Virus record (IMG/VR): IMGVR_UViG_2909282993_000005
Source: a virus
Taxonomy: Duplodnaviria > Heunggongvirae > Uroviricota > Caudoviricetes
Direction: 5' to 3' (one strand)
Length of the DNA: 27,486 nucleotides
Part shown: in pieces, positions 1 to 27,486 of the stretch
Position numbering within the stretch: position 1 is the first letter of the stretch
How the letters are laid out: each line of letters starts with the position of its first letter
The notes under the pieces: generated by a model
Seen by the model: the letters and a program-made list of their open reading frames with translations, nothing else
Told to the model about the DNA's origin: nothing
Database searches by the model: none
Translations under genes and position numbers: made by a program

Positions 1-1284
1 TTACAGACTTCTGGAAGGTTGCGCAGCTCTTACAACACGCGGTTGATCTTCCGCAGCGTCTTCCAGCGCACTTAAATCACGGTCTTTCACTTCTGGCATT
101 TTCAGTGCAGAGATTAAACCAATCACTGAATATGCCATGATCATAATGGCGATTGGATACCAGGATTCCGTCATGGTGCAGAAAATACCTGCCAGGATAG
201 GACCAAAACCGGAAGCGATAAGACCACCAATTTCTTTTGAAATAGCCATCCGGGTAAAGCGGTTTTTACAGCCGAACATTTCTGCCATGGTAATGTTTTC
301 CAGAGCAAATAATCCCAGCACCGCACAGTTATGAATCACAATCAGTGCAACCATAATGGTGCTCGGGGCATAGCTTTTATCTACGATGATAGAAAGCATT
401 GGCCACGCCAGCACAATCGCGGAGGTATTCATAATAATATACGGGATCCGGCGACCAATTTTATCGGATAACCAACCAAGCAACGGAATGGTCATAAAGC
501 CGAGAATCGAACTGATCATCAATGCATCTGTTGGAATTGCTTTGTTAAACAATAACGTCTGTACTAAATAGCCTGCAAGGAAAGTCTGAATTAAACCGGA
601 GTTACCCGCCTGACCAAAACGCAGCCCTGTTGCCAGCCAGAAGGATTTGCTCTGGAACATGCTACCAGCAGGTGCAGGTTTTGCTGTCGGTTGGTTGCTG
701 TCATTAACCTTCTCAAAGACCGGGCTTTCTTTCAGATTCATACGCAACCAGATAGCAAAGACCATCACGACAACGCTCGCCAGGAACGGTATACGCCATC
801 CCCACGCCAGCAGTTCCTCTTTACTGAGAATGAAGAACATAAAGGCCCAGATTGCCGTTGCGCTTAAGGTTCCGCAGTTAGTTCCCATAGCCACAAATGA
901 GGAGATAATTCCGCGCTTACCTTTTGGCGCATATTCCGCCAGCATCGTACCGGCACCGGAAATTTCCGCACCTGCACCCAACCCCTGAATAATACGCAGC
1001 GTCACCAGCAAGATGGGGGCAAAAACACCAATCTGTGCATAGGTCGGTAACACACCAATTAAGGTGGTACAGATCCCCATCATGGTGATGGTAATAAAGA
1101 GCACTTTTTTACGCCCTATTCTGTCGCCCATTTTGCCGAAAATAAATGCTCCGACAATACGCGCCACATAACCTGCACCGTAGGTTCCCATTGCCAAAAT
1201 TAACGCCATTGCCGTTGATGATTCAGGAAAAAATATTTCATGAAACACTAACGCTGCGCCGAGCGAATATAACTGGAAATCCAT
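1..1284 (-). CDS. ydfJ: MFS metabolite:H+ symporter family transporter, YdfJ-like; appears 5'-truncated (in-frame stop two codons upstream of the first Met; about 30 N-terminal residues including part of TM1 missing compared with ShiA/ProP-type relatives)
   Basis: 427-aa ORF with MFS signature motifs (GKMGDRIGRKK loop, WGWRIPF). The N-terminus aligns to about residue 35 of ShiA/ProP-like transporters. From recall, ydfJ is the gene split by the Qin prophage in E. coli K-12. Confidence 0.8.
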   Translation of the reverse strand: MDFQLYSLGAALVFHEIFFPESSTAMALILAMGTYGAGYVARIVGAFIFGKMGDRIGRKKVLFITITMMGICTTLIGVLPTYAQIGVFAPILLVTLRIIQGLGAGAEISGAGTMLAEYAPKGKRGIISSFVAMGTNCGTLSATAIWAFMFFILSKEELLAWGWRIPFLASVVVMVFAIWLRMNLKESPVFEKVNDSNQPTAKPAPAGSMFQSKSFWLATGLRFGQAGNSGLIQTFLAGYLVQTLLFNKAIPTDALMISSILGFMTIPLLGWLSDKIGRRIPYIIMNTSAIVLAWPMLSIIVDKSYAPSTIMVALIVIHNCAVLGLFALENITMAEMFGCKNRFTRMAISKEIGGLIASGFGPILAGIFCTMTESWYPIAIMIMAYSVIGLISALKMPEVKDRDLSALEDAAEDQPRVVRAAQPSRSL

Positions 1285-2330
1285 AATTCACAGATGTTTT
1301 TTCTCATTCTGTGGTTTCCTTGGCGCTTTCTAGGTTTTTTCAGATAGTTACATTTTTTCAAAAGCATCCTGAGTTCGATCTTACTATCTATCTGTGGCCT
1401 ATTTCTGTCCCATATATGCCCCAAAAAACACCCCAACAGATAAGCAATCTTTTCATGGTGTTACGCGTAAAAACAATAACGGCTTGAAATTATTCAATAC
1501 ACTCTCGAAAGTGCATCAGCCAACCGCAGAACGTTATTGCATACAACGTTTCTGCGGCATATCACGAAACGATTACTTAATGACTGGGACTTCAGACCAC
1601 TCAATATCCGGTACAATTATGTATCAACGCAGTTTAACAACACCCTATATTTAATCCAGAGTGCGAGCAACGTTGTCCCTTTCTCTTTTGCACTCTTAAA
1701 ACATACGATTACTTAAGTGAAGATGCTTGACGAATCGCCAAATAAAACATCTTCATCAGCATAAAAATCCATATATGATTGAAAATTTAGTCATTAATAC
1801 CATTCATATCTGAATACTAACCTAATACGCTTACTAACCGTGAGAAATCTTTTTTTTCGACTTAATCACTCGAAATAAACTTTCACTCAATTGAAAACAA
1901 TTAGCTACAATTATCATTGCAATATCAAATCAAACATAACAACTTGCATAAATTCTCATGGGATACAGCATCAGTTGTGCCAAATACATAAGGAATTGAA
2001 ATGGACGGAGAAAGCTTTAACTTTGATGACAATGATATTGAATTTATTGCTTCAATGTATGCATCATGTAAATTATCAGGAAGTATCGCCCCCATAATGC
2101 ATATAATGGTTAGCATTCCAAAAAATAAGAAAAAACAATTCTACGAACGAGTTGAGCATTATTGTAGTTTATATTCCAATAAAAACCCACCTTCTTAAAT
2201 TCGCTGCATTCTAGTGGATTCCATTAAGAAAACAATGACATACACTCAAACACATCTTTTTTATCAACAGTGAATTTCAGTTCGGCCAGTTTTTACCAGC
2301 TATTATAAAAATAGCACCCATATAAAGTTT

Positions 2331-2436
2331 TTACCCCACAGGTACAGCTGGCCATTCGATAACCGCACTAAGGAAGTGCCAACACGACATCAGCAAGACC
2401 CGATATTTCTTCCATGCCGCCAGCAACGATGTTAAG
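2331..2436 (-). pseudogene. Remnant of the 3' end of a second tail fiber assembly (tfa) gene
   Basis: About 80 bp at 2340..2420 are clearly similar to the 3' end of the intact tfa at 3035..3115. The minus-strand translation ends ...[10 protein letters not shown]...IEWPAVPVG*, matching the Tfa C-terminus, with a disrupted middle. Confidence 0.45.
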
Positions 2437-2901
2437 GTTAAATTAATTATAAAAAAATATATTATAATTCCATCTTCGCATTAAATTTTAACCTTTAATC
2501 TCCACACGGAACAAGTTGCATAGGTGACTATATTAAGAAAACTTATAACCACCAAAAAGATTTGCTTTGCAAGCAAAAACAGTGACCATTGACTCTAAGA
2601 AAATTCCGATCTATTGTTAGTGTCATCAAAGTTACTTAACAGTATTCCGAAATGAAAATACAAAGCAAGCTAATTGTCTTATTAAACATTATCATTGCAT
2701 TTATATTATTTGAGCTTTTAGCTCAAAAATTTGGTTTGAGTACATTATTTTAAAGCAAGATAAACAATATCGGGCACTCTAGTTTTTATAATTAACAATT
2801 AAACGCCCATAAAATGTTATTTACTTTTCTTCGCTATTGTCATATCTTAATATAGTGGCTTACGCCACTCTACTTTCATCATATTTTGTACGTTTATGTA
2901 C

Positions 2902-2932
2902 TCGCCATGAAGCTCTTTCATGGCGATTTTTT
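2902..2932 (+). terminator. Intrinsic terminator-like hairpin (10-bp perfect stem tcgccatgaa/ttcatggcga, 5-nt loop, T6 tail)
   Basis: Read directly: stem 2902-2911 and 2917-2926, then tttttt at 2927-2932. The upstream transcript is unknown. Confidence 0.4.
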
Positions 2933-3018
2933 ATTCTTAATCCAAGAACATACTCCCTACCTATAGAAAAATCACTTTTTGAACAAAAGAATAACGTATT
3001 TAGGTAATCATTACGAAT

Positions 3019-3600
3019 TTACCCTATAGGTGCTACTGGCCATTCAATATCCGGTGCAGTTGTTGTATTAACACGGTTCAGCAACACCCGATACTTCTTC
3101 CAGGCTTCCAGCAACGAGATTTCTTCCTCCGTTGCAATTTCCAGATCTGCAGCATCCTGAAGCGGCGCAATATGCTCACTGGCTACCTGCATCAGGTTGT
3201 TTTTTGTTTCTTCCGCCTCCCGGATCCGGAACAGTTTTTCTGCTTCCGTATCCTTCACCCAGGCTGTGCCGTTCCACTTCTGATATTCCCCTTCCGGCGA
3301 TAACCAGGTGACATTTTCCGGTAACGAGCCAAGTTCAGAAATAAATAACGCGTCGCCGGAAGCCACGTCATAGACGGTTTTTCCCCGATGATCTTCAACG
3401 AGATGCCACGATGCCTCATCACTGTTGAAAACAGCCACAAAGCCAGCCGGAATATCTGGCGGTGCAATATCGGTACTGTTTGCTGGCAGACCTGTATGAG
3501 GCGGAATATATGCGTCACCTTCACCAATAAATTCATTAGTTCCGGCCAGCAGATTATAAATTTTTATGGTCCGTGGTTGTTCACTCATTCTGAATGCCAT
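3019..3600 (-). CDS. Tail fiber assembly protein (Tfa family)
   Basis: 193-aa ORF starting [54 protein letters not shown] and ending [13 protein letters not shown]...IEWP, characteristic of lambdoid TfaQ/TfaR/TfaE proteins. Its start overlaps the stf stop. Confidence 0.85.
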
Positions 3601-4193
3601 TATGCAAGCCTCACAATATAGTTAAATGCGATGTTTTTGACGGTGTTTTCCGCGTTACCAGCAGCGTTAACGGTGATGGTGTGTCCATGTGAACCAATCG
3701 CAACGGAGTGCGTATGAGCACCAATACCGACAGTATGCGCGTGTGCACCTGCAGATGCTGCTGTGCCGGACAGTGAGTGGCTATGATTACCATCTGTACT
3801 GGTATTAGCTAACCACCCCGTAGACATACCTACTGAGCCTTGTACACCCCAGGTATTTTGACCTGAGCTTGTATAACCATATTGATAAGTATCTTTAAAA
3901 ACACTGGGGTTAAATCGACGGCCATCTCTATGGCTGTGATTACCAGCTGCATTCGTGCTGCCACTTAAACTATGGGTATGCGCACCAGTGTTATTCGTGG
4001 ATTTAGTGCCGTAATCAAACGACGATGTGGTTTTCGTCCCCAAATCCGTACTGGATGCGCTGGCGCTGTGGGTATGCGATTTAATGCCGTCCTGTTCCTG
4101 AGACAATACGGCCCGACCACTGGTAGGTTTGCCCTTAATCGTCCAGCCACGCATAACCCTGCGTCTGTCAGCACAGTAAAACCCGGTGTGCAT
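3600..4193 (-). pseudogene. Side tail fiber protein, C-terminal fragment only (5' part and all upstream morphogenesis genes deleted)
   Basis: 197-aa ORF with Gly/Ser/Thr/His-rich repeats ([46 protein letters not shown]) typical of the C-terminus of Stf proteins. The first ~20 residues look unrelated, and no tail genes lie upstream. Confidence 0.7.
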
Positions 4194-4468
4194 CGTTTTT
4201 GATTATTCCCGCACACTCACGCAGAAGGAATTCCCCGTCGGGCTACGGTCATGGTTAATGCGGGAATACGGCGACGATACAGCGCAGCTAAAAGGGTAAT
4301 GGACAGAAAGAGCGGTTTATTTCATTCCACAGGATTCTGAGTGTCCCCAACTTCCTCCAATAGTCTGAGCGTACACCTATATAGTTTTAATTTTCATCAA
4401 TCCATTTAACTATCGTTTAATTGTTGTCACATAGGATTCCGCCGTTTTTAACAATGCAGGATAATAAG

Positions 4469-4762
4469 ATGAAAAAAATGTTGTTTTCTGCCGCTCTGGC
4501 AATGCTTATTACAGGATGTGCTCAACAGACGTTTACTGTTGGAAACAAACCGACAGCAGTAACACCAAAGGAAACCATCACCCATCACTTCTTCGTTTCG
4601 GGAATTGGACAGGAGAAAACTGTTGATGCAGCCAAAATTTGTGGCGGCGCAGAAAATGTTGTTAAAACAGAAACCCAGCAAACATTCGTAAATGGATTGC
4701 TCGGTTTTATTACTTTAGGCATTTATACTCCGCTGGAAGCGCGTGTGTATTGCTCACAATAA
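4469..4762 (+). CDS. bor: Bor lipoprotein (serum-resistance / outer-membrane lipoprotein of lambdoid phages)
   Basis: 97-aa product MKKMLFSAALAMLITGCAQQTFTV...GIYTPLEARVYCSQ with lipobox LITGC and an AGGA RBS. It is on the opposite strand to the lysis genes, as in lambda. Confidence 0.85.
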   Translation: MKKMLFSAALAMLITGCAQQTFTVGNKPTAVTPKETITHHFFVSGIGQEKTVDAAKICGGAENVVKTETQQTFVNGLLGFITLGIYTPLEARVYCSQ

Positions 4763-4852
4763 TTGCATGAGTTGCCCATCGATATGGGCAGCTCTATCTG
4801 CACTGCTCATTAATATACTTCTGGGTTCCTTCCAGTTGTTTTTGCATAGTGA

Positions 4853-5254
4853 TCAGCCTCTCTCTGAGGGTGAAATAATCCCGTTCAGCGGTGTCTGCCA
4901 GTCGGGGGAGGCTGCATTATCCACGCCGGAGGCGGTGGTGGCTTCACGCACTGACTGACAGACTGCTTTGATGTGCAACCGACGACGACCAGCGGCAACA
5001 TCATCACGCAGAGCATCATTTTCAGCTTTCGCATTAGCTAACTCCTTCGTGTATTTTTCATCCAGTGCAGCAACATCACGCTGGCGCATCTGCATGTCAG
5101 TAATTGCCGCGTTCGCCAGCTTCAGTTCTCTGGCATTTTTGTCGCGCTGGGCTTTGTAGGTAATGGCGTTATCACGGTAATGATTAACAGCCCATGACAG
5201 GCAGACGATGATGCAGATAACCAGAGCGGAGATAATCGCGGTTACTCTGTTCAT
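4853..5254 (-). pseudogene. Rz (i-spanin), frameshifted: the Rz N-terminal 117 residues read through into the Rz1 frame and end with the Rz1 C-terminal peptide [16 protein letters not shown]
   Basis: Product [64 protein letters not shown]... is lambda-Rz-like. After ...VDNAASP the frame switches at a G5 run (plus 4904-4908), which lambda-type Rz/Rz1 needs to be one base longer. Confidence 0.65.
4885..5034 (-). pseudogene. Rz1 (o-spanin lipoprotein) embedded in Rz, with altered and truncated C-terminus from the same 1-nt indel
   Basis: Embedded ORF with AAGGAG RBS: [44 protein letters not shown] then TGRHR* in place of the expected [16 protein letters not shown]. Lipobox VVGC present. Confidence 0.55.
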
Positions 5255-5748
5255 TGCTGACCCCACAAACAGATTTCACGCTCAATCTCACGACGAGTCA
5301 TGAGACCTTTCCATTGCTTACCGCCAGCATATGTCCAGCGACGTAGCTGATCACATGCGCCTTTGATATCGCCCTGGTTTATTTTGCGAAGAAGCGTCGA
5401 TGTTCTGAAATTGCCAGCGCCCACGTTGTAAACGAACGAGTAAAGAGCGCCGCGCGTTGTTTCCGGTATATCAACTTTGATGTACGGGTTAATTTGTCTG
5501 GCGACCGTGGCAAGGTCTTTATTCAGGAGGGCTTTGCATTCTGCTTTGGTATACGTTTTACCGAGCATGATGTCTTTTCCTGTATGCCCGTGACATACAG
5601 TCCATACACCAACAATATCTTTGTATGGTATGTAGCTGACACCTTCCAGACCATCGTTACCACTTGGGCCAGTAATTAACACTGATGCTATAGCAATTGC
5701 TCCGCCACCAATAGCAGCAGCAACGGCTTTTCGTAATGATGGAGGCAT
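5251..5748 (-). CDS. SAR endolysin (phage 21-type lysozyme R, T4-lysozyme-like muramidase with N-terminal signal-arrest-release domain)
   Basis: 165-aa product [59 protein letters not shown]... with a Gly/Ala-rich SAR helix followed by the catalytic E-D-T region. Start/stop overlaps with S and Rz. Confidence 0.9.
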
Positions 5749-5963
5749 TATTCACCTCTCGCAGCCTTGCGCTTATCTTCTTTAATCTTGAAATAAAGGT
5801 TTGTCAGGTACGTCAGCAGGCCAAATACCAGGCTACCCAGCACACCTATTGCTGCCCACTGTGAGGGCGTGACTTTATCGAGCAGCTGTAAAAACCAGTA
5901 GCCAGCACTGCCTGCGGAGGTGCCGTAGGCAATGCCTGTTGAAATTTTGTCCATGGATTTCAT
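5748..5963 (-). CDS. Pinholin (phage 21 S21-type holin/antiholin with dual start MKSM)
   Basis: 71-aa product [71 protein letters not shown] with two TM segments. It lies immediately upstream of the SAR endolysin with an ATGA overlap. Confidence 0.85.
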
Positions 5964-6214
5964 AGCCTCACCTCCGCACGGAACGGATGGCATAGTTATT
6001 ATGTGTAGGCTTTCAGACACATCAATCAGAGCCTTAATTGATATATATGCTGGAGACGATGCAATATAAAAAGCTCGCCATAGCGAGCTAATAAAATGTA
6101 TTTCTCTGATATTATGTTTATTTGTATTAGCTCAGACTTGACATCACAGGTTTCGTATATAGAACATCATCAAATCTGTCAGTTTGCTATGAATGAGATA
6201 TAGTAATTGAAGAG

Positions 6215-6610
6215 CTAACCTCGCATGTCAAAGCCAGATTTCTGAAAATCTCTGTAGACTTCCGGATTGTTGAAGGCCGGAAATTTGGCTTTATGAGCTG
6301 CGGACTTTATCGCTTCGCAATAGGCTTTATCACCGTTACTGGTAGATATTTTTAACGCCGTGCCATCCTGAGAGAATTCCATATGCAACCTGCATTTTTT
6401 CCCTTTCCAGTTATGCGGCTCATCAAGTTTGGCATTAATTGCAGCTCTGATTCCCCGCGCTTGCGCCCCCCATTCATCCTGATCATCCCAGCGTCCTGAA
6501 CTGCAACTACCTGTAGCAGTAGTTTTGTGGCAATCTGAAGGGTGTAAAGGTGTGCATCCCGCAACAAAACCGACCCAAAAAGTCAACATAACGATTTTCT
6601 TTAATCCCAC
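6215..6610 (-). CDS. Lipoprotein with TolA domain-III-like C-terminus (moron)
   Basis: 131-aa ORF with signal peptide and lipobox (FVAGC). The C-terminus KKCRLHMEFSQDGTALKISTSNGDKAYCEAIKSAAHKAKFPAFNNPEVYRDFQ resembles the TolA C-terminal domain (GKTCTLRIKLAPDGMLLDIKPEGGDPALCQAALAAAKLAKIPKPPSQAVYEVF, from recall). Confidence 0.7.
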   Translation of the reverse strand: MGLKKIVMLTFWVGFVAGCTPLHPSDCHKTTATGSCSSGRWDDQDEWGAQARGIRAAINAKLDEPHNWKGKKCRLHMEFSQDGTALKISTSNGDKAYCEAIKSAAHKAKFPAFNNPEVYRDFQKSGFDMRG

Positions 6611-6760
6611 TTCTTGCTCCTCAATCCATTAAAATCTCAGCAATAGTAGTTGTTACGTCCGCCACTGGCTCAGAGCTGACTATCCGCTAAATTTAGCTCA
6701 GTGCCGTAGCTGTGTCAGAACAAACCTAAGCCGAAACCGTTTATTACAAAACAATAAATA

Positions 6761-7189
6761 TCAGGGTTTAAAATCCAGCACCCCATTTTGAAATACTTTA
6801 TATACTTCCGGCGAAGGGGGGGCAGGTATATCAGCATTCTTTATCGCATTCATCGCTTCACGACATAAATCGAGGTCTCCACTTTCTCTTTTAACCTCCA
6901 GTAGAAGGCCATTCGGGGCCATATGCATTCTCAGTGTACACTCTTTTCCTGAATACTTACTCGCATCCCCGAACTGTTTTTCGATGGCGCTCTTGATTTG
7001 ATGGGCATACAGACGGATATTCTCACTAACATCAGAAGTACGTTCAGATGAACTCACATACTGTGTCTCTATTGCTTTATCGGAGTAATATGATGTACGG
7101 TCATGATAATTTGTCGATACAGCATCAGTGCACCCGATAATAATCCCACTAATAATCAACGTAAGAATTGATGCGCTACGAAAACCCAT
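6761..7189 (-). CDS. Lipoprotein with TolA domain-III-like C-terminus (paralog of 6215..6610)
   Basis: 142-aa ORF with lipobox (IIIGC). The C-terminus GKECTLRMHMAPNGLLLEVKRESGDLDLCREAMNAIKNADIPAPPSPEVYKVFQNGVLDFKP closely parallels the TolA C-terminal domain and the neighbouring ORF. Confidence 0.7.
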   Translation of the reverse strand: MGFRSASILTLIISGIIIGCTDAVSTNYHDRTSYYSDKAIETQYVSSSERTSDVSENIRLYAHQIKSAIEKQFGDASKYSGKECTLRMHMAPNGLLLEVKRESGDLDLCREAMNAIKNADIPAPPSPEVYKVFQNGVLDFKP

Positions 7190-7306
7190 TTTTCCTCACA
7201 TATGTCATATAGTAAAGGATTATATATACCGTTGTTTTGGACGCTCAAACAGCGAATCAGATCAAATAAAACGCACATTTGTTAACATTTACACAAAGTC
7301 TGCGTG

Positions 7307-7327
7307 GGATATTCTGAAAGAATATCC
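7307..7327. promoter_or_regulatory. 21-bp perfect palindrome ggatattc-tgaaa-gaatatcc (candidate dimeric regulator binding site)
   Basis: Read directly: 8-bp inverted arms around a 5-nt spacer, about 120 bp upstream of the lipoprotein gene start at 7189. No T-run, so not a terminator. Confidence 0.3.
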
Positions 7328-7722
7328 ATAATGTGGAGAGAATCTATTGAAGTGCATGGTGCCGGGTGCCTCCCGGTGAATTCAGTACCAGCACCTGAAT
7401 CCGCGATTATCCCATATACCTACTCGCTGATTGCCCCTCCGCACAGGGGGATTCACCATGCCAGTTTCTTTTAACAAACTCCCCGCAAACCAGAGAACAG
7501 TCAACCGCCTGAATTGTGAAGTATTTAAAAATTTCTCCCGCTAACTGATACCCGGCTAACAGTCTGGCGTTTTCTTTTTCAGCAACGGGAAAGCAACAAC
7601 CACCACACCCGCCACCAGCACACCGTCAGCCAGCACTGACATTATCCGGCTGCTGCAATGCCATTCACAAAAACAGTAAGCAATCACTTTTTACCGTAAC
7701 AGGTGATAATCCAGATATGTAT

Positions 7723-8076
7723 CTACCCCAGATGAGTAATCCGAAGTTCATCCATACCACAGGTCCTGGCTATTCTGTTGTACTCCTGAACAAGAGCAAA
7801 TAATTCTGAATTAGCAACCATGAACTCATCGCAAACCCTCTGTATAGCATCACTATTCAGAAGAATAACGTCTCTTCCCGAAAGACGATCAGGAGTACAG
7901 AACAAAACTGTCAAACGGCTGAAGGCCTTTGCTCGTGCTGCATTGACTATATCAATACGCTGCCTAAGGATGAAACACCCCGACGCCTCATCAATATTCA
8001 CTCTACCCACACCATATGAATGATAAATATTTAATGCTGAAAAAACCATTAGACCGTATAACAAACACTCAATCAA
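7723..8076 (-). CDS. Hypothetical protein (moron between phage tRNAs and lysis cassette); start codon uncertain (TTG at 8076 or internal ATG at 8049)
   Basis: 117-aa ORF with no recognisable motif. Its position matches the accessory slot used by stx in Stx phages. Confidence 0.3.
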   Translation of the reverse strand: MIECLLYGLMVFSALNIYHSYGVGRVNIDEASGCFILRQRIDIVNAARAKAFSRLTVLFCTPDRLSGRDVILLNSDAIQRVCDEFMVANSELFALVQEYNRIARTCGMDELRITHLG

Positions 8077-8186
8077 TACTTAACAGAACTTTTATTTTTG
8101 ACAAACATATAATATTTTCAACAATATCCTGAGCCAGGTATATTCCAGTATAAGGCTCTGCCGGAAGGAATCTGGAAGAATGAATA

Positions 8187-8263
8187 TGGCGCGCTGTACT
8201 GGATTCGAACCAGTAACCGATTGCTTAGAAGGCAATTGCTCTGTCCGGCTGAGCTAACAACGC
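8187..8263 (-). tRNA. tRNA-Arg (anticodon UCU)
   Basis: 77-nt cloverleaf GCGTTGTTAGCTCAGCCGGACAGAGCAATTGCCTTCTAAGCAATCGGTTACTGGTTCGAATCCAGTACAGCGCGCCA. 7-bp acceptor stem, T-loop GGTTCGAATCC, anticodon loop CTTCTAA (U33, anticodon TCT, A37), encoded CCA. Confidence 0.85.
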
Positions 8264-8367
8264 TGAATACCGATAATGGACCGCTATCGGGGACCCGCCC
8301 CCCCCCGCACCAACAACCCTGTTATCGTGTCGTCTGCTCTTCCTGATAAGCTCATGGCGGTTTGTGA

Positions 8368-8443
8368 TGGTGGCCCTTGCTGGATTTGAACCAGCGACCT
8401 GGCGATTATGAGTCGCTCGCTCTCACCACTGAGCTAAAGGGCC
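8368..8443 (-). tRNA. tRNA with CAU anticodon, most similar to tRNA-Ile2 (lysidine type, ileX/ileZ-like); elongator Met not fully excluded
   Basis: 76-nt cloverleaf GGCCCTTTAGCTCAGTGGTGAGAGCGAGCGACTCATAATCGCCAGGTCGCTGGTTCAAATCCAGCAAGGGCCACCA. Anticodon loop CTCATAA; strong resemblance to E. coli ileX from recall. Confidence 0.8.
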
Positions 8444-8481
8444 GGGAGCAGAATAATAACGGTCCGTAATTAATTCCGCAA

Positions 8482-8506
8482 TAAAAAACCCGCTCGGCGG
8501 CGGGTT
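8482..8506 (-). terminator. tR'-like intrinsic terminator between the late promoter region and the tRNA genes
   Basis: Minus-strand RNA AACCCGC-CGCCGA-GCGGGUU followed by UUUUUUAU (7-bp GC-rich stem, then U-run). Confidence 0.45.
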
Positions 8507-8553
8507 GTAGAAACTCTTCTAACGTCAGGCATAAAAAGCCCATCGTTATGATG

Positions 8554-8581
8554 AATTTACCACAGATTTCGGAAAAATCAA
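8554..8581 (-). promoter_or_regulatory. Candidate late promoter pR' (sigma70-like -35 TTGATT, 16-bp spacer, -10 TAAATT) directly downstream of the Q-like gene
   Basis: Hexamers read on the minus strand. The position (Q stop to tR' to tRNAs to lysis genes) matches lambdoid late-operon layout. Short leader of about 60 nt before the terminator. Confidence 0.3.
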
Positions 8582-8586
8582 CCTTG

Positions 8587-9408
8587 TTACCTAGTTACCT
8601 TTTTTAACTGCCGCTCAGCCCATCCTTCTTCAATATCAAACCGGGTCACCAGCGCATCATAGAATTTCTTAACTGTTTTTTCCCATGACGCGCGTGTTAT
8701 CTGGTTTGTCACCTCGCATATAGCATTAAATGCCTCCGTTGATGGTAGTCTTTCATAGCCACGACCACCACAACGCTGGCAGTCTCTGATAACAGGCATA
8801 CCACGTTTTACCGACTCTTCACGGTGAATGGCGACACCACGCCCACGGCAATCCTTACAGGCGGTGGAAACCTCACCCTTTCCGCCACACTCCGGACAGG
8901 CAACTTTTACCACCTCCCTGACTTTTTTCCATTCTTCCCAGTAAGACGGATACACACCTTTCGTACACTTTGCCCATACCGGCGGCTTACCATCCGGATA
9001 CTGGACCTTGTTTGTAAAAACTACGCTTTCAATAAATTTTTCCCCATAGCAACAAGGGCACTGCTTTTTACTCGCTGCGCTGCGGGCATAATCCTCAAAA
9101 GCGTACGAAGCCATAATGCGCATCACTACCGGTTTTATTTCTGCCGGAAGTTTTCTCAACGCCGCCACACGATCGCACCGACTGAGTGCATAATCTGCCA
9201 GTAATTCTGTTGCCCGCGCCCTGTCATTCATACTGATGCCCATTTTCCCCAGGAACGCAGAAAACCCCATCTCAGCCCGATTCTGTGTCATGCCCTGCGC
9301 GGCCATCACATCAGTGATACTCAGCGCATCTTTTGACGTTGAGGCCGATGCATCGGTCAGGCAAGGGGATTTTGGGGAGTAGTATTTCGGTAAATCTTCC
9401 AGTTTCAT
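8587..9408 (-). CDS. Late-gene antiterminator Q-like protein with Cys-rich zinc-finger region (CPCC plus three CxxCxGxG motifs)
   Basis: 273-aa ORF immediately upstream of pR'/tR' and the tRNAs and downstream of rusA, the canonical Q position. Motifs CPECGGKG, CKDCRGRG, CQRCGGRG. Family assignment is by position plus Zn-binding motifs, not verified by search. Confidence 0.55.
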   Translation of the reverse strand: MKLEDLPKYYSPKSPCLTDASASTSKDALSITDVMAAQGMTQNRAEMGFSAFLGKMGISMNDRARATELLADYALSRCDRVAALRKLPAEIKPVVMRIMASYAFEDYARSAASKKQCPCCYGEKFIESVVFTNKVQYPDGKPPVWAKCTKGVYPSYWEEWKKVREVVKVACPECGGKGEVSTACKDCRGRGVAIHREESVKRGMPVIRDCQRCGGRGYERLPSTEAFNAICEVTNQITRASWEKTVKKFYDALVTRFDIEEGWAERQLKKVTR

Positions 9409-9782
9409 TTTTTGACCTGCTCTTCATGCATTATGGGGTAAATCTTCACCCCCAGACGTCCACCAGATACTGGCTGACCACGAACGATATTGATTTCATC
9501 AAACTGCTCATCGTCCATTAACACTCCCGCATGCGTCAGCGCATCCAGCGGTGCTTTCAGGATATTGTCCAGGTCGCGACGACGCTTATCCGGTGGCTCT
9601 GCAATCACCTTTATCGCCAGCCTTCCGGACAGGCTTAATTTCAGCCGCTGCTGGCGAACAATAAGCGCCACAGCCCGGCGATAACGCTTTCCCTCCTCCG
9701 AGATAAAATATGTGCTGCCACGGCGTCGCCAGTAAGTGTTCACCGTCGGCGGGTATGGTAAAACCAAATCTATGAGCATCAC
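9405..9782 (-). CDS. rusA: Holliday junction resolvase RusA
   Basis: 125-aa product with LPYPPTVNTYW and PPDKRRRDLDNILKAPLDALTHAGVLMDDEQ motifs characteristic of RusA. In the nin region upstream of Q. Confidence 0.85.
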   Translation of the reverse strand: MMLIDLVLPYPPTVNTYWRRRGSTYFISEEGKRYRRAVALIVRQQRLKLSLSGRLAIKVIAEPPDKRRRDLDNILKAPLDALTHAGVLMDDEQFDEINIVRGQPVSGGRLGVKIYPIMHEEQVKK

Positions 9783-9791
9783 TCACCTCTT

Positions 9792-10841
9792 TTACCCAAG
9801 CACGCCAGTTGCAAAGGCGTGATCAAGAAAACGAAAAATTAAATCAACCTGAGAACCATGCTTTTCTTCGAACGCCAGAGGATCCGCATGAAGCTCGTTG
9901 TGATGCTCCCGACACAGCGGTAGCGTGAAAATATCGTGAGATTTTGTCCCCATTCCGCCCTGACCATGACCAATCAGGTGATGGGGATCGTCGGCTGGCT
10001 TACCACAATACGCACACGGCTGTGTCTTCACCCAGCGTGTGTATTTCTCGTTAACCCAGCGGCGACGTTTAGGTCGTTTCATGAAAGATTCCGGAGACTC
10101 AGGATCAACGGCAATGCTGACCACCGTCTTTTCCTGTGGTGGGTTCTGTTGCTGGTGGGCGTGAGGCAGCGGCGCAAGATTTTTTGTGCGCTGTTTCAGT
10201 ATGCTGGTGGCGGTCTGCTCTCCCGGTACGATGTCGCTTTCACGGTACATTGAGCGGATTTTTTCCGCACGCAACCCCAGCGAACGACGTAATACCGCTT
10301 CCGGTAGCGCGTCCGCCACCTGATTGCGGACCGCCCACCAGGATAATTCAGCCAGCGATAATTCCCGCTCCTGTGTGCCATTCATTGCGTGACGAATGAC
10401 GTCAATCATCCATGCTGACAAGTTTTGGTGAGCAAGTTGCTCAAGTGATTCGGAGGTCTGGTCACGCAACTGGTTGTCGCAGTGCCAGCACAACACCATT
10501 GCGCCGGTACCATAACGGTGAATGACGGTTTCGCTGTGATGATAATCGCCGTGTGGCCACTGGCAGGATTTAATATGGCGCAACAGCCAGTCAGACAATG
10601 CACCAGCACCACCAGCAGCACGAATCACCCGTGCGTTACTGAAAAACGGCAGCAATGTTTTGTCTTCCACCAGCGGCTGGCGAACGGCAGGAACGCCCCC
10701 GGACGGCAGATTACGCATGCTTTTCGGTTCCGGCTCCACCAGTACCCGGGTATTGTGGAATACCGGCATGGATTCACGGCCCGGCTTAACGATCACCAGC
10801 CCGAGTTCCGGTACCAGAACAGGTCGAAGTAATACTCGCAC
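9792..10841 (-). CDS. DUF968-family phage protein (YdfU-like) with C-terminal HNH/zinc-binding-like motif
   Basis: 349-aa ORF. C-terminus CAYCGKPADDPHHLIGHGQGGMGTKSHDIFTLPLCREHHNELH is an HNH-like Cys/His cluster. Same length and position as ydfU of Qin (recall). Confidence 0.65.
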   Translation of the reverse strand: MRVLLRPVLVPELGLVIVKPGRESMPVFHNTRVLVEPEPKSMRNLPSGGVPAVRQPLVEDKTLLPFFSNARVIRAAGGAGALSDWLLRHIKSCQWPHGDYHHSETVIHRYGTGAMVLCWHCDNQLRDQTSESLEQLAHQNLSAWMIDVIRHAMNGTQERELSLAELSWWAVRNQVADALPEAVLRRSLGLRAEKIRSMYRESDIVPGEQTATSILKQRTKNLAPLPHAHQQQNPPQEKTVVSIAVDPESPESFMKRPKRRRWVNEKYTRWVKTQPCAYCGKPADDPHHLIGHGQGGMGTKSHDIFTLPLCREHHNELHADPLAFEEKHGSQVDLIFRFLDHAFATGVLG

Positions 10842-10842
10842 G

Positions 10843-11121
10843 TTACCTCCAGATGCGTTGCTGGAATGTGCGGGACGGACGCGGTGATCGTTCGGAGTAA
10901 GGAAGCCTGACGGAGATTATCCAGTGACGATAATCGAGGCTGAGGGCTTTCTTAATCTCGTATCCGTGTCTGCGGTAGCACTGAATTAGCCACTCGGCCT
11001 GTTCTTCAGTGCATGGGGGATGCTGGAACCAGTCAGATTTGAAAGTGCGGGAACGCCGCCCGTGCCTGCTGGCAAAGACGGCAGAATCATCAGAATTGTG
11101 TAATTTGGTATCGTGCGCCAT
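10843..11121 (-). CDS. Hypothetical small phage protein (occupies the position of rem in Qin); start chosen at MAHDTK because the upstream part of the ORF overlaps a terminator
   Basis: 92-aa ORF translationally coupled to the downstream DUF968 gene (1-nt gap). No recognisable domain. Confidence 0.4.
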   Translation of the reverse strand: MAHDTKLHNSDDSAVFASRHGRRSRTFKSDWFQHPPCTEEQAEWLIQCYRRHGYEIKKALSLDYRHWIISVRLPYSERSPRPSRTFQQRIWR

Positions 11122-11192
11122 CGGTTGTCTCTGCTGGCGCAGCAGGTGCCAGTTGTTCAGGCTGGCGTGCGAATTGTAAACCAGAATGCCAG

Positions 11193-11220
11193 GAAAAAAC
11201 AAAACCCGCCGAAGCGGGTT
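11193..11220 (-). terminator. Intrinsic terminator downstream of hok (stem AACCCGC/GCGGGTT with UUCG loop, then U-rich tail)
   Basis: Read directly on the minus strand: aacccgc-ttcg-gcgggtt followed by ttgttttttcc. Confidence 0.6.
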
Positions 11221-11288
11221 ACGTGCGGGTGCGTTGAGGATGCCTGACACATCAGAGGTGGCGAGGGATTTCTCCCTCGCCGGGTCTC

Positions 11289-11444
11289 TTACTCCTCAGG
11301 TTCGTAAACTGTGAAGACAGCGACCTCCGTCTGGCCGGTTCGGATTCGTAACTCGCAGAGGTCTTTCCTCGTTACCAGTGCCGTCACTATGACGGTTAAA
11401 CAGATGACGATCAGGGCGATTAACATCGCCTTTTGCTGCTTCAT
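11289..11444 (-). CDS. hokD: Hok/Gef-family type I toxin (HokD/RelF-like, 51 aa); in-frame upstream extension to 11501 corresponds to a Mok-like reading frame
   Basis: MKQQKAMLIALIVICLTVIVTALVTRKDLCELRIRTGQTEVAVFTVYEPEE, near-identical to HokD/RelF from recall: single TM helix plus conserved C-terminal periplasmic tail. Confidence 0.9.
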   Translation of the reverse strand: MKQQKAMLIALIVICLTVIVTALVTRKDLCELRIRTGQTEVAVFTVYEPEE

Positions 11445-12164
11445 AGCCTGCTTCTCCTTGCCTTTCGGCACGTAAGAGGCTAACCTAGATTTGCCGTTCA
11501 TAGATTGAGCCTCAGATTAATGTTAAGCGTCTTGCAGGACGCGTAATGTTAACTGGGGCTTTTCTCTATCTGCCTTTGGTGTTCATGCCTGAGGCAGATA
11601 GCCTCAAGCACCCGCAGCAATTCTACTTAACTCCCGTCACCTCGCCAATATAAAATCAATCAGAAAGGCGATCCATAAGAACAACAGCAAGACAATAAAT
11701 TGCCATTACAGCCGCAATAGCTAGCGCACATTTGAGAACCAGCACGACAACCTCCTGTATTGGACGTACACCAGTTCTGATAAATATGAGGCTGTCTCAT
11801 CATTGATTCAATATAACTATTGGGTATAGTTTCTGTGATTTTGTTCTGTAGAAATGGAACACAACAACCAGTCACCACCAGCACTTCTTTAAATACGCCA
11901 AGTCCGACGCAAGCTAACCTTCTAGTCCGCTTTGAGCGAGGAGCGGACCAAACCCGGCCAACTGACTCTTAAAGGGGCCGCAGGAATTTTTCGTCTGAAC
12001 TTTCGAAGCTCCTCTCCCTGAAGACAGAAAACTTCTGTGTGCTGTGGGAATATTGAATCTTTGCATTAGATATAAATAATTTTATCCCGCCTGAAGTTTA
12101 CATTATTTTATTTATCTGTTTTTCTAAATCAGACTGCACTCCTTACTTAAATCAGGAGCCAGTC

Positions 12165-13364
12165 ATGCCATTTGTTATTTATGTGTTTACTATCAGTGCC
12201 TTTGCGCTCGGACTCGCGGAATTTGTCCCCATTGGGCTGACAGACGTTATGGCTCAGGGGTTGTGTGTGGGTGTGGAGCAGACCGGGGCAGCGGTTACAA
12301 CCTATGCACTGGGGGCAACGTTCGCGGCACCCGTACTGTCTGCGCTGACAGCAAGCTGGAGCCGGAAAAATGTAATGCTTACAACTGCCGTTGTGTTTAC
12401 TGCCGGTAGTCTGGCGGCCGCGTTTGCAGCCACATTACCTCAGCTCCTGTTAGCGCGGTTCATTGCTGGTCTGGGACACGGCCTGTTTCTGGCTGCGGCA
12501 TCCAGTACCGCAGCTCGTCTTGCTGGACCGGGTAAAGCAGGCAGAGCGGTGGCTGTGGTATTTGGTGGCTTTACTCTGGCGATGGCAATCGGCGTACCGC
12601 TGAGTACATGGTTGGGGGGGGTGGTCTCATGGCGTCCAGTTCTCGGCGCTATTGCCGCTTTTGGCGCGTTCGGATTCCTTGGACTGTTGTTCGGTATGAA
12701 AGATCCCGTACGCAGCGTGCCCGGTGAACATAGTGACTCAGCAATGCAGAATATCGGCATGCTGTTTAACCGTAAGTTGCTGGCCGGCGCGCTGGTTACG
12801 GTGCTGGCGTATGCAGGCTCGTTTACGGCTTACACCTTTATCGCACCTATTCTGACGCAGGTGACAGGGGTTACCGGAGCAAAGGTGAGTCTGTTTATGC
12901 TGGTTTACGGTATTACAGCTGCGGTAGGTAATATTCTTGGTGGGAAACTTACCGACAGCATGGGGGTTAATCGTGCCAATATACTCATCATTAGCGGCAT
13001 TGTTGTTGTCGTGCTTGGTATGTGGCTGCTGTCATCCTCACCGGTGAGCATGGGCATTCTGGTTGCGCTGCTGGGTATGGTGACATTTGCCGCAGTGCCG
13101 GCACTGCAGGCCCGTCTGATTGGTGTCGCTGAGCAACATGCTCCTCATGCGCATGGTGTTGCTGCCGGCCTGAATATTGCGGGCTTCAACTCAGGTATAG
13201 CGCTGGGATCAGTACTGGGCAGCATTACTATAAGCCACGCCGGTATCGTGTATACCGGTATCAGCGGTGCGATTGTTTCTCTGCTCGGCCTGCTGTTGCT
13301 GCTTGCACAAATCCGTCGCAGCCACAGTCGTAAATTTCAACAGGTTAAAATCGTAGGCCAGTAA
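12165..13364 (+). CDS. MFS transporter (12-TM, DHA1-like efflux/sugar-type family); GC-rich gene
   Basis: 399-aa highly hydrophobic ORF with MFS loop motifs; AGGAG RBS. Nucleotide composition is visibly more GC-rich than the flanking phage DNA. Confidence 0.8.
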   Translation: MPFVIYVFTISAFALGLAEFVPIGLTDVMAQGLCVGVEQTGAAVTTYALGATFAAPVLSALTASWSRKNVMLTTAVVFTAGSLAAAFAATLPQLLLARFIAGLGHGLFLAAASSTAARLAGPGKAGRAVAVVFGGFTLAMAIGVPLSTWLGGVVSWRPVLGAIAAFGAFGFLGLLFGMKDPVRSVPGEHSDSAMQNIGMLFNRKLLAGALVTVLAYAGSFTAYTFIAPILTQVTGVTGAKVSLFMLVYGITAAVGNILGGKLTDSMGVNRANILIISGIVVVVLGMWLLSSSPVSMGILVALLGMVTFAAVPALQARLIGVAEQHAPHAHGVAAGLNIAGFNSGIALGSVLGSITISHAGIVYTGISGAIVSLLGLLLLLAQIRRSHSRKFQQVKIVGQ

Positions 13365-13375
13365 AGGGAGGTTAT

Positions 13376-14068
13376 ATGCTTACCCGTGAAAATATGCTTA
13401 ATGGCACATTTGTCAGGGTGCATGAAGCGCTGCTCCCGGCGAATATGCTCTGGGACGCTGAAAAAATACGCGCATCAATGAACTCTACTCTGGAGGAGCG
13501 CCCGACGGGTGCTCCTTTCTGGATATTTGCCTACGGGTCATTGATGTGGAATCCCGTGCTGGCAATTGAAGAAATGCAACGGGCCCGTCTGAAAGGATGG
13601 CAGCGCAGTTTCTGCATTCGTTTGATATCCGGACGAGCGACTCCTGATGTCCCCGGCAGGATGTTATCGCTCGACGAAGGTGGAATTACCGAAGGTATTG
13701 CGTTCAGACTGCCGGAATCGACTCTTATTAATGAGCTGGAAATTGTCTGGACGCGCGAGATGATAACCGGTCTTTACCGTCCGGTCTGGGCAGACGTTTC
13801 GCTAGGAAACGGTGAGGAAATTCAGGCGCTGGCTTTCGTATCAGACAGACTGCATCCGCATTATGAACAGGACAATCTTACAGCGACCGTAGCGTTGAGC
13901 ATCGCATCTGCCCGTGGAGACATTGGCACGAATGCAGATTATGTATGGAAACTGCAGGCCACTCTGGGTGCGTTGGGAATACGGGATGATTACGTGAGTG
14001 AACTGGCCCTTGCTCTGCATGAGGCTCCCTGTAACGATAAACTTCATCAGCGAGGCGCTTCACTATGA
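13376..14068 (+). CDS. ChaC-family gamma-glutamylcyclotransferase-like protein
   Basis: 230-aa product with FAYGSLMWNP and GRMLSLDEGG...WTREMITG motifs matching the ChaC/GGCT fold signature (YGSL catalytic region). Confidence 0.8.
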   Translation: MLTRENMLNGTFVRVHEALLPANMLWDAEKIRASMNSTLEERPTGAPFWIFAYGSLMWNPVLAIEEMQRARLKGWQRSFCIRLISGRATPDVPGRMLSLDEGGITEGIAFRLPESTLINELEIVWTREMITGLYRPVWADVSLGNGEEIQALAFVSDRLHPHYEQDNLTATVALSIASARGDIGTNADYVWKLQATLGALGIRDDYVSELALALHEAPCNDKLHQRGASL

Positions 14069-14946
14069 GCCATCTGAGCCATCTGCGAACGTTTCTTGAG
14101 GCCTATCGCTCTGGCTCCTTTTCAAAGGCGGCAGAACTACTGGGCATCACTCAGCCCGCGGCGTCACAGCATATCCAGTCTCTTGAGACTCTGGTTGGTA
14201 AGCGTCTGTTTATCAGGCAGGCCAGAGGCGTGACGGCAACCGAAGCTGCGGATGAGCTTGCCCGCTCAGTTTCACCCTTCATTGATGGTCTGGAAGAAAA
14301 GCTGTCCTCTTTCCGGTCAGGCTCTGTACACGGGGGAACAATTAATCTGGCAGGACCGCCAGATTTTATTCATTCCCGGCTTGGGACAGTAATGGCTCCA
14401 CTAATGAAGGAGGGGTATCGCCTACGCTTTCATACCGGCAATAAGCAACGTATTTATTCCCTTTTGCATGACGGGAGCGCCGATCTCGCTGTTACCGCAT
14501 CTATGCCTGATGACCGTCTGTACGGCTATGCACATCTACTGACTGAACGCATGCTCCTTGTTCATGCTCCCGCCATGTCAGAGATCATCGGATCAGAACC
14601 TGGTGCTGAAACGCTTGCCTCATTACCGCTGATTGCTTATGACGAAGAGTTGCCACTGATTAGAGCGCTCTGGGCCTCCATGTTTCAGAGAGCCCCTGAG
14701 ATGCAGGCTACATTCACCATTCCGGATTTACGTATTATCCGCGACTTGGTCTGTGACGGCCACGGGTGGACAGTGCTGCCGGATTATCACTGTGACAATG
14801 ACCTGAAAAGTGGTCGCCTGATTTCAGTGACACCTGCAGACCTCGCTCCGACTAATCATCTTTATCTGGTCTGGAACAAAAGGACGGCTAATAACAGCCG
14901 AACCGCCTATGTTCGGGATTACATTCTTAAAACGTTTCCGCGTTGA
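14065..14946 (+). CDS. LysR-family transcriptional regulator
   Basis: 293-aa product with an N-terminal wHTH typical of LysR (LRTFLEAYRSGSFSKAAELLGITQPAASQHIQSLE) and a C-terminal substrate-binding domain. 4-bp overlap with the ChaC-like gene. Confidence 0.85.
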   Translation: MSHLSHLRTFLEAYRSGSFSKAAELLGITQPAASQHIQSLETLVGKRLFIRQARGVTATEAADELARSVSPFIDGLEEKLSSFRSGSVHGGTINLAGPPDFIHSRLGTVMAPLMKEGYRLRFHTGNKQRIYSLLHDGSADLAVTASMPDDRLYGYAHLLTERMLLVHAPAMSEIIGSEPGAETLASLPLIAYDEELPLIRALWASMFQRAPEMQATFTIPDLRIIRDLVCDGHGWTVLPDYHCDNDLKSGRLISVTPADLAPTNHLYLVWNKRTANNSRTAYVRDYILKTFPR

Positions 14947-14990
14947 TGTTTGAAACGGATGATTGGCGATGTGTATCATAAGTTACGTAT

Positions 14991-15020
14991 GTCCGCTTCT
15001 GGCACAAAGCAGACGCCCAC
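14991..15020. repeat. 30-bp imperfect direct repeat, copy A (gtccgcttctggcacaaagcagacgcccac)
   Basis: Matches copy B at 18664..18693 in 24/30 positions, with a 14-bp core GGCACAAAGCrGAC. Lies between the LysR stop and the convergent membrane-protein gene. Confidence 0.5.
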
Positions 15021-15076
15021 TCTCACGCGAATGCTTTGCCCTTGACTTGCCAACAACCGTATCGCTTGCTCCGCAA

Positions 15077-16369
15077 CTATGGTTTTTTATTAGAACCTTC
15101 GCCACTAAATAAATTATAATAAATTGATTTTATTAGATATCTGTCAGAATCTATATGGTCAGCACGAGTAGCATGCTCTAATGTTTCAAATGCTAGGGTT
15201 TGTGCGGCTTCAGCAAAAATTCCAGGCCAACCCTTACTCAGCATCGACAGTCCTTTAAGTACCCTTATCTGAATTTCCCTCATACTGGCACCATCGCGCG
15301 CAACAGGTGAGAAAAAGTCTTCAAGTAGATCGTTATTCTGAAGTGGTGCAACATGTACAGAAGGATATTTCACTTCTATTTCATCAGATTTATTCTGCGC
15401 GTAAGCGGAAAGTATACGTACACCTCTGCCAATGACATCAATGGCGGTTCCAGGATCGTTCACTGCGGGGGAAAGGGCTCGGCAGGCTATTTCGGCCATG
15501 ACGCTAAGACAAAATCGGGGGTCCTGAGCAAATGAACGTACATCCGAGACAATAATCGTCTCAAGTAAATCGGTGCTGATTGATGACTCCTGGCCCTGAC
15601 TCAGGTACAAAACTGGCGTGGACGGATGTATGAAACTGCCCGGCTGCGCCACGAGGTATACATGACGGGGATCATTGGTCAGCAGCTTGCTGAGTTTCAC
15701 CATATCAACATATTCAACATAGCCAATCTTTTTCGGATAAACTGCAACCGTTCCTTTCGGCTGTTCATTGTTCTCAAGCCATGGATATCCGCCGAGACAG
15801 GGATTTCTTGCTCTCGCAATAAATGTTTCGATGGCCGCCTGTTCTACTTTTGCCGTTGTCTCACCAACCCTCCCCAGAGAGGTCAAATGCTGTATCCAGC
15901 GAAGCAATGTGATGAGGATTAAGGCAATGACAACCAGTGTTACAATGAATAAAATGACTCTCCCCCTTTCTCCATAAGCTCCCATATTGAGGGCAATAAT
16001 CCCTACCAGACTGAAGAGAAAAGAACCGATGAAGGTGGCCAGTACATTTTGTGTGGTGACGTCTTCAACAACTAAACGAGTAGCTCTGGGAGTCACATTA
16101 GTAGTGGCTGAACCGTAGGCTGTGACCATGATGCTCAGCGAAAATGTGGTCACTGCCAGCATACTCGATGCCAGTATGTTCAGAATGTTATCGACTGCTT
16201 CCGCACCAACCTTCACGGAAACCGACTCAGGTATCATTGATTTAAAAAGAATTGATAAAAGGGCCGTTATTATTGCGACAATTGCGAATAACGTTGCCCT
16301 GAACCATAGTTTTTTAAATGTCTGCTTCAGCATCCATTTCCAGCGTGAAATCATTCTGCATTCCCTCAT
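15077..16369 (-). CDS. Membrane protein with N-terminal multi-TM region and C-terminal soluble domain (tentatively DUF2254-like); exact start uncertain (alternative Met codons at residues 6 and 13)
   Basis: 430-aa ORF with four predicted hydrophobic helices in the first ~160 residues and a long hydrophilic C-terminus. Family name is tentative recall. Confidence 0.55.
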   Translation of the reverse strand: MRECRMISRWKWMLKQTFKKLWFRATLFAIVAIITALLSILFKSMIPESVSVKVGAEAVDNILNILASSMLAVTTFSLSIMVTAYGSATTNVTPRATRLVVEDVTTQNVLATFIGSFLFSLVGIIALNMGAYGERGRVILFIVTLVVIALILITLLRWIQHLTSLGRVGETTAKVEQAAIETFIARARNPCLGGYPWLENNEQPKGTVAVYPKKIGYVEYVDMVKLSKLLTNDPRHVYLVAQPGSFIHPSTPVLYLSQGQESSISTDLLETIIVSDVRSFAQDPRFCLSVMAEIACRALSPAVNDPGTAIDVIGRGVRILSAYAQNKSDEIEVKYPSVHVAPLQNNDLLEDFFSPVARDGASMREIQIRVLKGLSMLSKGWPGIFAEAAQTLAFETLEHATRADHIDSDRYLIKSIYYNLFSGEGSNKKP

Positions 16370-16417
16370 ATTGCAGCCGGGATAAATAAATGCCGCCTCT
16401 GTGGCGGCATGTTGCTG

Positions 16418-18421
16418 TTAACGAACCAGATGCAGGAAGTGCAGGTGTTTTTCGTACTGGTCCAGTATGTCATTAATCAGCTGTTCCTGATTCCAGCCCA
16501 TTACATCATAATTTTGGCCGCCCTCTTTGAGATAGACTTCAGCGCGATAATATCGATGTTGTTCACTCTGCTGCTCATCATTATCCAGCGCAGCGAGCGC
16601 GAAGGTCGGTGAGTTATACCCGCGAAGCCTCACTTCATATATATAATTCAGCTCGTTGCCCAAATCGACTTCAAGGCGAATACGATCCTCGGCGGCGTCA
16701 CTGATGTGGCTTATCGTTCCCTGCTTGTTAAGTTCCTCCTGAACCAGCGTCATGGCGGGTTGGATAATGTCGTCCATAAAACGTTTCACAAGAGAGCGCT
16801 TCGGCAAATACGCGATATTGCGTAACCTTCTCTGCCAGGGAATTGGGTTACGTGCAGCCGTAGGAGCAATAGTCGCCATGCTAAGGCTTTCACGCTTGGT
16901 CAAATCCCGACGCAGGGCTTTTAACAGTCCGTATATGGATATTAATAAGATAACTGAGAAGGGCAATGCACTCGCTATCGTTACGGTTTGCAACGCACTC
17001 AGCCCCCCTGCGATCAGCAGGGCAATAGCAACAACGCCCATGAGCGATGCCCAGAAAATTCGCTGCCAGACGGGCGTGTTTGCCACCCCACCTGATGCCA
17101 GAGTATCCACAACCATTGCCCCCGAATCAGCAGACGTTACAAAGAAGACGATGACCATCGCCATTGCAATGAATGACAGCACGGAAGAGAACGGGAAATG
17201 CTCCAGGAAATTAAACAGGGCAAGCGCAACATCCTGCTGAACGGTATTGGCGAGGTCAGTGGCGCCCTGGTTCATGATGAGATAGATGGCGCTGTTTCCA
17301 AACACCGTCATCCACATGAGCGTAAAGCCGGCGGGAACAAACAACACGCCAGTCACGAACTCACGAATTGTCCTGCCGCGGGAAACGCGTGCAATGAACA
17401 TACCTACAAACGGCGACCATGAAAGCCACCATCCCCAGTATAATAATGTCCAGCCCCCCAGCCAGTTGCTCGACTTGGGTTCATACGCGTAAAGGTTGAA
17501 CGTTTTACTCACCAGTTCCGACAGATAACCACCCGTATTTTCCACAAATGACTTCAGCAGAAGCACAGTGGGACCCAGGCACAAGACCAGCGCCAGGAGC
17601 AACACCGCCAGGCCCAGATTAAGCTCAGACAGGATGCGTATTCCCTTGTCCAGGCCGGACACCACCGAAATCGTCGCTAACCCCGTGATGACCACGATCA
17701 AAATGACCTGTACCGTTTCATTGATGGGCACGCCGAAAAGATGGTTCAAACCGGCATTCACCTGCAATACACCGTAACCCAGTGATGTTGCAACGCCAAA
17801 GACAGTGCCTATCACGGCGAAGATATCAACCGCGTGGCCTATAGGCCCGTAAATGCGATCGCCGATAATGGGATAGAGCGCAGAACGCAGCGTTAAAGGC
17901 AGACCGTGACGGTAACTGAAAAAGGCCAGAATCAGCGCCACGATGGCATAAATTGCCCATGCGTGCAGACCCCAGTGGAAGAACGTCAGGCGCATGGCTT
18001 CCTTCGCTGCCGCAACGGTCTCTGGAGTGCCGACAGGTGGCGAAAGATAATGCATCACAGGTTCGGCAACGCCAAAGAACATCAGGCCGATCCCCATCCC
18101 TGCCGAAAAAAGCATCGCGAACCAGGAGTGGTAGCTGAAATCAGGCTGCGCATGGTCTGGGCCCAGCTTTATATCACCGTAACGTGAGAGTCCAAGGAAC
18201 GTGACGCTCAGTAAAATCAGGGCCACAGCAAGTATGTAGAACCAGCTGGCATTCGTGAAGATTTGTTGCTGAAGTAGTTTAAAATTTTTGTCGGCGACAT
18301 CCGGGAATACGGCGGCAAAGGCGACAAGAAGGAAAATTAGCAAAGCAGATGTAAAGAATACCGCTTTGTTAATCTGGCTTGTAGACTTCTTTGGGGTTGT
18401 ATCATTTTCACTCATAATCAT
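16418..18421 (-). CDS. BCCT-family transporter (BetT-like choline/betaine/carnitine transporter)
   Basis: 667-aa product with BCCT signature regions (WTLLYWGWWLSWSPFVGMFIARVSRGRTIREF) and the C-terminal DILDQYEKHLHFLHL tail typical of BetT. Confidence 0.85.
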   Translation of the reverse strand: MIMSENDTTPKKSTSQINKAVFFTSALLIFLLVAFAAVFPDVADKNFKLLQQQIFTNASWFYILAVALILLSVTFLGLSRYGDIKLGPDHAQPDFSYHSWFAMLFSAGMGIGLMFFGVAEPVMHYLSPPVGTPETVAAAKEAMRLTFFHWGLHAWAIYAIVALILAFFSYRHGLPLTLRSALYPIIGDRIYGPIGHAVDIFAVIGTVFGVATSLGYGVLQVNAGLNHLFGVPINETVQVILIVVITGLATISVVSGLDKGIRILSELNLGLAVLLLALVLCLGPTVLLLKSFVENTGGYLSELVSKTFNLYAYEPKSSNWLGGWTLLYWGWWLSWSPFVGMFIARVSRGRTIREFVTGVLFVPAGFTLMWMTVFGNSAIYLIMNQGATDLANTVQQDVALALFNFLEHFPFSSVLSFIAMAMVIVFFVTSADSGAMVVDTLASGGVANTPVWQRIFWASLMGVVAIALLIAGGLSALQTVTIASALPFSVILLISIYGLLKALRRDLTKRESLSMATIAPTAARNPIPWQRRLRNIAYLPKRSLVKRFMDDIIQPAMTLVQEELNKQGTISHISDAAEDRIRLEVDLGNELNYIYEVRLRGYNSPTFALAALDNDEQQSEQHRYYRAEVYLKEGGQNYDVMGWNQEQLINDILDQYEKHLHFLHLVR

Positions 18422-18663
18422 TTATTCCATTAATTAAATCCGCACTGGATAGAAGGTACTACCTCTCACAGAGTAGCAAAGTTCAACTGGCTATGCGGGG
18501 TTAATCGGAATGCATGGTGGAATGAGTGCCGATACAAATCATCCTATATTCTAAGGAGTTTTAAGTTACTCAGCCTGCCAATTACTGGGGCATTTAATTT
18601 GTATGATCTGTATCAAAGCTGGGATATAAGTTAAGTGAAGTATATTAGGCACGAATTACCAGC

Positions 18664-18693
18664 GTCTGCTCTTGGCACAAAGCGGACAACCAC
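18664..18693. repeat. 30-bp imperfect direct repeat, copy B (gtctgctcttggcacaaagcggacaaccac)
   Basis: See copy A. Lies between the BetT-like start and the first phage replication-module ORF. Confidence 0.5.
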
Positions 18694-18755
18694 GCTAGCT
18701 CTACCCTGTGCCACAAAATGTCAATTTGCATCTGAACTAATGCACTTTAATCTCG

Positions 18756-19178
18756 TCACTTCAATAAATACCGAACATCCCCCTGATAAAACGACAATAT
18801 GCGCTGCATAACTTCGCTCTTCCGGCACTCGCGACAGATTATGTTTAGGCGACTGTCGTAGCGACGTATTTCTCCGTCAGGTAATGACCAGATAAGGTCC
18901 GGATCAACCACAACCGGTTTCTTCAGCTTTGCCCTCGATAATTTTTTGCGGGCATTTTGCCAGTCTTTACGAGCCTGTTCAGACGGGAATAACCCGTAGC
19001 CAGAATTGTATACATCGCCACTGGCAACCAGCTCTCTGGCCAGAACGCTCATCAGATATCTTGTTGCCCCAGTTTTAGCTTCCAGTTGTCGTAACGTCTC
19101 GCGCCCACTCTGGCGTACGAGTTCAAGAACCTGCCCTTTAATTTTTTCCCGCTCTTCTTGTGTAAAAACTTTTGCCAC
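18756..19178 (-). CDS. Hypothetical phage protein downstream of the replication initiator (P-position of lambda, but too short to be a helicase loader)
   Basis: 140-aa ORF with a strong AGGAGG RBS. C-terminal CRECRK motif; no recognisable domain. Confidence 0.5.
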   Translation of the reverse strand: MAKVFTQEEREKIKGQVLELVRQSGRETLRQLEAKTGATRYLMSVLARELVASGDVYNSGYGLFPSEQARKDWQNARKKLSRAKLKKPVVVDPDLIWSLPDGEIRRYDSRLNIICRECRKSEVMQRILSFYQGDVRYLLK

Positions 19179-19218
19179 AAGCCCTCCTGAAAATTACCTC
19201 ATGACCAGAAATTAACAC

Positions 19219-20289
19219 TTACCCCCTGAAGCCCGGCGGAATTTCGTTATCCGGTTCAGAAATATGATTCACACAACGCTGGTTGTTCGTGCCGCTTACC
19301 GGGAGCAACCAGGGGTTCTCAAAATTCCGGTCCGGTCCAAAAAACGTCGTCGCTCGCTGAACAAATTCCGTTCCCGTTTTCCCGGTAGCCGCCAAGTATC
19401 TTGCGTAACGCCTCACGCCATCCAGCATGGCCTCTGGTGGCACCCCCTCGCGTAATCTGGCCTTCCAGGCACTGAAAGCGGATTTCTTCGGGTTTGCCCC
19501 AGCACGCAACGGGTACTCCCGCCAGACCTGTTCGAACACATCCGGATAATCCACTCGTCCCACAGACTGCCCGGTGTTTTCCGGGACTACCCGATCGGCT
19601 TCCCGCTGAATGGCGGAATCGGCTTCAGGCTGCTGCAGTTGGTGTGATTGCTCCGCCCTTGCGGTCATCACCTGCTGCACAGCGCCCGAATCGGCTTTCA
19701 GCGCATACGCTGAATCGGCTTCCGGTGTCGTGCCTGCTGGCTGACCAAGATTGACGGTCTGAACATCCCCTGCCTGGTTCGTGGCGTTTTTTACGCCATG
19801 GACCATAGTGTTTTGATCTTCTTGATCTGTATCTTTATCTGTATCTTTATCTGTCGTGACTCGTCGTGACATGTGCGTGACATTTCGTGACGCGCCGTGA
19901 CAATCGCCATTTTGTTCCCGCTTTCTTTCCCTCTCTCGCTGCGCCCTCTTGCGCTCTGCAGGAGATTTTGCGGTTTGCGAAATATTGCCGTTGTCCTCTT
20001 TAAGCACCTGGCGTTTTTCCCATCCAGTGATTAAATCACCATCAAGTACCCGCCCCTGCATCGTCTGCAAAATTGAATCAATTACCTCTTCTGTCACGTC
20101 GAGCGCACTTGCCAAATCTTCTGTCGTGACATCAATGTGACCTCGCGTGACATTTCGTGACGCGCTCACCAGGAGGTGGATATACACTGCCATCACTGTT
20201 GCAATTGGCTGCCCTGACACCCTGGCAATTGTTCGCCACTTAGGGTCATTTGGCATGTCATGCCATAATCTGAGCCAGGCGTTAGCCAT
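19219..20289 (-). CDS. Putative replication initiation protein (lambda O-like organisation: iteron arrays inside the coding sequence)
   Basis: 356-aa product from the ATG at 20289 (RBS AGAGGTGA); the ORF track starts two codons earlier at GTG. Sits at the O position after the cro/cII-like genes. Contains two arrays of CGTGAC repeats at 10-11-bp spacing, mirrored in the protein as repeated SRNVT(R/H)..VTT motifs. Confidence 0.55.
   Translation of the reverse strand: MANAWLRLWHDMPNDPKWRTIARVSGQPIATVMAVYIHLLVSASRNVTRGHIDVTTEDLASALDVTEEVIDSILQTMQGRVLDGDLITGWEKRQVLKEDNGNISQTAKSPAERKRAQRERERKREQNGDCHGASRNVTHMSRRVTTDKDTDKDTDQEDQNTMVHGVKNATNQAGDVQTVNLGQPAGTTPEADSAYALKADSGAVQQVMTARAEQSHQLQQPEADSAIQREADRVVPENTGQSVGRVDYPDVFEQVWREYPLRAGANPKKSAFSAWKARLREGVPPEAMLDGVRRYARYLAATGKTGTEFVQRATTFFGPDRNFENPWLLPVSGTNNQRCVNHISEPDNEIPPGFRG
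19855..19901. repeat. Iteron array 1: five CGTGAC motifs spaced 10-11 bp (starts 19855, 19865, 19876, 19886, 19896), preceded by two GATC sites and a tandem 12-bp repeat tatctttatctg
   Basis: Read directly from the sequence. Helical-turn periodicity and location inside the rep ORF resemble lambdoid ori organisation. Confidence 0.6.
20093..20161. repeat. Iteron array 2: CGTGAC/TGTGAC motifs at 20125, 20136, 20146, 20156 plus an inverted copy GTCACG at 20093
   Basis: Read directly; same motif and spacing as array 1, about 225 bp away within the same ORF. Confidence 0.55.
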
Positions 20290-20360
20290 ACTCACCTCTT
20301 TTGATACCGAATCTTTTTACTCACAAATTGCCGGAAGTGATCCGGTATGAATATTGCGAG

Positions 20361-20786
20361 TCAATGCACAGCCACAATATTTCCTGCAGGGCCACCACGA
20401 TTCATCTGGTTGAAACCAGCGATCGCCACTGCGACAAAATCATCAGCGTCTCTCACCAGTCGTTCCCGCGTCTCCACTAGTTCCCGAAAATAGGCTGAGC
20501 TATGGCTGCGCATTCGGGCCACCAGCAGAGGTGGCATTGCTTTTTCGATAGCTGGTAACAACGCCTGAATTTTTTCAACTGCATCAGGGGTGTCTTTCTC
20601 TACCCAGCGGAAAATTTTCTGGGTATTGCGAGCCAGGGCTTCCGGATGGCTGTCGTCATACAGTTCTGGGAACGTCATACCCAGTTCAAAATAAGCCCTG
20701 GTTATTTCAGCTGCCGGAACTTTTTCACCGTCCGGATGCGCCCAGGCATTCATCGCCATGCGGATGTGTTCATGCTTGATTTTCAT
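20361..20786 (-). CDS. YdaT-like protein (cII-position early protein of Rac-type prophages)
   Basis: 141-aa product beginning MKIKHEHI and ending VH with central KIQALLPAI, resembling Rac YdaT from recall; AGGAG RBS. Confidence 0.5.
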   Translation of the reverse strand: MKIKHEHIRMAMNAWAHPDGEKVPAAEITRAYFELGMTFPELYDDSHPEALARNTQKIFRWVEKDTPDAVEKIQALLPAIEKAMPPLLVARMRSHSSAYFRELVETRERLVRDADDFVAVAIAGFNQMNRGGPAGNIVAVH

Positions 20787-21051
20787 GAATCAAGCTCCTA
20801 GAAAGTGGTTGTGTTAACATTTTGGTATCTTCCAGCTCGGGCCAAATATTCATCCAATCAAAAGGCCTTAGTTGCTGACGTGTAACTTCACCATTACTGG
20901 CTCGCTCAATAAGGACACATAACGATGCCCCTAACACTTGACCTTTACTCAATGCCTTTCTTAGATAACCGATGCTGGTACCACACTCGCATGCAAACAT
21001 ACGCTGTTCATCTGACGAAAGAGAATTGAGAAATATTCTTAATTCTTCCAT
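20770..21051 (-). CDS. Cro-like HTH protein of the YdaS family
   Basis: 93-aa product with HTH (QRMFACECGTSIGYLRKALSKGQ) and an ERASNGEVTRQQLRP motif resembling YdaS. Strong AAGGAG RBS; divergent from the repressor gene. Confidence 0.6.
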   Translation of the reverse strand: MEELRIFLNSLSSDEQRMFACECGTSIGYLRKALSKGQVLGASLCVLIERASNGEVTRQQLRPFDWMNIWPELEDTKMLTQPLSRSLIHENQA

Positions 21052-21080
21052 AGCTACTCCTTAGTAAACACAGCAAAGAA

Positions 21081-21116
21081 TACCCACAGGTAAACAAAAG
21101 TCAATACCCACAGGTT
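21081..21116. promoter_or_regulatory. Operator-like sites in the divergent repressor/cro-like intergenic region: TACCCACAGGTA (21081-21092) and TACCCACAGGTT (21105-21116)
   Basis: Two copies of a 12-bp near-palindrome spaced 24 bp apart between divergent genes, related to two more copies downstream of the repressor gene. A further half-match overlaps the repressor start codon. Confidence 0.5.
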
Positions 21117-21151
21117 GTTTACCTTGCAGTAATCGCATCTATTATTTACCT

Positions 21152-21571
21152 ATGGACAAATATGAATTTAGACGACAGCAACTCATCAAAATTCGTGATG
21201 AGAAATGCGATGGTAAAGCGGTTAACGTGGCCAGAAAGATCGGGCGCGAGCCTTCTTATGTATCAAGAATGTTGTACCCAGAGGGGAAAAAGGGAAAAAA
21301 ACGGATCGCTGATGATATGGTGGAGATTATCGAAGAGTCCTTTGGGTTACCCCGGGGATGGATGGATGGTATCGTTTCATCATCAACGAACACAGCCTCC
21401 AGTTATGAAACAAGGGTTCTAACGCCACGACAACGTATTTTTTTAGATCTCTTAGACGAACTGCCAGAAAGTGAAGCGGATAACTTATTAAAAACTCTTG
21501 AAGAGAAAAAACAGTATTACAATATGATCTACGAAGAAATCCGTAAAAAGAAAGCACAAAACGCATCATAG
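21152..21571 (+). CDS. CI/DicA/RacR-position prophage repressor-like protein
   Basis: 139-aa ORF divergent from the cro-like gene with a putative HTH (KAVNVARKIGREPSYVSRMLY). C-terminal FLDLLDELPESEADNLL resembles the DicA C-terminus from recall. No obvious RBS, so possibly a leaderless transcript. Confidence 0.5.
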   Translation: MDKYEFRRQQLIKIRDEKCDGKAVNVARKIGREPSYVSRMLYPEGKKGKKRIADDMVEIIEESFGLPRGWMDGIVSSSTNTASSYETRVLTPRQRIFLDLLDELPESEADNLLKTLEEKKQYYNMIYEEIRKKKAQNAS

Positions 21572-21613
21572 CTCACCAAACAACTAGTCACCAGTTAAGA
21601 CACCGCAAAAAGT

Positions 21614-21650
21614 TACCCATGGGTATTTACTTTTTAAATACCTATGGGTA
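21614..21650. promoter_or_regulatory. Operator-like palindromes downstream of the repressor gene (OL-equivalent): TACCCATGGGTA (21614-21625) and TACCTATGGGTA (21639-21650)
   Basis: Perfect and near-perfect 12-bp palindromes, 13 bp apart, upstream of the rightward ydfA-like operon. Confidence 0.5.
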
Positions 21651-21836
21651 TCCTTCTTTTCATACCAACCCACCCCGCCCCACAGAATGCAGGGCAATAC
21701 TTCGAGTTACCAGGCAGTGGTCAGGGGTTAAGTAGCCAGCCCGAGGCGTAAGAACATGACGGCAGGGTTCAACTTTAATAACTATGCAGCAGGTTTTTGT
21801 TCCGCTACCCCGGCGTTAAGGGGAAATGAGGTCAGC

Positions 21837-21992
21837 ATGGATACTATCGATCTTGGCAACAGCGAATCTCTGGTATGTGGCGTGTTCCCCAACCAAGACG
21901 GTACGTTCACCGCGATGACGTATACCAAAAGCAAAACGTTTAAAACCGAAAATGGTGCCCGTCGCTGGCTGGAAAGAAACTCAGGTGAGTGA
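21837..21992 (+). CDS. Small phage protein, YdfA-like (51 aa)
   Basis: MDTIDLGNSESLVCGVFPNQDGTFTAMTYTKSKTFKTENGARRWLERNSGE with a GAGG RBS. First gene of the early-left operon, as in the Qin dicA-ydfABC-dicF-dicB arrangement. Confidence 0.5.
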   Translation: MDTIDLGNSESLVCGVFPNQDGTFTAMTYTKSKTFKTENGARRWLERNSGE

Positions 21993-21993
21993 T

Positions 21994-22122
21994 ATGGATT
22001 TCGACACAATCATGGAAAAGGCTTACGAAGAATACTTCGAAGGTCTTGCCGAAGGCGAAGAAGCTCTCAGCTTCAACGAATTTAAACAGGCGCTTTCCAG
22101 TTCGGCAAAATCTAACGGCTGA
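21994..22122 (+). CDS. Small acidic phage protein, YdfB-like (42 aa)
   Basis: MDFDTIMEKAYEEYFEGLAEGEEALSFNEFKQALSSSAKSNG. Start 2 nt after the preceding stop with a GGTGA RBS. Not in the supplied ORF track (below size cut-off). Confidence 0.4.
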   Translation: MDFDTIMEKAYEEYFEGLAEGEEALSFNEFKQALSSSAKSNG

Positions 22123-22151
22123 TAAGCGAAACAGCACCGCGAGGAATCAGT

Positions 22152-22367
22152 ATGCAGAAACGAGAACCCGTCATCATCGCGCCAGACTATACCGATGATG
22201 AACTTTATGAGTGGATGCACCAGAAAATTAATGCAGCGCAGGATCTGAAATGGGCCAATGAAGCTAGGGCTAAGCAGGCTGAAAATCTGTCCGCTCTGGA
22301 GCAGGATATCACCAATCTGGAAAAAGCAGCAGCATTAAGCATTGCCAGAATGATTACAGGTTGGTAA
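22152..22367 (+). CDS. Small phage protein, YdfC-like (71 aa)
   Basis: ORF with GAGGA RBS, positioned between the ydfB-like gene and dicF. Confidence 0.5.
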   Translation: MQKREPVIIAPDYTDDELYEWMHQKINAAQDLKWANEARAKQAENLSALEQDITNLEKAAALSIARMITGW

Positions 22368-22678
22368 TAAAGGAGTTCTCCACGGGTGAGGTGGAGTGCG
22401 TGTGCCGGACACGGGTGAGCATCCGGCACTGACAGTTTACTGAAAGGATATTTCCCTGAAAAGTCAGACCATAACGCGAAAGCGCACGGCGAGGTAGCTG
22501 GTTCATAGATAGCCTGTCGTTAAATTTTCGTCGACCGTGCGCTTCCGGTTGTGGCAATCCGCGAAATGGCGCGGCGGTAAGTATGGCGGGGTTATTCCTT
22601 CCCCGTTGAGGACACCGGGTTGTCAGGTTGACCATACGCTTAAGTGACAACCCCGCTGCAACGCCCTCTGTTATCAAT

Positions 22679-22731
22679 TTTCTGGTGACGTTTGGCGGTA
22701 TCAGTTTTACTCCGTGACTGCTCTGCCGCCC
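22679..22731 (+). ncRNA. dicF: DicF small RNA (cell-division inhibitor sRNA targeting ftsZ mRNA)
   Basis: 53-nt sequence TTTCTGGTGACGTTTGGCGGTATCAGTTTTACTCCGTGACTGCTCTGCCGCCC matches DicF from recall, followed by a T-run (22732-22736) and preceded by a structured ~300-nt leader. Confidence 0.8.
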
Positions 22732-22905
22732 TTTTTAAAGTGAATTTTGTGATGTGGTGAATGCGGCTGAGCGCACGCGGAACAGTTAAAACCAAAAACA
22801 GTGTTATGGGTGGATTCTCTGTATCCGGCGTTAATTGTTAACTGGTTAACGTCACCTGGAGGCACCAGGCACCGCATCACAAAATTCATTGTTGAGGACG
22901 CGATA

Positions 22906-23094
22906 ATGAAAACGTTATTACCAAACGTTAATACGTCTGAAGGTTGTTTTGAAATTGGTGTCACTATCAGTAACCCAGTATTTACTGAAGATGCCATTAA
23001 CAAGAGAAAACAAGAACGGGAGCTATTAAATAAAATATGCATTGTTTCAATGCTGGCTCGTTTACGTCTGATGCCAAAAAGATGTGCACAATGA
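22906..23094 (+). CDS. dicB: Cell division inhibitor DicB (MinC-activating, 62 aa)
   Basis: MKTLLPNVNTSEGCFEIGVTISNPVFTEDAINKRKQERELLNKICIVSMLARLRLMPKRCAQ, essentially the DicB sequence as recalled. Confidence 0.85.
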   Translation: MKTLLPNVNTSEGCFEIGVTISNPVFTEDAINKRKQERELLNKICIVSMLARLRLMPKRCAQ

Positions 23095-23282
23095 ATTCAG
23101 CATTTGCGCTTGTTCTGACAGTTTTTCTTGTTTCCGGAGAGCCAGTTGATATTGCAGTCAGTGTTCACAGGACAATGCAGGAGTGTATGACTGCAGCAAC
23201 CGAACAGAAAATTCCCGGTAACTGTTACCCGGTCGATAAAGTTATTCACCAGGATAATATCGAAATCCCGGCAGGTCTTTAA
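23091..23282 (+). CDS. ydfD: YdfD-like small membrane protein (63 aa; the Qin homolog is reported to cause lysis when expressed)
   Basis: MNSAFALVLTVFLVSGEPVDIAVSVHRTMQECMTAATEQKIPGNCYPVDKVIHQDNIEIPAGL with an N-terminal TM helix. ATGA overlap with the dicB stop. Confidence 0.6.
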   Translation: MNSAFALVLTVFLVSGEPVDIAVSVHRTMQECMTAATEQKIPGNCYPVDKVIHQDNIEIPAGL

Positions 23283-23375
23283 AACAGTTCCGTAATAAAT
23301 ATCCGGTTTCATTCTTATATGCCAGCAATGGCAGGGATTTATTCATCCTTAAATCTGTCATGAGGTTAAAATAAA

Positions 23376-25847
23376 ATGAGTAAAGTCTTTATTTGCGCCG
23401 CTATTCCTGACGAACTGGCAACAAGGGAAGAAGGCGCTGTGGCTGTAGCCACAGCCATTGAAGCTGGCGACGAACGCCGTGCTCGAGCAAAATTTCACTG
23501 GCAATTCCTGGAACATTATCCGGCTGCTCAGGACTGCGCTTATAAATTTATTGTCTGCGAGGATAAACCTGGCATACCCCGCCCAGCCCTCGATTCATGG
23601 GATGCTGAATATATGCAGGAAAACCGCTGGGATGAGGATTCTGCTTCTTTTGTTCCGGTTGAGACTGAATCCGATCCGATGAACGTCACTTTTGACAAGC
23701 TGGCCCCTGAAGTACAGAACGCTGTCATGGTTAAGTTCGACACATGTGAAAACATCACCGTTGATATGATTATTAGCGCGCAGGAATTGTTGCAGGAAGA
23801 CATGGCAACATTCGACGGACATATCGTTGAAGCGTTGATGAAAATGCCAGAAGTTAACGCCATGTATCCGGAGCTTAAGTTGCACGCCATTGGGTGGGTT
23901 AAGCATAAATGTATTCCTAGTGCTAAATGGCCCGAAATTCAGGCAGAGATGCGCATCTGGAAAAAACGTCGCGAAGGTGAACGCAAGGAAACCGGAAAAT
24001 ACACGTCTGTTGTTGATCTCGCCCGCGCCAGAACCAATCAACAGTACACTGAAAATTCAACAGGAAAAATCTGCCCGGTCATTGCTGCCATTCATCGCGA
24101 ATACAAGCAGACATGGAAAACACTGGATGACGAACTGGCCTACGCTCTCTGGCCTGGTGATGTGGGTGCCGGAAACATTGACGGCAGCATCCATCGCTGG
24201 GCAAAAAAAGAAGTTATCGACAACGACCGCGAAGACTGGAAGCGTATCTCGGCATCAATGCGCAAACAGCCTGATGCCCTTCGCTACGACCGCCAAACTA
24301 TTTTTGGCCTTGTCCGTGAGCGTCCGATCGACATTCACAAAGATCCCGTAGCACTGAACAAATATATCTGCGAATACCTGACGACAAAGGGCGCGTTTGA
24401 GAATGAAGAAACAGACCTGGGCACTGTTGATGTTCTCCAGTCATCAGAAACACAAACTGATGCAGTGGAAACTGAGGTATCTGATATCCCAAAAAATGAA
24501 ACCGCGCCGGAAGCTGAACCATCTGTAGAGCGTGAGGGGCCGTTCTATTTCCTCTTCGCAGATAAGGACGGAGAAAAATACGGTCGCGCAAACAAACTTT
24601 CTGGTCTGGATAAGGCACTGGCTGCTGGCGCCACTGAAATCACAAAAGAAGAATATTTTGCCCGAAAAAATGGCACATACACGGGCTTACCGCAAAATGT
24701 AGATACCGCTGAAGATTCAGAACAACCAGAGCCGATAAAAGTTACCGCTGACGAAGTAAACAAAATTATGCAGGCAGCCAATATCAGCCAGCCTGACGCC
24801 GATAAGTTGCTTGCTGCATCACGTGGTGAATTTGTTGAAGGGATTAGTGACCCGAATGATCCGAAATGGGTTAAGGGGATCCAGACCCGCGATTCTGTGA
24901 ACCAGAACCAGCATGAATCGGAACGGAACTACCAAAAAGCGGAACAAAACAGTCCAAATGCGTTACAAAACGAGCCAGAAACGAAACAGCCTGAACCAGT
25001 GGCGCAACAGGAAGTGGAAAAAGCCTGCACCGCCTGCGGTCAGACCGGCGGCGGCAACTGCCCTGATTGTGGCGCGGTGATGGGCGACGCAACATACCAA
25101 GAAACATTCGATGAAGAGTATCAGGTTGAAGTTCAGGAAGATGATCCGGAGGAAATGGAAGGCGCTGAACATCCACACAAGGAGAACACTGGCGGCAATC
25201 AGCATCACAATAGCGATAATGAAACTGGCGAGACGGCAGATCACCCAATTAAGGTGAACGGTCATCACGAAATCACATCCACCAGCAGGACGTGTGACCA
25301 TCTAATGATCGACCTTGAAACCATGGGAAAAAATCCTGATGCCCCGATCATCTCAATAGGTGCAATATTTTTCGATCCGCAAACCGGAGATATGGGACCG
25401 GAATTTAGTAAGACTATCGATCTGGAAACTGCTGGCGGAGTCATTGATCGGGACACCATTAAATGGTGGCTTAAGCAATCACGCGAAGCGCAATCTGCCA
25501 TTATGACCGATGAAATCCCGTTAGATGATGCACTGTTACAATTGCGGGAATTTATCGACGAAAACTCCGGTGAATTTTTTGTTCATGTCTGGGGAAATGG
25601 AGCCAACTTCGACAACACGATTTTGCGCCGTTCATACGAACGGCAGGGGATCCCCTGCCCGTGGCGTTACTACAACGATCGCGATGTACGCACAATCGTT
25701 GAGCTGGGGAAAGCCATAGACTTCGATGCCAGAACGGCTATTCCATTCGAAGGTGAGCGCCATAATGCACTTGATGACGCCCGTTACCAGGCAAAATACG
25801 TTTCAGTTATCTGGCAAAAACTGATCCCGAGTCAGGCTGATTCTTAA
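23376..25847 (+). CDS. Large recombination-module protein (YdfE-like, often annotated exodeoxyribonuclease VIII-like) with central acidic region, C4 zinc ribbon and C-terminal DEDDh (DnaQ-like) 3'-5' exonuclease domain
   Basis: 823-aa ORF with GAGGT RBS. Exo I LMIDLETMG, Exo II VWGNGANFDNTIL and Exo III HNALDDARYQAKY motifs in the last ~190 residues. Zinc ribbon CTACGQTGGGNCPDCG. Conserved LLAASRGEFVEGISDPNDPKWVKGIQTRD block. Confidence 0.7.
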   Translation: MSKVFICAAIPDELATREEGAVAVATAIEAGDERRARAKFHWQFLEHYPAAQDCAYKFIVCEDKPGIPRPALDSWDAEYMQENRWDEDSASFVPVETESDPMNVTFDKLAPEVQNAVMVKFDTCENITVDMIISAQELLQEDMATFDGHIVEALMKMPEVNAMYPELKLHAIGWVKHKCIPSAKWPEIQAEMRIWKKRREGERKETGKYTSVVDLARARTNQQYTENSTGKICPVIAAIHREYKQTWKTLDDELAYALWPGDVGAGNIDGSIHRWAKKEVIDNDREDWKRISASMRKQPDALRYDRQTIFGLVRERPIDIHKDPVALNKYICEYLTTKGAFENEETDLGTVDVLQSSETQTDAVETEVSDIPKNETAPEAEPSVEREGPFYFLFADKDGEKYGRANKLSGLDKALAAGATEITKEEYFARKNGTYTGLPQNVDTAEDSEQPEPIKVTADEVNKIMQAANISQPDADKLLAASRGEFVEGISDPNDPKWVKGIQTRDSVNQNQHESERNYQKAEQNSPNALQNEPETKQPEPVAQQEVEKACTACGQTGGGNCPDCGAVMGDATYQETFDEEYQVEVQEDDPEEMEGAEHPHKENTGGNQHHNSDNETGETADHPIKVNGHHEITSTSRTCDHLMIDLETMGKNPDAPIISIGAIFFDPQTGDMGPEFSKTIDLETAGGVIDRDTIKWWLKQSREAQSAIMTDEIPLDDALLQLREFIDENSGEFFVHVWGNGANFDNTILRRSYERQGIPCPWRYYNDRDVRTIVELGKAIDFDARTAIPFEGERHNALDDARYQAKYVSVIWQKLIPSQADS

Positions 25848-25919
25848 TGTTCAACTGTCGCCGGTTGTGACTGGTATTCTGCAACCGGCGCTCGTCTAAT
25901 GTAAGAGATAAAGAAATCG

Positions 25920-26171
25920 ATGAGCGAAGTAATCATGATTGTCTCTCCCGGCAAATGGGTATCCGAAGAGCAGTTAATTGCGCTGAAAGGAATAAAAAAA
26001 GGTACGTTAAAAAAGGCCCGGGAAAAATCGTTTATGGAAGGAAGGGAATATAAGCATGTCGCTCATGACGGTATGCCATGGGATAACAGCCCATGCTTTT
26101 ACAACCTGGAAGAAATTGATCGCTGGATTGAGCGCCAGGCATCAGCGAGACCAAGACGTCATCTTACTTGA
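25920..26171 (+). CDS. Excisionase-like protein (Xis)
   Basis: 83-aa ORF immediately upstream of the integrase. The GREYKHV segment resembles the lambda Xis DNA-binding region (DGREYLFHESA, recall). Confidence 0.55.
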   Translation: MSEVIMIVSPGKWVSEEQLIALKGIKKGTLKKAREKSFMEGREYKHVAHDGMPWDNSPCFYNLEEIDRWIERQASARPRRHLT

Positions 26172-26190
26172 CTAAAAGCCACACTAACTA

Positions 26191-27486
26191 ATGAGAGAAG
26201 TTGAAATGAAATATCCGACAGGCGTGGAAAACCATGGAGGGAAATTACGTATCTGGTTTGTTTATAAAGGCGTAAGAGTCAGGGAAAATCTGGGGGTTCC
26301 TGACACAGCAAAAAACAGGCGCGTTGCAGGTGAACTACGCGCCTCTGTTTGTTACGCAATAAAAACTGGTGTTTTCGACTATGCAAAACAGTTTCCCTCC
26401 TCACGCAATCTGGAAAAATTTGGTGAGGCCCGACAAGATTTAACCATAAAAGAACTGGCTGAAAAATTTCTGGCACTGAAAGAAACTGAAGTCGCAAAAA
26501 CATCACTCAACACATACCGTGCCGTCATCAAAAATATCCTGAGCATAATCGGTGAAAAAAATCTTGCCTCATCGATTAATAAAGAAAAATTACTGGAGGT
26601 TCGTAAAGAGCTACTGACTGGATACCAGATCCCCAAAAGTAACTATATTGTTACACAACCAGGGAGATCGGCTGTAACTGTAAATAATTACATGACAAAT
26701 CTTAACGCCGTGTTCCAGTTTGGTGTTGATAACGGCTACCTGGCAGATAACCCGTTTAAGGGGATCTCGCCATTAAAGGAATCAAGAACCATTCCGGATC
26801 CTCTTTCGCGGGAGGAATTCATCCGTCTTATCGATGCGTGCAGAAATCAGCAAGCCAAAAATTTATGGTGTGTTTCTGTTTATACTGGCGTTCGCCCTGG
26901 TGAGCTGTGTGCACTTGGATGGGAGGACATAGATCTGAAAAATGGAACAATGATGATCAGGAGAAATTTAGCAAAAGACCGTTTCACGGTACCAAAAACA
27001 CAGGCGGGAACCAATCGGGTCATTCATCTTATTAAGCCAGCAATCGACGCTCTCCGGAGTCAGATGACATTAACGAGACTGAGCAAAGAGCATATCATTG
27101 ATGTTCACCTCAGAGAGTATGGCAGAACAGAAAAACATAAATGCACCTTTGTTTTTCAACCTGAAGTGTCAGCGAGAGTAAAAAATTATGGTGACCATTT
27201 TACCGTTGACTCAATAAGGCAGATGTGGGACGCAGCGATAAAACGTGCCGGACTCCGCCATCGAAAATCATATCAGTCGAGACATACTTATGCCTGCTGG
27301 TCGCTGACTGCTGGTGCTAACCCGGCATTTATAGCAAACCAGATGGGCCATGCAGATGCGCAAATGGTATTTCAGGTATACGGAAAATGGATGTCTGAAA
27401 ACAATAATGCACAGGTAGCTTTGTTAAATACACAGTTAAGCGAGTTTGCCCCAACCATGCCCCATAACGAAGCAATGAAAAATTAA
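26191..27486 (+). CDS. Tyrosine recombinase / phage integrase (likely true start at ATG 26206, which has a GAGAAG RBS)
   Basis: 431-aa ORF with the C-terminal catalytic region of the integrase family (RHTYACW, GHADAQMVFQVYGKW with catalytic Tyr). The window ends at its stop codon, so the att site is outside the window. Confidence 0.9.
   Translation: MREVEMKYPTGVENHGGKLRIWFVYKGVRVRENLGVPDTAKNRRVAGELRASVCYAIKTGVFDYAKQFPSSRNLEKFGEARQDLTIKELAEKFLALKETEVAKTSLNTYRAVIKNILSIIGEKNLASSINKEKLLEVRKELLTGYQIPKSNYIVTQPGRSAVTVNNYMTNLNAVFQFGVDNGYLADNPFKGISPLKESRTIPDPLSREEFIRLIDACRNQQAKNLWCVSVYTGVRPGELCALGWEDIDLKNGTMMIRRNLAKDRFTVPKTQAGTNRVIHLIKPAIDALRSQMTLTRLSKEHIIDVHLREYGRTEKHKCTFVFQPEVSARVKNYGDHFTVDSIRQMWDAAIKRAGLRHRKSYQSRHTYACWSLTAGANPAFIANQMGHADAQMVFQVYGKWMSENNNAQVALLNTQLSEFAPTMPHNEAMKN

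Follow-up and report, generated by a model that had tools for sequence, protein, structure and literature searches.

The two spanin genes of a lambdoid lysis cassette, Rz and the embedded Rz1, are disrupted together by a run of five G residues that is one base short, and the missing base is probably a homopolymer error of the consensus, in which case the true sequence is G6 and both genes are intact. The cassette lies in a stretch of 27,486 nucleotides, referred to here as the window. According to this reading, a G6 run would have been under-called by one base and left so in a long-read consensus, and the contraction would have its origin in sequencing or assembly, with the cell itself unaffected.

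Reading of the frameshift site

By direct reading of the window, the plus strand at the site is agtcGGGGGaggc, where the G5 run at 4904-4908 corresponds to C5 on the coding (minus) strand. At the homologous place in lambda (46305-46323), the coding strand is GCAGCCTCCCCCCGACTGG, with C6. The features affected are the following:

4904-4908: G5 homopolymer, the frameshift site, one base below the G6 of lambda and of four same-locus relatives
4853-5254, minus strand: chimeric Rz ORF of 133 aa, made of Rz 1-117 (TMD, CC1 and linker) plus 16 aa in the Rz1 frame, ending at the Rz1 stop
4885-5034, minus strand: truncated embedded Rz1 of 49 aa, with signal peptide, lipobox Cys20 and penta-proline, normal up to P44, then TGRHR and a stop, without D45-G60
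4794-4901, minus strand: displaced Rz C-terminal coding sequence, undamaged and out of frame, 35 codons plus the original stop, spanning CC2 and Cys152

The C run codes for Ser-Pro-Arg in Rz and for Pro-Pro-Pro in the embedded Rz1. As Rz1 sits in the +1 frame within Rz, the loss of one base takes Rz into the Rz1 frame and takes Rz1 into a frame in which a stop follows five codons later. A preliminary description of this region had proposed that a G run one base too short disrupts both genes at once, and this is borne out by the G6 found in lambda and in four near-identical relatives at the same locus, in which the 153-aa RzpD is intact. The coordinates, the count of 117 codons and the position of the G5 run given in that description are all exact on direct reading and translation. 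This state is a deterministic property of the sequence rather than a statistical signal.

Residues 1-117 of the Rz ORF share 114 of 117 identities (97%) with residues 1-117 of lambda Rz, and the alignment ends exactly there. The Pfam family PF03245 (Phage_lysis) matches with its positions 1-90 of 126 on residues 29-117 (E=5e-35), and positions 24-40 of the 41 of the Rz1 profile (PF06085) map onto residues 116-132. Residues 118-133 are the Rz1 C-terminus, as had been claimed. With respect to an i-spanin, the N-terminal transmembrane domain followed by the periplasmic coiled-coil CC1 is present in the ORF; the full periplasmic domain, with CC2 (121-150) and up to Cys152, is missing, the Rz frame being left after residue 117.

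The converse loss, that of the own C-terminus of Rz1, was also found as described. With respect to an o-spanin, Rz1 has a signal peptide with lipobox Cys20, Cys29 and the penta-proline at 32-36 (...QCVKPPPPP). Its distal segment with W46, L50 and I54 is absent: 44 normal residues are followed by TGRHR at residues 45-49 and a stop, and the PF06085 profile is matched at positions 1-25 of 41 only (E=8e-10). The distal segment that Rz1 lacks turns up at the end of the Rz ORF.

The rzpD gene of the relatives ends at the position equivalent to the stop of the displaced Rz tail. In the repaired frame, Rz would run from 5254 to 4794 with the Rz1 start at 5034 inside it, a layout as in lambda. Lambda-type C-termini are expected in this Rz/Rz1 lineage, and the earlier reservation that alignments might reveal otherwise falls away. 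A 137-aa version of the Rz product with a GTG start had no match among the recorded proteins in an exact-protein look-up.

The lysis cassette lies in a defective prophage

Judged from its sequence, the window is a lambdoid prophage at the Qin locus, in a defective state, and comes from the ETEC O169:H41 (L7) lineage of E. coli. Four complete E. coli chromosomes have the same element, flanked by a truncated ydfJ and by rspB, at the Qin prophage site (ydfJ'..int..rspB). The region around the spanin genes contains:

4794-5963, minus strand: lambdoid lysis cassette
5748-5963, minus strand: holin S (EssD / phage-21-type, 71 aa), intact; PF04971, E=8.7e-36
5251-5748, minus strand: endolysin R (RrrD-type, 165 aa), intact; PF00959, E=1.3e-45
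4469-4762, plus strand: bor/iss lipoprotein gene, convergent with Rz as in lambda; PF06291
3600-4193: tail-fibre gene without its N-terminus, ~270 nt from bor
3019-3600: tail-fibre assembly gene, with an Rfam IS009 match inside it at 3059-3257

Holin and endolysin, said at the outset to be left intact, are both full length and identical to the proteins of the relatives. Head and tail genes are absent from the element, in which the truncated tail-fibre gene is the neighbour of bor. As a remnant without virion genes, it does not need spanin function for the release of virions.

The element shows further particularities. Between bor and the tail-fibre end, a deletion has removed the entire region for packaging, head and tail, and a block of non-phage genes (12165-18421) lies between hok/sok and the replication genes, coding for an MFS transporter, a gamma-glutamylcyclotransferase, a LysR regulator, a DUF2254 protein and a BCCT transporter. 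The window and the relatives E1373 and 2014EL-1345-2 have an intact BCCT gene, which carries a frameshift in F8111-1SC3 and an internal stop in F6326-C1. Two small lipoprotein-like genes (6215-6610 and 6761-7189, minus strand), situated directly upstream of the holin gene, are labelled in the relatives as 'cell envelope integrity TolA C-terminal domain-containing protein' and 'TolA'; these TolA-domain mimics (6215-7189) occupy a position where lambdoid phages often carry moron genes. Rfam matches at gathering score were obtained for the sRNA STnc100 (114 bits) at 7300-7490 and for the sok antitoxin RNA (112 bits, beside hokD) at 11439-11613, both ordinary for Qin/Rac-like prophages. A C9 run at ~8289-8297 lies between tRNA genes at 8190-8263 and 8371-8443, downstream of a Q-like antiterminator gene; F6326-C1 has C10 at this place, and the remaining three relatives share the C9 of the window.

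The condition of the element bears on the main alternative, namely a recent slipped-strand deletion during replication, by which G6/C6 lost one base and both spanin subunits were inactivated in an unselected remnant. This is quite possible, although we do not hold it to be the probable explanation. In its support, the prophage was already decayed, with a truncated tail-fibre gene, no head or tail genes and non-phage cargo, so Rz and Rz1 are unprotected by selection; and it counts against a consensus error that, in a defective prophage, there is no selection opposing a real frameshift.

Private differences among five assemblies of the same prophage

The relatives at the same locus, obtained with a 5-kb query against the complete RefSeq E. 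coli genomes, were F8111-1SC3, O169:H41 F6326-C1, O169:H41 2014EL-1345-2 and the lineage-7 reference L7_E1373_ETEC, the last, according to its paper, assembled from PacBio combined with Illumina data (PMC8085198). The comparison with the homologous site in related prophages, which the preliminary description had recommended, gave G6 in all four, and no record with G5 in a Qin-locus context was retrieved by this query among the complete RefSeq E. coli genomes. All four encode an intact 153-aa RzpD that is exactly WP_001301134.1. The window aligns end to end with three of them at 99.98-99.99% identity, and 2014EL-1345-2 aligns in three pieces as a result of an IS insertion and a deletion. The differences private to each assembly were:

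Window (27,486 bases, five-way alignment): G6 to G5 at 4904 and C5 to C4 at 22601; no substitutions
F8111-1SC3: three one-base contractions in G/C runs; no substitutions
F6326-C1: one extra C in the C9 run and one SNP
E1373: one SNP only, with no homopolymer indels
2014EL-1345-2: one IS insertion and one 1.2-kb deletion

PGAP reports contractions of F8111-1SC3 as frameshifts, in the BCCT transporter and in the integrase. Across the five assemblies, 6 homopolymer indels stand against 2 SNPs among the private differences. In mutation accumulation of wild-type gamma-proteobacteria (Vibrio), the indel rate is ~1/5 of the substitution rate, and substitutions are still the majority in the absence of mismatch repair (PMC5854121). 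If the indel-to-substitution ratio is that of Vibrio, at an indel fraction of 1/6, the finding of at least 6 indels among 8 differences has p=4e-4. Given this 6:2 excess over the mutation spectrum, most such indels are most simply read as long-read consensus errors, and the window shares the profile: in the five-way alignment its contraction is private, confined to a homopolymer and accompanied by a second one of the same sort, with 0 private SNPs.

A consensus error is thus favoured because none of the four other assemblies of this prophage at this locus has the contraction, because the two differences private to the window are both G/C-run contractions, with no substitutions, and because the same class of difference dominates the sister assemblies and is missing from the PacBio-plus-Illumina E1373. 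For a slipped-strand deletion, these observations are unfavourable, since the change is seen in one of five near-identical assemblies and is accompanied by a second private contraction without any private SNP, a spectrum contrary to that expected from mutation, and the sister assemblies have private contractions of the same kind in ordinary chromosomal-type genes. The absence of secondary decay, the displaced Rz tail being intact, speaks likewise for an error and against a mutation. The preliminary description had offered real decay of the lysis module and a homopolymer sequencing error as two explanations; that choice stands, and the pattern of differences among the relatives favours the latter.

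Other details of the window argue against a consensus error. The C9 run is called as in E1373, so homopolymer calling in the window is not grossly bad, and C4, the state at the second private site, is widespread as a natural allele (1585 records). This second site (22601-22604), with C4 versus C5 in the four relatives, falls in non-coding sequence, 76 nt upstream of the DicF sRNA (22680-22731). Its use as a marker of rare error was rejected, as C4 occurs in 1585 complete-genome records that include K-12 MG1655. The run at 22601 is naturally polymorphic among Qin-like prophages.

Occurrence of the five-base run in other records

When exact matches of 72-74 nt around the run were counted in complete E. 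coli genomes, G5 was found in 38 records, G6 in 3459 and G7 in 3 (from two strains), with a probable G8 in 1 record, so that G6 makes up ~99% of the exact-match copies. The G5 carriers are scattered over unrelated serotypes, and by our own count ~24 of the 38 share a strain-name or accession series with other G5 records, examples being five UID23092200xx genomes and four B1.H1/A1.S1 genomes. Three records are 100% identical to the 504-nt Rz region of the window, G5 included, and have the same 133-aa product: CJZ79_RS27735 (NZ_CP022912.1), EXA01_RS06505 (NZ_CP035846.1) and ACYTVL_RS19085 (NZ_CM142673.1), labelled 'rzpD, frameshifted' by PGAP.

These counts can be turned in either direction. The presence of G5 in 38 complete-genome records over unrelated serotypes supports a slipped-strand deletion, as a site that mutates in nature. 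On the other side, a consensus error is favoured because contractions far exceed expansions (38 vs 3) and because the G5 records cluster in series. The sequence surrounding the run occurs 2-4 times per genome, which also favours an error, because polishing with short reads would be least effective in such a repeat.

In the ETEC O6:H16 lineage, where the gene lies in a DLP12 remnant, G5 is present in three of five assemblies. This counts against a consensus error, the proportion being high if errors occur at only ~1%. However, the G5/G6 state and a SNP 1.5 kb away fail the four-gamete test, all four allele combinations being found among the five assemblies; therefore, either the run changed at least twice there or some of the assemblies are wrong. 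Clean inheritance of G5 in this lineage was rejected by this failure, and the pattern fits recurrent error or recurrent mutation. The G5/G6 state is also incompatible with the structure of the left flank (fimZ versus IS1). One of the G5 assemblies, 2011EL-1370-2, has a private A8 to A7 change that frameshifts appY, and the four-gamete failure together with this second homopolymer contraction favours a consensus error.

The exact 133-aa product was found on 13 contigs, of which eight are <10 kb and one is a 128-kb draft contig (GenBank KDY21292.1). The short contigs measure 1.5-7 kb, at least six of them being Logan assemblies, and contigs of this length are typical of short-read assemblies. 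A Qin-locus context was found in none of the 13; their backgrounds are other prophages, 97.5-99.9% identical to the window and diverging outside the cassette. A sister 133-aa allele, P0004, is present on 64 contigs from NCBI, Logan and ENA, and proteins of the fusion type (Rz::Rz1) form a cluster of 437 members in public protein collections. In IMG/VR, G5 gave 5 hits, of which 4 stem from a single metagenome with lambda-control-like contigs in it, and G6 gave at least 120 hits.

The occurrence of G5 on contigs from other prophage backgrounds and of P0004 on 64 contigs speaks against a consensus error. For a slipped-strand deletion, in turn, the short contigs and the draft contig of other prophage backgrounds, and the occurrence of G5 within the 437-member cluster, are favourable evidence. 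On these records, the G5 allele can also be real in some strains.

Lambda control-like contigs

Many sequences in the metagenome assemblies, either contigs of ~3.56 kb or the ends of contigs, correspond to lambda 45,042-48,488 with the change 45352 G>A (Sam7). They look like reads of the Oxford Nanopore lambda control strand. They encode either the 133-aa Rz::Rz1 fusion (C5) or a 152-aa 'double-frameshift' Rz, in which C5 is combined with (AG)4 to (AG)3 42 nt downstream, so that translation passes through 15 residues of the Rz1 frame and then returns to that of Rz; this 152-aa protein has entries in 125 index blocks. In the two cleanest of these contigs, Sam7, C5 and (AG)3 are the only departures from lambda. 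The C5 and (AG)3 states could be systematic basecalling errors or, equally, a true difference of the template. As a positive control for error at the run, these contigs were rejected: 16 of 16 have C5, but they were chosen by their C5 protein.

Predicted effect on lysis and functional alternatives

In saturating mutagenesis of lambda Rz, each nonsense allele tested up to codon 152 was lysis-defective and only R153X was tolerated, which indicates a strict chain-length requirement; CC2 comprises residues 121-150, and its end contacts Rz1 (PMC5295617). In lambda Rz1, W46X, W46R/C, L50P/R and I54N were lysis-defective, and stops from codon 55 on were tolerated (PMC5295617). A defect in either subunit results in spherical cells within an intact outer membrane (PMC5295617). 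The Rz of the window has nothing of its own past residue 117 and its Rz1 nothing past residue 44, and on this analogy both spanin products should be null if G5 is real. If the cassette were then expressed, the wall would be lost and the outer membrane retained, with spherical cells stabilised by Mg2+. The double null predicted from lambda genetics (PMC5295617) is in keeping with a slipped-strand deletion that inactivated both subunits.

A functional or regulated state of the G5 allele would need a phase-variable switch at the C run, a -1 ribosomal slip on C5 that restores full-length Rz, or a working Rz::Rz1 chimera. It is extremely unlikely. The existence of G5, G7 and probably G8 variants, the homoplasy of G5/G6 in the O6:H16 lineage and the many contigs with the 152-aa variant, which regains the Rz frame after 15 residues, could be cited for it. 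However, off lengths are rare (38 + 3 versus 3459 G6 records), the frameshifted arrangement is not conserved, the four close relatives having an uninterrupted Rz ORF, and the 152-aa variant was found only on noisy lambda-control-like contigs. The chimera is without CC2 and Cys152 and the truncated Rz1 without W46-I54, all of which are needed in lambda (PMC5295617).

Phase variation was rejected as a candidate on tract length and allele frequencies, with a tract of 6 bases and 38 G5, 3459 G6 and 3 G7 records. A run of 6 bases is shorter than the tracts that are known to phase-vary. Programmed ribosomal frameshifting was rejected on conservation, as lambda and the four relatives have a single uninterrupted Rz ORF. 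It is also very doubtful that the C6 run is a genuine recurrent, possibly reversible hot spot at which one slip would silence both spanin subunits and G5 lysogens might be favoured because leaky or induced holin and endolysin would spare the outer membrane.

Whether error or trivial recent mutation, the contraction is an ordinary event of little biological weight. If real, it would add one more pseudogene to a remnant without virion genes, with a phenotype that is already textbook lambda genetics. Its value is for annotation: apparent 'Rz::Rz1 fusion' proteins arise repeatedly from a six-base run that two overlapping genes have in common within a multi-copy prophage repeat, and frameshifted rzpD calls at this run need a check at the level of reads before decay of the lysis module is inferred from them.

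Comparison with known systems

The cassette resembles that of lambda (NC_001416: Rz 45966-46427, Rz1 46186-46368) in the gene order S-R-Rz(Rz1)-bor, in the +1 frame of Rz1 and in the same proline-rich region encoded by the same C-rich stretch. In contrast to lambda, one C is gone from the C6 run at lambda 46312-46317, by which the Rz of the window loses CC2 and the C-terminal domain and Rz1 loses residues 45-60. The holin and endolysin also depart from lambda S and R, being of the phage-21/DLP12 type (PF04971, RrrD).

Further counterparts are RzpD/RzoD of E. coli cryptic prophages (WP_001301134.1, 'prophage endopeptidase RzpD'), to which the Rz of the window is identical up to residue 117 and, in the displaced tail, for the rest; the difference is the one-base contraction. 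The same 133-aa product is given by the RefSeq 'rzpD, frameshifted' pseudogenes and by GenBank KDY21292.1. Unlike the window, which is at the Qin locus, the RefSeq frameshifted copies sit in DLP12-locus prophages (argU/intD, nmpC upstream), and therefore they are independent occurrences. The allele is already known, as a frameshifted pseudogene in RefSeq and by its product in GenBank, and is nothing new in kind.

Phase-variable contingency loci with poly-G/C tracts are found, for example, in Neisseria and Haemophilus, and with these the window shares a coding homopolymer whose change in length switches the reading frame. It differs from them in that the tract is of 6 bases, is off in ~1% of copies, has a strong contraction bias and gives no sign of selection for switching. 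As a one-base G/C contraction private to one assembly and causing an apparent frameshift, the site rather resembles the residual homopolymer under-calls of long-read assemblies, a class to which it would probably belong together with the under-call-type cases of the sister assemblies, namely the BCCT transporter and the integrase in F8111-1SC3 and appY in 2011EL-1370-2.

What the first reader, a model, noticed from the sequence alone, without database searches (positions are those of the whole stretch)
6215..7189. Tandem phage-encoded lipoproteins carrying a TolA domain-III-like C-terminus in the stx-equivalent moron slot
Two paralogous lipoprotein ORFs (lipoboxes FVAGC and IIIGC) end in a segment that aligns motif-by-motif with the C-terminal domain of TolA (G-K-x-C-T-L-R...AP-x-G-L-L-L...GD...C...IP-x-P-x-EVY-x-x-F). 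TolA domain III is the periplasmic hub bound by Pal/TolB, by group A colicins and by filamentous-phage g3p. A prophage expressing periplasm-tethered copies could act as decoys giving colicin or phage superinfection exclusion, or modulate Tol-Pal during lysis. They sit between the phage tRNAs and the holin, the classical late-expressed accessory locus. This is the most system-like unexplained cargo in the window.
Basis: partly seen in the sequence, partly recalled or inferred. Interest (0 to 1): 0.65.

Follow-up and report, generated by a model that had tools for sequence, protein, structure and literature searches.

The report
Prophage lipoproteins that copy TolA's tip
A prophage carries two small genes for outer-membrane-anchored copies of the tip domain of TolA, the periplasmic protein that colicins and filamentous phages must grab to enter E. 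coli. Relatives sit on many plasmids too, so they most likely act as decoys, though nobody has tested this.

Summary
Two minus-strand ORFs, ORF-A (7189..6761, 142 aa) and ORF-B (6610..6215, 131 aa), each have a lipoprotein signal peptide, a disordered linker and a full TolA domain III. Both pass the Pfam PF06519 cut-off (82 and 54.6 bits). AlphaFold models match E. coli TolAIII crystal structures (TM 0.96 and 0.92).

ORF-A is 58.6% identical to E. coli TolA 335-421 without gaps and keeps the C-terminal strand LDFKP, where TolB, g3p and colicin N bind. ORF-B is 31% identical.

The pair has a moron layout: promoter-like site, two genes, intrinsic terminator. It lies between the Q/tRNA region and a P21-type holin.

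Neither protein is a real TolA; the RefSeq name 'tolA' for ORF-A is over-annotation.

New here: they belong to a large family of short TolAIII lipoproteins in Enterobacterales. Members occur on prophages, I-complex and IncF conjugative plasmids, and cloacin-type bacteriocin plasmids (there paired with a secreted TonB C-terminal domain). Others are lone chromosomal genes. ORF-B's clade is under strong purifying selection (dN/dS 0.06-0.11).

I found no functional study. The best explanation, inferred and not shown, is an outer-membrane decoy that intercepts Tol-dependent colicins and filamentous-phage g3p. The main rival is Tol-Pal modulation.

The parts
7219..7248 (-). Sigma-70 promoter-like site TTGAGC-18-TATAAT, about 30 nt upstream of the ORF-A start codon; an RBS (GAGGA) lies 4 nt before the ATG
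   Evidence: Consensus scan, 10 of 12 matches, the best site in the region; sequence read directly. It is a consensus match only and function is not shown. It is not conserved upstream of a divergent ORF-A variant.
6761..7189 (-). ORF-A, 142 aa. Signal peptide plus lipobox IIGC (Cys20, nt 7132..7130), a Ser/Thr/Tyr-rich disordered linker (aa 21-50), and a TolAIII domain (aa 51-142, nt 7039..6764)
   Evidence: Pfam TolA_C 82 bits. 58.6% identical without gaps to E. coli TolA 335-421, with LDFKP identical. AF2 pLDDT above 90 for residues 51-142 and below 50 for 1-50. Foldseek 2x9a_B TM 0.96. Present in 887 of 5426 complete E. coli genomes, 949 of 951 places chromosomal.
6215..6610 (-). ORF-B, 131 aa. 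Signal peptide plus lipobox VAGC (Cys19, nt 6556..6554), a conserved Cys27-x8-Cys36 mini-loop and SSGRWDDQDEWG motif, and a TolAIII domain (aa 46-131, nt 6475..6218)
   Evidence: Pfam TolA_C 54.6 bits. 31% identical to E. coli TolAIII with both disulfide cysteines kept. AF2 pLDDT 76 for residues 41-50 and 85-96 from residue 51 on. Foldseek 3qdp TM 0.92. The GTG start at 6610 is supported by an ATG at the same position in plasmid homologues and by a conserved GAGGAG RBS. dN/dS 0.06-0.11 against plasmid and chromosomal homologues.
6072..6089 (-). Intrinsic terminator AGCUCGC-UAUG-GCGAGCU followed by UUUUUAUAUU, between ORF-B and the holin gene
   Evidence: Terminator scan. RNA fold -11.2 kcal/mol, z = -3.5 against shuffles.

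Best explanation
ORF-A and ORF-B are outer-membrane lipoproteins. Each hangs a free TolA domain III on a flexible linker of about 25-30 residues from the inner face of the outer membrane. They are not connected to the TolQR motor.

Proposed mechanism (inferred): in the lysogen they are transcribed from the cassette's own promoter, and the terminator stops transcription before the holin. Sitting just under the porins, they capture the TolA-binding epitopes of incoming Tol-dependent (group A) colicins and related bacteriocins, and the N1 domain of filamentous-phage g3p. They may also capture the exposed N-terminus of colicin-bound TolB. A decoy cannot deliver proton-motive force, so import stalls and the lysogen becomes tolerant.

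The two copies differ at the known ligand sites, which would broaden the range of invaders intercepted.

Shown here: domain identity, fold, lipoprotein signals, moron layout, purifying selection, and spread across mobile elements. Inferred: lipidation, outer-membrane sorting, expression in the lysogen, ligand binding, and the protective phenotype.
For: 1. Both carry a complete TolAIII with the disulfide cysteines.

2. ORF-A keeps strand beta3 (LDFKP), where g3p, colicin N and TolB dock by strand augmentation. It also nearly keeps the colicin A strand (LLEVKR versus LLDIKP) and 2 of 3 cation-pi lysines (sites taken from PMC4339652, PMC3365938 and PMC7391070).

3. Precedent: TolAIII exported on its own to the periplasm is used to make E. 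coli leak periplasmic proteins (Wan & Baneyx 1998, as used in PMC6195910). By my own recollection of Levengood-Freyermuth et al. 1993 (paper not held), it also makes cells tolerant to colicins A, E1, E2 and E3 but not to the TonB-dependent colicin D.

4. Affinities favour invaders. Colicin N binds TolAIII at about 1-3 uM, while TolB binds at about 40-200 uM. Low decoy levels could therefore trap invaders without disabling Tol-Pal.

5. The lipobox is conserved and +2 is never Asp, so outer-membrane sorting is expected. That places the decoy where colicin epitopes emerge.

6. Layout is promoter, two genes, terminator ahead of the holin, with lower GC (0.37-0.47 versus about 0.50).

7. Distribution fits a gene that benefits its carrier cell:
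- ORF-B homologues at 88% identity lie directly after the nikB relaxase on about 600 I-complex plasmids, including pO157.
- A TolAIII lipoprotein is found on Klebsiella IncF plasmids.
- A TolAIII lipoprotein sits next to the cloacin-like bacteriocin operon on 10-kb ColRNAI plasmids, overlapping a secreted TonB C-terminal domain gene, which would be a matching decoy for the other import system.
- Lone chromosomal copies occur in different contexts, one beside GmrSD/HEPN defence genes.

Conjugative plasmids make the pili that filamentous phages use; IF1 g3p, which uses I pili, binds TolAIII (PDB 2x9a).

8. Selection is strongly purifying: dN/dS 0.06-0.11 at dS 0.4-1.1 for ORF-B and 0.30-0.33 for ORF-A.
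Against: - There is no experimental or expression evidence for these proteins. Ten literature searches found no functional study, and PADLOC has no match.
- The same precedent shows that free periplasmic TolAIII makes cells leaky, so a cost or a different purpose is possible.
- ORF-B has lost the colicin A contact residues (ALKIST, 0 of 3 lysines) and has an altered beta3 (FDMRG), so its ligand is unknown.
- The cassette sits in the Q-dependent late operon. In all 77 IMG/VR loci with enough sequence downstream it is linked to ORF-B, and in 76 the same P21-type holin follows at a fixed distance. That would also fit a role in lysis.
- The promoter is only a consensus match and is not conserved in a divergent ORF-A variant.
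- Only 1 of 50,697 GenBank phage records carries the genes.
Confidence: 0.45

Rival explanations
1. Tol-Pal modulators. The tethered TolAIII domains bind the N-terminus of TolB at the outer membrane and compete with real TolA. This uncouples TolB-Pal from the motor and loosens the outer membrane. The benefit would be easier outer-membrane breakdown late in the lytic cycle, or more vesicles and release of periplasmic contents (and of bacteriocin, on Col plasmids).
For: - ORF-A's beta3 strand LDFKP is identical to the TolB-binding strand of E. coli TolA (PMC7391070).
- The genes lie in the Q-antiterminated late operon directly upstream of holin, lysozyme and Rz. ORF-B follows ORF-A in 77 of 77 IMG/VR loci with enough downstream sequence, and the same holin follows at a fixed distance in 76.
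- Free periplasmic TolAIII causes leakage of periplasmic proteins (PMC6195910).
Against: - An intrinsic terminator separates the cassette from the holin, and a promoter-like site precedes it. That is the layout of a gene expressed in the lysogen.
- Close homologues of ORF-B live on conjugative plasmids and as lone chromosomal genes with no lysis genes nearby, under strong purifying selection.
- The TolB-TolAIII affinity is weak, 40-200 uM.
- tol/pal defects are costly; for example, they increase bile-salt sensitivity (PMC12505904).
- Spanins already handle the outer membrane in this cassette (Rz/Rz1).
Confidence: 0.25
2. The TolAIII fold has been re-used to bind a different, unknown periplasmic or surface ligand. 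Examples would be an envelope-strengthening or serum-resistance lipoprotein like the neighbouring Bor/Iss, a factor used in conjugation, or a blocker of a tailed-phage entry step.
For: - ORF-B is only 31% identical to TolAIII, with the known ligand sites changed. It also has its own highly conserved N-terminal Cys-x8-Cys loop and SSGRWDDQDEWG motif, which TolA lacks.
- On I-complex plasmids it has a fixed position right after the relaxase gene.
- The same prophage carries a second lipoprotein moron, Bor/Iss.
Against: - ORF-A is too close to E. coli TolAIII (58.6% identity, binding strands kept) for a wholly new ligand to be the simplest reading.
- The pairing with a secreted TonB C-terminal domain beside a bacteriocin operon points specifically at the two import hubs.
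- There is no positive evidence for any other ligand.
Confidence: 0.15
3. Inert leftovers: fragments of a bacterial tolA gene picked up by a phage, with no present function.
For: RefSeq labels ORF-A simply 'tolA'. Only one isolated phage in GenBank carries the genes. Some database copies are frameshifted or truncated.
Against: - Both ORFs are intact, with purpose-built lipoprotein signal peptides that TolA does not have.
- dN/dS is 0.06-0.33 despite high synonymous divergence.
- ORF-A is 99% or more identical in 780 complete E. coli genomes and ORF-B in 783 records.
- The exhaustive search listed 81 short representatives (one per 50%-identity cluster), 61 of them with a lipobox, so the architecture is widely kept.
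Confidence: 0.03

Closest known systems
TolA domain III of the Tol-Pal system (E. coli TolA residues about 333-421; PDB 1TOL, 1S62, 3QDP/3QDR, 2X9A)
   Same: Same fold and domain family. ORF-A is 58.6% and ORF-B 31% identical. Both keep the disulfide pair and the same order of helices and strands. ORF-A keeps the beta3 strand used by TolB, g3p and colicin N, and most of the colicin A site.
   Different: There is no transmembrane domain I and no long helical domain II, so no link to TolQR or to the proton-motive force. Instead there is a lipoprotein signal that should anchor the domain to the outer membrane. The genes are not in the tol-pal operon; they are carried on a prophage.
Engineered periplasmic TolAIII (Levengood-Freyermuth et al. 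1993; Wan & Baneyx 1998)
   Same: A TolAIII domain detached from the rest of TolA and exported across the inner membrane. It is reported to cause colicin tolerance and periplasmic leakage, which is the closest functional precedent.
   Different: The engineered version is artificial, soluble and over-produced. The proteins here are natural, lipid-anchored, diverged from the host's own TolA, and carried on mobile elements under selection.
Phage lipoproteins that block entry routes: Llp of T5 and Cor of phi80/N15/HK022 (both target FhuA)
   Same: Small outer-membrane lipoproteins, encoded by phages, that shut down an import route used by competing phages and colicins.
   Different: There is no sequence or fold relationship. 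Llp and Cor plug an outer-membrane receptor, whereas these would mimic the periplasmic hub as a decoy rather than a plug.
Filamentous-phage g3p made inside the host
   Same: It targets the same TolA node to give colicin tolerance and exclusion of superinfecting phage. This rests on my own knowledge of Boeke, Model & Zinder 1982.
   Different: The logic is opposite: g3p occupies the host's TolA, whereas these proteins would occupy the invader's TolA-binding site.
Lambda Bor / Iss lipoprotein moron
   Same: A lipoprotein moron next to the lysis cassette of lambdoid prophages. One is present in this same window at 4421-4762.
   Different: It belongs to an unrelated family (PF06291) and is linked to serum resistance.

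Membership tests
TolA C-terminal domain (Pfam PF06519, TolAIII fold) | Profile HMM match above the curated gathering score | tested here: met
   82 bits (ORF-A) and 54.6 bits (ORF-B) against a cut-off of 25.
TolA C-terminal domain (Pfam PF06519, TolAIII fold) | Three-dimensional fold: long helix, short helix, two strands, two helices, C-terminal strand | tested here: met
   AF2 models with pLDDT above 90 across the domain. Foldseek top hits are E. coli TolAIII: TM 0.96 with rmsd 0.6 A, and TM 0.92 with rmsd 1.1 A.
TolA C-terminal domain (Pfam PF06519, TolAIII fold) | Conserved cysteine pair (E. coli Cys363/Cys388) | tested here: met
   Both cysteines are present in ORF-A and ORF-B and in 97-98% of family members. 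Formation of the disulfide bond itself was not testable.
TolA, the Tol-Pal inner-membrane protein (NCBIfam NF007065 / TIGR02794 equivalogs) | N-terminal transmembrane domain I that couples to TolQ-TolR | tested here: not met
   The N-termini are lipoprotein signal peptides ending in a lipobox cysteine. The HMM matches cover only the last 80-97 positions of the TolA models.
TolA, the Tol-Pal inner-membrane protein (NCBIfam NF007065 / TIGR02794 equivalogs) | Long helical domain II that spans the periplasm; full length of about 350-420 aa | tested here: not met
   The proteins are 142 and 131 aa, and the region before the domain is short and predicted disordered.
TolA, the Tol-Pal inner-membrane protein (NCBIfam NF007065 / TIGR02794 equivalogs) | Whole-protein score above the curated equivalog cut-off | tested here: inconclusive
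   NF007065: 106 and 54 bits against a cut-off of 213, so not met. TIGR02794: ORF-A scores 75.1, above the cut-off of 59.45, on the C-terminal domain alone; ORF-B scores 47.2, below it. This explains why RefSeq names ORF-A 'tolA', which is an over-annotation.
TolA, the Tol-Pal inner-membrane protein (NCBIfam NF007065 / TIGR02794 equivalogs) | Encoded in the ybgC-tolQRA-tolB-pal-cpoB operon | tested here: not met
   The genes lie between the phage Q/tRNA region and the holin. A true operon is shown for comparison.
Bacterial outer-membrane lipoproteins (Lgt/LspA/Lnt processing, Lol sorting) | Signal peptide with a positive n-region and hydrophobic core, ending in the lipobox [LVI][ASTVI][GAS]C | tested here: met
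   ORF-A: MGFR..IIGC. ORF-B: MGLKK..VAGC. The feature is conserved across close homologues and in 61 of 81 short family representatives.
Bacterial outer-membrane lipoproteins (Lgt/LspA/Lnt processing, Lol sorting) | No Asp at position +2 (the inner-membrane retention signal in E. coli) | tested here: met
   +2 is Thr in both. It is A, T or S in almost all homologues and never Asp. The sorting rule itself comes from established knowledge.
Bacterial outer-membrane lipoproteins (Lgt/LspA/Lnt processing, Lol sorting) | Actual lipid modification and outer-membrane location | not testable with these tools
   This needs palmitate labelling, globomycin sensitivity and membrane fractionation.
Phage moron (independent transcription unit inserted in a phage operon) | Own promoter upstream and own terminator downstream, placed between conserved phage genes | tested here: inconclusive
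   A promoter-like site matching 10 of 12 positions and a stable hairpin followed by a U-tract are present, but their activity has not been shown.
Phage moron (independent transcription unit inserted in a phage operon) | Base composition different from the flanking phage genes | tested here: met
   GC is 0.37-0.47 across 5950-7450, against about 0.49-0.53 in the lysis and Q/nin genes.
Phage moron (independent transcription unit inserted in a phage operon) | Expressed from the repressed prophage | not testable with these tools
   This needs RNA-seq or a reporter assay in an uninduced lysogen.
Known anti-phage defence systems (PADLOC-DB 2.0) | Match to a catalogued defence protein model | tested here: not met
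   No family matched at E <= 0.1.

The most novel reading that the evidence does not exclude
Mobile elements of Enterobacterales (lambdoid prophages, I-complex and IncF conjugative plasmids, Col-type bacteriocin plasmids and small chromosomal islets) share a so far undescribed defence principle. They secrete motor-less copies of the tips of the two energy-transducing import proteins: TolAIII as an outer-membrane lipoprotein, and the TonB C-terminal domain as a soluble periplasmic protein. These act as decoys that give broad tolerance to bacteriocins and filamentous phages without needing immunity proteins. The tandem A+B pair in this prophage would be a two-specificity version of that defence.
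Probability: 0.35. Interest if true: 0.75.

Novelty: new variant of a known kind. Interest (0 to 1): 0.6.

Why it matters
Colicin production is common among gut E. coli, so colicins probably shape strain competition there, and filamentous phages exploit the pili made by conjugative plasmids. Both must engage TolA to enter the cell.

If these lipoproteins are natural TolA decoys, a gene carried by about 16-23% of complete E. coli genomes and by hundreds of clinically relevant plasmids, including pO157 and Klebsiella IncF and Col plasmids, would give generic bacteriocin or phage tolerance. That would be a new category of defence carried by mobile elements. It would bear on bacteriocin- and phage-based therapeutics and on why some lysogens and plasmid carriers win in the gut.

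It would also supply natural, diverged TolAIII variants for mapping how TolB, colicins and g3p recognise the hub.

The hypothesis can be tested with simple plate assays.

More modestly, the work shows that the RefSeq name 'cell envelope integrity protein TolA' for these 142-aa proteins is misleading.

Tried and rejected
- **Literature.** Topics were TolA with prophage, lipoprotein or superinfection exclusion; 'TolA-like'; the accession numbers and the PHROG id; decoy, mimic and homolog phrases; bacteriocin-plasmid terms; lysogen, colicin and tolerance; and STnc100. None found a functional study. Papers that mention the genes only list them (PMC6854850; PMC10269471).
- **Key precedent.** Levengood-Freyermuth et al. 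1993 (PMC196117) is not held, so its content is cited from memory.
- **Other databases.** PHROGs gives only 'unknown function' (phrog_5772). PADLOC gives nothing.
- **Isolated phages.** A tblastn search of 50,697 GenBank phage records found only mEp460_ev081. The idea that this is a common gene of isolated phages is therefore rejected; it is common in prophage regions instead (151 IMG/VR contigs).
- **Promoter travelling with ORF-A.** Not supported: the upstream region of the 82%-identical variant is unrelated.
- **Terminator travelling with ORF-B.** Not supported: the plasmid and chromosomal copies lack it.
- **ORF-B as a phage-specific gene.** Rejected.
- **Bile-salt benefit from weakening Tol-Pal.** The paper retrieved shows the opposite: tolA and pal loss sensitises cells.
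- **False plasmid hit.** One 'plasmid' hit, from Providencia, turned out to be a genuine tol-pal operon and was set aside.
Full report
**1. What is there**

The interval 6215-7189 holds two ORFs on the minus strand.

- ORF-A runs 7189..6761 (142 aa) and begins MGFRSASILTLIISGIIIGC|TD.
- ORF-B runs 6610..6215 (131 aa, GTG start) and begins MGLKKIVMLTFWVGFVAGC|TP.

Each has a positively charged n-region, a hydrophobic core and a canonical lipobox.

RefSeq starts ORF-B at Met8. The longer start is better supported: plasmid homologues have ATG at exactly this position behind a conserved GAGGAG, and only the longer form has a charged n-region.

**2. The TolA resemblance is real**

| Test | ORF-A | ORF-B |
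|---|---|---|
| Pfam PF06519 TolA_C (cut-off 25 bits) | 82 bits | 54.6 bits |
| phmmer against PDB TolAIII chains | E 2e-27 | E 5e-9 |
| Identity to E. coli TolA 335-421 | 51/87, gapless to the last residue | 27/87 |
| AlphaFold2 pLDDT over the domain | above 90 | above 90 |
| Best Foldseek PDB hit | 2x9a_B, TM 0.96, rmsd 0.6 A | 3qdp, TM 0.92, rmsd 1.1 A |

In both models the N-terminal 40-50 residues are disordered. TonB C-terminal domains follow only distantly in the Foldseek lists. Both proteins keep the cysteine pair that corresponds to TolA Cys363/Cys388.

**3. They are not TolA**

The matches to the full-length TolA models cover only the last 80-97 positions. There is no transmembrane domain I, no helical domain II and no tol-pal operon context; a real operon is shown.

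ORF-A exceeds the TIGR02794 cut-off on the strength of its C-terminal domain alone (75.1 versus 59.45). [quoted passage not shown] The homology as such is therefore already in public annotation. What is missing is any account of function.

**4. Ligand sites**

The literature places the binding sites as follows.
- TolB's N-terminus, g3p-N1 and colicin N dock by strand augmentation on beta3, residues 415-420, with D418 and K420 contributing backbone contacts (PMC7391070; PMC4339652).
- Colicin A docks on beta2, residues 375-LLDIKP-380, with cation-pi contacts to K368, K379 and K396 (PMC3365938).

ORF-A has beta3 GVLDFKP (TolA: APLDFKP), beta2 LLEVKR, and two of the three lysines. ORF-B has beta3 SGFDMRG, beta2 ALKIST and none of the lysines. 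ORF-A thus looks like a close mimic of the host hub, while ORF-B is a diverged one.

ORF-B's clade also has a conserved N-terminal Cys-x8-Cys loop and an SSGRWDDQDEWG motif that TolA lacks.

**5. Local architecture**

Reading along the minus strand:

| Feature | Coordinates |
|---|---|
| Q antiterminator (PF03589) | 9408..8587 |
| Terminator just after Q | 8506..8487 |
| Two tRNAs | 8443..8368 and 8263..8187 |
| DUF3927 | 7687..7556 |
| STnc100-family sRNA | 7490..7300 |
| Promoter-like site TTGAGC-18-TATAAT | 7248..7219 |
| ORF-A | 7189..6761 |
| 150-nt spacer | 6760..6611 |
| ORF-B | 6610..6215 |
| Terminator (-11.2 kcal/mol, z = -3.5) | 6089..6072 |
| P21-type holin | 6020..5748 |
| Lysozyme | 5748..5251 |
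| Rz/Rz1 | 5266..4853 / 5034..4885 |
| Bor/Iss | 4421..4762 (plus strand) |

GC drops to 0.37-0.47 over the cassette. This is the classic moron layout.

A terminator just ahead of the holin makes sense if unmodified RNA polymerase enters from the cassette promoter in the lysogen, whereas Q-modified polymerase would read through during lytic growth. That step is inference.

The slot is the accessory region of Stx phages. A variant of ORF-A sits alone in the order Q, tRNAs, IS600, gene, nanS-p esterase. The segment 7354-7500 is 90-100% identical to sequence lying just downstream of stx1B in Shigella phage 75/02 Stx.

**6. Distribution**

ORF-A:
- It is in 887 of 5426 complete E. coli genomes, almost always on the chromosome.
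- The whole 1.5-kb cassette is in 771 genomes.
- ORF-A is followed by ORF-B in all 80 IMG/VR loci retrieved, at a fixed 154-nt spacing in 76. The same holin follows 255 nt after ORF-B in 76 of the 77 loci that have it. Only 34 of the 80 share this window's Q.
- Only one GenBank phage record has the genes, mEp460_ev081.

ORF-B's clade is much broader. It is in 1268 E. coli genomes, with 525 places on plasmids, and occurs in these settings:
- About 600 I-complex plasmids at 88% identity, directly downstream of the nikB relaxase. This includes a nikB remnant on pO157.
- A single chromosomal gene in unrelated neighbourhoods in Citrobacter, Enterobacter and a Serratia-labelled genome, once next to GmrSD/HEPN genes.

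More distant TolAIII lipoproteins are on Klebsiella IncFIB/FII plasmids, beside a periplasmic CxxC thioredoxin-fold gene. They are also on 10-kb ColRNAI cloacin-like bacteriocin plasmids. There the gene overlaps by 4 nt a gene for a signal-peptide-bearing TonB C-terminal domain.

An exhaustive profile search of 1.84 billion cluster representatives found 577 relatives. Of the best 150, 81 are 100-170 aa long and 61 of those have a lipobox. Named members come from Erwinia, Klebsiella, Enterobacter, Serratia, Rahnella and Dryocola.

**7. Selection**

Against plasmid and chromosomal homologues, ORF-B has dN/dS of 0.06-0.11 at dS of 0.4-1.1. ORF-A against its 82% variant has 0.30-0.33, and the linker diverges faster than the domain. 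These are working genes, not debris.

**8. Mechanism**

The best-supported reading is a decoy. A TolAIII domain hung from the inner face of the outer membrane, uncoupled from TolQR, would meet the TolA-binding epitopes of group A colicins and of g3p as they emerge into the periplasm. It would hold them without providing energy for import.

Support comes from several directions:
- The conserved binding strands.
- The engineered precedent: detached periplasmic TolAIII makes cells leaky (PMC6195910). As I recall from Levengood-Freyermuth et al. 1993, which I could not read, it also makes cells tolerant to colicins A, E1, E2 and E3.
- The affinity gap: about 1-3 uM for colicin N against 40-200 uM for TolB.
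- Carriage by elements that gain when their host survives competitors. This includes plasmids that make the pili filamentous phages need, and a bacteriocin plasmid that pairs the gene with a possible TonB decoy.

The main rival is that the proteins titrate TolB and loosen the outer membrane for lysis or release. It is favoured by the late-operon position and the tight linkage to the holin. It is disfavoured by the insulating terminator, by the non-lytic contexts of homologues, and by the cost of tol defects.

I put the decoy at 0.45, Tol-Pal modulation at 0.25, a different ligand at 0.15 and inert remnants at 0.03. The remainder is unassigned.

**9. Novelty and verdict**

The domain and its homology are known and already annotated. 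The architecture (lipoprotein plus linker plus TolAIII), its breadth across mobile elements, and the pairing with a TonB C-terminal domain have not been described in any paper I could find. I rate it a new variant of a known kind, with interest 0.6. It would not overturn anything, but a specialist in Tol-Pal or colicins would want to test it, and the test is easy.

Noticed in passing
window 7300-7490 (minus strand): Full-length match to the Rfam sRNA family STnc100 (RF02076): 114 bits against a gathering score of 47. It lies directly upstream of the ORF-A promoter-like site. The same segment is 90-100% identical in many Stx phages, and in Shigella phage 75/02 Stx it lies just after stx1B. A 2026 preprint (10.64898/2026.05.13.724894) relates STnc100 to the prophage sRNA PasD.
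   Followed up: partly
L013 5908-6641 (Klebsiella pneumoniae 10-kb ColRNAI plasmid NZ_CP092719.1): A 123-aa TolAIII lipoprotein (LLLTAC|K) overlaps by 4 nt a 121-aa protein that has a Sec signal peptide and a TonB_C domain (PF03544, 42.5 bits). The pair lies next to and divergent from a cloacin-like bacteriocin, immunity and lysis operon. It may be a matched pair of decoys for both import systems. A published comparison only notes that the genes are present (PMC10269471).
   Followed up: partly
L012 8965-9396 (IncK2/Z plasmid) and L014 7001-7432 (pO157 of E. coli O157:H7 EC4115): An 88%-identical homologue of ORF-B sits immediately downstream of the nikB relaxase gene on about 600 E. coli and Shigella plasmids. 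On pO157 it survives next to a truncated nikB, beside toxB.
   Followed up: partly
L017 5229-6258 (Klebsiella IncFIB/IncFII plasmid NZ_CP079637.1): A 144-aa TolAIII lipoprotein (LLITAC|S) lies directly after a periplasmic thioredoxin-fold protein with a CVYC motif. This could be a dedicated disulfide-forming partner for the disulfide-containing domain.
   Followed up: no
window 6503-6532 (ORF-B residues 27-36) and homologues: ORF-B's clade has a conserved Cys-x8-Cys loop (CHKTTATGSC) followed by SSGRWDDQDEWG, between the lipid anchor and the TolAIII domain. TolA and ORF-A lack both. AF2 gives this stretch low confidence. Its function is unknown.
   Followed up: no
window 8368-8443 (minus strand): ARAGORN calls this tRNA-Met (anticodon CAT), but RefSeq annotates the corresponding gene in strain AR_452 as tRNA-Ile. 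It is presumably a lysidine-modified Ile tRNA, as in Stx-phage tRNA clusters.
   Followed up: no
window 12165-18421: A block of genes that do not look phage-derived (MFS transporter, gamma-glutamylcyclotransferase, LysR regulator, DUF2254, BCCT betaine/choline transporter) lies inside the prophage. It sits between the hokD/nin-Q region and the early region and integrase (26191-27486).
   Followed up: no
window 4421-4762 (plus strand): A second lipoprotein moron, Bor/Iss (PF06291, 106 bits), lies on the other side of the lysis cassette, on the opposite strand.
   Followed up: no
L009 6957-8736: In a Serratia-labelled chromosome, the lone ORF-B homologue sits next to a GmrSD_N and HEPN gene pair (a defence-island type of neighbourhood), right after nrdDG.
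   Followed up: no
phage record LR597641.1 (mEp460_ev081), L001: This is the only GenBank phage record with the cassette. Its name ('ev081') suggests a laboratory-evolved recombinant, so it may have picked up this late region from a resident prophage.
   Followed up: no

Follow-up and report, generated by a model that had tools for sequence, protein, structure and literature searches.

In Stx2 phages, the moron slot comprises Q, tRNAs, stxAB, the small RNA (sRNA) gene STnc100, nanS-p, and lysis genes, and STnc100 lies 75 nt after stx2B. STnc100 is present in 11 copies in EDL933, one of which was Northern positive (PMC5331693), and it overlaps the Hfq-bound EcOnc27/sRNA103 of E. coli O157:H7 (PMC12711010). 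It has the same multi-hairpin core as the copy described here and occupies the same place between Q and the lysis genes. The PasD relatives of STnc100 are expressed and Hfq bound (PMC8550237; bioRxiv 10.64898/2026.05.13.724894). PasD1 and PasD2 of EPEC E2348/69 (Pearl Mizrahi 2021; Zhu, Shabalina and Storz 2026 preprint) have a related 5' core beginning GCAUGGUGAAUCC, and their arrangement, in which DUF3927 is followed by the sRNA and then by a moron and the PasD seed is in the linker before the terminal hairpin, resembles that found here. The relatives (EcOnc27/sRNA103 and the PasD cousins) are expressed sRNAs that are bound by Hfq and act by base pairing. Of the protein families found at the present locus, TciB-like/DUF3927 proteins with TerB (TciA-like) upstream are known from phage P1, and phrog_2873 and phrog_4827 consist of phage proteins, with no function attached to either family.

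The window (the whole stretch of DNA analyzed, 27,486 nt) includes the late region of an E. coli lambdoid prophage, which is on the minus strand; genes and signals described below are on that strand unless stated otherwise, and related loci are designated by L numbers. In the direction of transcription, the order was Q, a terminator-like hairpin, two tRNAs, the stretch containing a 92-codon open reading frame (ORF92), TolA-like lipoproteins, a holin, and a lysozyme. PGAP annotated an identical E. coli locus as Q, tRNA-Ile, tRNA-Arg, DUF3927, TolA-like proteins, EssD, RrrD, and RzpD, and the same block was present in phage mEp460. Just 3' of Q, which PGAP annotated as an antitermination protein, a scan identified an intrinsic-terminator-like hairpin (positions 8487 to 8506; 7-bp stem with 5 G-C pairs, followed by TTTTTATT) that was read as a tR'-like site, which Q-modified polymerase would pass to reach the whole stretch. 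The two tRNAs were one with a CAT anticodon (8368 to 8443; Met according to ARAGORN, Ile according to PGAP) and tRNA-Arg (TCT) (8187 to 8263; ARAGORN and Rfam), the latter forming the left boundary of the ORF92 cassette. At the other end of the stretch, the gene for a lipoprotein with a TolA C-terminal domain (7189 to 6761; PF06519, E = 3.6e-23) had a GAGGA Shine-Dalgarno sequence before its ATG and a sigma-70-like promoter (7219 to 7248; TTGAGC-18-TATAAT, 10 of 12 consensus matches).

The intervening segment (7190 to 8186) was very probably a mosaic piece of a late-operon moron slot. The three elements in it are independent of one another, and all belong to kinds already catalogued. The identities, boundaries, and conservation of the features of this locus were established, as were its mosaic junctions; the transcription start, 3' ends, and Hfq dependence of its sRNA allele are what we infer, along with the role of ORF92. 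As a whole the locus is ordinary and mostly catalogued, with nothing in it to surprise a phage or sRNA specialist. The preliminary description had reported an ORF, a palindrome, and a hydrophobic mini-ORF in this segment, and all three were confirmed in the sequence at the positions given below; the gap between the ORF and the lipoprotein gene at 7189, noted there as 530 bp, measured 533 bp.

The 117-codon frame (7723 to 8076) opened at a TTG and contained an internal ATG at 8049. Compared to a 57%-identical homologue (L002), dN/dS was 0.34 overall, 0.26 over codons 26 to 117, and 0.86 over the first 25 codons, and identities at the three codon positions were 0.71, 0.72, and 0.53. Full-length distant homologues were 91 to 95 aa in length, and their first residue aligned to V26; the program-made ORF list gave the L006 copy as 92 aa, opening at a GTG, and ATG 8049 was missing from the L002 homologue. 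Among near-identical E. coli copies (viral scan with a narrow profile), which are uninformative on diversity, single-nucleotide polymorphisms (SNPs) in the ORF92 core were 6 synonymous and 4 nonsynonymous, at a density of 3.2 per 100 nt versus 8 to 10 in the flanks and the minimum of the stretch, and those in the 5' extension (8002 to 8076) were 1 synonymous and 4 to 5 nonsynonymous, with one frameshift. No Shine-Dalgarno sequence preceded TTG 8076 or ATG 8049. Both were rejected as starts in favor of GTG 8001 on the basis of dN/dS, homologue starts, and the SNP pattern, and GTG 8001 itself follows GGGTAGA rather than a good Shine-Dalgarno sequence. By these comparisons the true start is GTG 8001 and the 117-codon call is overextended, with the 25 codons of the extension probably untranslated. 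The predicted coding sequence at 7723 to 8001 (92 aa plus stop), also matched by phrog_2873, is thus judged a real, selectively constrained gene. The ORF of the preliminary description therefore stood as a genuine, uncharacterized accessory gene of the moron slot, at a length of 92 codons and not 117. A consensus scan also placed sigma-70-like hexamers (TTGAAA-16-AAAAAT; 8094 to 8121, 9 of 12 matches, a pattern match only) between tRNA-Arg and ORF92, in a spacer of 32% G+C, where they form a possible promoter of its own for the gene.

The ORF92 product matched phrog_2873 with an E value of 9e-58, and all 10 of the aligned homologues matched the same family, 9 of them matching phrog_4827 as well. 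The phrog_2873 model has 108 positions, including 16 residues of the probably untranslated extension, and its conserved columns (the FSRLTVLFCTPDR loop and the ANxEL..LVxEYNxIA helix) were present in ORF92. Among 1.8 billion proteins, 21 representative homologues were found. An AF2 model (pLDDT, 88.7) placed helices at residues 3 to 34 and 50 to 81 in a two-helix hairpin, and the predicted location of this phrog_2873 protein is the cytoplasm. The preliminary description had seen no motif in the ORF, and this was borne out: there was no Pfam, NCBIfam, or PADLOC match, a PDB sequence profile search gave a best E value of 0.09, and Foldseek comparison of the model with PDB and BFVD returned only generic coiled-coil or helical hairpins (E > 0.1). 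A tblastn search of 50,697 phage records found mEp460 only. Prophages of Citrobacter, Serratia, and Morganella carried homologues at the corresponding site, with Q on one side and the lysis genes on the other, and in total the position was maintained in prophages of at least four genera. The block of ORF92, TerB, DUF3927, and holin was intact in Citrobacter braakii (L007) and in L006, an unplaced metagenome-assembled contig; ORF92 was also found without TerB, DUF3927, or STnc100 and therefore has no constant partner. ORF92 is the first protein-coding gene to follow Q and the tRNAs, and the lysis cassette comes after it. It would be expressed from the late transcript that Q antiterminates, with its own weak promoter perhaps contributing. 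Its product may act by binding another protein rather than DNA, the best candidate for a partner being one of the proteins of the envelope-lysis module (TerB, DUF3927, and holin) that comes next in the intact form; since the fold is generic, both the protein-binding role and the partner are guesses.

The mini-ORF (7556 to 7642) encoded MSVLADGVLVAGVVVVAFPLLKKKTPDC, the second transmembrane helix and KKK tail of a DUF3927 (TciB-like) protein in 28 codons from an ATG (PF13064; phrog_1470, E = 7.8e-13). PGAP called a 43-aa form from GTG 7687, just 35 nt from the ORF92 stop, and this reading matched PF13064 with 95.6 bits (E = 1.7e-27; curated cutoff, 25 bits). The likeness to small membrane peptides seen in the preliminary description was thus well founded, in that the mini-ORF derives from a small-membrane-protein family. 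Full-length E. coli DUF3927 forms are 53 to 57 aa long and start with MTVKMRLAVVALLLFLVVMVDFSSRIMSVLADG. The second helix and basic tail were near-identical to those of these full-length members, whereas TerB and the first transmembrane helix (MTVKMRLAVVALLLFLVVMVDF) were deleted, leaving 28 codons, or 43 from a nonconserved GTG, and one helix in place of the two of a full-length protein. GTG 7687 was GTT in 9 of 72 related loci, and 2 had a stop codon. A TerB-family gene directly upstream of DUF3927 and overlapping its start was present in L006 to L011 and absent here. DNA homology to full-length DUF3927 loci began at 7655 (SSRI), and a blastn map against L008 to L010 placed a mosaic junction at 7655/7656; on the other side, homology to other prophages stopped at 8179, next to tRNA-Arg. 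The ORF92 cassette (8178 to 7656) thereby replaces TerB and about the first 22 DUF3927 codons of related prophages. Recombination or deletion removed TerB and the first helix of a two-helix membrane protein of the DUF3927/TciB-like type, and the mini-ORF is most likely a decaying DUF3927 remnant.

The next element was a full-length STnc100 sRNA gene (RF02076) at 7300 to 7490 (114 bits, model positions 1 to 206 of 206, E = 1.6e-24; gathering score, 47 bits), located between Q and the lysis genes as in L003, L004, and L009. Its minimum free energy (MFE) was -71.1 kcal/mol (z = -3.1), and published STnc_100 quantitative PCR primers matched it exactly. PasD2 scored 41 bits against RF02076 compared to 114 bits for this copy, which is therefore STnc100 proper. 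A PasD identity was rejected on this score difference, the absence of the PasD seed UGUGAG (not found in 7300 to 7360) and of the PasD terminator, and the divergence of the tail, the alignment with PasD2 being lost after the core. Alignment suggested a promoter for the sRNA at 7468 to 7497, consisting of TTCTCT, an 18-nt spacer, and an extended -10 element, TGtTAAAAG; the TT..CT and TTGTnAAAA columns were invariant across five STnc100 copies. The RNA-seq-estimated 5' end of PasD2 (NC_011601:741157) aligned to the G of GCATGGTG, window position 7461, and transcription of STnc100 probably starts near 7461 from this conserved promoter. A TTGACT hexamer (7504 to 7499) was rejected as the -35 element of the sRNA; it is 25 nt from the conserved -10, and TTCTCT with its 18-nt spacer therefore fits better.

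The conserved STnc100 core (7354 to 7461) was delimited by alignments and fold. Its closing stem (GCAUGGUG/CACCAUGC) encloses three hairpins, CCCCC..GGGGG, GGAUUCAG..CUGAAUUC, and CCGGG..CCCGG; the closing stem and the first and last of these were invariant compared to four other copies, and the MFE fold reproduced all of them. The window and majority alleles were near-identical up to about 7354 and unrelated beyond, which in sequence alignment marks the 3' edge of the core as a second mosaic junction. Because of this junction, the tail departs from standard STnc100: the G+C-rich terminator and U tract are replaced by a 9-bp A+U-rich hairpin, and the linker differs too. The variable, C/U-rich linker (ACUUCAAUAGAUUCUCUCCACAUUAU; 7329 to 7352) was single stranded in the fold and lies at the position of the predicted PasD seed, and it may have a seed role; no complementary site was found elsewhere in the window. 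This allele was present in 786 of 5,426 complete E. coli genomes (14%) and was at least 99% identical in 771 of the 786.

The hairpin at the end of this tail is the palindrome of the preliminary description (7307 to 7327), a perfect inverted repeat, GGATATTC-tgaaa-GAATATCC, whose pairing continues to 9 bp, leaving a loop of 3 nt, and which corresponds to the terminal stem of the Rfam model. It had been called upstream of the ORF; in the direction of transcription it is downstream, at +395 from the ORF92 stop, and the canonical stem of sister copies is at +394 in about 55 of 80 loci. The folding energy of the hairpin was -9.5 kcal/mol (z = -4.9), compared to -19.8 for the canonical GCCCCUCUCCGGAGGGGCUUUUUU. 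The window contained 9 perfect hairpins with stems of at least 8 bp versus 2.3 ± 1.7 in shuffled sequences; a single palindrome is therefore not significant alone, and the meaning of this one comes from its position on the terminal stem of the 114-bit match. The terminator scan omitted 7307 to 7327, where 3 of the 9 pairs are G-C and CACGCAGAC follows in place of the U tract of an intrinsic terminator. The 3' end of the sRNA thus has an A+U-rich hairpin at the place of the terminator, followed by a second, imperfect and weak hairpin and UUUAUUU (7264 to 7305, from folds). The latter, which was not called by the consensus terminator scan, is a candidate for the 3' end of this allele or for a weak terminator. 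At the second junction the C/U-rich linker and A+U-rich hairpin took the place of the usual linker and G+C-rich terminator, the new tail arriving with the TolA-lipoprotein cassette. Termination may be weak here, with the RNA ending at the U-rich hairpin at about 7264 or running on as the leader of the lipoprotein mRNA. In such sRNAs, Hfq usually binds the Rho-independent terminator, a G+C-rich stem with a U tract after it. Since the A+U-rich hairpin has no U tract, a discrete sRNA that binds Hfq may not arise from this copy, and the near invariance of the allele means that covariation cannot show the hairpin to be selected as RNA.

Two alternative readings concern the ORFs. The absence of ORF92 from the PGAP calls in both of the inspected RefSeq records and from the deposited mEp460 annotation, which has a short opposite-strand ORF in its place, together with the weak translation signals, could indicate that the 117-codon ORF is a chance frame and that the conserved signal comes from a noncoding element or an opposite-strand gene. 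Third-position divergence and a dN/dS of 0.26 favor coding, however, as do a frame that stays open at 23 to 64% identity across genera, the confident AF2 model, and the existence of a PHROG family; the opposite-strand ORF (7820 to 8023) had no family match. This alternative is very improbable, and ORF92 is treated here as a gene. The 28-aa DUF3927 fragment, for its part, could have a function as a small membrane peptide, for instance as a toxin or in the envelope. It retains an ATG, an intact hydrophobic helix, and the KKK anchor; identical or near-identical 28-aa products are annotated by NCBI on more than a thousand contigs, and among the matches listed these entries are on more contigs than full-length forms are. 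The SNPs in the mini-ORF (4 synonymous to 5 nonsynonymous) were not clearly neutral, but at 10.3 per 100 nt they were as dense as in the noncoding flanks and included L-to-P and G-to-C changes in the helix. The fragment is also without the first helix and original start of the 53- to 57-aa members, and the GGA just 2 nt before its ATG makes a poor ribosome-binding site. No antisense or antitoxin RNA family matched at the mini-ORF; across 7100 to 8600 there was no Rfam antitoxin match even at an E value of ≤1 and no PADLOC match, and no homology to type I toxins (Hok, Ldr, TisB, and Ibs) was found, DUF3927 being the sole family match. A functional peptide may exist, but we consider it somewhat unlikely, and decay of a DUF3927 gene is the reading carried forward.

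The remaining alternatives give the palindrome a role as DNA. The preliminary description had joined the three features into one unit, in which ORF92 would regulate by binding DNA, with the palindrome as its operator, and the hydrophobic mini-ORF would be the small protein under control. The three do share a strand and fit into 900 bp, the palindrome has no mismatch, and in some relatives an AraC-family gene directly upstream of the ORF92 homologue indicates that the neighborhood can be regulatory. Against this, ORF92 matched no DNA-binding family or fold (Pfam, NCBIfam, PDB, and Foldseek), the palindrome comes after both ORFs in the direction of transcription and is part of an sRNA gene, and homologues of other genera had neither the palindrome nor DUF3927. 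The palindrome and ORF92 are on different mosaic segments, and the palindrome was present in only 14 of 80 related loci carrying ORF92; because most ORF92 loci are without it, the regulator-operator reading fails. It is extremely improbable and largely refuted. Alternatively, the palindrome could be a protein-binding site for the TolA-lipoprotein promoter that is only incidentally at the place of the terminator. It shares a mosaic segment with the lipoprotein gene and with the promoter-like site of that gene, whose -35 hexamer is about 60 bp farther downstream. It is also a poor terminator, being A+U rich without a U tract, and is on a segment coinherited in 786 genomes. On the other hand, it is within 1 nt of the canonical terminator stem position of sister alleles, and in the covariance model alignment it forms the terminal helix; the neighboring genes include none for a candidate binding protein, and no palindrome of this kind precedes a different TolA-lipoprotein allele (L004). 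Such a site is improbable, and the palindrome is read as the terminal stem of the STnc100 allele.

Two further readings would extend these results. In the first, ORF92 would represent an overlooked small coiled-coil family, the first protein gene of a Q-dependent late operon in several enterobacterial genera, that tunes lysis or the envelope with TerB, DUF3927, and holin. In the second, the STnc100 core would be a recombination joint at which the seed-and-terminator tail is swapped together with the downstream moron, and this allele would be a terminator-poor form that is also the 5' leader of a TolA-mimic lipoprotein mRNA. These readings are speculative and unlikely.

The value of the locus is mostly one of annotation. 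Over a thousand complete E. coli genomes have copies of the region, yet PGAP missed the 92-aa gene in both RefSeq records that were inspected, and calls of the gene, where there are any, are too long. What is called a 43-aa "DUF3927 family protein" is a remnant that has been truncated, and a pseudo-CDS is drawn over a known sRNA. One common STnc100 allele, found in 14% of complete E. coli genomes, differs in its 3' tail; should the seed lie in the variable tail, as it does in PasD, different targets and termination behavior would be expected for this allele. Compared to Stx2 phages, the architecture is the same, with cargo between phage tRNAs and STnc100 that is read by Q-modified polymerase. 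The cargo here is ORF92 and a DUF3927 remnant rather than Shiga toxin, and TolA-domain lipoproteins come next, in place of the esterase. The locus shows what can fill the Shiga toxin slot of Stx phages in other prophages, and how its contents are reshuffled there.

Although the ORF, the palindrome, and the mini-ORF noted in the 997-bp stretch at 7190-8186 were all present as described, their proposed arrangement as a regulator, operator, and small-protein unit was not borne out. Given the minus-strand orientation of the ORF, the palindrome is downstream of the gene and not upstream. DNA-binding features are lacking in the ORF product, and most loci carrying the ORF do not have the palindrome. 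Rather than forming a single unit, the features belong to three mosaic segments (junctions near 8179, 7655, and 7354), and each is of a catalogued family. Added here are a corrected model of the ORF (designated ORF92), with evidence of its reality and cross-genus conservation; recognition of the PGAP DUF3927 call as an apparent truncated remnant; and a description of a common allele of the small RNA STnc100 with a replaced 3' tail.

The late region of this E. coli lambdoid prophage is on the minus strand. Identical copies of the 997-bp stretch were found in many complete E. coli genomes; some match was present in 3240 of 5426, and at least 80% of the stretch in 1181. In one genome record with an identical stretch, the PGAP order was DUF968, RusA, Q, tRNA-Ile, tRNA-Arg, a DUF3927 family protein, two TolA-C-terminal-domain proteins, EssD holin, RrrD lysozyme, and RzpD. 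This order, the two tRNAs detected by ARAGORN and Rfam (8368-8443 and tRNA-Arg at 8187-8263, both minus strand), a strong terminator-like hairpin directly after the antitermination gene Q (8506-8487; terminator scan), and the presence of the same gene block in phage mEp460 place the stretch in the slot with Q and tRNAs on one side and the lysis cassette on the other. In Stx phages, this slot is filled by stxAB, followed by STnc100 (PMC12370729; PMC12711010).

Other features of the window were also annotated. The CAT-anticodon tRNA at 8368-8443 was called Met by ARAGORN and Ile by PGAP, the latter fitting the expectation for a lysidine-modified tRNA-Ile2 of phage origin. Q (8587-9408, minus strand) contains DnaJ-type CxxCxGxG zinc-finger repeats, with weak TIGR02349 and PF00684 matches, which may account for the "chaperone" annotations of Salmonella Q relatives adjoining STnc100. 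The sRNA is separated from the holin gene by two minus-strand lipoprotein genes whose products carry a TolA C-terminal domain (PF06519; E = 3.6e-23 for 6761-7189 and E = 1.3e-14 for 6215-6610); the former gene has its own sigma-70-like promoter (7248-7219), and the products could serve as decoys for filamentous phages or for colicins that depend on Tol. Further Rfam matches were IS009 (3059-3257, minus strand, 225 bits), DicF (22680-22731, plus strand, 77 bits), and sok antitoxin RNA (11439-11613, minus strand, 112 bits), the last implying a hok/sok-type module.

The absence of a recognized motif in the ORF was confirmed in Pfam, NCBIfam, and PADLOC, and a word-indexed search returned near-identical copies and one pair at 56% identity. 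The ORF matched phrog_2873 (PHROGs) whether read as 117 aa (E = 6e-70) or cut to its last 92 residues (E = 9e-58). Codon alignment with the more diverged copy from this pair (locus L002) gave 65% nucleotide and 57% amino acid identity. Identity at the first, second, and third codon positions was 0.71, 0.72, and 0.53, respectively, and the overall dN/dS was 0.34, a coding signature. The ORF is thus a real gene, although probably not one of 117 aa. The coding signal was limited to codons 26 to 117 (dN/dS of 0.26, versus 0.86 in the first 25 codons). When 1.8 billion representative proteins were searched exhaustively with a profile, 21 relatives were recovered, the full-length ones being 91 to 95 aa long with the first residue aligned to V26. 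The copy on an unplaced metagenome-assembled contig (L006) is listed as a 92-aa ORF from a GTG preceded by AGGAG in a mechanical ORF list. SNPs across 72 related IMG/VR loci numbered 6 synonymous and 4 nonsynonymous in the 279-nt core (3.2 per 100 nt), as against 1 synonymous and 4 nonsynonymous plus a frameshift in the 75-nt 5' extension (8 per 100 nt, matching the 10 per 100 nt of the noncoding flank). On these grounds, we place the gene at 8001..7723 on the minus strand, with a putative GTG start and 92 aa. It was unannotated by PGAP in both RefSeq records inspected and is also missing from the deposited annotation of mEp460, in which a 38-aa ORF annotated antisense to the ORF92 start (L003 3418-3534, minus strand) looks like an artifact.

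An AlphaFold2 model from a 10-sequence alignment was confident (pLDDT, 88.7), with two long helices (residues 3 to 34 and 50 to 81) linked by an invariant TPDR loop. Foldseek against PDB and BFVD returned generic helical hairpins only (E > 0.1), a sequence profile search of PDB gave no match, and none of these (model, Foldseek, profile search) revealed a sign of a DNA-binding fold. A function for ORF92 drawn from position and fold would be a guess.

Position is the constant feature of ORF92: it precedes the lysis genes and comes first among the protein genes of the late operon. In Citrobacter braakii and the metagenome-assembled contig, it is first in the block ORF92-TerB-DUF3927-holin, and homologues with 23 to 26% identity in Morganella morganii and Serratia marcescens prophages sit between Q (with methyltransferase or tRNA genes) and holin and lysozyme genes. 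Two E. coli loci have an AraC-family gene ahead of the ORF92 homologue and STnc100 copies after it. One E. coli homologue is on a plasmid-like contig, after a tRNA. That homologue (L093/L094 4001-4276; 91 aa, 33% identity) is not in a prophage late region and adjoins PapB/usher fimbrial genes, a Rep3 replication gene, and an integrase gene. The AraC-family regulator (PF12833; L002 164-889, L004 3164-3889) precedes the homologue by 21 nt, the two apparently sharing an operon, and presumably resembles the prophage Psr/PatE class of regulators. The L004 locus, an STEC prophage late region, has four STnc100 copies (2575-2787, 4547-4742, 4806-5005, and 5067-5256), three of them in tandem and flanked by the ORF92 homologue and a NanS-type esterase gene.

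The mini-ORF (7556..7642, minus strand) had been likened to small membrane peptides, and its family supports the resemblance: read from GTG 7687 (43 aa, as called by PGAP), it matched PF13064 (DUF3927; 95.6 bits) and phrog_1470, "TciB-like." Full-length E. coli members have 53 to 57 aa and two hydrophobic helices (MTVKMRLAVVALLLFLVVMVDFSSRIMSVLADG...). DNA homology to full-length loci begins at 7655, the SSRI motif; upstream of this point, the relatives have TerB and the first ~22 DUF3927 codons where the window has the ORF92 cassette (8178-7656). Among the 72 related loci, GTG 7687 is GTT in 9, and the 15-codon extension contains a stop codon in 2. The 28 codons had 4 synonymous and 5 nonsynonymous SNPs (10.3 per 100 nt, the density of the noncoding flank). 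A functional 28-aa peptide is possible, and many database DUF3927 entries are exactly this peptide; the simplest reading of the sequence comparison is that the mini-ORF would be a 5'-truncated remnant. Between this remnant and the putative sRNA promoter, a 15-nt deletion polymorphism (7539-7553) occurred in 4 of the 72 loci.

The perfect inverted repeat at 7307-7327 folds, as RNA, into a 9-bp stem capped by a 3-nt loop. The window contains 9 perfect hairpins of this class versus 2.3 ± 1.7 in shuffles, and the palindrome taken alone is not beyond chance. It received no call by the terminator scan. It aligns to the terminal helix of the RF02076 model in a full-length STnc100 copy (7490-7300, minus strand; Rfam, 114 bits versus a gathering score of 47), whose fold has -71 kcal/mol (z = -3.1). 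Other STnc100 copies end in GCCCCTCTCCGGAGGGGC and then T-rich sequence, whereas this copy ends in GGAUAUUCU-UUC-AGAAUAUCC and then CACGCAGAC, with a terminal hairpin of -9.5 versus -19.8 kcal/mol. The canonical stem lies 394 nt past the ORF92 stop in ~55 of 80 ORF92 loci, and the palindrome lies at +395 in 14. Near identity of the window to the majority allele extends as far as ...CACCGGGAGGCACCCGGCACCATG (about 7354); past this point the two are unrelated, and the window sequence leads directly into the TolA-lipoprotein gene. This allele comparison makes the palindrome the 3' hairpin of a hybrid sRNA gene that acquired its tail along with the downstream cassette. The swapped tail allele occurs in 786 of 5426 complete E. 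coli genomes and is almost invariant. A second, imperfect hairpin (7305-7264) followed by UUUAUUU could be a weak terminator. A PGAP pseudo "hypothetical protein" (7331-7471, plus strand), opposite the sRNA, looks like an artifact.

Relatives of this RNA are expressed: of the 11 STnc100 copies in strain EDL933, most are transcribed and one was confirmed by Northern blotting (PMC5331693), and the copy downstream of stx2B overlaps Hfq-bound EcOnc27/sRNA103 (PMC12711010). STnc100 has been related to the EPEC sRNAs PasD1 and PasD2 in a 2026 preprint (bioRxiv 10.64898/2026.05.13.724894); both are Hfq dependent, with many RIL-seq partners (PMC8550237). The PasD2 locus, retrieved from published coordinates, scored 41 bits against RF02076, under the gathering score, so the window copy, at 114 bits, is assigned to STnc100 proper, and its identification as PasD was rejected. 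In the alignment, the estimated 5' end of PasD2 coincides exactly with the G of GCATGGTGAATCC, window position 7461, and upstream columns (TT..CT and TTGTnAAAA) are invariant among STnc100 copies, which would suit a -35-like hexamer and an extended -10 element separated by an 18-nt spacer. The promoter, transcript ends, and Hfq binding of this allele are inferred, the promoter and 5' end from homology with these relatives. In PasD, the predicted seed is in a variable linker ahead of the terminator; in the window copy, the equivalent linker (7352-7329) is C/U-rich and part of the swapped-in tail.

Follow-up and report, generated by a model that had tools for sequence, protein, structure and literature searches.

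Two tRNA genes lie downstream of a Q-like antiterminator gene in the 27,486-nucleotide stretch of viral DNA analyzed here (the window; IMG/VR record IMGVR_UViG_2909282993_000005), and this position raises the question of whether they are made only as part of a Q-controlled late transcript or belong to a unit of their own. The initial annotation had placed them in a Q-dependent late leader with the organization of Stx-converting phages. We consider the region likely to be a late regulatory junction, in a defective prophage of the lambdoid Qin type inserted in ydfJ, at which two independent mosaic modules abut: a lambda-type late switch and a promoter-bearing tRNA cassette, giving the tRNAs a dual-promoter supply. 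The locus itself is real but ordinary, being the familiar tRNA-Ile2/tRNA-Arg cassette that lambda-like prophages of E. coli carry. Public annotations of phiP27 and mEp460, and PGAP annotations of more than 1000 E. coli genomes, already record the cassette, its form with two tRNAs and its location behind Q. All features between 8187 and 9408 lie on the minus strand (Table 1).

Table 1 Features of the late regulatory region and of the genes that follow it, with positions in the window
Feature	Position	Strand	Evidence
Q antiterminator gene, lambda-Q type, 273 aa	8587-9408	minus	PF03589 E 2.9e-54; phrog_127 'anti-termination protein Q-like' E 2e-110
Late promoter pR'	8554-8581	minus	-35 TTGATT 8576-8581, 16-nt spacer, TG at -15/-14, -10 TAAATT 8554-8559; read from sequence
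Sigma-70 pause-inducing -10-like element (qut-type), AACGAT then GGG	8539-8547	minus	predicted start A at 8547; same sequence and spacing as lambda
Short late leader RNA, ~65 nt	8483-8547	minus	fold -20.6 kcal/mol, z -2.1, ends in terminator hairpin
Intrinsic terminator tR'	8483-8506	minus	7-bp GC-rich hairpin 8487-8506 and U-run; terminator scan and fold
Cassette sigma-70 promoter (predicted), TTGCGG-17 nt-TATTAT	8453-8481	minus	exact match; conservation footprint
ileZ-type tRNA-Ile2, anticodon CAU, encoded CCA	8368-8443	minus	ARAGORN (tRNA-Met/Ile2(cat)); Rfam 72.5 bits
Pseudo-argN, decayed tRNA-Arg(UCG)	8277-8360	minus	alignments to Stx2a-phage argN and phiP27
argO-type tRNA-Arg, anticodon UCU, encoded CCA	8187-8263	minus	ARAGORN; Rfam 68 bits
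ORF92, 92 aa, GTG start, phrog_2873 (function unknown)	7723-8001	minus	phrog_2873 E 1.8e-57
DUF3927 small membrane protein, 43 aa	7556-7687	minus	PF13064 E 1.7e-27; phrog_1470 'TciB-like' E 7.8e-13; PGAP DUF3927 family protein
STnc100-family prophage sRNA element	7300-7490	minus	Rfam RF02076, 114 bits vs gathering score 47
TolA C-terminal-domain lipoprotein 1, 142 aa	6761-7189	minus	PF06519 E 3.6e-23; phrog_5772; N-terminal ...IIGC
TolA C-terminal-domain lipoprotein 2, 124-131 aa	6215-6610	minus	PF06519 E 1.3e-14; phrog_5772; N-terminal ...VAGC

Two intact tRNA genes and the remains of a third

We began with the tRNAs themselves. ARAGORN called both genes that the initial annotation had proposed, tRNA-Ile2(CAU) and tRNA-Arg(UCU), with exactly the ends given for them there, and both score above the gathering score of 29 for the Rfam tRNA model. 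In identical genomes PGAP names them tRNA-Ile (ileZ) and tRNA-Arg (argO). We use the names ileZ, argN and argO as annotated in AP012540.1; in the literature searched they were not found in this cassette sense, and their history is taken here from GenBank annotations. The window's ileZ is identical at 76 of 76 positions to the annotated ileZ of Stx2a_WGPS8, and argO matches its counterpart there at 75 of 77. Compared with host tRNAs, ileZ agrees with the validated ileX sequence at 68 of 76 positions and with metT, in what we take to be its sequence, at 54 of 77. The tRNA-Ile2 determinants C4-G69, C5-G68 and A73 are present in ileZ. From these determinants, TilS is predicted to modify C34 and IleRS to charge the tRNA, so that the CAU anticodon would be read as lysidine-AU and decode AUA. 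The UCU anticodon of argO decodes AGA and, weakly, AGG. A Plastid-ycf2 match antisense to ileZ fell below its Rfam gathering score and is explained by the tRNA.

The spacer between the two genes is 104 bp long (8264-8367), as first described. The homopolymer reported within it as C8 has in fact nine bases (C9 on the plus strand, G9 on the coding strand; 8298-8306). The suspicion that the spacer is a decayed third tRNA was correct, and comparison with argN of Stx2a phage and with phiP27 identifies it as argN, a tRNA-Arg(UCG). In the pseudogene the acceptor and D-arm ends survive, another sequence stands in place of the anticodon arm and the T-loop reads GGCGGGT instead of TTCGAGT. Neither ARAGORN nor Rfam at E <= 1 found a tRNA in the window's spacer, and Rfam at E <= 10 found none in that of phiP27. 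We therefore rejected the idea that the spacer encodes an unusual tRNA, given also that it folds no better than shuffled sequences (z +0.47). Relatives carry 15 distinct remnant sequences, and within the window's remnant type the G-run is 4, 5, 6 or 9 bases long. A phase-variable G9 tract was likewise rejected in view of its location in a pseudogene and the absence of any feature linked to the length, and we treat the variation as neutral slippage.

About 30 viral contigs share this two-tRNA form, as does phage phiP27. In phiP27, a Stx2e phage whose annotation gives only ileZ and argO, the gap of about 101 bp contains the same replaced anticodon-arm sequence, and the tRNA block is 90.4% identical to that of the window. 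However, the T-arm and acceptor stem of argN look intact in phiP27, whereas the window's copy lacks the T-loop and has the G9 run.

A lambda-type late switch abutting a tRNA cassette

The order originally described, of Q gene, late promoter, short leader, intrinsic terminator and tRNAs, holds according to our reading of the sequence, a terminator scan and the tRNA calls. We next asked to which phages each part is related. The window's Q is 31% identical to lambda Q (E 4e-39), relative to which it has a Cys-rich insertion of about 66 aa, and no similarity was found between it and the Q of Stx2a phage (933W-type). The late promoter pR' begins 5 nt past the Q stop codon and is conserved in 17 viral loci carrying this Q type; a generic promoter scan missed it (8 of 12 matches, threshold 9). 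Its -10 hexamer is the same as that of lambda pR'. The predicted pause element, AACGATGGG, spans +1 to +9 and begins 6 nt beyond the -10 hexamer. Both the element and its spacing are shared with lambda and with locus L114, the latter despite a Q identity of only 35%. The window has a single copy of TAAATT-N6-AACGATGGG, against 0.02 expected by chance, and close variants of the element differ at positions 3-4 of AACGAT only. By contrast, the promoter spacer, the expected site of the Q-binding element, differs between lambda and the window.

The terminator tR' is also conserved in L114. An Rfam Trp_leader match over the leader (25.7 bits vs gathering score 41, E 0.023) was set aside, as the terminator explains it. 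Leader length distinguishes the known systems: the lambda leader is 194 nt long, compared with about 65 nt in the window. The late leader of the window is the counterpart of lambda 6S RNA and StxS, which are short, constitutively terminated leaders, and the Stx-phage leader measures 258 nt (PMC7547250). The features of a lambda-type Q switch are thus present, with a lambda-family Q directly upstream of the promoter, the predicted pause element and tR'. By analogy with such switches, Q is predicted to bind between -35 and -10, would load onto RNA polymerase at the sigma-70 pause element and would make the polymerase terminator-resistant. The first module would accordingly consist of the Q gene, a constitutive pR', the pause element, the leader and tR'.

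The second module would be a mobile tRNA cassette of 312 bp, with its own sigma-70 promoter, ileZ, the dead argN and argO. It starts one base past the tR' U-run. Homology to Stx phages is confined to this cassette (8172-8483), with its left edge at 8483; reciprocally, a query of the Q-leader region was matched in many genomes only up to about 8481-8483. Overall, the cassette is 86-90% identical to those of Stx phages. The Stx-phage and lambdoid ileZ-argN-argO cluster has the same gene order, likewise lies between Q/tR' and the lysis genes and is preceded by the same TTGCRG-17-TATTAT block. Stx2a phage differs from the window in having an intact argN, a terminator hairpin after argO and a different Q/pR' family, and in that stx follows the tRNAs. 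The proposed match to the pR'-tR'-ileZ-argN-argO organization of Stx phages therefore stands for the tRNA block, which is homologous, but not for Q, pR' and tR', which are lambda-type and without relation to the Stx2a Q.

The two modules also occur apart. Among viral contigs, the cassette is found behind at least three unrelated upstream modules, and in L114 tR' is set apart from the cassette promoter by a gene for a lipoprotein and a further terminator, indicating that the Q switch and the tRNA cassette are separable. The complete 1.1-kb arrangement (Q, pR', tR', ileZ, pseudo-argN, argO, ORF92 and DUF3927) is present, and annotated, in 1177 of 5426 complete E. coli genomes. In the Qin-type prophages of these genomes and in Escherichia phage mEp460_ev081 it is 98.6-100% identical to the window, from which it differs only by point differences and by the length of the G-run (G5 in mEp460, G9 in the window).

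Expression, conservation and codon usage

To which promoter do the tRNAs belong? They were said to lie in the late leader, and this did not hold: they are positioned after tR' and have a candidate sigma-70 promoter of their own. The -35 hexamer of this promoter, a weak one (3 of 6 matches), abuts the tR' U-run, and its -10 hexamer ends 9 nt before the mature 5' end of ileZ. Across 36 distinct upstream sequences its footprint is conserved, with values of 0.92-1.00 for TTG and 0.94-1.00 for TATTAT. Consistent with this, a published dRNA-seq remark, given without coordinates, places a primary start site of an Stx2a phage at the corresponding relative position, between tR' and stx2AB (PMC7547250). 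The conserved promoter together with this start site argues that tRNA expression is probably constitutive and boosted by Q; for activity of the promoter in this strain, we infer it from the conservation and the single published remark. The description of the tRNAs as Q-dependent is, on this evidence, at most half of the story: since they appear to have a conserved promoter of their own, a strict dependence on Q should not be assumed for them. In the lysogen, the cassette promoter would make both tRNAs continuously. Once Q is expressed, antiterminated pR' transcripts would read through tR' and add to the output, and host tRNA-processing enzymes would excise the tRNAs from the late transcript. 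The tRNAs would thereby make more decoders available for AUA and AGA/AGG, codons rarely used by the host. A fitness benefit from them is one that we only infer.

The main alternative is that the tRNAs are made solely within the antiterminated pR' transcript on induction and serve late-gene translation. The intact architecture of Q, pR' and pause element fits this model, as does the location of the tRNAs, which share a strand with pR' and Q and lie 40 nt past tR'. Nonetheless we think it unlikely. The promoter footprint directly upstream of ileZ is conserved across divergent contexts, the published Stx2a start site is independent of pR', and the cassette also resides behind non-Q genes and far from tR'; in phiP27, for example, a DNA methyltransferase lies upstream and stx2e downstream. 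Furthermore, the prophage has lost all of its head and tail genes, leaving few late genes for the tRNAs to serve, and ileZ and argO remain under purifying selection in it. With the prophage defective, a role for the tRNAs in the lytic cycle is largely moot.

The evidence for purifying selection comes from comparison across loci, in which 10% of columns are variable in argO, 48% in pseudo-argN and 36-78% in the flanks; the value for ileZ is 1%, a figure biased by the retrieval of loci with an exact 32-mer from ileZ. These data also bear on the possibility that ileZ and argO are functionless leftovers of a decaying cryptic prophage that have merely not decayed so far. The missing structural genes are in keeping with such decay, as are an Rz gene that is frameshifted relative to a sibling genome and an argN that is already dead, the window's copy being the most degraded of its type. 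We regard this explanation as very improbable, since at the same loci the variation in argO is 4-5 times lower than in the neighboring argN remnant and far lower than in the flanks, one argO variant among the relatives has a compensatory swap in the T-stem, and ileZ has remained identical to the Stx-phage copy in a cassette that has diverged as a whole. In addition, the structural-gene deletion is recent: a full-length sibling is 99.92% identical.

We next turned to codon usage. The initial annotation had suggested counting AUA, AGA and AGG codons, and prophage genes proved rich in them, with odds ratios of 7-8 relative to host core genes (p <= 2e-18). ATA, AGA and AGG together make up 31.8 codons per 1000 in the genes after the tRNAs and 26.9 in the early genes, compared with 3.9 in 44 host core genes, a sample that includes highly expressed genes and so somewhat overstates the fold-enrichment. 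The K-12 genome average is commonly quoted as about 7-8 per 1000, against which the enrichment would be approximately 4-fold. Counts were taken from the ORFs of the window itself, with their frames checked. The coordinates of iss (97 of 4647 codons) failed this check; the gene is included in the all-prophage total and lies outside the early-gene and downstream-gene groups. Relative to host core genes, use of these codons is thus 7-8 times higher in the genes of the prophage itself and in its cargo island.

Nucleases are known to target tRNA-Lys(UUU), and tRNA-Arg is cut by colicin D. That the phage tRNAs replace host tRNAs cleaved by anticodon nucleases of defense systems or colicins, instead of supplementing rare codons, would agree with these activities and with related cassettes in which the same ileZ and promoter are followed by Lys(UUU)-Thr(UGU)-Gly(UCC), but is highly improbable, as the ileZ anticodon loop equals that of host ileX (validated) and the argO loop equals what we take to be that of argU, both without visible escape mutations, and the two anticodons exactly match the codons over-represented in prophage genes.

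Constitutive expression with a boost from Q remains our preferred account of how the tRNAs are made. As to why they are kept, we offer a tentative proposal, to which we give somewhat less than even weight: the cassette may be an autonomous, promoter-bearing mobile module maintained by host-level selection and not for phage late-gene expression. ileZ and argO would be retained, even in defective prophages, as constitutive decoders of AUA and AGA for AT-rich horizontally acquired genes, argN(UCG) would be dispensable and lost repeatedly by at least three independent routes of decay, and the tRNA genes would provide recombination junctions at which the material behind the late promoter is shuffled. 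The pattern itself, in which argN has been lost repeatedly while ileZ and argO are strictly retained, amounts to a natural experiment on the value of individual accessory tRNAs.

Genes in the position of stx

The interval from the tRNAs to the lysis genes is filled by ORF92, DUF3927, STnc100 and two TolA-like genes. The view that a toxin slot here holds other morons was right insofar as stx is absent (no match to StxA in the window by tblastn) and ORF92 and the TolA-like genes are found there. Its framing is inverted, however: StxA lies within 2.5 kb downstream in only about 10 of 123 cassette-bearing viral contigs, and stx is thus a rare occupant of the position.

ORF92, the first gene in this position, is a real gene that PGAP missed. 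Its full-length homologs share 56-57% identity with it, and differences fall 23/23/43 across the three codon positions. Eight of its 92 codons are ATA, AGA or AGG. Profile searches of Pfam, NCBIfam and PDB matched nothing in it. The presence of an overlooked phrog_2873 gene beside the tRNAs is a useful point for annotation. Further downstream, the two proteins initially described as TolA-like lipoproteins both match PF06519 and have the lipobox-like N-termini IIGC and VAGC, in agreement with that description.

A tRNA cassette beside the late switch

The initial annotation had described a Q-dependent late leader carrying tRNA-Ile2(CAU) and tRNA-Arg(UCU), as in Stx phages. Along the minus strand, the ORF for the antiterminator Q is followed by the hexamers of the late promoter pR', a hairpin with a T-run (its intrinsic terminator tR') and two tRNA genes 104 bp apart, and all features described were recovered at their positions by ARAGORN, Pfam, a terminator scan or reading of the sequence. 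In the whole 27.5-kb window ARAGORN called two tRNA genes and no more; both lie on the minus strand, encode their CCA ends and are also scored by Rfam. The description therefore stood for the features and their positions but not for the placing of the tRNAs inside the leader, since the cassette sits downstream of tR'.

Features of the locus and of the surrounding prophage
Feature	Coordinates	Strand	Evidence
Truncated host ydfJ	1-1284		
tfaQ	3019-3600		
IS009, inside tfaQ	3059-3257	-	Rfam hit, gathering score passed
Tail-fibre fragment	3600-4193		
Rz	4853-5266	-	
STnc100-family sRNA element	7300-7490	-	RF02076, full-length, 114 bits (gathering score 47)
ORF92, GTG start	7723-8001	-	phrog_2873, E 1.8e-57; no PGAP annotation
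DUF3927			PF13064; phrog 'TciB-like'
tRNA-Arg(tct), argO	8187-8263	-	ARAGORN; Rfam tRNA model, 68 bits (gathering score 29)
tRNA-Met/Ile2(cat), ileZ	8368-8443	-	ARAGORN; Rfam tRNA model, 72.5 bits (gathering score 29)
Putative cassette promoter	TTGCGG 8476-8481, 17 nt, TATTAT 8453-8458	-	Sequence match
tR' hairpin, then T-run	8487-8506	-	Terminator scan
pR' hexamers	TTGATT 8576-8581, 16-nt spacer, TAAATT 8554-8559	-	Read from sequence
Q ORF, 273 aa	8587-9408	-	Pfam PF03589 'Antitermination protein Q', E 2.9e-54
sok, adjoining hokD	11439-11613	-	Rfam hit, gathering score passed
Five-gene cargo island	12165-18421		
DicF	22680-22731	+	Rfam hit, gathering score passed

Homology to Stx phages begins at 8483, one base past the U-run of tR', and in many E. 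coli genomes the match to the window's Q-leader query stops at ~8481-8483. The tRNAs have a putative promoter whose -10 hexamer ends 9 nt ahead of the mature 5' end of ileZ. Among 36 distinct 60-nt upstream sequences from viral loci, TTG (0.92-1.00) and TATTAT (0.94-1.00) are conserved, mostly 17 nt apart, while the spacer and flanks diverge, almost completely in some lineages. In an Stx2a phage, a primary start site for the tRNAs has been published at the corresponding relative position, between tR' and stx2AB (PMC7547250). The cassette also lies behind a DNA methyltransferase in the Stx phage phiP27, behind a 933W-type Q, and, in the IMG/VR contig L114, with a lipoprotein gene and a further terminator ahead of it. 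The conserved promoter, the homology edge and these other contexts argue that the tRNAs form a self-contained module after tR' rather than part of the leader, and the locus should be called an autonomous tRNA cassette just downstream of a lambda-type Q/pR'/tR' switch. The tRNAs are probably expressed constitutively, with a Q-dependent boost. The Stx2a phage has a terminator hairpin downstream of argO, whereas the window has none there.

The CAU tRNA is identical to chromosomal ileX at 68/76 positions and to elongator tRNA-Met at only 54/77. The ileX query was validated by 100% matches in 5022 of 5511 matching records, annotated tRNA-Ile, and was present at >=80% coverage in 5423/5426 genomes. 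The CAU tRNA bears C4-G69, C5-G68 and A73, which are tRNA-Ile2 determinants in the TilS and IleRS literature, and PGAP names it tRNA-Ile.

Of 5426 complete E. coli genomes, 3067 match the 1.1-kb stretch from Q to DUF3927, and the match spans 80% or more of it in 1177 of these, where PGAP labels it 'antitermination protein, tRNA-Ile, tRNA-Arg, DUF3927'; Escherichia phage mEp460_ev081 has the same stretch at 98.6% identity. These findings are not new. Public annotations of phages and >1000 E. coli genomes already include the cassette, the two-tRNA form of it (phiP27) and the exact arrangement. Pseudo-tRNA variants adjoining stx2 are also in the literature (PMC13641118), with gene maps in PMC3491183.

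Decay of argN and constraint on its neighbours

In megablast against phage genomes, the alignments to phiP27 and Stx2 phages (86-90% identity) were confined to window 8172-8483. The homologous block is annotated ileZ-argN-argO in the Stx2a phage Stx2a_WGPS8; in phiP27 its only annotated genes are ileZ and argO, ~101 bp apart. Compared with the Stx2a copies, the window's ileZ is identical (76/76) and its argO nearly so (75/77). The spacer, previously suggested to be a decayed third tRNA, aligns end to end with argN, tRNA-Arg(UCG). Its 5' acceptor strand and D-arm and its 3' T-stem and acceptor strand are still recognisable, AGACGACACGATAACAGGGTTGTTGGT stands in place of the anticodon arm, as in phiP27 and mEp460, and the T-loop has changed from TTCGAGT to GGCGGGT behind a G-run. 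Neither ARAGORN nor Rfam called a tRNA in the spacer, which folds no better than shuffled sequence (z +0.47). Together, these data indicate that the spacer is a decayed argN. Its homopolymer, given initially as C8, has nine bases (8298-8306).

An IMG/VR scan with an ileZ 32-mer yielded 120 loci, making 123 sequences with the window and two reference phages. The intact ileZ-argN-argO trio occurs in about 60, ileZ and argO separated by 80-104 nt in 31, and other tRNAs (Lys-Thr-Gly) behind the same ileZ in about 25. The argN remnants represent at least three independent decay forms. Within the window's type the G-run has 4, 5, 6 or 9 bases, G9 being found only in the window's copy, which has two further private substitutions.

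If the tRNAs were neutral relics in a decaying prophage, they would have no current function, a reading that we consider very improbable. Against it stands the comparison of 24 loci with the pseudo-argN form: 10% of argO columns vary against 48% in the argN remnant, and in one argO variant the T-stem carries a compensatory change (CACTGG...CCAGT to CAGTGG...CCACT). The upstream block varies at 36% of columns, the downstream 100 nt at 78%, and ileZ at 1%, a figure biased by the retrieval 32-mer.

Related phages in the IMG/VR set keep the same ileZ and promoter with tRNA-Lys(UUU)-Thr(UGU)-Gly(UCC) in place of argN/argO, and in phage vB_EcoS-640R1 argO is cut off within the anticodon loop, suggesting that tRNA genes act as recombination junctions.

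The late switch and the genes beyond the cassette

By sequence, the late switch is of lambda type, not Stx type. The window's Q aligns over its full length with lambda Q (31% identity, E 4e-39), differing by a ~66-aa Cys-rich insertion, and has no similarity to the Stx2a phage Q. The insertion contains extra CxxC motifs, and there is a match below threshold to the DnaJ central zinc-finger domain. Lambda pR' reads TTGACT-17-TAAATT-TGACTC-AACGATGGG and that of the window TTGATT-16-TAAATT-CATCAT-AACGATGGG; the two share the -10 hexamer, the 6-nt distance to the start and the -10-like element plus GGG. In lambda, the -10-like element causes a sigma-70-dependent pause, where Q engages RNA polymerase. 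In close relatives this element varies only at positions 3-4 (AATGAT, AACTAT, AACAAT, AATAAT), with A2, A5 and T6 constant, and the window contains the combined motif a single time, where 0.02 occurrences would be expected. L114, whose Q is only 35% identical to the window's and whose hexamers differ (TTGCAT-17-TAAGAT), retains the 6 nt, AACGATGGG and the window's terminator. Between tR' and the tRNA promoter it has a ~650-nt insert encoding a small lipoprotein-like ORF, which lies between two copies of the same terminator hairpin. The window's predicted leader of ~65 nt (8547 to about 8483), with the terminator at its folded 3' end (z -2.1), would be the counterpart of lambda 6S RNA and StxS (PMC7547250).

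The interval from argO to the lysis genes holds ORF92 (92 aa), DUF3927, the STnc100-family element and two TolA C-terminal-domain proteins with lipobox-like N-termini. Compared with its full-length homologs (56-57% identity), ORF92 is a real gene, the differences by codon position being 23/23/43, a third-position excess. StxA lies downstream in only about 10 of the 123 cassette-bearing contigs and the ORF92-DUF3927 pair in about 20, indicating that this slot takes many kinds of cargo, of which stx is a rare one. In L009, an unrelated contig, an ORF92 homolog with 57% identity comes after the gene for an AraC-family regulator, and the short ORF behind this homolog is weakly similar, at the DNA level, to the DUF3927 region. 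The space between DUF3927 and the first of the TolA-like genes holds the STnc100 element; PGAP instead places a pseudo 'hypothetical protein' there, in the opposite orientation. STnc100 has been linked to PasD and to PF03589 Q genes in a 2026 preprint.

Source prophage and codon demand

Window 1-9000 equals E. coli F8111-1SC3 (NZ_CP024269) save one 1-nt indel, and the annotation there shows a lambdoid prophage of Qin type within ydfJ. That annotation retains no genes for head or tail: the lysis genes and iss are followed only by a tail-fibre fragment, tfaQ and the truncated host gene. In E. coli AR436 a full-length sibling occupies the same site, with 99.92% identity over window 4154-27486, implying that the structural genes were deleted recently. 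The window's prophage is defective. Relative to NZ_CP024269, its Rz gene has a 1-nt deletion in a C-run (~4908) that shifts it into the frame of Rz1, so that the product has 137 aa rather than 153; either a genuine variant or a sequencing error may lie behind this.

Demand for rare codons is not confined to late genes. In frame-checked window ORFs, ATA+AGA+AGG per 1000 codons reach 31.8 in genes downstream of the tRNAs, 26.9 in early and regulatory genes and 28.7 in the cargo island, against 3.9 in 44 annotated host core genes. This corresponds to odds ratios of 7-8 (p <= 2e-18), and because this host sample is skewed to well-expressed genes the true enrichment is nearer 4-fold, as against the genome average in K-12 codon tables. 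Enrichment is lowest in the structural genes of the AR436 sibling (10.3 per 1000). ORF92 has ATA, AGA or AGG at 8/92 codons.

The cargo island, between the replication region and hokD, encodes an MFS transporter, a gamma-glutamylcyclotransferase, a LysR regulator, a DUF2254 protein and a BCCT transporter, and is rich in ATA (15.4 per 1000). DicF, sok and IS009 are the usual regulatory RNAs of Qin-type prophages.

Follow-up and report, generated by a model that had tools for sequence, protein, structure and literature searches.

The locus examined here raises the question of what kind of protein is encoded where a lambdoid prophage would be expected to carry its late-gene antiterminator, if that protein bears cysteine repeats of the type found in the chaperone DnaJ. 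The DNA analyzed, referred to below as the window, is a stretch of 27,486 nucleotides from a tailed-phage record (IMG/VR IMGVR_UViG_2909282993_000005). The original prediction had placed the open reading frame at the Q position, and the gene order bore this out: a DUF968 protein gene, the RusA gene, the open reading frame, a promoter and terminator, two tRNA genes, and then lysis and packaging genes. Such surroundings are expected where, in a lambdoid prophage, the nin region ends and the late operon begins. The DUF968 and RusA genes lie upstream on the same strand, and the open reading frame begins with an ATG that overlaps the rusA stop codon as ATGA. Downstream, the two tRNA genes are followed by genes for proteins with a TolA C-terminal domain and then by lysis, packaging and head genes; these last are annotated in the E. 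coli genome that matches a 1.1-kb query from this locus at 100% identity. The gene in question was assigned as follows.

8587-9408, minus strand: gene assigned as the Q antiterminator, Q-lambda family, phi80-like long form; 273 amino acids plus stop

Profile searches assigned the product to the Q-lambda family. In a Pfam scan at E ≤ 0.1, the protein matched PF03589 ("Antitermination protein Q") with 181.6 bits against a cutoff (gathering score) of 26.7 (E = 2.9e-54), and the only other match was a subthreshold one to PF00684, the DnaJ cysteine-rich domain; no match to Q21 (PF06530) or Q82 (PF06323) was found in that scan. A full-length match was obtained to PHROG 127, "anti-termination protein Q-like" (E = 2.3e-110). 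When the protein was compared with PDB sequences by phmmer, it matched lambda Q (7ubm_Q; E = 1.8e-40) in two aligned blocks, with query residues 1-113 corresponding to lambda Q residues 1-113 and query residues 182-273 corresponding to lambda Q residues 116-207. The predicted fold had the four-helix body with a helix-turn-helix of Q-lambda, and the gene was located as a Q-lambda gene is, closing the nin region directly before a late promoter, a candidate Q site, a pause element and a terminator. The DNA of the gene was 100% identical to a stretch of an E. coli genome annotated as "antitermination protein" (WP_000762868.1). Compared with the copy in E. albertii, the whole gene gave a dN/dS of 0.15, which indicated purifying selection; in comparisons with more distant relatives, the synonymous sites were saturated. 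Together, these results make it very probable that the window gene encodes Q, the late-gene antiterminator, in a lambdoid E. coli prophage, belonging to the Q-lambda family (PF03589) and, within it, to the phi80-type long subtype. Members of that subtype have an insertion of about 43 to 70 residues with an invariant pair of motifs, CxxC and CxxCxG, and the window protein has both. The gene is an ordinary, previously annotated antiterminator and not the founder of a new family; its antitermination activity, DNA binding and zinc content are inferred by analogy with lambda Q.

Alignment with lambda Q divided the protein into five segments.

9277-9408, minus strand: N-terminal segment, residues 1-44; residue-for-residue alignment with lambda Q 1-44
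9070-9276, minus strand: N-terminal half of the helical Q body, residues 45-113; aligned with lambda Q 45-113, predicted helices with pLDDT of 86 to 95
8866-9069, minus strand: insertion relative to lambda Q, residues 114-181, a predicted second zinc ribbon; a gap in the alignment with lambda Q, present in phi80 Q
8749-8865, minus strand: canonical Q-lambda arm (zinc ribbon), residues 182-220; aligned with the lambda Q arm
8590-8748, minus strand: C-terminal half of the Q body, residues 221-273, with the helix-turn-helix region and C-terminal helix

Residues 1-44 were highly conserved, with G39 kept and lambda V6 replaced by L6. In lambda Q, the N-terminal segment is intrinsically disordered in the free protein and refolds into a torus, or nozzle, in the RNA-exit channel of RNA polymerase (PMC9388147). 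The AlphaFold model of the window protein gave a pLDDT below 50 for residues 1-27, which fits the disorder reported for free lambda Q.

The cysteine motifs noted in the original prediction were all found, with CPCC at C117-P-C119-C120, CPECGGKG at C171, CKDCRGRG at C184 and CQRCGGRG at C210. The protein thus has three perfect CxxCxGxG repeats, preceded by a degenerate first one (CPCCYGEK), and in 200,000 shuffles of its sequence even two or more such repeats were never reached. In a set of 57 long-form relatives (250 to 277 amino acids; 36 to 98% identity), cysteines 117, 120, 171, 174, 184, 187, 210 and 213 were invariant. The last four of these aligned with C118, C121, C144 and C147 of lambda Q and were invariant in 109 of 109 homologues. 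In lambda Q, residues 114-152 form the "Q-lambda arm," a zinc ribbon (PMC9388147), and the only cysteines among those residues are the four contributed by two CxxCxGxG motifs, CRDCHGTG and CGRCKGVG. Because of this alignment and of the invariance of the cysteines, two of the three perfect motifs that had been noted represent the normal zinc ligands of the family. Four perfect CxxCxGxG motifs were present in 41 of 120 homologues. The CxxCxGxG motifs of the window protein are best read as zinc ligands and not as a chaperone domain, and this correction is the main import of the annotation: what looked unusual at the Q position is what lambda Q itself uses to hold zinc.

The DNA that follows the Q gene was also of the kind that a Q-lambda protein would act on. 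The following features, all on the same strand as Q, were identified.

8554-8581, minus strand: PR'-like late promoter directly after the Q stop codon; -35 TTGATT at 8581-8576 and -10 TAAATT at 8559-8554
8539-8547, minus strand: AACGATGGG, a -10-like sigma-dependent pause element 6 nt past the -10 hexamer, at or near the transcription start
8481-8506, minus strand: intrinsic terminator (tR'-like) found by terminator scan; G+C-rich stem at 8506-8487, then a T run
8368-8443, minus strand: tRNA with a CAT anticodon, the first gene past the terminator; called Met by ARAGORN and Ile by RefSeq
8187-8263, minus strand: tRNA-Arg (TCT), the second gene past the terminator

A promoter-terminator cassette had been proposed at 8482-8581, and its -35 and -10 elements and its terminator stem with T run were all recovered. 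The spacer of the promoter is 16 nt long (TTTCCGAAATCTGTGG, 8575-8560); it contains a candidate Q-binding element and includes the TG of an extended -10. Only 8 of 12 positions match the sigma70 consensus, so that a generic promoter scan missed PR'; it was accepted as a promoter because of its conservation and its identity with the layout in lambda and phi80. In 25 distinct related loci with the same promoter class, the spacer motif TTTTCCnGAAnCTGTG was invariant while its flanks varied, and the -10 hexamer and pause element were invariant or nearly so while the bases between them varied. Across 55 related loci from other Enterobacterales, the pause-element pattern AA[CT]G[AC]TGG occurred within 200 nt after the Q stop codon in 40, compared with 1 of 55 upstream controls. 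Terminators were found at the matching position in related loci. In the window, the leader RNA folded with -20.6 kcal/mol (z = -2.1) and a hairpin at leader positions 42 to 61, and the terminated leader RNA from PR' would be about 65 nt long. In lambda the leader, known as 6S RNA, has about 194 nt. The -10 hexamer of lambda PR' is likewise TAAATT, and the same pause element, AACGATGGG, follows it at the same spacing. Short terminated PR' RNAs have been reported for phi80, 21, 82 and P22 (PMC7547250).

The arrangement downstream of phi80 Q matched that of the window: a pR' is annotated there, its spacer contains a Q site, and a pause element (AACGCTGGG) is followed by a terminator that lies about 50 to 80 nt downstream. 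The spacer itself, as the candidate Q-binding sequence, differed, being TCGCGGAAAAA in phi80 and TTTCCGAAATC in the window, which implies a different DNA specificity. A second promoter class among the related loci, in which the spacer carries GTGGCGGAA as in phi80, accompanied more divergent Q proteins; two spacer classes with diverged Q proteins are what different Q-site specificities would produce. In many relatives (L005-L034), the -35 element of PR' is bordered by an inverted repeat, ATAGCTCAC ... GTGAGCTAT, about 10 to 45 nt upstream. The window lacks this repeat, and there the Q stop codon immediately adjoins the promoter.

From homology to lambda Q and from the conserved cis elements, a mechanism can be proposed for the window protein. 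RNA polymerase would start at the PR'-like promoter just past the Q stop codon and would pause early, when sigma70 re-binds the -10-like AACGAT element. Without Q, polymerase would stop at the terminator about 65 nt downstream. Q would bind the DNA site between the -35 and -10 elements through the helix-turn-helix of its body and its zinc-ribbon arm, and on the sigma-paused polymerase it would touch both sigma region 4 and the zinc-binding domain of beta'. Next, aided by NusA, it would thread its N-terminal 44 residues into the RNA-exit channel as a nozzle, and the modified polymerase would pass the terminator into the two tRNA genes and the lysis, packaging and head genes. Site binding, the contacts with sigma region 4 and beta', the N-terminal nozzle with NusA, and terminator read-through have all been described for lambda Q (PMC9388147).

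We considered the possibility that the cysteine repeats might instead mark a DnaJ-like zinc-finger chaperone or a thiol-redox protein. The three perfect and one degenerate CxxCxGxG repeats speak for such a protein, as do matches to DnaJ models: PF00684 gave 28.4 bits, TIGR02349 (DnaJ) gave E = 1.1e-5 over 56 residues (163-218), and a profile of the two-ribbon fragment matched DNAJA3 (E = 0.0018) and the E. coli DnaJ structure 1exk (E = 0.033). In addition, a long-form Q homologue from Serratia quinivorans (P0032) carries the name "chaperone protein DnaJ" in its source record, probably a misannotation derived from the CxxCxGxG motifs. The scores, however, lay below the cutoffs, since PF00684 requires 32.7 bits and TIGR02349, which gave 25 bits, requires 377, and the same two-ribbon profile matched lambda Q with E = 1e-9. 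No J domain, G/F region or C-terminal client-binding domain was found in the window protein in the Pfam scan (E ≤ 0.1), and the remainder of the protein is the Q-lambda body. The repeats of DnaJ pair in a nested fashion (1 with 4 and 2 with 3) to form two zinc centers, whereas those of the window protein probably pair in tandem (1 with 2 and 3 with 4), and the spacing of its repeats, 54, 13 and 26 residues, also differs from that of DnaJ. The DnaJ cysteine-rich domain (PF00684; PDB 1EXK) and anti-TRAP (PDB 2BX9) share with the window protein the same CxxCxGxG zinc-binding turn, but their similarity to it in sequence and fold is weak, and in the window protein the motifs are embedded in a predicted DNA- and RNA-polymerase-binding antiterminator that has none of the other parts of DnaJ. 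The likeness to DnaJ is genuine but, on sequence comparison, confined to the zinc-binding turns, and a chaperone or redox protein is an exceedingly improbable reading of this gene.

The original prediction had also suggested a distinct antiterminator family, which would be a fourth family of late antiterminators, or another late regulator that merely occupies the Q position. In favor of this, the window protein exceeds lambda Q by 66 residues and by two cysteine motifs, and it matches DnaJ-type models weakly. Yet its homology to lambda Q runs from end to end, both in sequence and in predicted fold; what it has in addition is one insertion in the Q-lambda scaffold, which is shared with phi80 Q; and the lambda-type pause element and promoter geometry are conserved downstream. 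Q21 and Q82, which occupy the same genomic position and have the same regulatory role, belong to families unrelated to Q-lambda (PMC9388147), and neither matched the window protein at E ≤ 0.1. At the level of family membership this suggestion is already refuted, and we regard it as very improbable overall. The assignment to Q-lambda could also be right for a gene that looks intact and is functionally idle in a cryptic prophage undergoing decay. Names such as hokD/sok, DicF and essD/rrrD/rzpD show this prophage to be of the Qin/DLP12 kind, and it contains a five-gene block of non-phage cargo. A prophage with such a block might be defective, with Q intact and rarely used. Against an idle gene, Q is full length and under the purifying selection described above, the PR' cassette is intact and conserved, and a related genome has lysis, terminase, portal, protease and capsid genes downstream; this alternative, too, appears improbable.

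For the Q-lambda antiterminator favored here, the main departure from lambda Q lies in the insertion. It comprises 66 to 68 residues (about 114-181), falls exactly at the junction of the lambda Q body and arm, entering between lambda residues 113/114 and 115/116, and holds the CPCC and CPECGGKG motifs. The AlphaFold model showed a short strand, a turn with C117xxC120, a long beta-hairpin (residues 125-136 and 159-170) and a turn with C171xxC174xGxG, at moderate confidence (pLDDT of 66 to 83 in the full model and a mean of 61 for the fragment alone). The length and sequence of the hairpin tip vary. Among the 57 long forms, C119 also varies, unlike C117, C120, C171 and C174. Most likely, C117/C120 and C171/C174 are ligands of a second zinc, which would clamp the extra beta-hairpin at its base. 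The tandem pairing would follow by elimination, because motifs 3 and 4 pair in lambda Q and leave motifs 1 and 2 to each other. From the sequence, we infer that the window Q has two zinc ribbons in tandem where lambda Q, which has no 66-residue insertion, has one. Compared with the E. albertii copy, the insertion had a dN/dS of 0.16, again indicating purifying selection; over longer distances, it evolves faster than the rest of the protein.

When the insertion alone (residues 112-183) was searched against 1.84 billion representative proteins, 17 matches were obtained, and none outside the Q family was seen. Those of full-length size matched at the same position as in the window Q, and the others were short fragments. 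From these matches, no donor domain outside the Q family was found. To see whether the insertion arose by internal duplication of the arm, residues 114-181 were compared with residues 182-222 by BLASTP; the match, driven by the CxxCGGxG motif, gave E = 0.001 as a single comparison over 29 residues and was too weak to argue for a duplication.

The place at which the insertion enters suggests a possible role. Lambda Q in its loading complex touches the beta' zinc-binding domain through residues 110-112, 117 and 122-126 and the major groove of the DNA through residues close to the zinc (PMC9388147). Given its position between lambda residues 113/114 and 115/116, a second ribbon should project from this contact region. 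Since the lambda residues that flank the insertion point make such contacts, our best guess, and a plausible one by analogy, is that the extra ribbon provides a further contact, made either to DNA or to the zinc-binding domain of beta'; an insertion whose base is conserved and whose tip varies fits either kind of contact. A more general proposal is tentative and in our judgment somewhat unlikely. It holds that long (phi80-type) Q proteins, which make up about half of the family in phage records, carry a structurally uncharacterized second ribbon that, with the canonical arm, would form a tandem two-zinc module of four DnaJ-type CxxCxGxG turns, and that the conserved base and fast-evolving tip of this ribbon would make a contact absent from lambda Q, either with DNA that adjoins the Q-binding element or with RNA polymerase in the vicinity of the beta' zinc-binding domain. 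If the extra contact is real, the loading complex of a phi80-type Q would differ from the solved lambda one. With an extra predicted ribbon in about half of lambda-family Q proteins, its role in loading is one that the solved lambda Q complexes do not cover. No description of a second ribbon was found in the literature searched, which left out Guo and Roberts 2004 (phi80 Q) and Vorobiev et al. 2014 (lambda Q structure).

The gene and its long architecture of the phi80 type are already known, and both are common. Of 5426 complete E. coli genomes, 2476 contained at least 80% of a 1101-nt query (Q plus flanks), and the best matches were 100% identical. A tblastn search of phage records matched 249 of them; when 40 rows were drawn at even intervals from the ranked list, about half were long (741 to 819 nt matched) and about half were of lambda length (621 nt). 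Long-form Q genes in phage records include those of phi80, ES18, mEp460 and Stx2c-converting phages. The Q of Escherichia phage mEp460_ev081 (LR597641), annotated as "Phage antitermination protein Q," is 98.5% identical over 273 residues, with essentially no difference, and represents a phage-borne copy of the same gene. The Q of phi80 (the gene 17 product in JX871397) has 269 amino acids, is 41% identical and contains the insertion with CDCCDGGG and CKPCNGKG; gene 17 is annotated as [quoted passage not shown] The two proteins are alike in length class, arm, N terminus and C-terminal ...KVTR, and they differ in motif 3, which is of the CxC type in phi80 (CRCHGKG) and CxxC in the window. PMC9388147 cites a 2004 study of the DNA-binding regions of phi80 Q. 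Lambda Q (207 amino acids; PDB 4MO1 and 7UBJ-7UBN) shares the homologous torus segment, four-helix body and arm and falls in the same Pfam family. A further precomputed Pfam assignment, PF27659, was attached to most of the listed homologues of the window Q, and one homologue of 337 amino acids (P0001) is a Q with a partial internal duplication.

Several further observations were made in the surrounding DNA. The RefSeq call of Ile for the tRNA with the CAT anticodon would mean a tRNA of the lysidine-modified type. A G run (GGGGGGGGGCGGG on the minus strand) lies at about 8296-8308, between the two tRNA genes. Stx phages have a similar tRNA pair downstream of Q. Just past the tRNAs, a 117-amino-acid open reading frame (7723-8076, minus strand) matched PHROG 2873, a family of unknown function (E = 6e-70), and had no match in the Pfam scan. 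About 1.1 kb downstream of Q, at 7300-7490 on the minus strand, an STnc100 sRNA was found (Rfam RF02076; 114 bits); a 2026 preprint has tied STnc100/PasD sRNAs to neighborhoods with a PF03589 Q gene.

Elsewhere in the window, the region from 12165 to 18421 contains five non-phage genes inside the prophage, between the replication/DUF977 genes and hokD. According to the matching RefSeq annotation, this block encodes an MFS transporter, a gamma-glutamylcyclotransferase, a LysR regulator, a DUF2254 protein and a BCCT transporter. An Rfam scan detected the sok antitoxin RNA beside hokD (11439-11613, minus strand), DicF RNA (22680-22731, plus strand) and IS009 RNA (3059-3257, minus strand), and from these three RNAs the element can be recognized as a Qin/DLP12-like prophage. 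Two open reading frames on the minus strand (6761-7189 and 6215-6610) that carry a TolA C-terminal domain separate the tRNAs from the lysis genes in the late operon; both are annotated as TolA-like, and the first matched PF06519 with E = 3.6e-23. Phage-borne TolA fragments of this kind could affect the entry of colicins or filamentous phages.

Follow-up and report, generated by a model that had tools for sequence, protein, structure and literature searches.

Systems of the hok/sok kind are known and widespread and have been characterised by experiment; plasmid R1 and phage 933W/Sp5 provide the points of comparison closest to the locus analysed here. In R1, pairing of the tac and fbi elements closes the full-length hok mRNA, 3' processing activates it, and the antisense RNA Sok neutralises the toxic Hok; ucb is the anti-Shine-Dalgarno (anti-SD) element of mok, and once the RNA is truncated, the mok SD has dcb as its pairing partner (PMC9841398). 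For 933W, mokW, hokW and a 71-nt sokW are annotated, and the work of Takada et al. established that HokW is toxic, that sokW expressed from its own promoter neutralises HokW, and that a mutation of the -10 element abolishes this protection (PMC8621323). In that work, primer YO-421 changes the sokW -10 element to GAGCCG and so yields a promoter-less sokW, and the hokW and sokW RNAs were both seen on northern blots (PMC8621323). A third relative, hokD (relF) of Escherichia coli K-12, belongs to the relB-relE-hokD operon of the Qin prophage and has been described as having lost components by rearrangement (PMC12214031). [quoted passage not shown]

In this study, we analysed a hok locus in a 27,486-nt stretch of viral DNA (IMG/VR record IMGVR_UViG_2909282993_000005; the whole stretch is called the window below). 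Very probably, this is a type I toxin-antitoxin module of the hokD/hokW subfamily with hok, mok and sok complete, carried on an E. coli chromosome by a defective lambdoid prophage that occupies the Qin site (ydfJ). All of its sequence and structure elements are present and conserved (Table 1), and from its characterised relatives we infer how this copy is transcribed and processed, how toxic it is and what biological role it plays. For annotation, the gain lies in exact coordinates for an unannotated Sok RNA and for the switch elements of the hok mRNA.

Table 1. Coordinates of the genes, promoters and RNA elements of the hok/mok/sok locus in the window
Feature	Position	Strand	Details and basis
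hok/mok mRNA promoter	11620..11648	-	-35 TTGGCG 11648-11643, 17-nt spacer, -10 TAGAAT 11625-11620; consensus scan
Full-length hok mRNA, ~418 nt	11196..11613	-	Rfam start, terminator end; 5' end inferred within 1-2 nt
tac (translational activator element)	11602..11613	-	5' GGGUGCUUGAGG; repeat pairs I7 and I2
5' stem-loop of hok mRNA	11567..11601	-	Repeat pair I1, ctatctgcc...ggcagatag; arms 11555-11575 / 11592-11612
ucb / mok anti-SD box	11553..11561	-	AAGCCCCAG; named by analogy with R1 (PMC9841398)
mok SD/dcb hairpin, Sok target in truncated mRNA	11476..11513	-	Predicted fold; named after R1 (PMC9841398)
mok reading frame, 70 codons	11289..11501	-	SD GAGG 11509-11512; ATG 11499-11501
hok toxin gene	11289..11444	-	SD AGGAG 11454-11458; Pfam PF01848; comparison with K-12 HokD and HokW
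G+C-rich 3' hairpin	11260..11281	-	GGCGAGGGA...UCCCUCGCC; repeat pair I9, 9/9 complementary; compensatory changes in relatives
fbi (fold-back inhibitory element)	11227..11239	-	CCUCAA-C-GCACCC; pairs with tac
rho-independent terminator of hok mRNA	11196..11220	-	Stem 11203-11220 (7 bp, 5 G-C), then TTGTTTTTT
Sok promoter	11458..11486	+	-35 TTGCCT 11458-11463, 17-nt spacer, -10 TAACCT 11481-11486
Sok antisense RNA, ~71-74 nt	11493..11563	+	933W sokW misc_RNA mapped by alignment; ends inferred

The toxin, mok and Sok genes

The toxin frame encodes the small hydrophobic protein of 51 amino acids MKQQKAMLIALIVICLTVIVTALVTRKDLCELRIRTGQTEVAVFTVYEPEE, a size in keeping with the ~50 amino acids of Hok/Gef toxins. 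It matches the Hok/Gef family of Pfam (PF01848) with 76.5 bits against a cut-off of 22 (E = 1.2e-21), and the combined mok/hok frame matches phrog_251, described as 'MokW-like host killing' (E = 3.5e-31). The protein shares 49 of its 51 residues (96%) with K-12 HokD and 46 (90%) with HokW. RefSeq labels the identical DNA hokD, and its entry annotates the hok coding sequence and leaves mok and Sok without annotation. The mok ATG at 11501 opens a frame of 70 amino acids that runs in phase into hok, the same layout as annotated for mokW in 933W, and both this ATG and its SD lie inside the stretch complementary to Sok. A 1-nt insertion (AAAGGTCAAGG) puts mok out of frame in a Rac-type phage and in an IncHI1B plasmid copy; such differences in the mok frame between relatives fit the view that it is the translation of mok that matters and not the Mok product.

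The Tyr47 codon of Hok is UAC (11304-11306, minus strand), followed by G, and this codon is kept in the locus and in 933W; in other Hok proteins, the position is occupied by Cys. The known mRNA editing sites of TadA lie in the tetranucleotide context UACG. For hokC, hokD and hokE of K-12, recoding of Tyr to Cys by A-to-I editing has been reported at the position equivalent to Tyr47 (PMC12214031).

On the opposite strand, an antisense Sok gene encoded in cis, complete with promoter and terminator hairpin, is recognised at the sequence level. The predicted RNA consists of a single-stranded 5' tail of ~9-14 nt, a long hairpin and then UUUUCUCU, and its fold is far more stable than expected (-31.5 kcal/mol, z = -6.2). 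Sok covers the mok start codon and SD, with this complementarity located in its 5' part. The Sok promoter region is identical to that of sokW, both promoter hexamers are invariant in 70 distinct IMG/VR relatives, and the promoter aligns with TTGCGC/TATCCT of an R1-type plasmid locus. A generic scan for promoters and terminators recovered both signals of hok and called neither the Sok promoter, whose -10 TAACCT fits the consensus at 3/6 positions, nor the Sok terminator, which has an imperfect long stem, and Sok was therefore placed by homology. A cluster of substitutions relative to 933W falls at 11488-11498 and 11505, that is, in the first nucleotides of Sok, in the discriminator and in mok codons 2-5; an alternative version of this cluster occurs in ~14% of the related variants of the 70-locus set. 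Such changes might limit cross talk between the Sok RNAs of co-resident copies.

The Rfam model RF01794, named 'sok', matches the locus over its whole length at 11439-11613 on the minus strand, with 111.7 bits against a gathering score of 59 (E = 6e-25). Its position 1 corresponds to 11613 and the match ends with the hok SD and AUG, so the model describes the hok-sense strand, namely, the leader of the hok mRNA, and not the antisense RNA. This leader spans 175 nt in the locus, compared to 71 nt for the antisense Sok, and an automatic annotation derived from RF01794 would place 'sok' on the wrong strand and at the wrong length.

Folding and conservation of the hok mRNA

The position of the hok promoter indicates an mRNA start at ~11613, ~7 nt downstream, which coincides with position 1 of RF01794. 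The full-length mRNA folds at -171.5 kcal/mol (z = -7.6), and none of 100 shuffled sequences folds as well. In this minimum-energy structure, tac and fbi form a long-range closure between the 5' and 3' ends, made of 12 bp with one bulged C, and a second helix, the ucb/anti-SD interaction, joins AGCCCCAG (about 11553-11560) to the mok SD region CUGAGGC. A different picture emerges when the last 60 nt are removed and the RNA from 11613 to 11256 is folded: tac now pairs with AAGCCCC (11561-11555), giving tac/ucb, and the mok SD joins AGCCUC, which lies downstream of the mok start, in the Sok target hairpin. The alternative pairings of tac/ucb and mok SD/dcb are thus found in silico, in an ensemble that is diffuse and whose centroid differs from the minimum-energy fold; the centroid contains a short 5' hairpin, GCUUGAGGC/GCCUCAGGC, the counterpart of the metastable structure of the nascent RNA. 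By analogy with R1, the hairpin at 11260-11281 is presumed to form the protective 3' end of the processed mRNA (PMC9841398).

A predicted long-range helix between CUCUUAC (11472-11478) and GUAAGAG (11286-11292) was considered as ucb/dcb and was dropped after the definitions of these elements in PMC9841398. Separately, the Rfam model of isrK, a small RNA of Salmonella prophages, aligns along its full length with the 3' untranslated region of hok (11199-11280, minus strand) but scores weakly and below threshold (27.8 bits, with the gathering score at 50; E = 1.5e-4 in a search of 181 nt); the hairpin loop, AAAUC, is identical in the two. This likeness could be a chance agreement of two-hairpin architectures, or IsrK could be derived from the 3' end of a hok gene.

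Based on homology with R1 hok/sok and Sp5 hokW-sokW, these elements suggest the following mechanism. The weak hok promoter would give rise to a stable minus-strand mRNA of ~418 nt, in which tac pairs with fbi and ucb masks the mok ribosome-binding site; on this proposal, the closure and the masking together would leave the full-length mRNA neither translated nor bound by Sok. Slow trimming of the 3' end would take off fbi, whereupon tac would pair with ucb and the mok start would refold into the Sok target hairpin. The short, unstable Sok would then pair with the mok SD and start codon, blocking the translation of mok and hence of hok, and the duplex of Sok and mRNA would be marked for RNase III. 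If Sok transcription stopped, the processed mRNA would be translated and Hok would damage the inner membrane.

Conservation was assessed in the set of 70 distinct related loci from IMG/VR. Variability is near zero from ~11632 to ~11201 and rises to 0.3-0.6 on either side, and this drop against diverging flanks marks the unit from promoter to terminator as what is conserved; the -10 element of the hok promoter, next to the start of this block at ~11632, is nearly invariant. Within the block, the tac/fbi pairing is invariant, apart from G-U changes in fbi (68 variants), and the one double compensatory pair lies in the 5' hairpin, where A-U at 11599/11568 is replaced by G-C in five variants, all close relatives. 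For tac/fbi, these 70 loci have diverged too little, so that covariation within the subfamily is slight, and support for the long-range pairing rests mainly on the comparison with R1. An alignment of five loci (the present one, 933W, a Rac-type phage, an IncHI1B plasmid and an R1-type IncFII plasmid) yields a consensus fold in which the helices, including the tac/fbi closure, are kept and 15 pairs change on both sides, among them two pairs in the 5' hairpin and pairs in the 3' hairpin at 11260-11281; in this alignment, MAFFT misaligns the fbi of R1. In the R1-type locus, GGCGCUU stands at the 5' end and AAGCGCC close to the 3' end, so the tac and fbi partners differ between the subfamilies while their complementarity is kept, that is, they covary.

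Most of what the preliminary description had proposed for the locus itself agrees with these data. Its span of 11193-11650 is a near-exact fit to the conserved block of the 70 relatives; the hok frame with its in-frame Mok-like extension is intact, as the frames and the Pfam score above attest; and the terminator that it had noted downstream of hok is there, as the stem and the TTGTTTTTT that follows it. The alignment to characterised loci that it had called for located Sok and its promoter, and its expectation that the Sok gene is preserved is borne out at the sequence level by collinearity with sokW, by the identical promoter and by the stability of the fold. Two points needed revision. The inverted repeat ctatctgcc...ggcagatag exists, as described, and forms the 5' stem-loop of the hok mRNA, adjoining Sok and not belonging to it. 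And the placement of Sok and the fold-back elements in 11445-11650 holds for Sok, tac, ucb and the mok SD/dcb hairpin and fails for fbi, whose position, 11227-11239, is 3' of hok.

The prophage and its cargo

The prophage that hosts the locus is defective, of lambdoid type and situated at the Qin site (ydfJ). To one side of the locus lie ydfZ-ydfI-ydfJ (truncated), tail-fibre remnants, iss, the lysis genes, tRNA-Arg, tRNA-Ile, Q, RusA, a DUF968 gene and a 92-aa ORF, followed by 'hokD' itself. On the other side, genes for an MFS transporter, a gamma-glutamylcyclotransferase, a LysR regulator, a DUF2254 protein and a frameshifted BCCT transporter form a cargo block of chromosomal type at about 12165-18413, followed by DUF977, YdaT, regulators, ydfA/B/C, dicF, dicB and ydfD. 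Across 551 bases around the locus, the sequence is 100% identical to that in the chromosomes of E. coli O169:H41 strains. Besides RF01794, Rfam models score above their gathering scores for IS009 (3059-3257, minus strand, inside the tfaQ coding region), STnc100 (7300-7490, minus strand), two phage tRNAs (8190-8443, minus strand; Arg and Ile in RefSeq) and DicF (22680-22731, plus strand), all of which are usual for Qin-type or lambdoid prophages.

The arrangement in which relB and relE stand directly upstream of hokD in the same orientation is not found here, and a tblastn search with the K-12 RelE and RelB proteins detected no similarity to either in the whole window (best E = 4.9). The preliminary description was thus right that relE and relB are absent; its premise that they should be present does not hold, since the K-12 form is in the minority. 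The relE-hokD junction of the K-12 type occurs in 1,166 of 5,426 complete E. coli genomes, and the stand-alone form in at least 3,380 of them, when counted as places covering at least 80% of 11150-11700, a threshold that requires the leader to be present. As the stand-alone locus is the common, complete form, relBE is not an expected partner. Related copies number two per genome in the median and 11 at most, and the genomes with an exact match hold three.

The cargo had been said to begin about 660 bp away, and the first coding sequence, at 12165, does lie 664 nt from the mok ATG; the homology junction is closer to hok. A stretch of ~310 nt (11640-11948) is common to ~1,700 genomes, of which only 283 continue into the MFS gene, and this places the boundary between cargo and prophage backbone near 11945. 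The spot upstream of hok differs from element to element, with relBE in K-12, an acetyltransferase gene in phage Evi and different ORFs in 933W. We also observed, immediately upstream of the hok promoter, a hydrophobic ORF of 29 codons, VLVLKCALAIAAVMAIYCLAVVLMDRLSD (11656-11745, minus strand), whose GTG start follows a strong ribosome-binding site, AGGAGG, by 5 nt and whose frame is open in 14 distinct DNA variants, several of them with synonymous changes. The ORF has no match in Pfam, NCBIfam or PHROG and no annotation in RefSeq or phage records; the product may be a small membrane protein. One could speculate that accessory genes repeatedly enter lambdoid prophages at the stretch just upstream of the hok leader, that an intact hok/sok serves there as an addiction device that keeps the cargo in a decaying prophage, and that the 29-aa product is perhaps a second small membrane protein of that unit; we regard this combined scenario as quite improbable.

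Activity, role and relation to described systems

A reading in which there is no Sok gene at all, with 11445-11650 being the leader of the hok mRNA only and mRNA folding alone controlling the toxin, would be in line with the Rfam 'sok' match to the hok-sense strand and with a promoter scan that makes no plus-strand call at 11458-11486. Yet the plus strand encodes a 5' tail, a long hairpin and a U-run (z = -6.2) and runs collinear with the annotated sokW, an RNA seen on northern blots (PMC8621323), and its invariant promoter hexamers align with the Sok promoter of R1, which makes this reading extremely improbable. Somewhat more can be said for a locus that is intact but functionally silent, a prophage passenger unable to kill owing to low expression, to weak toxicity of the Tyr47 form or to cross-repression by the Sok RNAs of other copies. 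The chromosomal hokA, hokB and hokC gave no postsegregational killing and have been suggested to be inactive (summarised in bioRxiv 10.1101/2025.08.07.668861), and several related copies commonly share a genome, as the counts above indicate. Moreover, Tyr47 requires A-to-I editing to become the conserved Cys, and this editing reaches only ~6% in K-12 hokD (PMC12214031), so the toxicity of the present Hok may be weak. Against silence stand the regulatory elements and both promoters, which are undisrupted in the 70 variants while the flanks diverge sharply; HokW, which is 90% identical, also has Tyr at that position and is nonetheless toxic and regulated by sokW (PMC8621323); the HokD coding sequence proved toxic in a survey (bioRxiv 10.1101/2025.08.07.668861); and a single chromosomal copy of R1 hok kills once Sok is removed (PMC9841398). 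On balance, we consider a silent locus improbable.

For an active module, the likely role by analogy is either to stabilise the prophage and its cargo through postsegregational killing or to help lysis on induction, as with hokW. If the module worked mainly in the phage life cycle, loss of Sok on induction would let Hok speed lysis and release and would not stabilise the element. The findings for Sp5 speak for such a role: hokW-sokW doubled phage release, and HokW appeared after RecA-dependent induction (PMC8621323), and the present locus, at ~93% identity, has a lambdoid backbone of the same kind around it. However, the window contains only tfaQ and a truncated tail protein gene between ydfJ and the lysis genes, with no head or tail morphogenesis genes there, and phage release therefore cannot be the selected benefit unless a helper mobilises the element. 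A function centred on lysis thus seems unlikely, though not far-fetched, and stabilisation of the element and its cargo appears to be the more likely role. Working in this way, the module may help to retain a defective prophage that carries transporter and regulator genes as cargo.

Set beside the described systems, the locus has the same order of elements as R1 hok/sok (parB), that is, tac, 5' hairpin, ucb, mok SD, Sok target, hok SD, hok, 3' hairpin, fbi and terminator. The Sok promoter occupies the same position in the R1 type, and the two share the sequence islands GCUUGAGGCU.UCUGCC, AGCCCC, GAGGC, UAGCCUCUUAC and CAAGGAGAAG. In contrast, the Hok proteins are similar only at the family level, the Sok hairpin of the locus is 19 nt longer and the loop of its 5' hairpin 16 nt shorter, and mok shares the reading frame of hok in the present locus and forms an overlapping frame of its own in R1 (PMC9841398); the R1 copy is carried by a plasmid and the present one by a prophage.

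The closest characterised relative is hokW-mokW-sokW of Stx2 phage 933W / Sakai prophage Sp5 (AF125520), whose DNA is about 93% identical over the module and 91% identical across the whole pairwise alignment. The two sequences agree fully from the Sok promoter hexamers through the hok ATG, and identity also extends to the Sok hairpin, tac, fbi and the hok SD. Both encode a 51-aa Hok and an in-frame 70-aa Mok, and both belong to lambdoid elements. They differ in five residues in the C-terminal part of Hok (L32V, T45V, V46D, P49S and E51K), in the 3' terminator and in the state of the host element, a defective prophage at the Qin site here and an inducible Stx phage in the case of 933W.

The K-12 hokD gene of Qin occupies the same prophage site and gene neighbourhood, with ydfU/DUF968 to one side and dicF-dicB farther away. 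Its DNA identity with the window is 97.7% and is confined to 11195-11458, which covers the hok SD, the ORF, the 3' hairpin, fbi and the terminator, whereas nothing upstream of the hok SD is present: K-12 lacks the hok promoter, tac, ucb, the start of mok and all of the Sok gene. The break coincides with the Sok -35 element, where relE-relB abut. Because the homology ends at 11458, the K-12 gene is a rearranged, truncated form, and the window contains the complete, unrearranged one. The locus is, in other words, the complete form of hokD, of which the textbook relBE-hokD copy of K-12 is a truncated derivative.

Follow-up and report, generated by a model that had tools for sequence, protein, structure and literature searches.

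The window analysed here (the whole 27,486-nucleotide stretch of the IMG/VR record IMGVR_UViG_2909282993_000005) raises the question of how five genes of no phage character come to lie in the middle of a prophage, and whether they belong together. The five open reading frames that a first-pass annotation had placed at positions 12165-18421 are found where claimed, and their families are confirmed by Pfam and NCBIfam and by the RefSeq calls in 100%-identical chromosomes (Table 1). The whole block is housed by a single defective Qin-type E. coli prophage, which has no head and tail genes and whose limits are ydfJ and an integrase beside rspB; E. coli chromosomes with a 100% match carry the block at ydfJ/rspB with the same five genes called by RefSeq. 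Its neighbours within the prophage are hokD/sok on one side and the DUF977 gene and replication genes (18756 onward) on the other, and the lambdoid gene order around it is normal, leading from hokD to Q on one side and from DUF977, the replication genes and cI/cro to int on the other. In agreement with the first-pass annotation, this is accessory cargo in mid-prophage, between hokD and the replication genes, at the position that is occupied by relBE/flxA in K-12.

The missing head and tail genes could superficially suggest fragments, in which case two independent prophage remnants would enclose a conserved piece of chromosomal backbone; no support for this scenario was found. Comparison of syntenic prophages, which the first-pass annotation had proposed, reveals that both flanks are kept around different slot content (strain M3 has ∼950 bp of other DNA there, strain DE17 has QueH) and that, apart from the cargo, they are contiguous both in Tritos, a viable and functional lambdoid phage with the same slot, and in further E. 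coli prophages. The backbone scenario is thus ruled out, and the restriction of the full block to just 295 of 5426 E. coli genomes (cassette A, defined below, in 296), the presence of relBE/flxA at the same place in K-12 and the normal order of the flanking genes likewise refute it. The block is accessory cargo within one Qin-type prophage and has no chromosomal-backbone character.

Around 30 alternative cargos, among them DarTG and an Mrr-type nuclease, are bounded in the prophage slot by the dyads described below, and the DUF977 flank is connected via a dyad to 14 cargo classes in IMG/VR contigs. The slot often carries defence-type cassettes (DarT with a DarG-like Macro-domain protein, an AAA_13 ATPase, an Mrr-type nuclease), in keeping with which the five genes might be read as an unrecognised anti-phage defence system. 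However, PADLOC gives no match for any of the five proteins, each can be clearly assigned to a transport, metabolic or regulatory family, and on the chromosomes of Pantoea and Enterobacter close relatives of the MFS-ChaC-LysR trio are surrounded by ordinary metabolism genes, which renders a defence system highly improbable. Phage morons and hotspots (K-12 Qin relBE/flxA; P2 Z/fun and old/tin; Rousset et al. 2022, PMC9122126) are similarly non-essential, independently transcribed and fixed in position between modules, with cargo that varies between otherwise near-identical phages and often comprises defence or toxin-antitoxin genes, whereas the present cargo is transport/metabolic, multi-gene, made up of two units and bounded by a conserved 24-bp dyad that plasmids also carry.

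The 6.3-kb non-phage block of the first-pass annotation stands as real cargo, but not as one unit: it is two independently mobile cassettes, each occurring separately elsewhere, that are joined at a 24-bp dyad. At J1, homology with a Klebsiella plasmid copy of cassette A begins, and homology with prophages of different cargo stops at 11947-11949. The Klebsiella match to cassette A runs up to J2, where the matches to cassette B from an IncY plasmid, the leuX island and Enterobacter begin. At J3, the IncY plasmid homology stops at the end of the dyad, and homology with prophages of other cargo (strain M3, the QueH variant) restarts at 18665. Cassette A is found alone (92.7%) on the Klebsiella IncF plasmid NZ_LR890357, and cassette B is found alone (99.8%) on ∼68 plasmids, of which the one examined is IncY. 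Further copies of cassette B are present at ∼93% on >1300 mostly Klebsiella plasmids (the one examined being IncFIB/IncFII, IncFIB(K)); some 1600 E. coli chromosomes carry it at ∼94% (the one examined has it in the leuX island), and an Enterobacter asburiae prophage ends with a copy at 88.6%. Five different first cassettes precede cassette B in the prophage slot. A foreign origin had also been argued from base composition. The MFS gene is indeed GC-rich (54.7%, where the remainder of the prophage has 47%), but phage genes are as GC-rich (DUF968 54.2%, the 358-aa replication gene 53.9%) and DUF2254 is low (44.8%), and thus GC content gives no sign of a foreign block. The observation made in the first-pass annotation is confirmed, and its interpretation as a whole is partly supported.

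Table 1. Features of the cargo slot and its borders (positions in the window).
Feature	Position	Strand	Basis or remark
hokD toxin gene and sok antisense RNA	11289..11613	-	RefSeq annotation; Rfam sok 111.7 bits; phage-side left flank of slot
Cassette A (MFS-ChaC-LysR operon)	11925-15014	genes +	dyad J1 to dyad J2
Dyad J1, type 1, GTCCGCTTTGAGCGAGGAGCGGAC	11925..11948	.	left edge of cassette A
Sigma-70-like promoter TTGAAT-16-AATAAT and A/T-rich dyad ATAAATAATTTTAT	12053..12080	+	consensus scan
MFS transporter, 399 aa, DHA1-like	12165..13364	+	Pfam MFS_1, E = 2e-42
ChaC-family gamma-glutamylcyclotransferase paralog, 230 aa	13376..14068	+	Pfam ChaC PF04752, 121.6 bits vs cut-off 21
LysR-type regulator, 293 aa	14065..14946	+	Pfam HTH_1 and LysR_substrate
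Cassette B (DUF2254-BetT)	14991-18687	genes -	dyad J2 to dyad J3
Dyad J2, type 2, GTCCGCTTCTGGCACAAAGCAGAC	14991..15014	.	A/B junction, between two convergent gene sets
DUF2254 membrane protein, 430-aa ORF	15077..16369	-	Pfam DUF2254, 310 bits; RefSeq start 16354 = 425 aa
G+C-rich hairpin then T-rich tail	16390..16410	-	between betT and DUF2254; consensus scan
BetT-type BCCT choline transporter, 667-aa ORF	16418..18421	-	NCBIfam BetT 752 bits vs cut-off 695
Dyad J3, type 2, GTCTGCTCTTGGCACAAAGCGGAC	18664..18687	.	right edge of cassette B, abuts phage replication module
DUF977 gene	18756..19178	-	Pfam DUF977; phage-side right flank of slot

Strict copies of the dyad number exactly three in the window, all of them intergenic and at cassette boundaries. 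The dyad is built of ∼9 bp arms flanking a conserved asymmetric core, and two sub-types are distinguished, type 2 with a TGGCAC core and type 1, its inverted variant (21/24 identical). A shuffled 50-kb control locus yields 0-1 dyads even with ≤5 mismatches. Cargo is laid out as type 1 inverted, cargo, type 2, as illustrated by 44 non-redundant pairs in this order that lie 465 bp to several kb apart, and pairs of the opposite order (type 2, type 1 inverted; 11 in number) are spaced by just 12-18 bp. The 126 type-2 sites in IMG/VR comprise 54 left-flank and 38 right-flank classes. Variants of the left half of the dyad track the left flank in 14/16 classes, and variants of the right arm track the right flank in 8/9.

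Strictly alternating sub-types and such closely spaced doublets resemble the Y/Z units of E. coli BIMEs and REPIN doublets, which are likewise ∼24-bp imperfect palindromes in extragenic positions. Together with the intergenic location of the sites (J2 between convergent genes) and the lack of a dedicated recombinase near the cassettes, this would be consistent with passive REP/BIME-type palindromes, or with regulatory or terminator elements, exchange then being due to flanking homologous recombination or illegitimate events. However, the dyads are of low copy number, unlike the REP family (median 1, maximum 6 per matching E. coli genome), occur in mobile elements and accessory regions only, and are absent from a second 50-kb stretch of a Pantoea plasmid; the E. 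coli REP sequence is also unlike them. No T-tract follows the dyads, and a terminator scan of the window lists none of the three. Finally, the arm variants segregate with their own flank, and homology ends at the dyads in backbones that are otherwise unshared. On these grounds we consider passive palindromes unlikely, though deserving of some weight.

Dyad-limited homology is observed in lambdoid, P2-like, IncF and IncY plasmid backbones that are otherwise unrelated. A HAD-NUDIX cassette of 1490 bp shows 99.3% identity along its full length, dyad edge to edge, between a lambdoid prophage and the P2-like phage P2_4C9; Wphi orf44 is likewise dyad-flanked, the cargo of the P2-like Z/fun slot and of plasmids is bounded by the same dyads, and a Pantoea megaplasmid carries dyad-bounded cassettes in tandem. 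Recombination inside the invariant dyad core would account for the recurrence of the same cassettes, edge to edge, among islands, plasmids, P2-like phages and lambdoid prophages without other homology. The explanation that we favour, and hold to be reasonably likely, is that two accessory cassettes (A, an operon; B, a choline transporter with DUF2254) occupy a variable slot of a Qin/Rac-type lambdoid prophage in which cassettes are gained and swapped by such recombination, the exchange mechanism being its most inferential part. The arms of J2 and J3 are swapped, the left arm of J3 (GTCTGCT) perfectly complementing the right arm of J2 (AGCAGAC), as would be expected if a circle with one perfect site had integrated into a resident site. 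The left dyad of the Klebsiella copy of cassette A bears the AGCAGAC arm, which misfits this simple circle-integration picture, and the absence of an empty slot with a single dyad among the 5426 E. coli genomes counts against cassette exchange. As hairpins the dyads are weak (-3 to -7.2 kcal/mol, with z about -1), which speaks against a role as structural hairpins and is neutral on protein binding. Core recombination may be carried out either by a dedicated site-specific enzyme or by RecET/Red-type short-homology recombination. No recombinase or transposase gene moves with the cassettes or lies consistently nearby in the cassettes and neighbourhoods examined, and 24 bp of near-identity is long enough to serve Red/RecET-type homologous recombination; as the latter predicts the same breakpoints, site-specificity is one candidate alongside it.

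IS-mediated composite transposition is the usual route for plasmid-borne accessory genes, and capture of the cargo by IS26, IS1 or IS3 was weighed accordingly. IS3 and IS1 cut cassette B both in the leuX island and on the Klebsiella IncFIB/IncFII plasmid, IS26, IS1 and ISKpn19 abound in the region of the IncY plasmid, and in two IMG/VR contigs an IS3 directly abuts a J3-type dyad. Nevertheless, none of the three junctions in the window carries an IS or IS remnant, and the IncY copy has the same dyad-to-dyad limits as the window and is not IS-bounded there, so that capture by IS elements appears very unlikely. The older copies of cassette B are IS-flanked (leuX island, Klebsiella plasmids), from which it follows that IS elements also move cassette B.

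The proposed core recombination at the dyads invites comparison with two further systems. The pdif modules of Acinetobacter plasmids, which are XerC/XerD-dependent, are also recombinase-free modules with short dyad sites, arms around a 6-bp centre and alternating orientation, and also move between unrelated replicons. The present sites are nevertheless 24 bp rather than 28 bp and occur in phages, their sequence is unrelated to dif (GGTGCGCATAA-TGTATA-TTATGTTAAAT), and between adjacent cassettes lies a doublet whose two sites are 12-18 bp apart, whereas pdif neighbours share one site. Integron cassettes also form arrays delimited by imperfect palindromes (attC) with the crossover inside the site, and the J2/J3 arm swap fits the integron-like expectation that the two half-sites of each cassette stem from one parental site; in contrast to integrons, the present system is without an IntI integrase, its site measures 24 bp against 57-141 bp for attC and has no R/L boxes, and its cassettes bring their own promoters and regulators. 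No description of the boundary sites was found in the open-access literature, and Nilsson et al. 2004 (Mol Biol Evol 21:1), judged by its title, may describe them for P2. The mechanism of P2/P4 hotspot-plasmid exchanges is stated to be unknown in a 2026 study (PMC13586616).

In cassette A, where MFS, ChaC and LysR had been placed in one operon, the ChaC stop and LysR start share an ATGA (4 bp, 14065-14068), and the MFS-ChaC gap is 11 nt, with GGAGG preceding the ChaC start. The trio is conserved as a unit down to ∼65% DNA identity, and the MFS-ChaC linkage is shallow, being lost at 50-55% ChaC identity. The stretch with the promoter and the A/T-rich dyad, which precedes the MFS start by ∼85 bp, is preserved in the copies from the Klebsiella plasmid, Pantoea and Enterobacter, and its dyad is a possible LysR box. 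Cassette A would be a self-contained operon with its own promoter, probably controlled by its LysR regulator. The ChaC paralog retains the YGSL motif and has a Glu where the 6KY1 entry is mutated, as judged by alignment to human ChaC2, in common with the glutathione-specific ChaC/ChaC2 enzymes. Unlike canonical ChaC, its gene is linked to MFS and LysR genes rather than to chaA/chaB, and it is 48% identical to the Pantoea ChaC of a canonical chaA-chaB-chaC locus. By homology, the DHA1-like permease and the cytoplasmic ChaC-type enzyme most likely handle glutathione or a related gamma-glutamyl compound. The best NCBIfam matches of the MFS protein are efflux families (Cmx/CmrA, SotB-like, AraJ, NepI) and that of the LysR protein is the exporter-regulator type ArgP/LysG, every score lying under the family cut-off; such resemblance favours export, and the earlier idea of gamma-glutamyl compound uptake is weak because the MFS protein resembles exporters, and the loss of the MFS-ChaC linkage at 50-55% ChaC identity also counts against it.

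In cassette B, the BetT-like transporter proves genuine, as its NCBIfam score exceeds the cut-off and residues 6-666 align (E = 4e-193) to the cryo-EM entry 8YBQ of P. syringae BetT (PMC11323884). With the RefSeq start at 18415 it comprises 665 aa, and the match to E. coli/P. syringae BetT is full-length, including the C-terminal osmoregulatory extension; it differs from these in being a second, mobile copy that is unlinked to betIBA and paired with DUF2254. This pairing is invariant in Enterobacterales mobile elements, and beyond them DUF2254 is not conserved as a partner of BetT. An AlphaFold2 model of DUF2254 (pLDDT 80) places membrane helices at the N-terminus and a domain at the C-terminus, and a search of solved structures by sequence or fold gave no informative match. 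The hairpin between the two genes is a putative terminator- or attenuator-like element. Judged from homology, cassette B would provide an osmoregulated BetT-type choline:H+ symporter together with the DUF2254 membrane protein, and may thereby add choline uptake that feeds the BetA/BetB route of the host towards the osmoprotectant glycine betaine.

The window covers a lambdoid E. coli prophage of Qin type that is defective. The block between hokD/sok and DUF977 is matched at 100% identity by E. coli chromosomes including that of the O169:H41 strain 2014EL-1345-2, in which the prophage is flanked by truncated ydfJ and rspB. Tail-fibre remnants and iss come first, then lysis genes and TolA-like morons, the two tRNAs, Q, RusA, DUF968 and hokD/sok; beyond the block, DUF977 is succeeded by replication genes and a YdaT-like gene, then by cro/cI-like genes and dicF/dicB, and lastly by an exonuclease, xis and int, so that conserved phage modules bound the block on either side. 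When both phage flanks were joined as one query and compared with other E. coli prophages, the same flanks were found to enclose ∼950 bp of unannotated DNA in strain M3, QueH in strain DE17 and relBE/flxA in K-12, and the viable phage Tritos holds a different gene in the same slot. The replacement of the cargo with both flanks kept refutes the alternative that the block is conserved chromosomal backbone between two prophage remnants, and bears out the proposal of the first-pass annotation that it is accessory cargo inside a prophage. The five ORFs of that annotation are likewise present where it had placed them, and correspond to MFS_1, ChaC-family, LysR, DUF2254 and BCCT transporter proteins. 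The full block is carried by 295 of 5426 complete E. coli genomes (∼5%) and by none of the records in the sequenced-phage collection. It is cargo of the well-known prophage moron/hotspot class, ordinary in kind but informative in structure.

Several other features of the prophage were recorded (Table). Rfam searches of the window at gathering thresholds return sok, DicF, STnc100, IS009 and two tRNAs, and give no match to the dyads described below. The tRNAs, tRNA-Arg(tct) and one with a CAT anticodon (RefSeq: Ile), are flanked by the Q gene on one side and the lysis region on the other, and STnc100 and ‘IS009’ are sRNA-like elements of the late region. An iss/bor-type serum-survival lipoprotein gene adjoins the lysis cassette, with two TolA-domain genes upstream; these are further morons of the prophage. 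A 1.19-kb AT-rich segment (∼31% GC, longest ORF at most 68 aa) between ydfJ and the tail-fibre remnant is missing from the otherwise identical O169:H41 reference, which has ISVsa5 in the tail-fibre region.

The block had been read as a single 6.3-kb unit, which does not hold, as cassette A (MFS-ChaC-LysR) and cassette B (DUF2254-BetT) each occur alone elsewhere. Cassette B without A is found at 99.8% identity on ∼68 plasmids hosted by E. coli, Shigella, Klebsiella and Enterobacter (the one examined is IncY), on more than 1300 plasmids, mostly of Klebsiella, at ∼93% (one examined is IncFIB/IncFII, with the module beside sil genes), in roughly 1600 E. coli chromosomes at ∼94% (in the leuX tRNA island in one examined), and, with 88.6% identity, terminally in a prophage of Enterobacter asburiae. 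In the prophage slot itself, B also lies behind four other first cassettes. Cassette A occurs alone on a Klebsiella IncF plasmid (92.7%), with distant syntenic copies at 65% DNA identity on other Klebsiella plasmids, and in the chromosomes of Pantoea rwandensis and Enterobacter sp., copies whose ChaC is 89% identical have ordinary metabolic genes as neighbours. Among the E. coli genomes, A is present in 296 and A with B in 295, nearly all with 99% identity or more, which looks like one recent arrangement. In E. asburiae the prophage is a different one, and the BetT-DUF2254 pair occupies its distal end, past tail-fibre genes and a Pin-like invertase, and is followed by a dyad-bounded DUF2971 cassette.

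A strict pattern search of the 27.5-kb window returns exactly three copies of a 24-bp dyad (J1, J2 and J3), located at the three cassette edges, and the chromosomal flanks of the prophage contain none. The Klebsiella copy of A aligns to the window from J1 to J2 and not beyond, the copies of B on the IncY plasmid, in the leuX island and in Enterobacter begin at J2, the IncY copy stops at the end of J3, and prophages with other cargo diverge past J1 and rejoin at J3. That the block consists of two cassettes with breakpoints at the dyads is thus well supported; the observation made in the first-pass annotation stands, whereas its interpretation survives only in part, with two cassettes in place of one block. 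Type 1 (J1) is identical to the reverse complement of type 2 (J2/J3) at 21 of 24 positions, and as type 1 resembles an inverted type 2, A has 24-bp terminal inverted repeats, and B lies between two direct type-2 sites. The fold energies of the dyads are weak, which speaks against their forming a stable hairpin and would suit a dyad bound by protein; a hairpin or terminator role was rejected on these energies and the lack of T-tracts. Comparison by eye with a sigma-54 promoter (TGGCAC-N5-TTGC) found the -12 element missing, and the lambda/P22 boxA/boxB elements were also rejected by eye; for both candidates, dyad sites are also found between ordinary plasmid genes. A degenerate fourth dyad, with five mismatches to type 2, sits between two TolA-C-terminal-domain morons and recurs in other prophage contigs, and its recurrence points to another, older slot for cargo close to the lysis genes.

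Table. Positions and sequences of the dyads, cassettes and neighbouring features. L-numbers denote retrieved loci outside the window, each with its own coordinates.
Feature	Location	Sequence	Remark
Block	window 12165-18421		cassettes A and B
Cassette A	window 11925-15014		MFS-ChaC-LysR
Cassette B	window 14991-18687		DUF2254-BetT
J1	window 11925	GTCCGCTTTGAGCGAGGAGCGGAC	type 1
J2	window 14991	GTCCGCTTCTGGCACAAAGCAGAC	type 2
J3	window 18664	GTCTGCTCTTGGCACAAAGCGGAC	type 2
Dyad site		GTCCGCTTC-TGGCAC-AAAGCGGAC	TGGCAC core
24-bp dyad		GTCYGCTYYTGGCACAAAGCRGAC	
Degenerate fourth dyad	window 6657-6680	GTCCGCCACTGGCTCAGAGCTGAC	
TolA-C-terminal-domain morons	window 6215-6610, 6761-7189		
Promoter-like site with A/T-rich dyad, upstream of MFS gene	window 12053-12080		
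Hairpin between betT and DUF2254 genes	window 16390-16410		
iss/bor-type gene	window 4421-4762		
AT-rich segment	window 1661-2851		
tRNA and sRNA-like elements, as a group	window 8187-8443, 7300-7490, 3059-3257		Rfam/RefSeq
HAD-NUDIX cassette	L151 4537-6026; L112		P2_4C9; lambdoid prophage contig, hokD-to-replication slot
9-bp inverted repeat	L151 4528-4536, 6027-6035; L154 around 3391-3399, 4581-4589	AATCTGACA / cassette / TGTCAGATT	P2-like phages
Degenerate dyads of K-12 Qin	L135 6902-6925, 7893-7916		
Tandem cassettes of Pantoea agglomerans plasmid pAR8b_A	L136 9252-20028		
pAR8b_A cassette, 6.1 kb			HTH regulator, MFS, LysR, amidohydrolase, DMT, SMP-30
pAR8b_A cassette, 4.6 kb			LacI, aldo/keto reductase, AraC
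BetT-DUF2254 of E. asburiae	L146 5178-9366		

A scan of IMG/VR recovers at least 126 type-2 sites in at least 120 stretches, with at least 54 left and at least 38 right flank classes among the matches listed. Within these listed IMG/VR matches, the DUF977 flank is joined to at least 14 cargo classes and (n = 62) occurs with seven left-half variants, the left-half site variants track the left flank in 14 of 16 classes, and the right-arm variant tracks the right flank in 8 of 9. Half-site variants therefore segregate with their own flank, which places the exchange point inside the invariant TGGCACAAAGC core. The grammar of the sites is strict: at least 44 non-redundant pairs in the order type 1 inverted, type 2 are spaced by 465 bp to several kb and hold cargo inside, whereas at least 11 pairs in the reverse order are spaced by only 12-18 bp, where adjacent cassettes join. 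At least about 30 cassette types are recovered among the matches listed, including DarT with a Macro-domain partner, an AAA_13 ATPase, an Mrr-type nuclease, a ParA-like set, HAD with NUDIX, an FRG-domain protein, a second MFS-hydrolase-LysR set and many proteins without a Pfam match. The dyad is present in 3715 of 5426 E. coli genomes (median 1, maximum 6 per matching genome) and on 2333 plasmids across Enterobacterales. Six sites fall within one 40-kb stretch of the Pantoea plasmid pAR8b_A, as a dense REP family might produce, but a second 50-kb stretch of the same plasmid contains none; together with the low copy number in E. coli, this argues that the dyads are not such a family. The same plasmid carries two tandem dyad-bounded cassettes, 12 bp apart, that adjoin a prophage remnant with Ail/Lom and tail-fibre genes. 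In two IMG/VR contigs (L116 and L128), the sequence TGATCTTACCCAGC..., which we take to be an IS3-type terminal repeat, directly abuts the outer edge of a J3-type dyad and suggests an insertion next to the site.

Among sequenced phages, the dyad is found in lambdoid (Tritos, Evi and mEp460) and P2-like members. The P2-like phage P2_4C9 carries a HAD-NUDIX cassette in the Z/fun position, between the tail fibre assembly gene G and the sheath gene FI, and this cassette is 99.3% identical over 1490 bp, from outer dyad edge to outer dyad edge, to that of the lambdoid slot, where HAD-NUDIX is the commonest cassette among the matches listed (at least 11 loci). The orf44 of phage Wphi is bounded by dyads likewise. 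In P2-like phages, the backbone just outside both dyads forms a perfect 9-bp inverted repeat, and the cargo-free Yersinia phage P37 is without the whole dyad/inverted-repeat stretch. In the Qin prophage of K-12, degenerate dyads flank the flxA segment, one within the annotated ‘ydfV’ ORF, shortly upstream of relB, and the other past flxA; the segment thus resembles a cassette that is bounded by dyads and oppositely oriented. The K-12 flank on the relB side, AGTGATCACCGTTCT, is the same sequence as that behind J3 on the IncY plasmid, beside the plasmid relB.

The simplest account of cassette exchange is recombination inside the dyad core. The left arm of J3 (GTCTGCT) is the perfect partner of the right arm of J2 (AGCAGAC), and the left arm of J2 and the right arm of J3 make up the perfect GTCCGCT/AGCGGAC pair that is typical of a resident site. 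J2 and J3 thus look like reciprocal hybrids, with their arms swapped as would be left by integration of a circle bearing one perfect site into the resident site. Caveats apply to this account as a whole: the Klebsiella copy of A breaks the arm rule, no empty slot site was found in the search of 5426 E. coli genomes, and no recombinase is linked to the cassettes, as a scan of 20 cassette proteins drawn from 12 of the ∼30 types turned up no transposase or recombinase, and no consistent association was observed for the IncY tyrosine recombinase, the Serratia Integrase_1, K-12 ydfW/ydfX or DUF968. Short-homology exchange by RecET/Red-type recombination, for which 24 bp of identity would serve, could equally produce the observed junctions. 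We regard it as possible rather than probable that the dyads constitute a cassette-exchange system, driven by a recombinase in trans or by short homology, that is common to the mobile elements of Enterobacterales.

Comparison with known systems reveals partial likenesses. In integron cassettes, half-sites are exchanged at the core, as they would be at the dyads; however, integron arrays comprise IntI together with attC sites that span 57-141 bp and carry R/L boxes, whereas the dyads are 24 bp without RYYYAAC/GTTRRRY boxes, and no integron integrase is found in the window or neighbouring loci. The pdif modules share with the dyad cassettes oppositely oriented sites and a module devoid of a recombinase (for the dyad cassettes, among the 20 proteins scanned), but by eye the dyad site shows no similarity to the XerC-XerD 11-6-11 dif consensus. 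REP/BIME elements, like the dyads, have two palindromic-unit sub-types in alternating orientation, yet are of high copy and dispersed over the host chromosome, in contrast to the low-copy dyads. The dyad system thus lacks a defining feature of each, namely a dif-like sequence for pdif, IntI/attC for integrons and high copy for REP/BIME. A candidate earlier description (PMC2801613) was discarded, as it concerns tRNA-Asn attO repeats that are unrelated. Literature searches by dyad sequence gave chance matches only, searches by concept found no description of the sites, and recent hotspot papers do not mention them. Judging by its title, the 2004 work of Nilsson, Karlsson and Haggard-Ljungquist (Mol Biol Evol 21:1-13) may already have proposed a site-specific mechanism for the variable loci of P2, and the novelty of the 24-bp site itself is uncertain. 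If that work is confined to the Z/fun side of P2, new elements would be the breadth of the sites, their two-type grammar and the interval of crossover in the core.

Turning to the cargo, the ChaC protein of cassette A scores 121.6 bits against Pfam ChaC (gathering cut-off 21), keeps the YGSL motif (FAYGSLMW) and shares 48% identity with the ChaC encoded at the canonical chaA-chaB-chaC locus. The Glu of its TREM motif matches, by alignment only, the position mutated in the ChaC2 entry 6KY1, presumably E83Q. The LysR protein has an N-terminal Pfam HTH_1 and a LysR substrate-binding domain, both above cut-offs, the overlap of the ChaC and LysR genes noted at first pass is real and reads ATGA, and upstream of the MFS gene a promoter-like site overlaps with an A/T-rich dyad that is conserved. 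By homology, we infer that A is a LysR-controlled operon that would degrade glutathione or a related gamma-glutamyl compound, and that the MFS would move a related small molecule, outward more likely than inward. Uptake of a gamma-glutamyl compound, as previously suggested, is disfavoured because the nearest families are efflux transporters for the MFS and ArgP/LysG-type exporter regulators for the LysR (all scores below cut-offs), and the MFS-ChaC linkage vanishes at 50-55% ChaC identity. Nor does a GC-rich MFS gene mark foreign origin, as its 54.7% GC is no higher than that of phage genes (DUF968, 54.2%; replication gene, 53.9%) to a degree that would set it apart, and per-gene GC and GC3 do not separate the cargo from phage genes; base composition is thus uninformative on origin. 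All five block proteins are without a match to PADLOC models of anti-phage defence.

In cassette B, the assignment of a BetT-like transporter is upheld by a score of 752 bits against the NCBIfam BetT model (cut-off 695), whereas the glycine-betaine NCBIfam model fails on the same BCCT protein (593.5 against a cut-off of 650). [quoted passage not shown] The DUF2254 protein is modelled with N-terminal membrane helices and a well-modelled C-terminal domain, and has no solved structural relative. In Pantoea, Serratia, Alcanivorax, Paraburkholderia and Cellvibrio, DUF2254 stands alone, without BetT; the two are paired specifically in mobile elements of Enterobacterales. The interval between the betT and DUF2254 genes contains a G+C-rich hairpin and, following it, a T-rich tail; a consensus scan found no canonical terminators at the cassette ends.

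Taken alone, the cargo amounts to ordinary prophage accessory genes: a second choline transporter, which is mobile, and a regulated pair of transporter and enzyme. Its edges are of wider value, as the same short symmetric site delimits the swappable cargo of two unrelated families of temperate phages and of more than 2000 plasmids, and the most interesting results are the grammar of the dyads and the range of elements that it spans, from lambdoid and P2-like phages to plasmids. A 2026 analysis states that the route by which P2/P4 hotspots exchange with plasmids is not known (PMC13586616). The dyad also provides a simple sequence tag for finding cassettes and unknown cargo proteins. If the proposed exchange system is real, it would link the lambdoid (hokD-replication), P2-like (Z/fun), large-plasmid (IncF, IncY and Pantoea mega-plasmid) and island slots, and would account for the jumps of defence and metabolic modules from one element to another without common flanking homology; the dyads thus offer a testable answer to how modules move between mobile elements whose flanks share none.

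Follow-up and report, generated by a model that had tools for sequence, protein, structure and literature searches.

The window analysed here, a single stretch of 27,486 nucleotides, is an E. coli Qin-like lambdoid prophage, in which the interval between a DUF977 gene and hokD forms a hotspot holding two gene cassettes, with three short palindromic elements that flank and separate them. The repeats are built around a 24-bp palindrome, GTCYGCT-N10-AGCRGAC, in which 7-bp inverted arms enclose a 10-nt centre, and two loop types are found in that centre, TTGTGCCAnn (type 1) and TTGAGCGAnn (type 2). From left to right, the features are the following.

6657-6680, minus strand: degenerate copy 4, GTCAGCT CTGAGCCA GT GGCGGAC
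11289-11924, minus strand: hokD backbone flank, comprising hokD (11289-11444), the sok RNA (11439-11613) and some 300 nt of conserved sequence up to the element
11925-11948, plus strand: junction copy 3, type 2, GTCCGCT TTGAGCGA GG AGCGGAC
11949-14990, plus strand: second cassette, encoding an MFS protein (12165-13364), a ChaC/gamma-glutamylcyclotransferase (13376-14068) and a LysR protein (14065-14946)
14991-15014, minus strand: junction copy 1, type 1, the minus strand reading GTCTGCT TTGTGCCA GA AGCGGAC
15015-18663, minus strand: BCCT cassette, encoding a DUF2254 membrane protein (15077-16369) and a BCCT transporter (16418-18421)
18664-18687, minus strand: junction copy 2, type 1, the minus strand reading GTCCGCT TTGTGCCA AG AGCAGAC
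18688-19178, minus strand: DUF977 backbone flank, comprising the DUF977 gene (18756-19178) and a conserved 68-nt spacer up to the element

Copy 3 is a perfect 7-bp inverted repeat that points inward from the hokD side, inverted relative to copies 1 and 2. Together with copy 1 it brackets the second cassette in what we call the canonical arrangement, an inward type 2 element paired with an inward type 1 element. Copy 1 separates this cassette from the BCCT cassette, amid the convergent 3′ ends of the DUF2254 and LysR genes, and the BCCT cassette is flanked by two type 1 elements in direct orientation. The degenerate copy 4, which probably, if not certainly, belongs to the same family, sits between two tandem ORFs with a TolA C-terminal domain.

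A preliminary description of this DNA had noted copies 1 and 2 as imperfect direct repeats bracketing a two-gene module. Its letters are correct as quoted: positions 14991-15020 and 18664-18693 match at 24 of 30 positions and were re-found by a diagonal scan at an offset of 3673, and a repeat family search aligned 14991-15023 with 18664-18696 at 79% identity. Only the DUF2254 and BCCT genes, both on the minus strand, lie between the two repeats, and neither is a recombinase, again as described. What had been missed is the palindromic nature of the repeats, the third copy and the second cassette, the repeats delimiting two adjacent cassettes rather than one. Taken alone, the pair is only moderately unlikely, and it could be put down to chance similarity of two intergenic 30-mers, given that about one of eight Markov-simulated windows contained two direct 30-mers agreeing at 24 or more positions (mean 0.125). 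Within the window, the core GGCACAAAGCRGAC was found 3 times with up to 2 mismatches, against 0.26 expected, and copy 3 with its flank (11912-11948) matches 18664-18700 in inverted orientation at 28 of 37 positions. We accept the repeats as real because of the family-level evidence in other genomes, where hundreds of conserved copies occupy homologous positions; chance is thereby already refuted and its probability is practically negligible.

Comparison of the window with five other E. coli prophage variants showed that homology stops at 11943-11948, in copy 3, and begins again at 18665-18672, in copy 2. The position of copy 2 is invariant, always 69 nt past the DUF977 stop in related prophages, and across 80 IMG/VR loci a type 1 element follows DUF977 at this distance, a type 2 element borders directly on the pre-hok region and further elements are found between cassettes. 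Among 120 inter-element segments, 84 run from an inward type 1 to an inward type 2 element, and 25 belong to direct type 1 arrays. When 12 unrelated cargo starts were aligned, column identity was at least 90% through loop position 8, as it is at copy 2, and lower beyond, falling to about 60% at the 'nn' bases, standing at 70-90% in the inner arm and reaching background thereafter. A given cassette can be found on 2-3 backbone haplotypes, distinguished by differences 9-25 nt away from the element, and across these haplotypes 'nn' always travels with the cassette. The outer arm and the first 8 loop bases are retained by the phage backbone, or by the cassette that precedes, and the last 2 loop bases and the inner arm move with the cargo. 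The crossover interval is 7-24 nt.

The elements carry at least 36 different cargo cassettes, CBASS and DarTG among them, and many of these cassettes are anti-phage defence systems. We regard the cassettes as non-autonomous, since a survey of 51 ORFs taken from 36 cassette clusters turned up neither a recombinase nor a transposase. Nor was an integrase found between DUF977 and hokD in the window and related loci, or a cognate enzyme among 53 element-flanked ORFs and the 51 cassette ORFs. In two different backbones, an IS110-family element is inserted exactly between the loop and the inner arm, so that at least one recombinase recognises the element.

The cluster to which the BCCT cassette belongs comprises 16 copies, which lie beside 4 different neighbouring cassettes and are always joined to them via an element. 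Across related loci, the left arm and loop of copy 1 are constant with the BCCT cassette and its 'nn' and right arm vary with the neighbour (GA, TG, GT or GG); in copy 2, the outer half belongs to the DUF977 backbone, and 'AG' and the inner arm belong to the BCCT cassette. The cassette's own arms, AGCAGAC and GTCTGCT, are mutually complementary; both are the rarer variants, and they would restore a perfect T-A palindrome, an arm combination present in only 5 of 206 elements. Reciprocal hybrid arms in the manner of attL and attR fit the BCCT case and were rejected as a general rule, matching end arms being found in 11 of 15 cassettes against 8.6 expected, which is not significant. A 94% identical BCCT-DUF2254 copy resides in a chromosomal acuR/fec island, where homology begins at 14995, that is, within copy 1, and a diverged element, GTATGCT TTGTGCCA AA AGCAAAC, is retained. 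At the other end, 139 nt separate copy 2 from the chromosomal homology. All chromosomal copies examined end where IS600 abuts the L002 copy, and the plasmid copies have IS elements on their flanks, so that the ancestral upstream end of the module is not recoverable from these chromosomal and plasmid copies.

In P2-like phages, the cargo hotspot between gpG and gpFI, which we take to be the Z/fun locus of P2, is bracketed by these elements as well. A NUDIX+HAD cassette in this hotspot (P2_4C9, positions 3501-4991 of locus L331) is 99.2-99.5% identical over 1,491 bp to its counterpart in the lambdoid DUF977-hokD hotspot, the match extending from the first base of one element to the last base of the other between unrelated flanks, with backbone-specific bases in the outer arm and loop. 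Previous work on the variable cargo hotspots in P2-like phages proposed cos-proximal recombination and made no mention of palindromes, hairpins or inverted repeats (Rousset et al. 2022, PMC9122126). The gpG-gpFI locus is one of the sites at which the element brackets cargo.

We consider it likely that the elements are portable recombination junctions and that the BCCT module was inserted at one of them. The element would serve as an exchange point for accessory-gene cassettes in the cargo hotspots of temperate coliphages, with incoming DNA joined through a crossover inside it. Given that BCCT and DUF2254 lie between two type 1 copies in direct orientation, this module may have entered by single-site (Campbell-type) insertion into a type 1 site ahead of the MFS cassette, bringing its own GTCTGCT...AGCAGAC copy. 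Of the earlier interpretation, which is partly supported, arrival by site-specific or short-homology insertion is upheld, the module behaving as an insertion at a specific short site: homology between prophage variants breaks inside the repeats, the BCCT cassette adjoins its different neighbours only through the element, and another cassette, unrelated to it, passed between the P2-like and lambdoid families with both ends falling exactly on the elements. With so short a crossover interval, a putative dedicated enzyme, specific for site or structure, is more likely to be at work than ordinary homologous recombination. Against the reading of the elements as recombination junctions, neither an enzyme nor a circular intermediate was found, and the single-copy empty site by which the preliminary description had proposed to check it, in this prophage the DUF977 backbone joined directly to the MFS cassette, is absent among 5,426 genomes. 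Setting the cassette edge where conservation stops is also partly circular, the elements being short, and rare microhomology events combined with selection could give the same picture.

Passive junctions of short homology, the only sequence common to otherwise unrelated hotspots, could in principle produce exchanges through Red/RecET-type or RecA crossover with no dedicated enzyme. The window does encode lambdoid recombination functions, namely, RusA and a DUF968/HNH-like protein, exchange between co-resident prophages is plausible, and none of the cassettes yielded a recombinase. We nevertheless hold this explanation to be unlikely: P2 and lambdoid sites share only about 7 nt of uninterrupted identity per tract, P2-like phages are not known to have Red-type functions, the two ends of the 1,491-bp unit lie at equivalent positions, and crossovers fall within 24 nt even in same-backbone exchanges, where hundreds of bp of homologous flank are available. 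A regulatory role, with the element acting as the operator of a common repressor, a promoter-associated site or a terminator/insulator and recombination being incidental, would fit the arms, which are conserved in sequence with no compensatory changes, as in a protein-binding inverted repeat. It would also fit the many cassettes that continue inward, at fixed spacing, with rTTGCTAAC, about 17 nt, a T-rich hexamer and GGGAGCAGGTC, resembling a sigma-70 promoter and start site. Yet no predicted promoter or terminator coincides with the three window copies, there is no T-run, hairpin stability is low (-3 to -7 kcal/mol), for copies 1 and 2 no greater than that of shuffled sequences, and both the homology breaks inside elements and the element-to-element movement would be left unexplained, all of which renders this role very improbable. 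The suggestion that copies 1 and 2 are operators for a common regulator, also made in the preliminary description, is not supported, given that the element is found upstream of genes, downstream of them and between convergent genes, with unrelated cargo and in unrelated phages. Several narrower candidates were rejected as well. A LysR operator is at odds with cargo that has the element and no LysR gene, and with the lack of T-N11-A spacing; and DUF977 as the binding protein, with P2-like phages that have the element and no DUF977 gene. An intrinsic terminator is disfavoured by the absence of the element from the terminator scan, the energies given above (z-scores 0.56 to -2.4) and the missing T-run. 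Conservation driven by an RNA or ssDNA hairpin was discarded in view of the weak folding energies and the lack of compensatory change at any stem position, the sole polymorphic stem pair being anti-compensatory (C-G 107, T-G 54, C-A 34, T-A 5).

A further alternative is that the element is a selfish REP/REPIN- or MITE-like repeat accumulating in permissive intergenic DNA, with no part in the arrival of the module. Like REP/REPIN and the Neisseria dRS3/NIME repeats, it is an extragenic palindrome in the 20-40-bp range that is multi-copy in some genomes, flanks variable segments, is a target of an IS110-family element and forms REPIN-like inverted doublets between cassettes, with linkers of 4-18 nt; in Hyphomicrobiales and Nitrosomonadaceae, 451 elements were counted in 120 loci, including tandem arrays that repeat about every 45 bp. 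However, E. coli genomes contain few copies of the element (median 1, maximum 6), it is found at cassette ends and not between genes within multi-gene cassettes, and homology breakpoints as well as the ends of transferred units coincide with it, so that a purely selfish repeat appears quite improbable. Furthermore, the element lacks the GTAG or CGTC tag that is conserved at one extremity of REPs (Di Nocera et al. 2013, PMC3733652), and its near-identical sequence across classes of Proteobacteria is unusual for REPs. No RAYT was found among the 53 element-flanked and 51 cassette ORFs, which are small samples of each genome. As for a transposon or MITE, inverted ends are present, reaching about 65-74 nt in some cassettes; no target-site duplication was seen at the junctions and no transposase among the cassette ORFs.

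Short repeated motifs also flank the small accessory-gene units known as PeSL (promoter-early stem-loop) cassettes, found in hyperplastic regions of T4-type phages, for which modular shuffling has been proposed; they were reportedly described by Arbiol and colleagues in 2010. The putative promoter-like stretch beside the palindrome, confined to a subset of the cassettes, adds to the likeness. The sequence is different, however, the phages concerned here are temperate (lambdoid and P2-like), not virulent like the T4 type, the arrangement of two types as inward-facing inverted sites is new, and the element is also present in bacterial chromosomes of other classes.

A more ambitious version of the recombination-junction reading, which we put forward tentatively and consider possible but doubtful, is that the element is the site of a new site-specific cassette-exchange system. 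A putative recombinase, encoded by the host or a mobile element, would act on 7-bp inverted arms and a 7-8-nt crossover core (TGTGCCA/GAGCGA), shuttling defence and fitness cassettes between lambdoid and P2-like hotspots and acting also on single-gene units in alpha- and betaproteobacterial chromosomes. If so, this would be a system carried by phages and functionally analogous to integrons or pdif modules. As with the pdif (XerC/XerD) modules of Acinetobacter plasmids, sites alternate in inverted orientation, the modules have no recombinase of their own and the same module appears in different replicons; by eye, however, the element does not resemble the XerC/XerD arms of the dif, cer or psi consensus sequences, and its layout is 7-10-7 rather than 11-6-11. 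As with integron attC sites, imperfect palindromes bound self-contained or promoter-less cargo, the crossover falls within the site so that part of it travels with the cassette, and the direct-repeat layout of the BCCT cassette resembles single-site cassette insertion. By contrast, neither an IntI integrase nor an attI is present nearby, RYYYAAC/GTTRRRY cores are lacking in the element, inverted sites, not direct ones, bound most cassettes (84 of 120 segments), and attC is conserved mainly in structure, whereas the element is conserved in sequence.

No Rfam family was found at the elements (in the window at the gathering threshold, and in six element-rich loci at E<=1), literature searches by exact sequence or repeat-encoded peptides returned nothing relevant, and keyword searches yielded no description of the element. 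A 2004 study by Nilsson and colleagues, which by its title deals with P2 moron loci and site-specific recombination there, may already cover part of these findings; what appears to be added is the connection with lambdoid hotspots and non-enteric bacteria. Anti-phage defence systems are shuffled rapidly among prophage hotspots; for P2 and P4, a published idea is that they recombine next to cos, and the 24-bp element is a candidate exchange point common to the P2-like gpG-gpFI and lambdoid hotspots, as well as a simple sequence signature for locating cargo and defence cassettes.

Beyond phages, the palindrome is a multi-copy intergenic repeat in Alpha- and Betaproteobacteria, around housekeeping-type genes, with several elements per 8 kb in loci from Hyphomicrobiales MAGs. 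The arms are 7 bp long, or 9 bp in Alphaproteobacteria, around a centre of 10-11 nt; the flanks are AT...AT in Alphaproteobacteria and variable in phages, and all copies of the element are intergenic. Given this ordinary-looking repeat, the primary role of the element could be something else, with recombination a by-product; at the same time, its high copy number in soil Alphaproteobacteria hints at a widespread recognition factor. The preliminary description had allowed for a common intergenic element unrelated to module boundaries: common it is, occurring in 4,032 of 5,426 E. coli genomes and many other Proteobacteria, but it is tied to the boundaries. In K-12, the 'ydfV' ORF overlaps an element bracketing flxA, which explains this odd annotation.

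The two imperfect 30-bp direct repeats of the preliminary description are present at 14991-15020 and 18664-18693, are identical at 24 of 30 positions and enclose only the DUF2254 and BCCT transporter genes. Both are also inverted repeats, GTCYGCT-N10-AGCRGAC, and two further copies, a third and a degenerate one, had been overlooked. The feature is real, but more general and more interesting than was supposed: the repeats in the window belong to a conserved family of elements, and copies 3, 1 and 2 split the interval between the DUF977 gene and hokD into two units.

Features of the window
6215-6610, minus strand: small ORF with TolA C-terminal domain
6657-6680: degenerate element
6761-7189, minus strand: small ORF with TolA C-terminal domain
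7300-7490: STnc100 (Rfam match)
8190-8443: two tRNAs, 3′ of the antiterminator gene (Rfam matches; Ile and Arg in the RefSeq annotation)
11289-11613: hokD/sok
11439-11613: sok antitoxin RNA, adjoining hokD (Rfam match)
11925-11948: element copy 3
11949-14990, plus strand: unit 1, MFS, ChaC-like and LysR genes
14991-15014: element copy 1
15015-18663, minus strand: unit 2, DUF2254 and BCCT genes
18664-18687: element copy 2
18756-19178: DUF977 gene
19219-20295, minus strand: O-like replication gene, with putative GTGAC iterons
22680-22731: DicF RNA (Rfam match)

The window matches E. coli O169:H41 strain 2014EL-1345-2 at 100% identity. Several features mark it as a Qin-like lambdoid prophage: DicF, a repressor/cro-like gene pair, the O-like gene and its putative GTGAC iterons, DUF977, hokD/sok, the DUF968, RusA and Q-type antiterminator genes, and the two tRNAs. 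Its early rightward-type operon lies on the minus strand and runs from DUF977 towards hokD and Q. The DUF977-hokD interval is a cargo hotspot, with the junction elements as its joints. Its contents vary widely among complete E. coli genomes and include QueH, a KwaB-like protein, SMEK with a methyltransferase, sce7726 with a beta-family protein, an acetyltransferase, an alpha/beta hydrolase and, in K-12, relBE-flxA. The elements coincide with homology breakpoints: in comparisons of the window with five variants, homology is lost at 11943-11948, within copy 3, and regained at 18665-18672, within copy 2. Among 80 IMG/VR loci retrieved with the DUF977 protein as query, a type 1 element (loop TTGTGCCAnn) is located exactly 69 nt past the DUF977 stop, an inverted type 2 element (loop TTGAGCGAnn) adjoins the conserved pre-hok region, and multi-cassette loci contain additional elements between cassettes. 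Inward-facing type 1 and type 2 elements enclose 84 of the 120 inter-element segments and direct type 1 elements 25; neighbouring cassettes are often split by a type 2/type 1 doublet with a linker of 4-18 nt.

Recombination appears to occur inside the element. Across 12 unrelated cargo starts on the DUF977 backbone, column conservation is at least 90% in the outer, backbone-side arm and loop bases 1-8, ~60% at the next two bases and 70-90% in the inner, cargo-side arm, with background level past it. Where one cassette is found on 2-3 backbone haplotypes, the haplotypes differ just 9-25 nt from the element, and the two variable loop bases always travel with the cassette.

The strongest evidence that the elements are ends or exchange points of mobile units comes from P2-like phages, in which the element also brackets cargo between gpG and gpFI, the Z/fun locus. 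In P2_4C9, the unit comprising a type 1 element, NUDIX hydrolase, HAD hydrolase and a type 2 element (L331, 3501-4991) is 99.2-99.5% identical over 1,491 bp to its counterpart in the lambdoid DUF977-hokD hotspot, carried by six IMG/VR loci and 18 complete genomes. The match takes in both elements completely and extends no further; the flanks are unrelated, with tail genes on the P2-like side versus replication and hok genes on the lambdoid side; a complete unit has moved, element to element, between phage families. Within the elements, the two versions differ at few positions, all backbone-specific and confined to the outer arm and loop (P2-like CTGTGCCA versus lambdoid TTGTGCCA; arm GTCTGCT versus GTCCGCT), which would place one crossover inside TGTGCCA and the other in a stretch of at most 11 nt. 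So short an interval favours a putative enzyme-mediated, site-specific-like reaction over RecA- or Red-type homology.

Other readings of the element, as an operator, a terminator, a purely selfish repeat or a product of chance, are each weaker. Taken alone, the 30-mer pair is not compelling, an equally good pair occurring in 1 of 8 simulated windows. The copies had also been proposed to be operators for a common regulator; however, elements are found at either end of genes, 5′ or 3′, and also between convergent genes. No promoter or terminator predictions coincide with them, predicted hairpins are weak (those of copies 1 and 2 no better than shuffled sequence), and stem positions show no compensatory substitutions, the sole common polymorphism being anti-compensatory. 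Together with the mixed positions, this indicates that sequence is conserved rather than structure, in a pattern suggestive of a protein recognition site. In two different backbones (L004, about 2600-4165; L181; L127; layout ...TTGTGCCA nn / IS / AGCGGAC...), type 1 elements are interrupted by an IS110-family element of ~1.5 kb precisely where the loop meets the inner arm; this precision points to sequence-specific targeting, and at least one recombinase thus reads the element sequence. In a subset of cassettes, the conserved end extends to ~65-74 nt, with rTTGCTAAC, ~30 nt and GGGAGCAGGTC at fixed spacing and no ORF past GGGAGCAGGTC. This semi-conserved extension, on the inner side of the element in many cassettes (L030, L048, L103, L207, L330 and others), is 79-96% identical between otherwise unrelated P2-like and lambdoid cassettes and could be a promoter module or a longer terminal site. 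GGGAGCAGGTC resembles a third arm-like repeat (AGCAG + GTC).

The BCCT module, too, probably arrived through recombination inside the element. It is flanked by two directly oriented type 1 elements, and four different downstream cassettes adjoin it across loci. Its arms, AGCAGAC and GTCTGCT, are mutually complementary and, if joined, would give a perfect T-A palindrome, a rare kind (5 of 206 elements), which fits a one-element unit inserting into a resident type 1 site. The earlier suggestion of arrival by insertion is partly supported. An exact empty site lacking the module was not found among 5,426 genomes. Many E. coli strains have a chromosomal BCCT-DUF2254 pair, 94% identical, in an island close to acuR and fec (L002, 3179-7529; window, 14995-18524). 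Homology to the window begins within copy 1, and the island keeps a diverged element, followed by GTTGCTAAT before acuR. This GTTGCTAAT resembles a cassette start. On the BCCT side, one copy examined (L002) abuts IS600, and all other chromosomal matches examined end at the same point; in plasmid copies, IS elements form the boundaries. The chromosomal island may have arisen from a phage cassette array, or such an array from the island.

The cassette cargo is non-autonomous: none of 51 ORFs from 36 cassette clusters encodes a recombinase or transposase. These ORFs include CBASS (SMODS cyclase and SLATT effector), DarT/DarG, a Tmn/YobI-like ATPase, TIR and SIR2 proteins, and several candidate systems detected by PADLOC, alongside NUDIX/HAD genes and MFS and BCCT transport genes.

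Among 5,426 complete E. coli genomes, 4,032 have a detectable type 1 element, but the median is a single copy. In K-12 and K-12-type Qin prophages, a type 1 and a type 2 copy stand on either side of flxA (L007/L010, 1451-1474 and 2442-2465); the type 1 copy falls within the annotated ydfV ORF, perhaps not a true gene. A one-genome-per-species scan with GTCYGCTTTGWGCSANNAGCRGAC, for which an estimated ~1 chance match is expected, yielded at least 120 loci; the matches listed include Enterobacterales, many Hyphomicrobiales/Xanthobacteraceae, Nitrosomonadaceae, Pseudomonas and Amphritea, and single Bacillota and Sericytochromatia MAGs. In Alphaproteobacteria, the arms are lengthened to ATGTCCGCT...AGCGGACAT, and elements of three loop types are arrayed at a period of ~45 bp; in Hyphomicrobiales/Xanthobacteraceae MAGs (within L210-L329, e.g., L237, L238, L322, L329 and L232), the palindrome is AT-GTCCGCT-loop-AGCGGAC-AT, with loops TTGTGCCAAT, TTGGGTCAAA and TTACCCCCGAA. 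The alphaproteobacterial elements flank ordinary genes, often orphan or single ABC_sub_bind (PF04392) substrate-binding protein genes, and none of 53 flanked ORFs sampled encodes a RAYT or other recombinase.

The element has no name in Rfam or the searchable literature. We place it, as a variant, among the known cassette-junction systems (PeSL, pdif, attC, REP/NIME); there is some chance that it represents a distinct recombination system. For the variable loci of P2, for which they cite Nilsson et al. 2004, Rousset et al. 2022 (PMC9122126) suggested cos-proximal recombination, with no mention of palindromes, hairpins or inverted repeats.

Elsewhere in the window, the degenerate element separates the two tandem TolA-domain ORFs downstream of the Q/tRNA region, and is possibly a further cassette site. 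GTGAC repeat clusters at 19863-19901 and 20123-20161, within the O-like gene, are probably origin iterons. A stretch of ~75-100 nt is present in three diverged copies (1590-1692, 2330-2429 and 3018-3136), the last overlapping an Rfam IS009 match at 3059-3257.

Follow-up and report, generated by a model that had tools for sequence, protein, structure and literature searches.

What do short, evenly spaced repeats do inside the coding sequence of a phage replication initiator? The question is raised by a 27,486-nt stretch of viral DNA (IMGVR_UViG_2909282993_000005; "the window" below), in which the gene at 19219-20289 on the minus strand encodes a replication initiator and contains two groups of the hexamer CGTGAC spaced at about one helical turn. 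A first reading, made from the sequence alone, had taken these groups as a lambdoid origin of replication embedded in an O-like gene and duplicated into two arrays. Such repeats could be sites on the DNA or could follow from a repeated peptide. The comparative evidence points to DNA sites, and the segment 19775-20161 is probably the origin from which a DicB/Qin-type lambdoid prophage replicates, situated inside the coding sequence of its own initiator.

Prophage context and distribution

The neighbourhood of the gene is a lambdoid immunity and early-right region, with a cI-like gene (21152-21571, plus strand), a Cro/YdaS-like and a YdaT/CII-like gene (both on the minus strand), the initiator gene and a DUF977/Ren-like gene. 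The identical locus in E. coli AR_452 belongs to a prophage that carries DicB and DicF and lies beside rspB/ynfA, which is the Qin position; the host element is a DicB/Qin-type lambdoid prophage. In the isolated and viable phages Tritos and Evi the counterpart of the gene is 98-99% identical, and the arrays are identical. At the DNA level the gene matches 2,698 of 5,426 complete E. coli genomes, with at least 80% of the gene covered in 1,646 of them, and the initiator/origin cassette is also found in hundreds of viral contigs. One natural variant, P0019, is without the end of array 1 and the AT-rich tract described below.

No P-type helicase-loader gene lies next to the initiator gene in this prophage, and relatives with the same C-terminal module have a DnaC-like or lambda-P-like loader gene at that place. 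As the window and Tritos both proceed directly from the initiator to DUF977, the DnaC of the host is presumably used.

Domain organization of the initiator

Counted from its ATG the initiator has 356 aa (the mechanically called open reading frame begins at a GTG at 20295). The protein is of the WP_001262352 type and was named "phage replisome organizer" by the NCBI and Tritos annotators. The PGAP label "hypothetical protein" still stands on the gene in the records inspected. PHROG 3729 ("replication initiation protein") is matched end to end, accompanied by weak matches to "replisome organizer" PHROGs. The layout comprises a winged helix (aa 1-93), a basic helix (aa 110-126), a linker (aa 128-243) that is disordered in the AlphaFold2 model, a C-terminal domain (aa 245-332) and a DnaT-like tail of 22 aa. 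The winged helix has a DnaD-NTD-like fold, as would be expected of a replisome organizer.

With the whole protein, no Pfam family was matched at E<=0.01, Phage_rep_O included, and no NCBIfam family is assigned. A permissive Pfam scan (E<=10) matched the N-domain to PF09681 (Phage_rep_org_N) and HTH_Crp_2 only. The former match aligns residues 5-123 to profile positions 1-119 of 121 and reaches 16.6 bits (E=0.008) against a gathering score of 23.3; it is sub-threshold although it runs end to end, and suggests a remote relationship at best. In a PDB sequence search the last 22 residues resembled the C-terminal tail of DnaT (6aep, 2ru8, 9zbt; E 0.003-0.07), and searches with the protein and with a profile of the N-domain returned this tail and noise only. 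The NCBIfam model for DnaT (NF002770) was matched at positions 156-179 only (residues 335-358), and at 19.2 bits against a cut-off of 201 a full-length DnaT equivalog was rejected. C-terminal modules have been swapped between relatives, and in related initiators of E. coli prophages the same N-domain is fused to a DnaT-like ssDNA-binding domain (PF17948).

The basic helix (AERKRAQRERERKREQ) is encoded at 19912-19962 on the minus strand, between the two arrays. In a class-sorted alignment its sequence differs between the classes of repeat described below, and on the basis of the structural models it is a candidate DNA-contacting or oligomerisation element.

Two phased arrays within the gene

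An exact search located CGTGAC on the plus strand at 19855, 19865, 19876, 19886 and 19896, with spacings of 10, 11, 10 and 10 bp. This distal group (array 1, 19855-19901) reads on the minus, i.e. gene, strand as five phased GTCACG hexamers and encodes aa 130-147 of the disordered linker (DCHGASRNVTHMSRRVTT). Array 2 (20125-20161), which is close to the N-terminus, has perfect CGTGAC copies at 20125, 20146 and 20156 and a copy with one mismatch, TGTGAC, at 20136 (spacings 11, 10 and 10 bp), amounting to four phased GTCAC(G/A) on the gene strand. It encodes aa 43-56 (ASRNVTRGHIDVT), modelled as a lower-confidence loop between the helix at 29-45 and the helix-turn-helix, and in relatives insertions of 7 to about 25 residues are accommodated in this loop. 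A single inverted hexamer, GTCACG on the plus strand, lies at 20093-20098, 27 bp from array 2 and within codons D64-V65-T66. The count given in the sequence-only reading is thus right for the five copies of array 1 and the single inverted one, and its "four more" consist of three perfect copies and TGTGAC. The ten-bp helical phasing that it had pointed out is borne out by spacings of 10 or 11 bp throughout both arrays.

The concentration of the hexamer is far from random. Across the window, both strands included, CGTGAC occurs 18 times against 9.9 expected from shuffles, and 9 of the 18 copies fall within 307 bp, where 0.11 would be expected (Poisson P(>=9) = 6e-15). The two arrays lie about 225 bp apart, and an offset of 270 bp, exactly 90 codons, puts them in register, as seen in the paired occurrences of TCTGTCGTGAC at 19850 and 20120 and of GTGACATTTCGTGACGCGC at 19878 and 20148. 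Iteron origins in general have at least three direct repeats in helical phase; here there are five and four copies at 10/11 bp, and phased direct hexamer repeats occur likewise in about 40 related loci. According to the sequence logo, the conserved unit is the 6-bp core, with unconserved flanks except for a weak T/G preference at position -1. No further GTCACG cluster beyond the two arrays is present in the complete 46-kb genome of Tritos, and a second binding cluster located elsewhere, like SPP1 oriR or P4 crr, was found neither there nor in the window.

Conservation at the DNA level

If the repeats served the protein only, the DNA of homologues should not be conserved beyond what the protein needs, and the sequence-only reading had itself named this as the outcome that would speak against an origin. 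The opposite was found. On the gene strand the hexamer GTCACG runs in frames 2, 0, 1 and 0 in array 2 and in frames 1, 2, 0, 2 and 0 in array 1, so that all three frames are used and S-R, V-T or x-H peptides result. The earlier remark that the repeats force SRNVT and VTT motifs into the protein agrees with these frames (SR, VT and xH, with ASRNVT.. occurring twice). A 10-bp period cannot be a codon period.

Codon usage was compared among 23 diverged homologues, in which N-domain identity is 60-75% at the amino-acid level and synonymous sites are otherwise saturated, contrasting conserved residues whose third codon position falls inside a hexamer with those elsewhere. Codon entropy was 0.19 bits inside hexamers and 1.51 bits outside (Mann-Whitney p=1.4e-6), and the mean fraction of the most frequent codon was 0.95 and 0.52, respectively. 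In array 2, V47 is GTC, T48 is ACG and G50 is GGT in 23/23 homologues each, and H51 is CAC in 22/22; V54 (GTC, 23/23), T55 (ACG, 22/23), S44 (TCA, 22/23) and A43 (GCG, 21/23) are similarly frozen. For the inverted copy, V65 is GTG in 20/20 and D64 is GAC or GAT, and the site consequently reads [CT]GTGAC wherever V65 is kept. Of the 25 loci with the loop architecture of the window, 15 have a perfect CGTGAC at gene nt ~192.

The distal array behaves differently at the protein level, with peptides that vary among homologues (CHGASRNVT, CHAESRNVT, GHDESRKVT, SRDVTATSRDVT...) but with hexamers and 10/11-bp phase maintained. Homologues have 3-5 copies there, and the copy number shifts by 21 bp, i.e. 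two iterons or seven codons, which preserves the frame. According to the structural models, the disordered linker and the lower-confidence loop that house arrays 1 and 2 are the parts under the least coding constraint. The repeats are DNA-level elements under purifying selection and not a peptide repeat.

Other sources of such conservation were also considered. A scan for internal promoters and terminators returned no more sites than in shuffles, and the sole promoter-like match (19877-19904, plus strand) consists of the iterons themselves, so that a promoter was rejected as the cause. An RNA family was rejected as well, since an Rfam scan gave DicF only (22680-22731).

Family-wide layout and hexamer classes

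The sequence-only reading had proposed that an origin was duplicated into two arrays in this prophage. This does not hold, because the same two positions (gene nt ~129-165 and ~380-450) recur in Pseudomonas phage phita81A, Aeromonas phage pAEv1818 and about 25 prophages, and the bipartite layout is ancestral to a family spanning Gamma- and Betaproteobacteria and not a local duplication. In about 28 loci array 2 keeps its place, nt 129-165 of the gene. Among the hosts are Escherichia, Serratia, Rahnella, Pseudomonas, Bordetella, Acidovorax, Aquitalea, Chromobacterium, Castellaniella and Gilvimarinus, and the array-bearing hosts belong to the Enterobacterales, Pseudomonadales, Aeromonadales, Burkholderiales and Neisseriales. 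Still, the arrangement is not universal, as about nine remote N-domain relatives have no detectable phased hexamer.

Remoter relatives of the N-domain carry other hexamers, CGAACG in about 12 loci and GTAACG in 5, and both arrays are always changed. Of 50 loci searched de novo, 44 had a 5-mer that is repeated within the array-2 zone (the other 6 yielded none), and in 40 of these 44 it was met again in the array-1 zone. The switch can be followed among close relatives, where two loci (L024 and L027) have GTAACG and a third (L029) has GTCACG at aligned sites 160, 181, 224, 412, 422 and 451, an A<->C exchange that spans both arrays. Gene conversion (concerted evolution) could contribute to the motif shared by the two arrays. 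GTCACG is absent from initiators that combine the same C-module with another N-module, namely that of Stx phage 75/02 (L137) and L142. The arrays accompany the N-terminal winged-helix domain and not the C-terminal module, and the three hexamer classes track N-domain lineages and shift in both arrays together, as would be expected of an iteron origin, in a comparison among phylogenetically related sequences with few independent events. Outside the iteron-encoded loop, the positions that separate the hexamer classes lie in the linker and the basic helix only, a pattern confounded by phylogeny. This covariation and the conservation described above make it very probable that both sets of hexamers are the binding sites of the initiator at the phage origin.

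The AT-rich tract and the palindrome

Directly after the last iteron of array 1 follows a run of GATAAA/GATACA hexamers, a purine-rich and AT-rich tract (19807-19854, minus strand; ACAGATAAAGATACAGATAAAGATACAGATCAAGAAGATCAAAACACT on the gene strand, encoding TDKDTDKDTDQEDQNT) that is a putative DNA-unwinding element. Within it lie both GATC sites (19815-18, 19824-27) and the tandem 12-bp repeat (three copies, 19820-19855) that the first reading had noticed beside the arrays, and it forms the peak of AT content of the gene, with 0.73 per 48 nt (19805-19852) against 0.46 for the whole gene. An AT-rich element adjoining the repeats is a further general attribute of iteron origins, and only array 1 abuts the tract here; array 2 does not. 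The gap of 3 bp between the last iteron and (GATAAA/GATACA)n is fixed in 17 loci, the window and 16 relatives, with iteron-NNA-GATAAAGAT as the junction. The same tract also follows array 1 in the CGAACG class, and it is kept in GC-rich hosts, where its AT content is 0.6-0.8 and that of the gene 0.32-0.5. The peptide encoded by the tract is of low complexity (D/K/T/E) and falls in the region that AlphaFold2 models as disordered.

Beyond the tract lies a palindrome with a 13-bp stem (19775-19805), encoding MVHGVKNATN and predicted to form a hairpin that is stronger on the plus strand because of two G-T pairs. Its DNA fold has a free energy of -10.9 kcal/mol (z=-5.1). In 6 loci with this C-module, two of which have unrelated N-modules, the same position is again predicted to form a hairpin. 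Covariation is weak, with 74% of the cells in the count paired, one compensatory pair and indels that shift the register. Along the direction of transcription the order of elements is therefore iterons, AT tract and palindrome, in the middle of the initiator gene.

Weighing the alternatives

The simplest objection, that the repeats are a by-product of the SRNVT/VTT peptide motif or of slippage and duplication in low-complexity coding sequence and have no function as DNA, would be in keeping with the register of the arrays at a whole number of codons, with the similar peptides that the two encode and with the variable copy number in a low-complexity linker. It is nevertheless hardly credible, and was rejected on frame usage and synonymous sites. 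One hexamer read in three frames gives different amino acids, synonymous positions are frozen inside the hexamers and saturated outside, and the amino acids of array 1 vary where hexamers and phase stay. The class switches, moreover, go together at the level of nucleotides, and in one frame they are synonymous, and no sign of an overlapping gene was seen that would explain the frozen codons. Granting that the sites are read as DNA, the reader might not be the initiator but, for instance, a host factor or another phage regulator (the YdaT/CII-like or Cro-like protein, for example), acting in transcription control and not in replication. The region does belong to the early right operon downstream of the regulators, and the choice of the initiator as binder is drawn from sequence. 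This possibility is improbable, as the same arrays are distributed across five host orders, which makes a shared host factor unlikely, and as the upstream genes vary between loci, with a YdaT-like gene also preceding the array-less initiator of L142. The only part of the gene that always occurs with the arrays is the N-domain, which itself contains one of them.

A more serious alternative concerns the division of labour between the arrays. The origin could consist of array 1 and the AT tract only, and array 2 with the inverted copy could be a regulatory site in the 5' part of the gene, acting through autorepression by a transcriptional roadblock or through copy control, in which it would pair with array 1 or a sister molecule (handcuffing). 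Handcuffing has a precedent in the incA and incC iteron sets of the P1 and F plasmids. At 130 nt into the coding region, a protein bound to array 2 would stand in the path of RNA polymerase, and this array alone is associated with a conserved inverted copy, while the tract is abutted by array 1 alone. Lambda-type origins, furthermore, need only the AT-proximal iterons for unwinding and for replication in vitro (PMC7466680). On the other hand, array 2 is conserved as strongly as array 1 and changes specificity jointly with it, which fits either role, and no promoter-like element of note is found near it. The computed evidence does not discriminate between "part of the origin" and "control site" for array 2. 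A purely regulatory array 2 is a possibility to be kept in mind, though not the favoured one; the preferred reading is that of an origin which comprises both arrays.

A possible route to initiation

For an origin with two arrays we infer a route in which the initiator is the binder, both arrays take part in initiation, the AT tract is the site of unwinding and the host supplies the helicase machinery. Rightward early transcription from the immunity region (cI-like, cro-like and YdaT/CII-like genes) would yield the initiator, and its N-terminal DnaD-NTD-like winged helix would bind GTCAC(G/A). As the direct repeats are 10-11 bp apart, the bound proteins would share one face of the helix and could oligomerise along it into two short filaments, one on array 2 (four direct sites and one inverted) and one on array 1 (five sites). 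This complex, together with negative supercoiling and possibly with bridging of the arrays over about 225 bp, may then melt the (GATAAA/GATACA)n tract that abuts array 1. The C-terminal domain and the DnaT-like tail would finally recruit DnaB-DnaC of the host, as this type of phage encodes no helicase loader of its own; for the tail, such a role is suggested by its resemblance to DnaT.

Perhaps the arrays even act as a functional pair, one of them lying in the stretch that encodes the reading domain itself, with initiator filaments that loop the intervening DNA or pair two copies and thereby license or throttle firing, and with coordinated hexamer switches (GTCACG <-> GTAACG <-> CGAACG) that create mutually non-cross-reacting replication specificity groups among mosaic lambdoid phages. 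This extension is speculative and rather doubtful at present. Were it true, the cassette would be a compact and evolvable pairing of origin and initiator in which the site and its reader are the same DNA.

The locus is useful irrespective of this extension. A minimal origin of about 390 bp is predicted, and the three natural hexamer classes offer material for how a winged-helix initiator reads a 6-bp site. The prophage is likewise a natural system for the recruitment of DnaB by a phage without its own helicase loader. As a clean example of dual coding, in which constraints from DNA-binding sites shape a loop and a disordered linker of the protein, it bears on annotation and on the interpretation of "conserved peptide motifs". 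The cassette could also serve as a marker that distinguishes replication-competent Qin/DicB-type prophages from decayed ones such as P0019. A specialist would not be astonished by an origin at this place, yet the comparison gives unusually clean evidence, and the system lends itself to direct tests. No published account of these repeats or of this origin was found; the review of phage replication modules by Weigel & Seitz (2006), which lay outside the search, may list the module.

Comparison with known systems

As in lambda, the origin would lie within an initiator gene that belongs to a lambdoid early-right operon, with repeats followed by an AT tract along the direction of transcription, and between the coding regions of an N-terminal DNA-binding and a C-terminal helicase-recruiting domain (array 1 in the linker, aa 128-243). 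In lambda a palindrome lies beyond the AT tract, to which the hairpin at 19775-19805 would correspond. The iterons and AT-rich tract of lambda ori are found in the middle of gene O, and the number of iterons differs among lambda-type phages, with six in Stx-phage variants (PMC7466680). The likeness is nevertheless one of analogy. The claim of an iteron origin within the initiator gene and beside an AT tract is supported by conservation and by covariation with the N-domain, whereas the term "O-like" is not, as the initiator has no homology to O (no match to the Phage_rep_O / P22 gp18 family) and its sites are 6-bp direct repeats one turn apart instead of four imperfect palindromes of 19 bp, each bound by an O dimer. 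Lambda also differs in having no second array of this kind, which here falls within the coding region of the DNA-binding domain about 225 bp away, and in having a P-type loader gene after the initiator, which this prophage does not.

A second parallel is offered by SPP1 G38P and the lactococcal and Lactobacillus replisome organizers (PF09681), which resemble the initiator in name, in the sub-threshold match over the full length of the profile and in the DnaD-NTD-like winged helix, itself a generic fold that the N-domain shares with DnaD. In SPP1, oriL lies within gene 38. The origin oriL and also a second site, oriR, are bound by G38P (PMC5615212), and the family described here has two arrays at which binding is predicted. 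The two clusters of the window, however, are 225 bp apart in one gene and those of SPP1 tens of kb, and the initiator belongs to a proteobacterial family well under the Pfam threshold and lacks a dedicated helicase or loader in this prophage. E. coli DnaT is resembled in the last 22 residues, although the protein is not its equivalog. The iteron plasmids (P1, F, RK2, pPS10; RepA_N family) differ in that their iterons are typically 17-22 bp long and intergenic, while in the window the conserved unit that can be recognised is 6 bp long and both arrays are translated within the initiator.

An embedded iteron origin is the familiar part of this locus, and the minimal 6-bp sites, the two translated arrays, the conserved hexameric AT tract and the three natural specificity classes are what set it apart. 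By analogy with these systems, the element is best read as one that would work like lambda ori/O, SPP1 oriL/G38P and the plasmid iteron replicons.

Repeats and hairpin within the initiator gene

The initiator gene carries a second repeat family in addition to the two phased CGTGAC arrays. Read on the plus strand, its sequence is (C/G)GAATCGGCTT(C/T)C, with four copies at window positions ~19590, ~19616, ~19688 and ~19712 (region 19590-19725). The gene-strand form, GAAGCCGATTC, encodes the peptide (E/K)ADS at about aa 186-232 of the minus-strand initiator. This repeat is also found in the initiator of Stx phage 75/02 (2875-2984 in its locus, L137), which has only the C-terminal module in common with the window's protein. 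The repeat may act at the DNA level as a site, or may be a short linear motif of the peptide in the disordered linker.

Directly beyond the AT tract lies a hairpin with a 13-bp stem (window 19775-19805), which pairs better on the plus strand, the antisense strand of the gene, where a weak T-run comes after it. A palindrome is kept at this position in six loci, with joint changes of the amino acids (GVKNA vs GEKIA). The hairpin could serve as an origin palindrome, as an ssDNA priming signal or as an antisense terminator.

Natural variation among initiators and their repeats

Compared with the window at 19730-19890, an E. coli initiator of 302 aa (P0019) has a natural in-frame deletion that fuses 'HGAS' to 'PEADS', so that the hairpin, the AT tract and the last part of array 1 are missing. 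Presumably, it belongs to a cryptic prophage with a dead origin. Another initiator (P0003, 374 aa) carries additional iterons in array 1 and array 2 alike. In a Pantoea relative (L024), gene nt 139-451 are mixed, with GTAACG in direct copies and CGTGAC (the GTCACG class) in inverted copies; this may be an intermediate of a switch in specificity. Relatives of the N-terminal domain in a Serratia (L046) and a Pantoea (L054) prophage lack hexamer arrays and contain another phased repeat, ACTACG/CTACG, downstream of this domain. Their C-terminal part (YVYYVATTDGDVVRVGISRNPWARCKDL) is of another kind and, by its appearance, looked like a candidate GIY-YIG nuclease.

Prophage type and replication module

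The DicF antisense sRNA is encoded on the plus strand at window 22680-22731 (Rfam RF00039, 76.7 bits) and, per the annotation of an identical locus, is surrounded by ydfA/B/C, dicB and ydfD, which confirms a Qin/DicB-type prophage. Between the replication module and hokD, the prophage harbors a non-phage cargo block (window ~12100-18421; 4947-11197 in locus L001) with genes for an MFS transporter, a gamma-glutamylcyclotransferase, a LysR regulator, a DUF2254 protein and a BCCT/BetT-like transporter (16418-18421, minus strand). The viable lambdoid phage Tritos has a different insert in its place.

In four loci that share the initiator C-module (L137, L139, L140 and L142), a gene for a DnaC-like (IstB_IS21) loader lies between the initiator and a DUF977/Ren-like gene, and in relatives with this module a DUF1627 gene is often located there as well. 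Neither gene occurs at this position in the window (18756-19218 compared) or in Tritos, and their replication module is therefore of an 'initiator-only' type.
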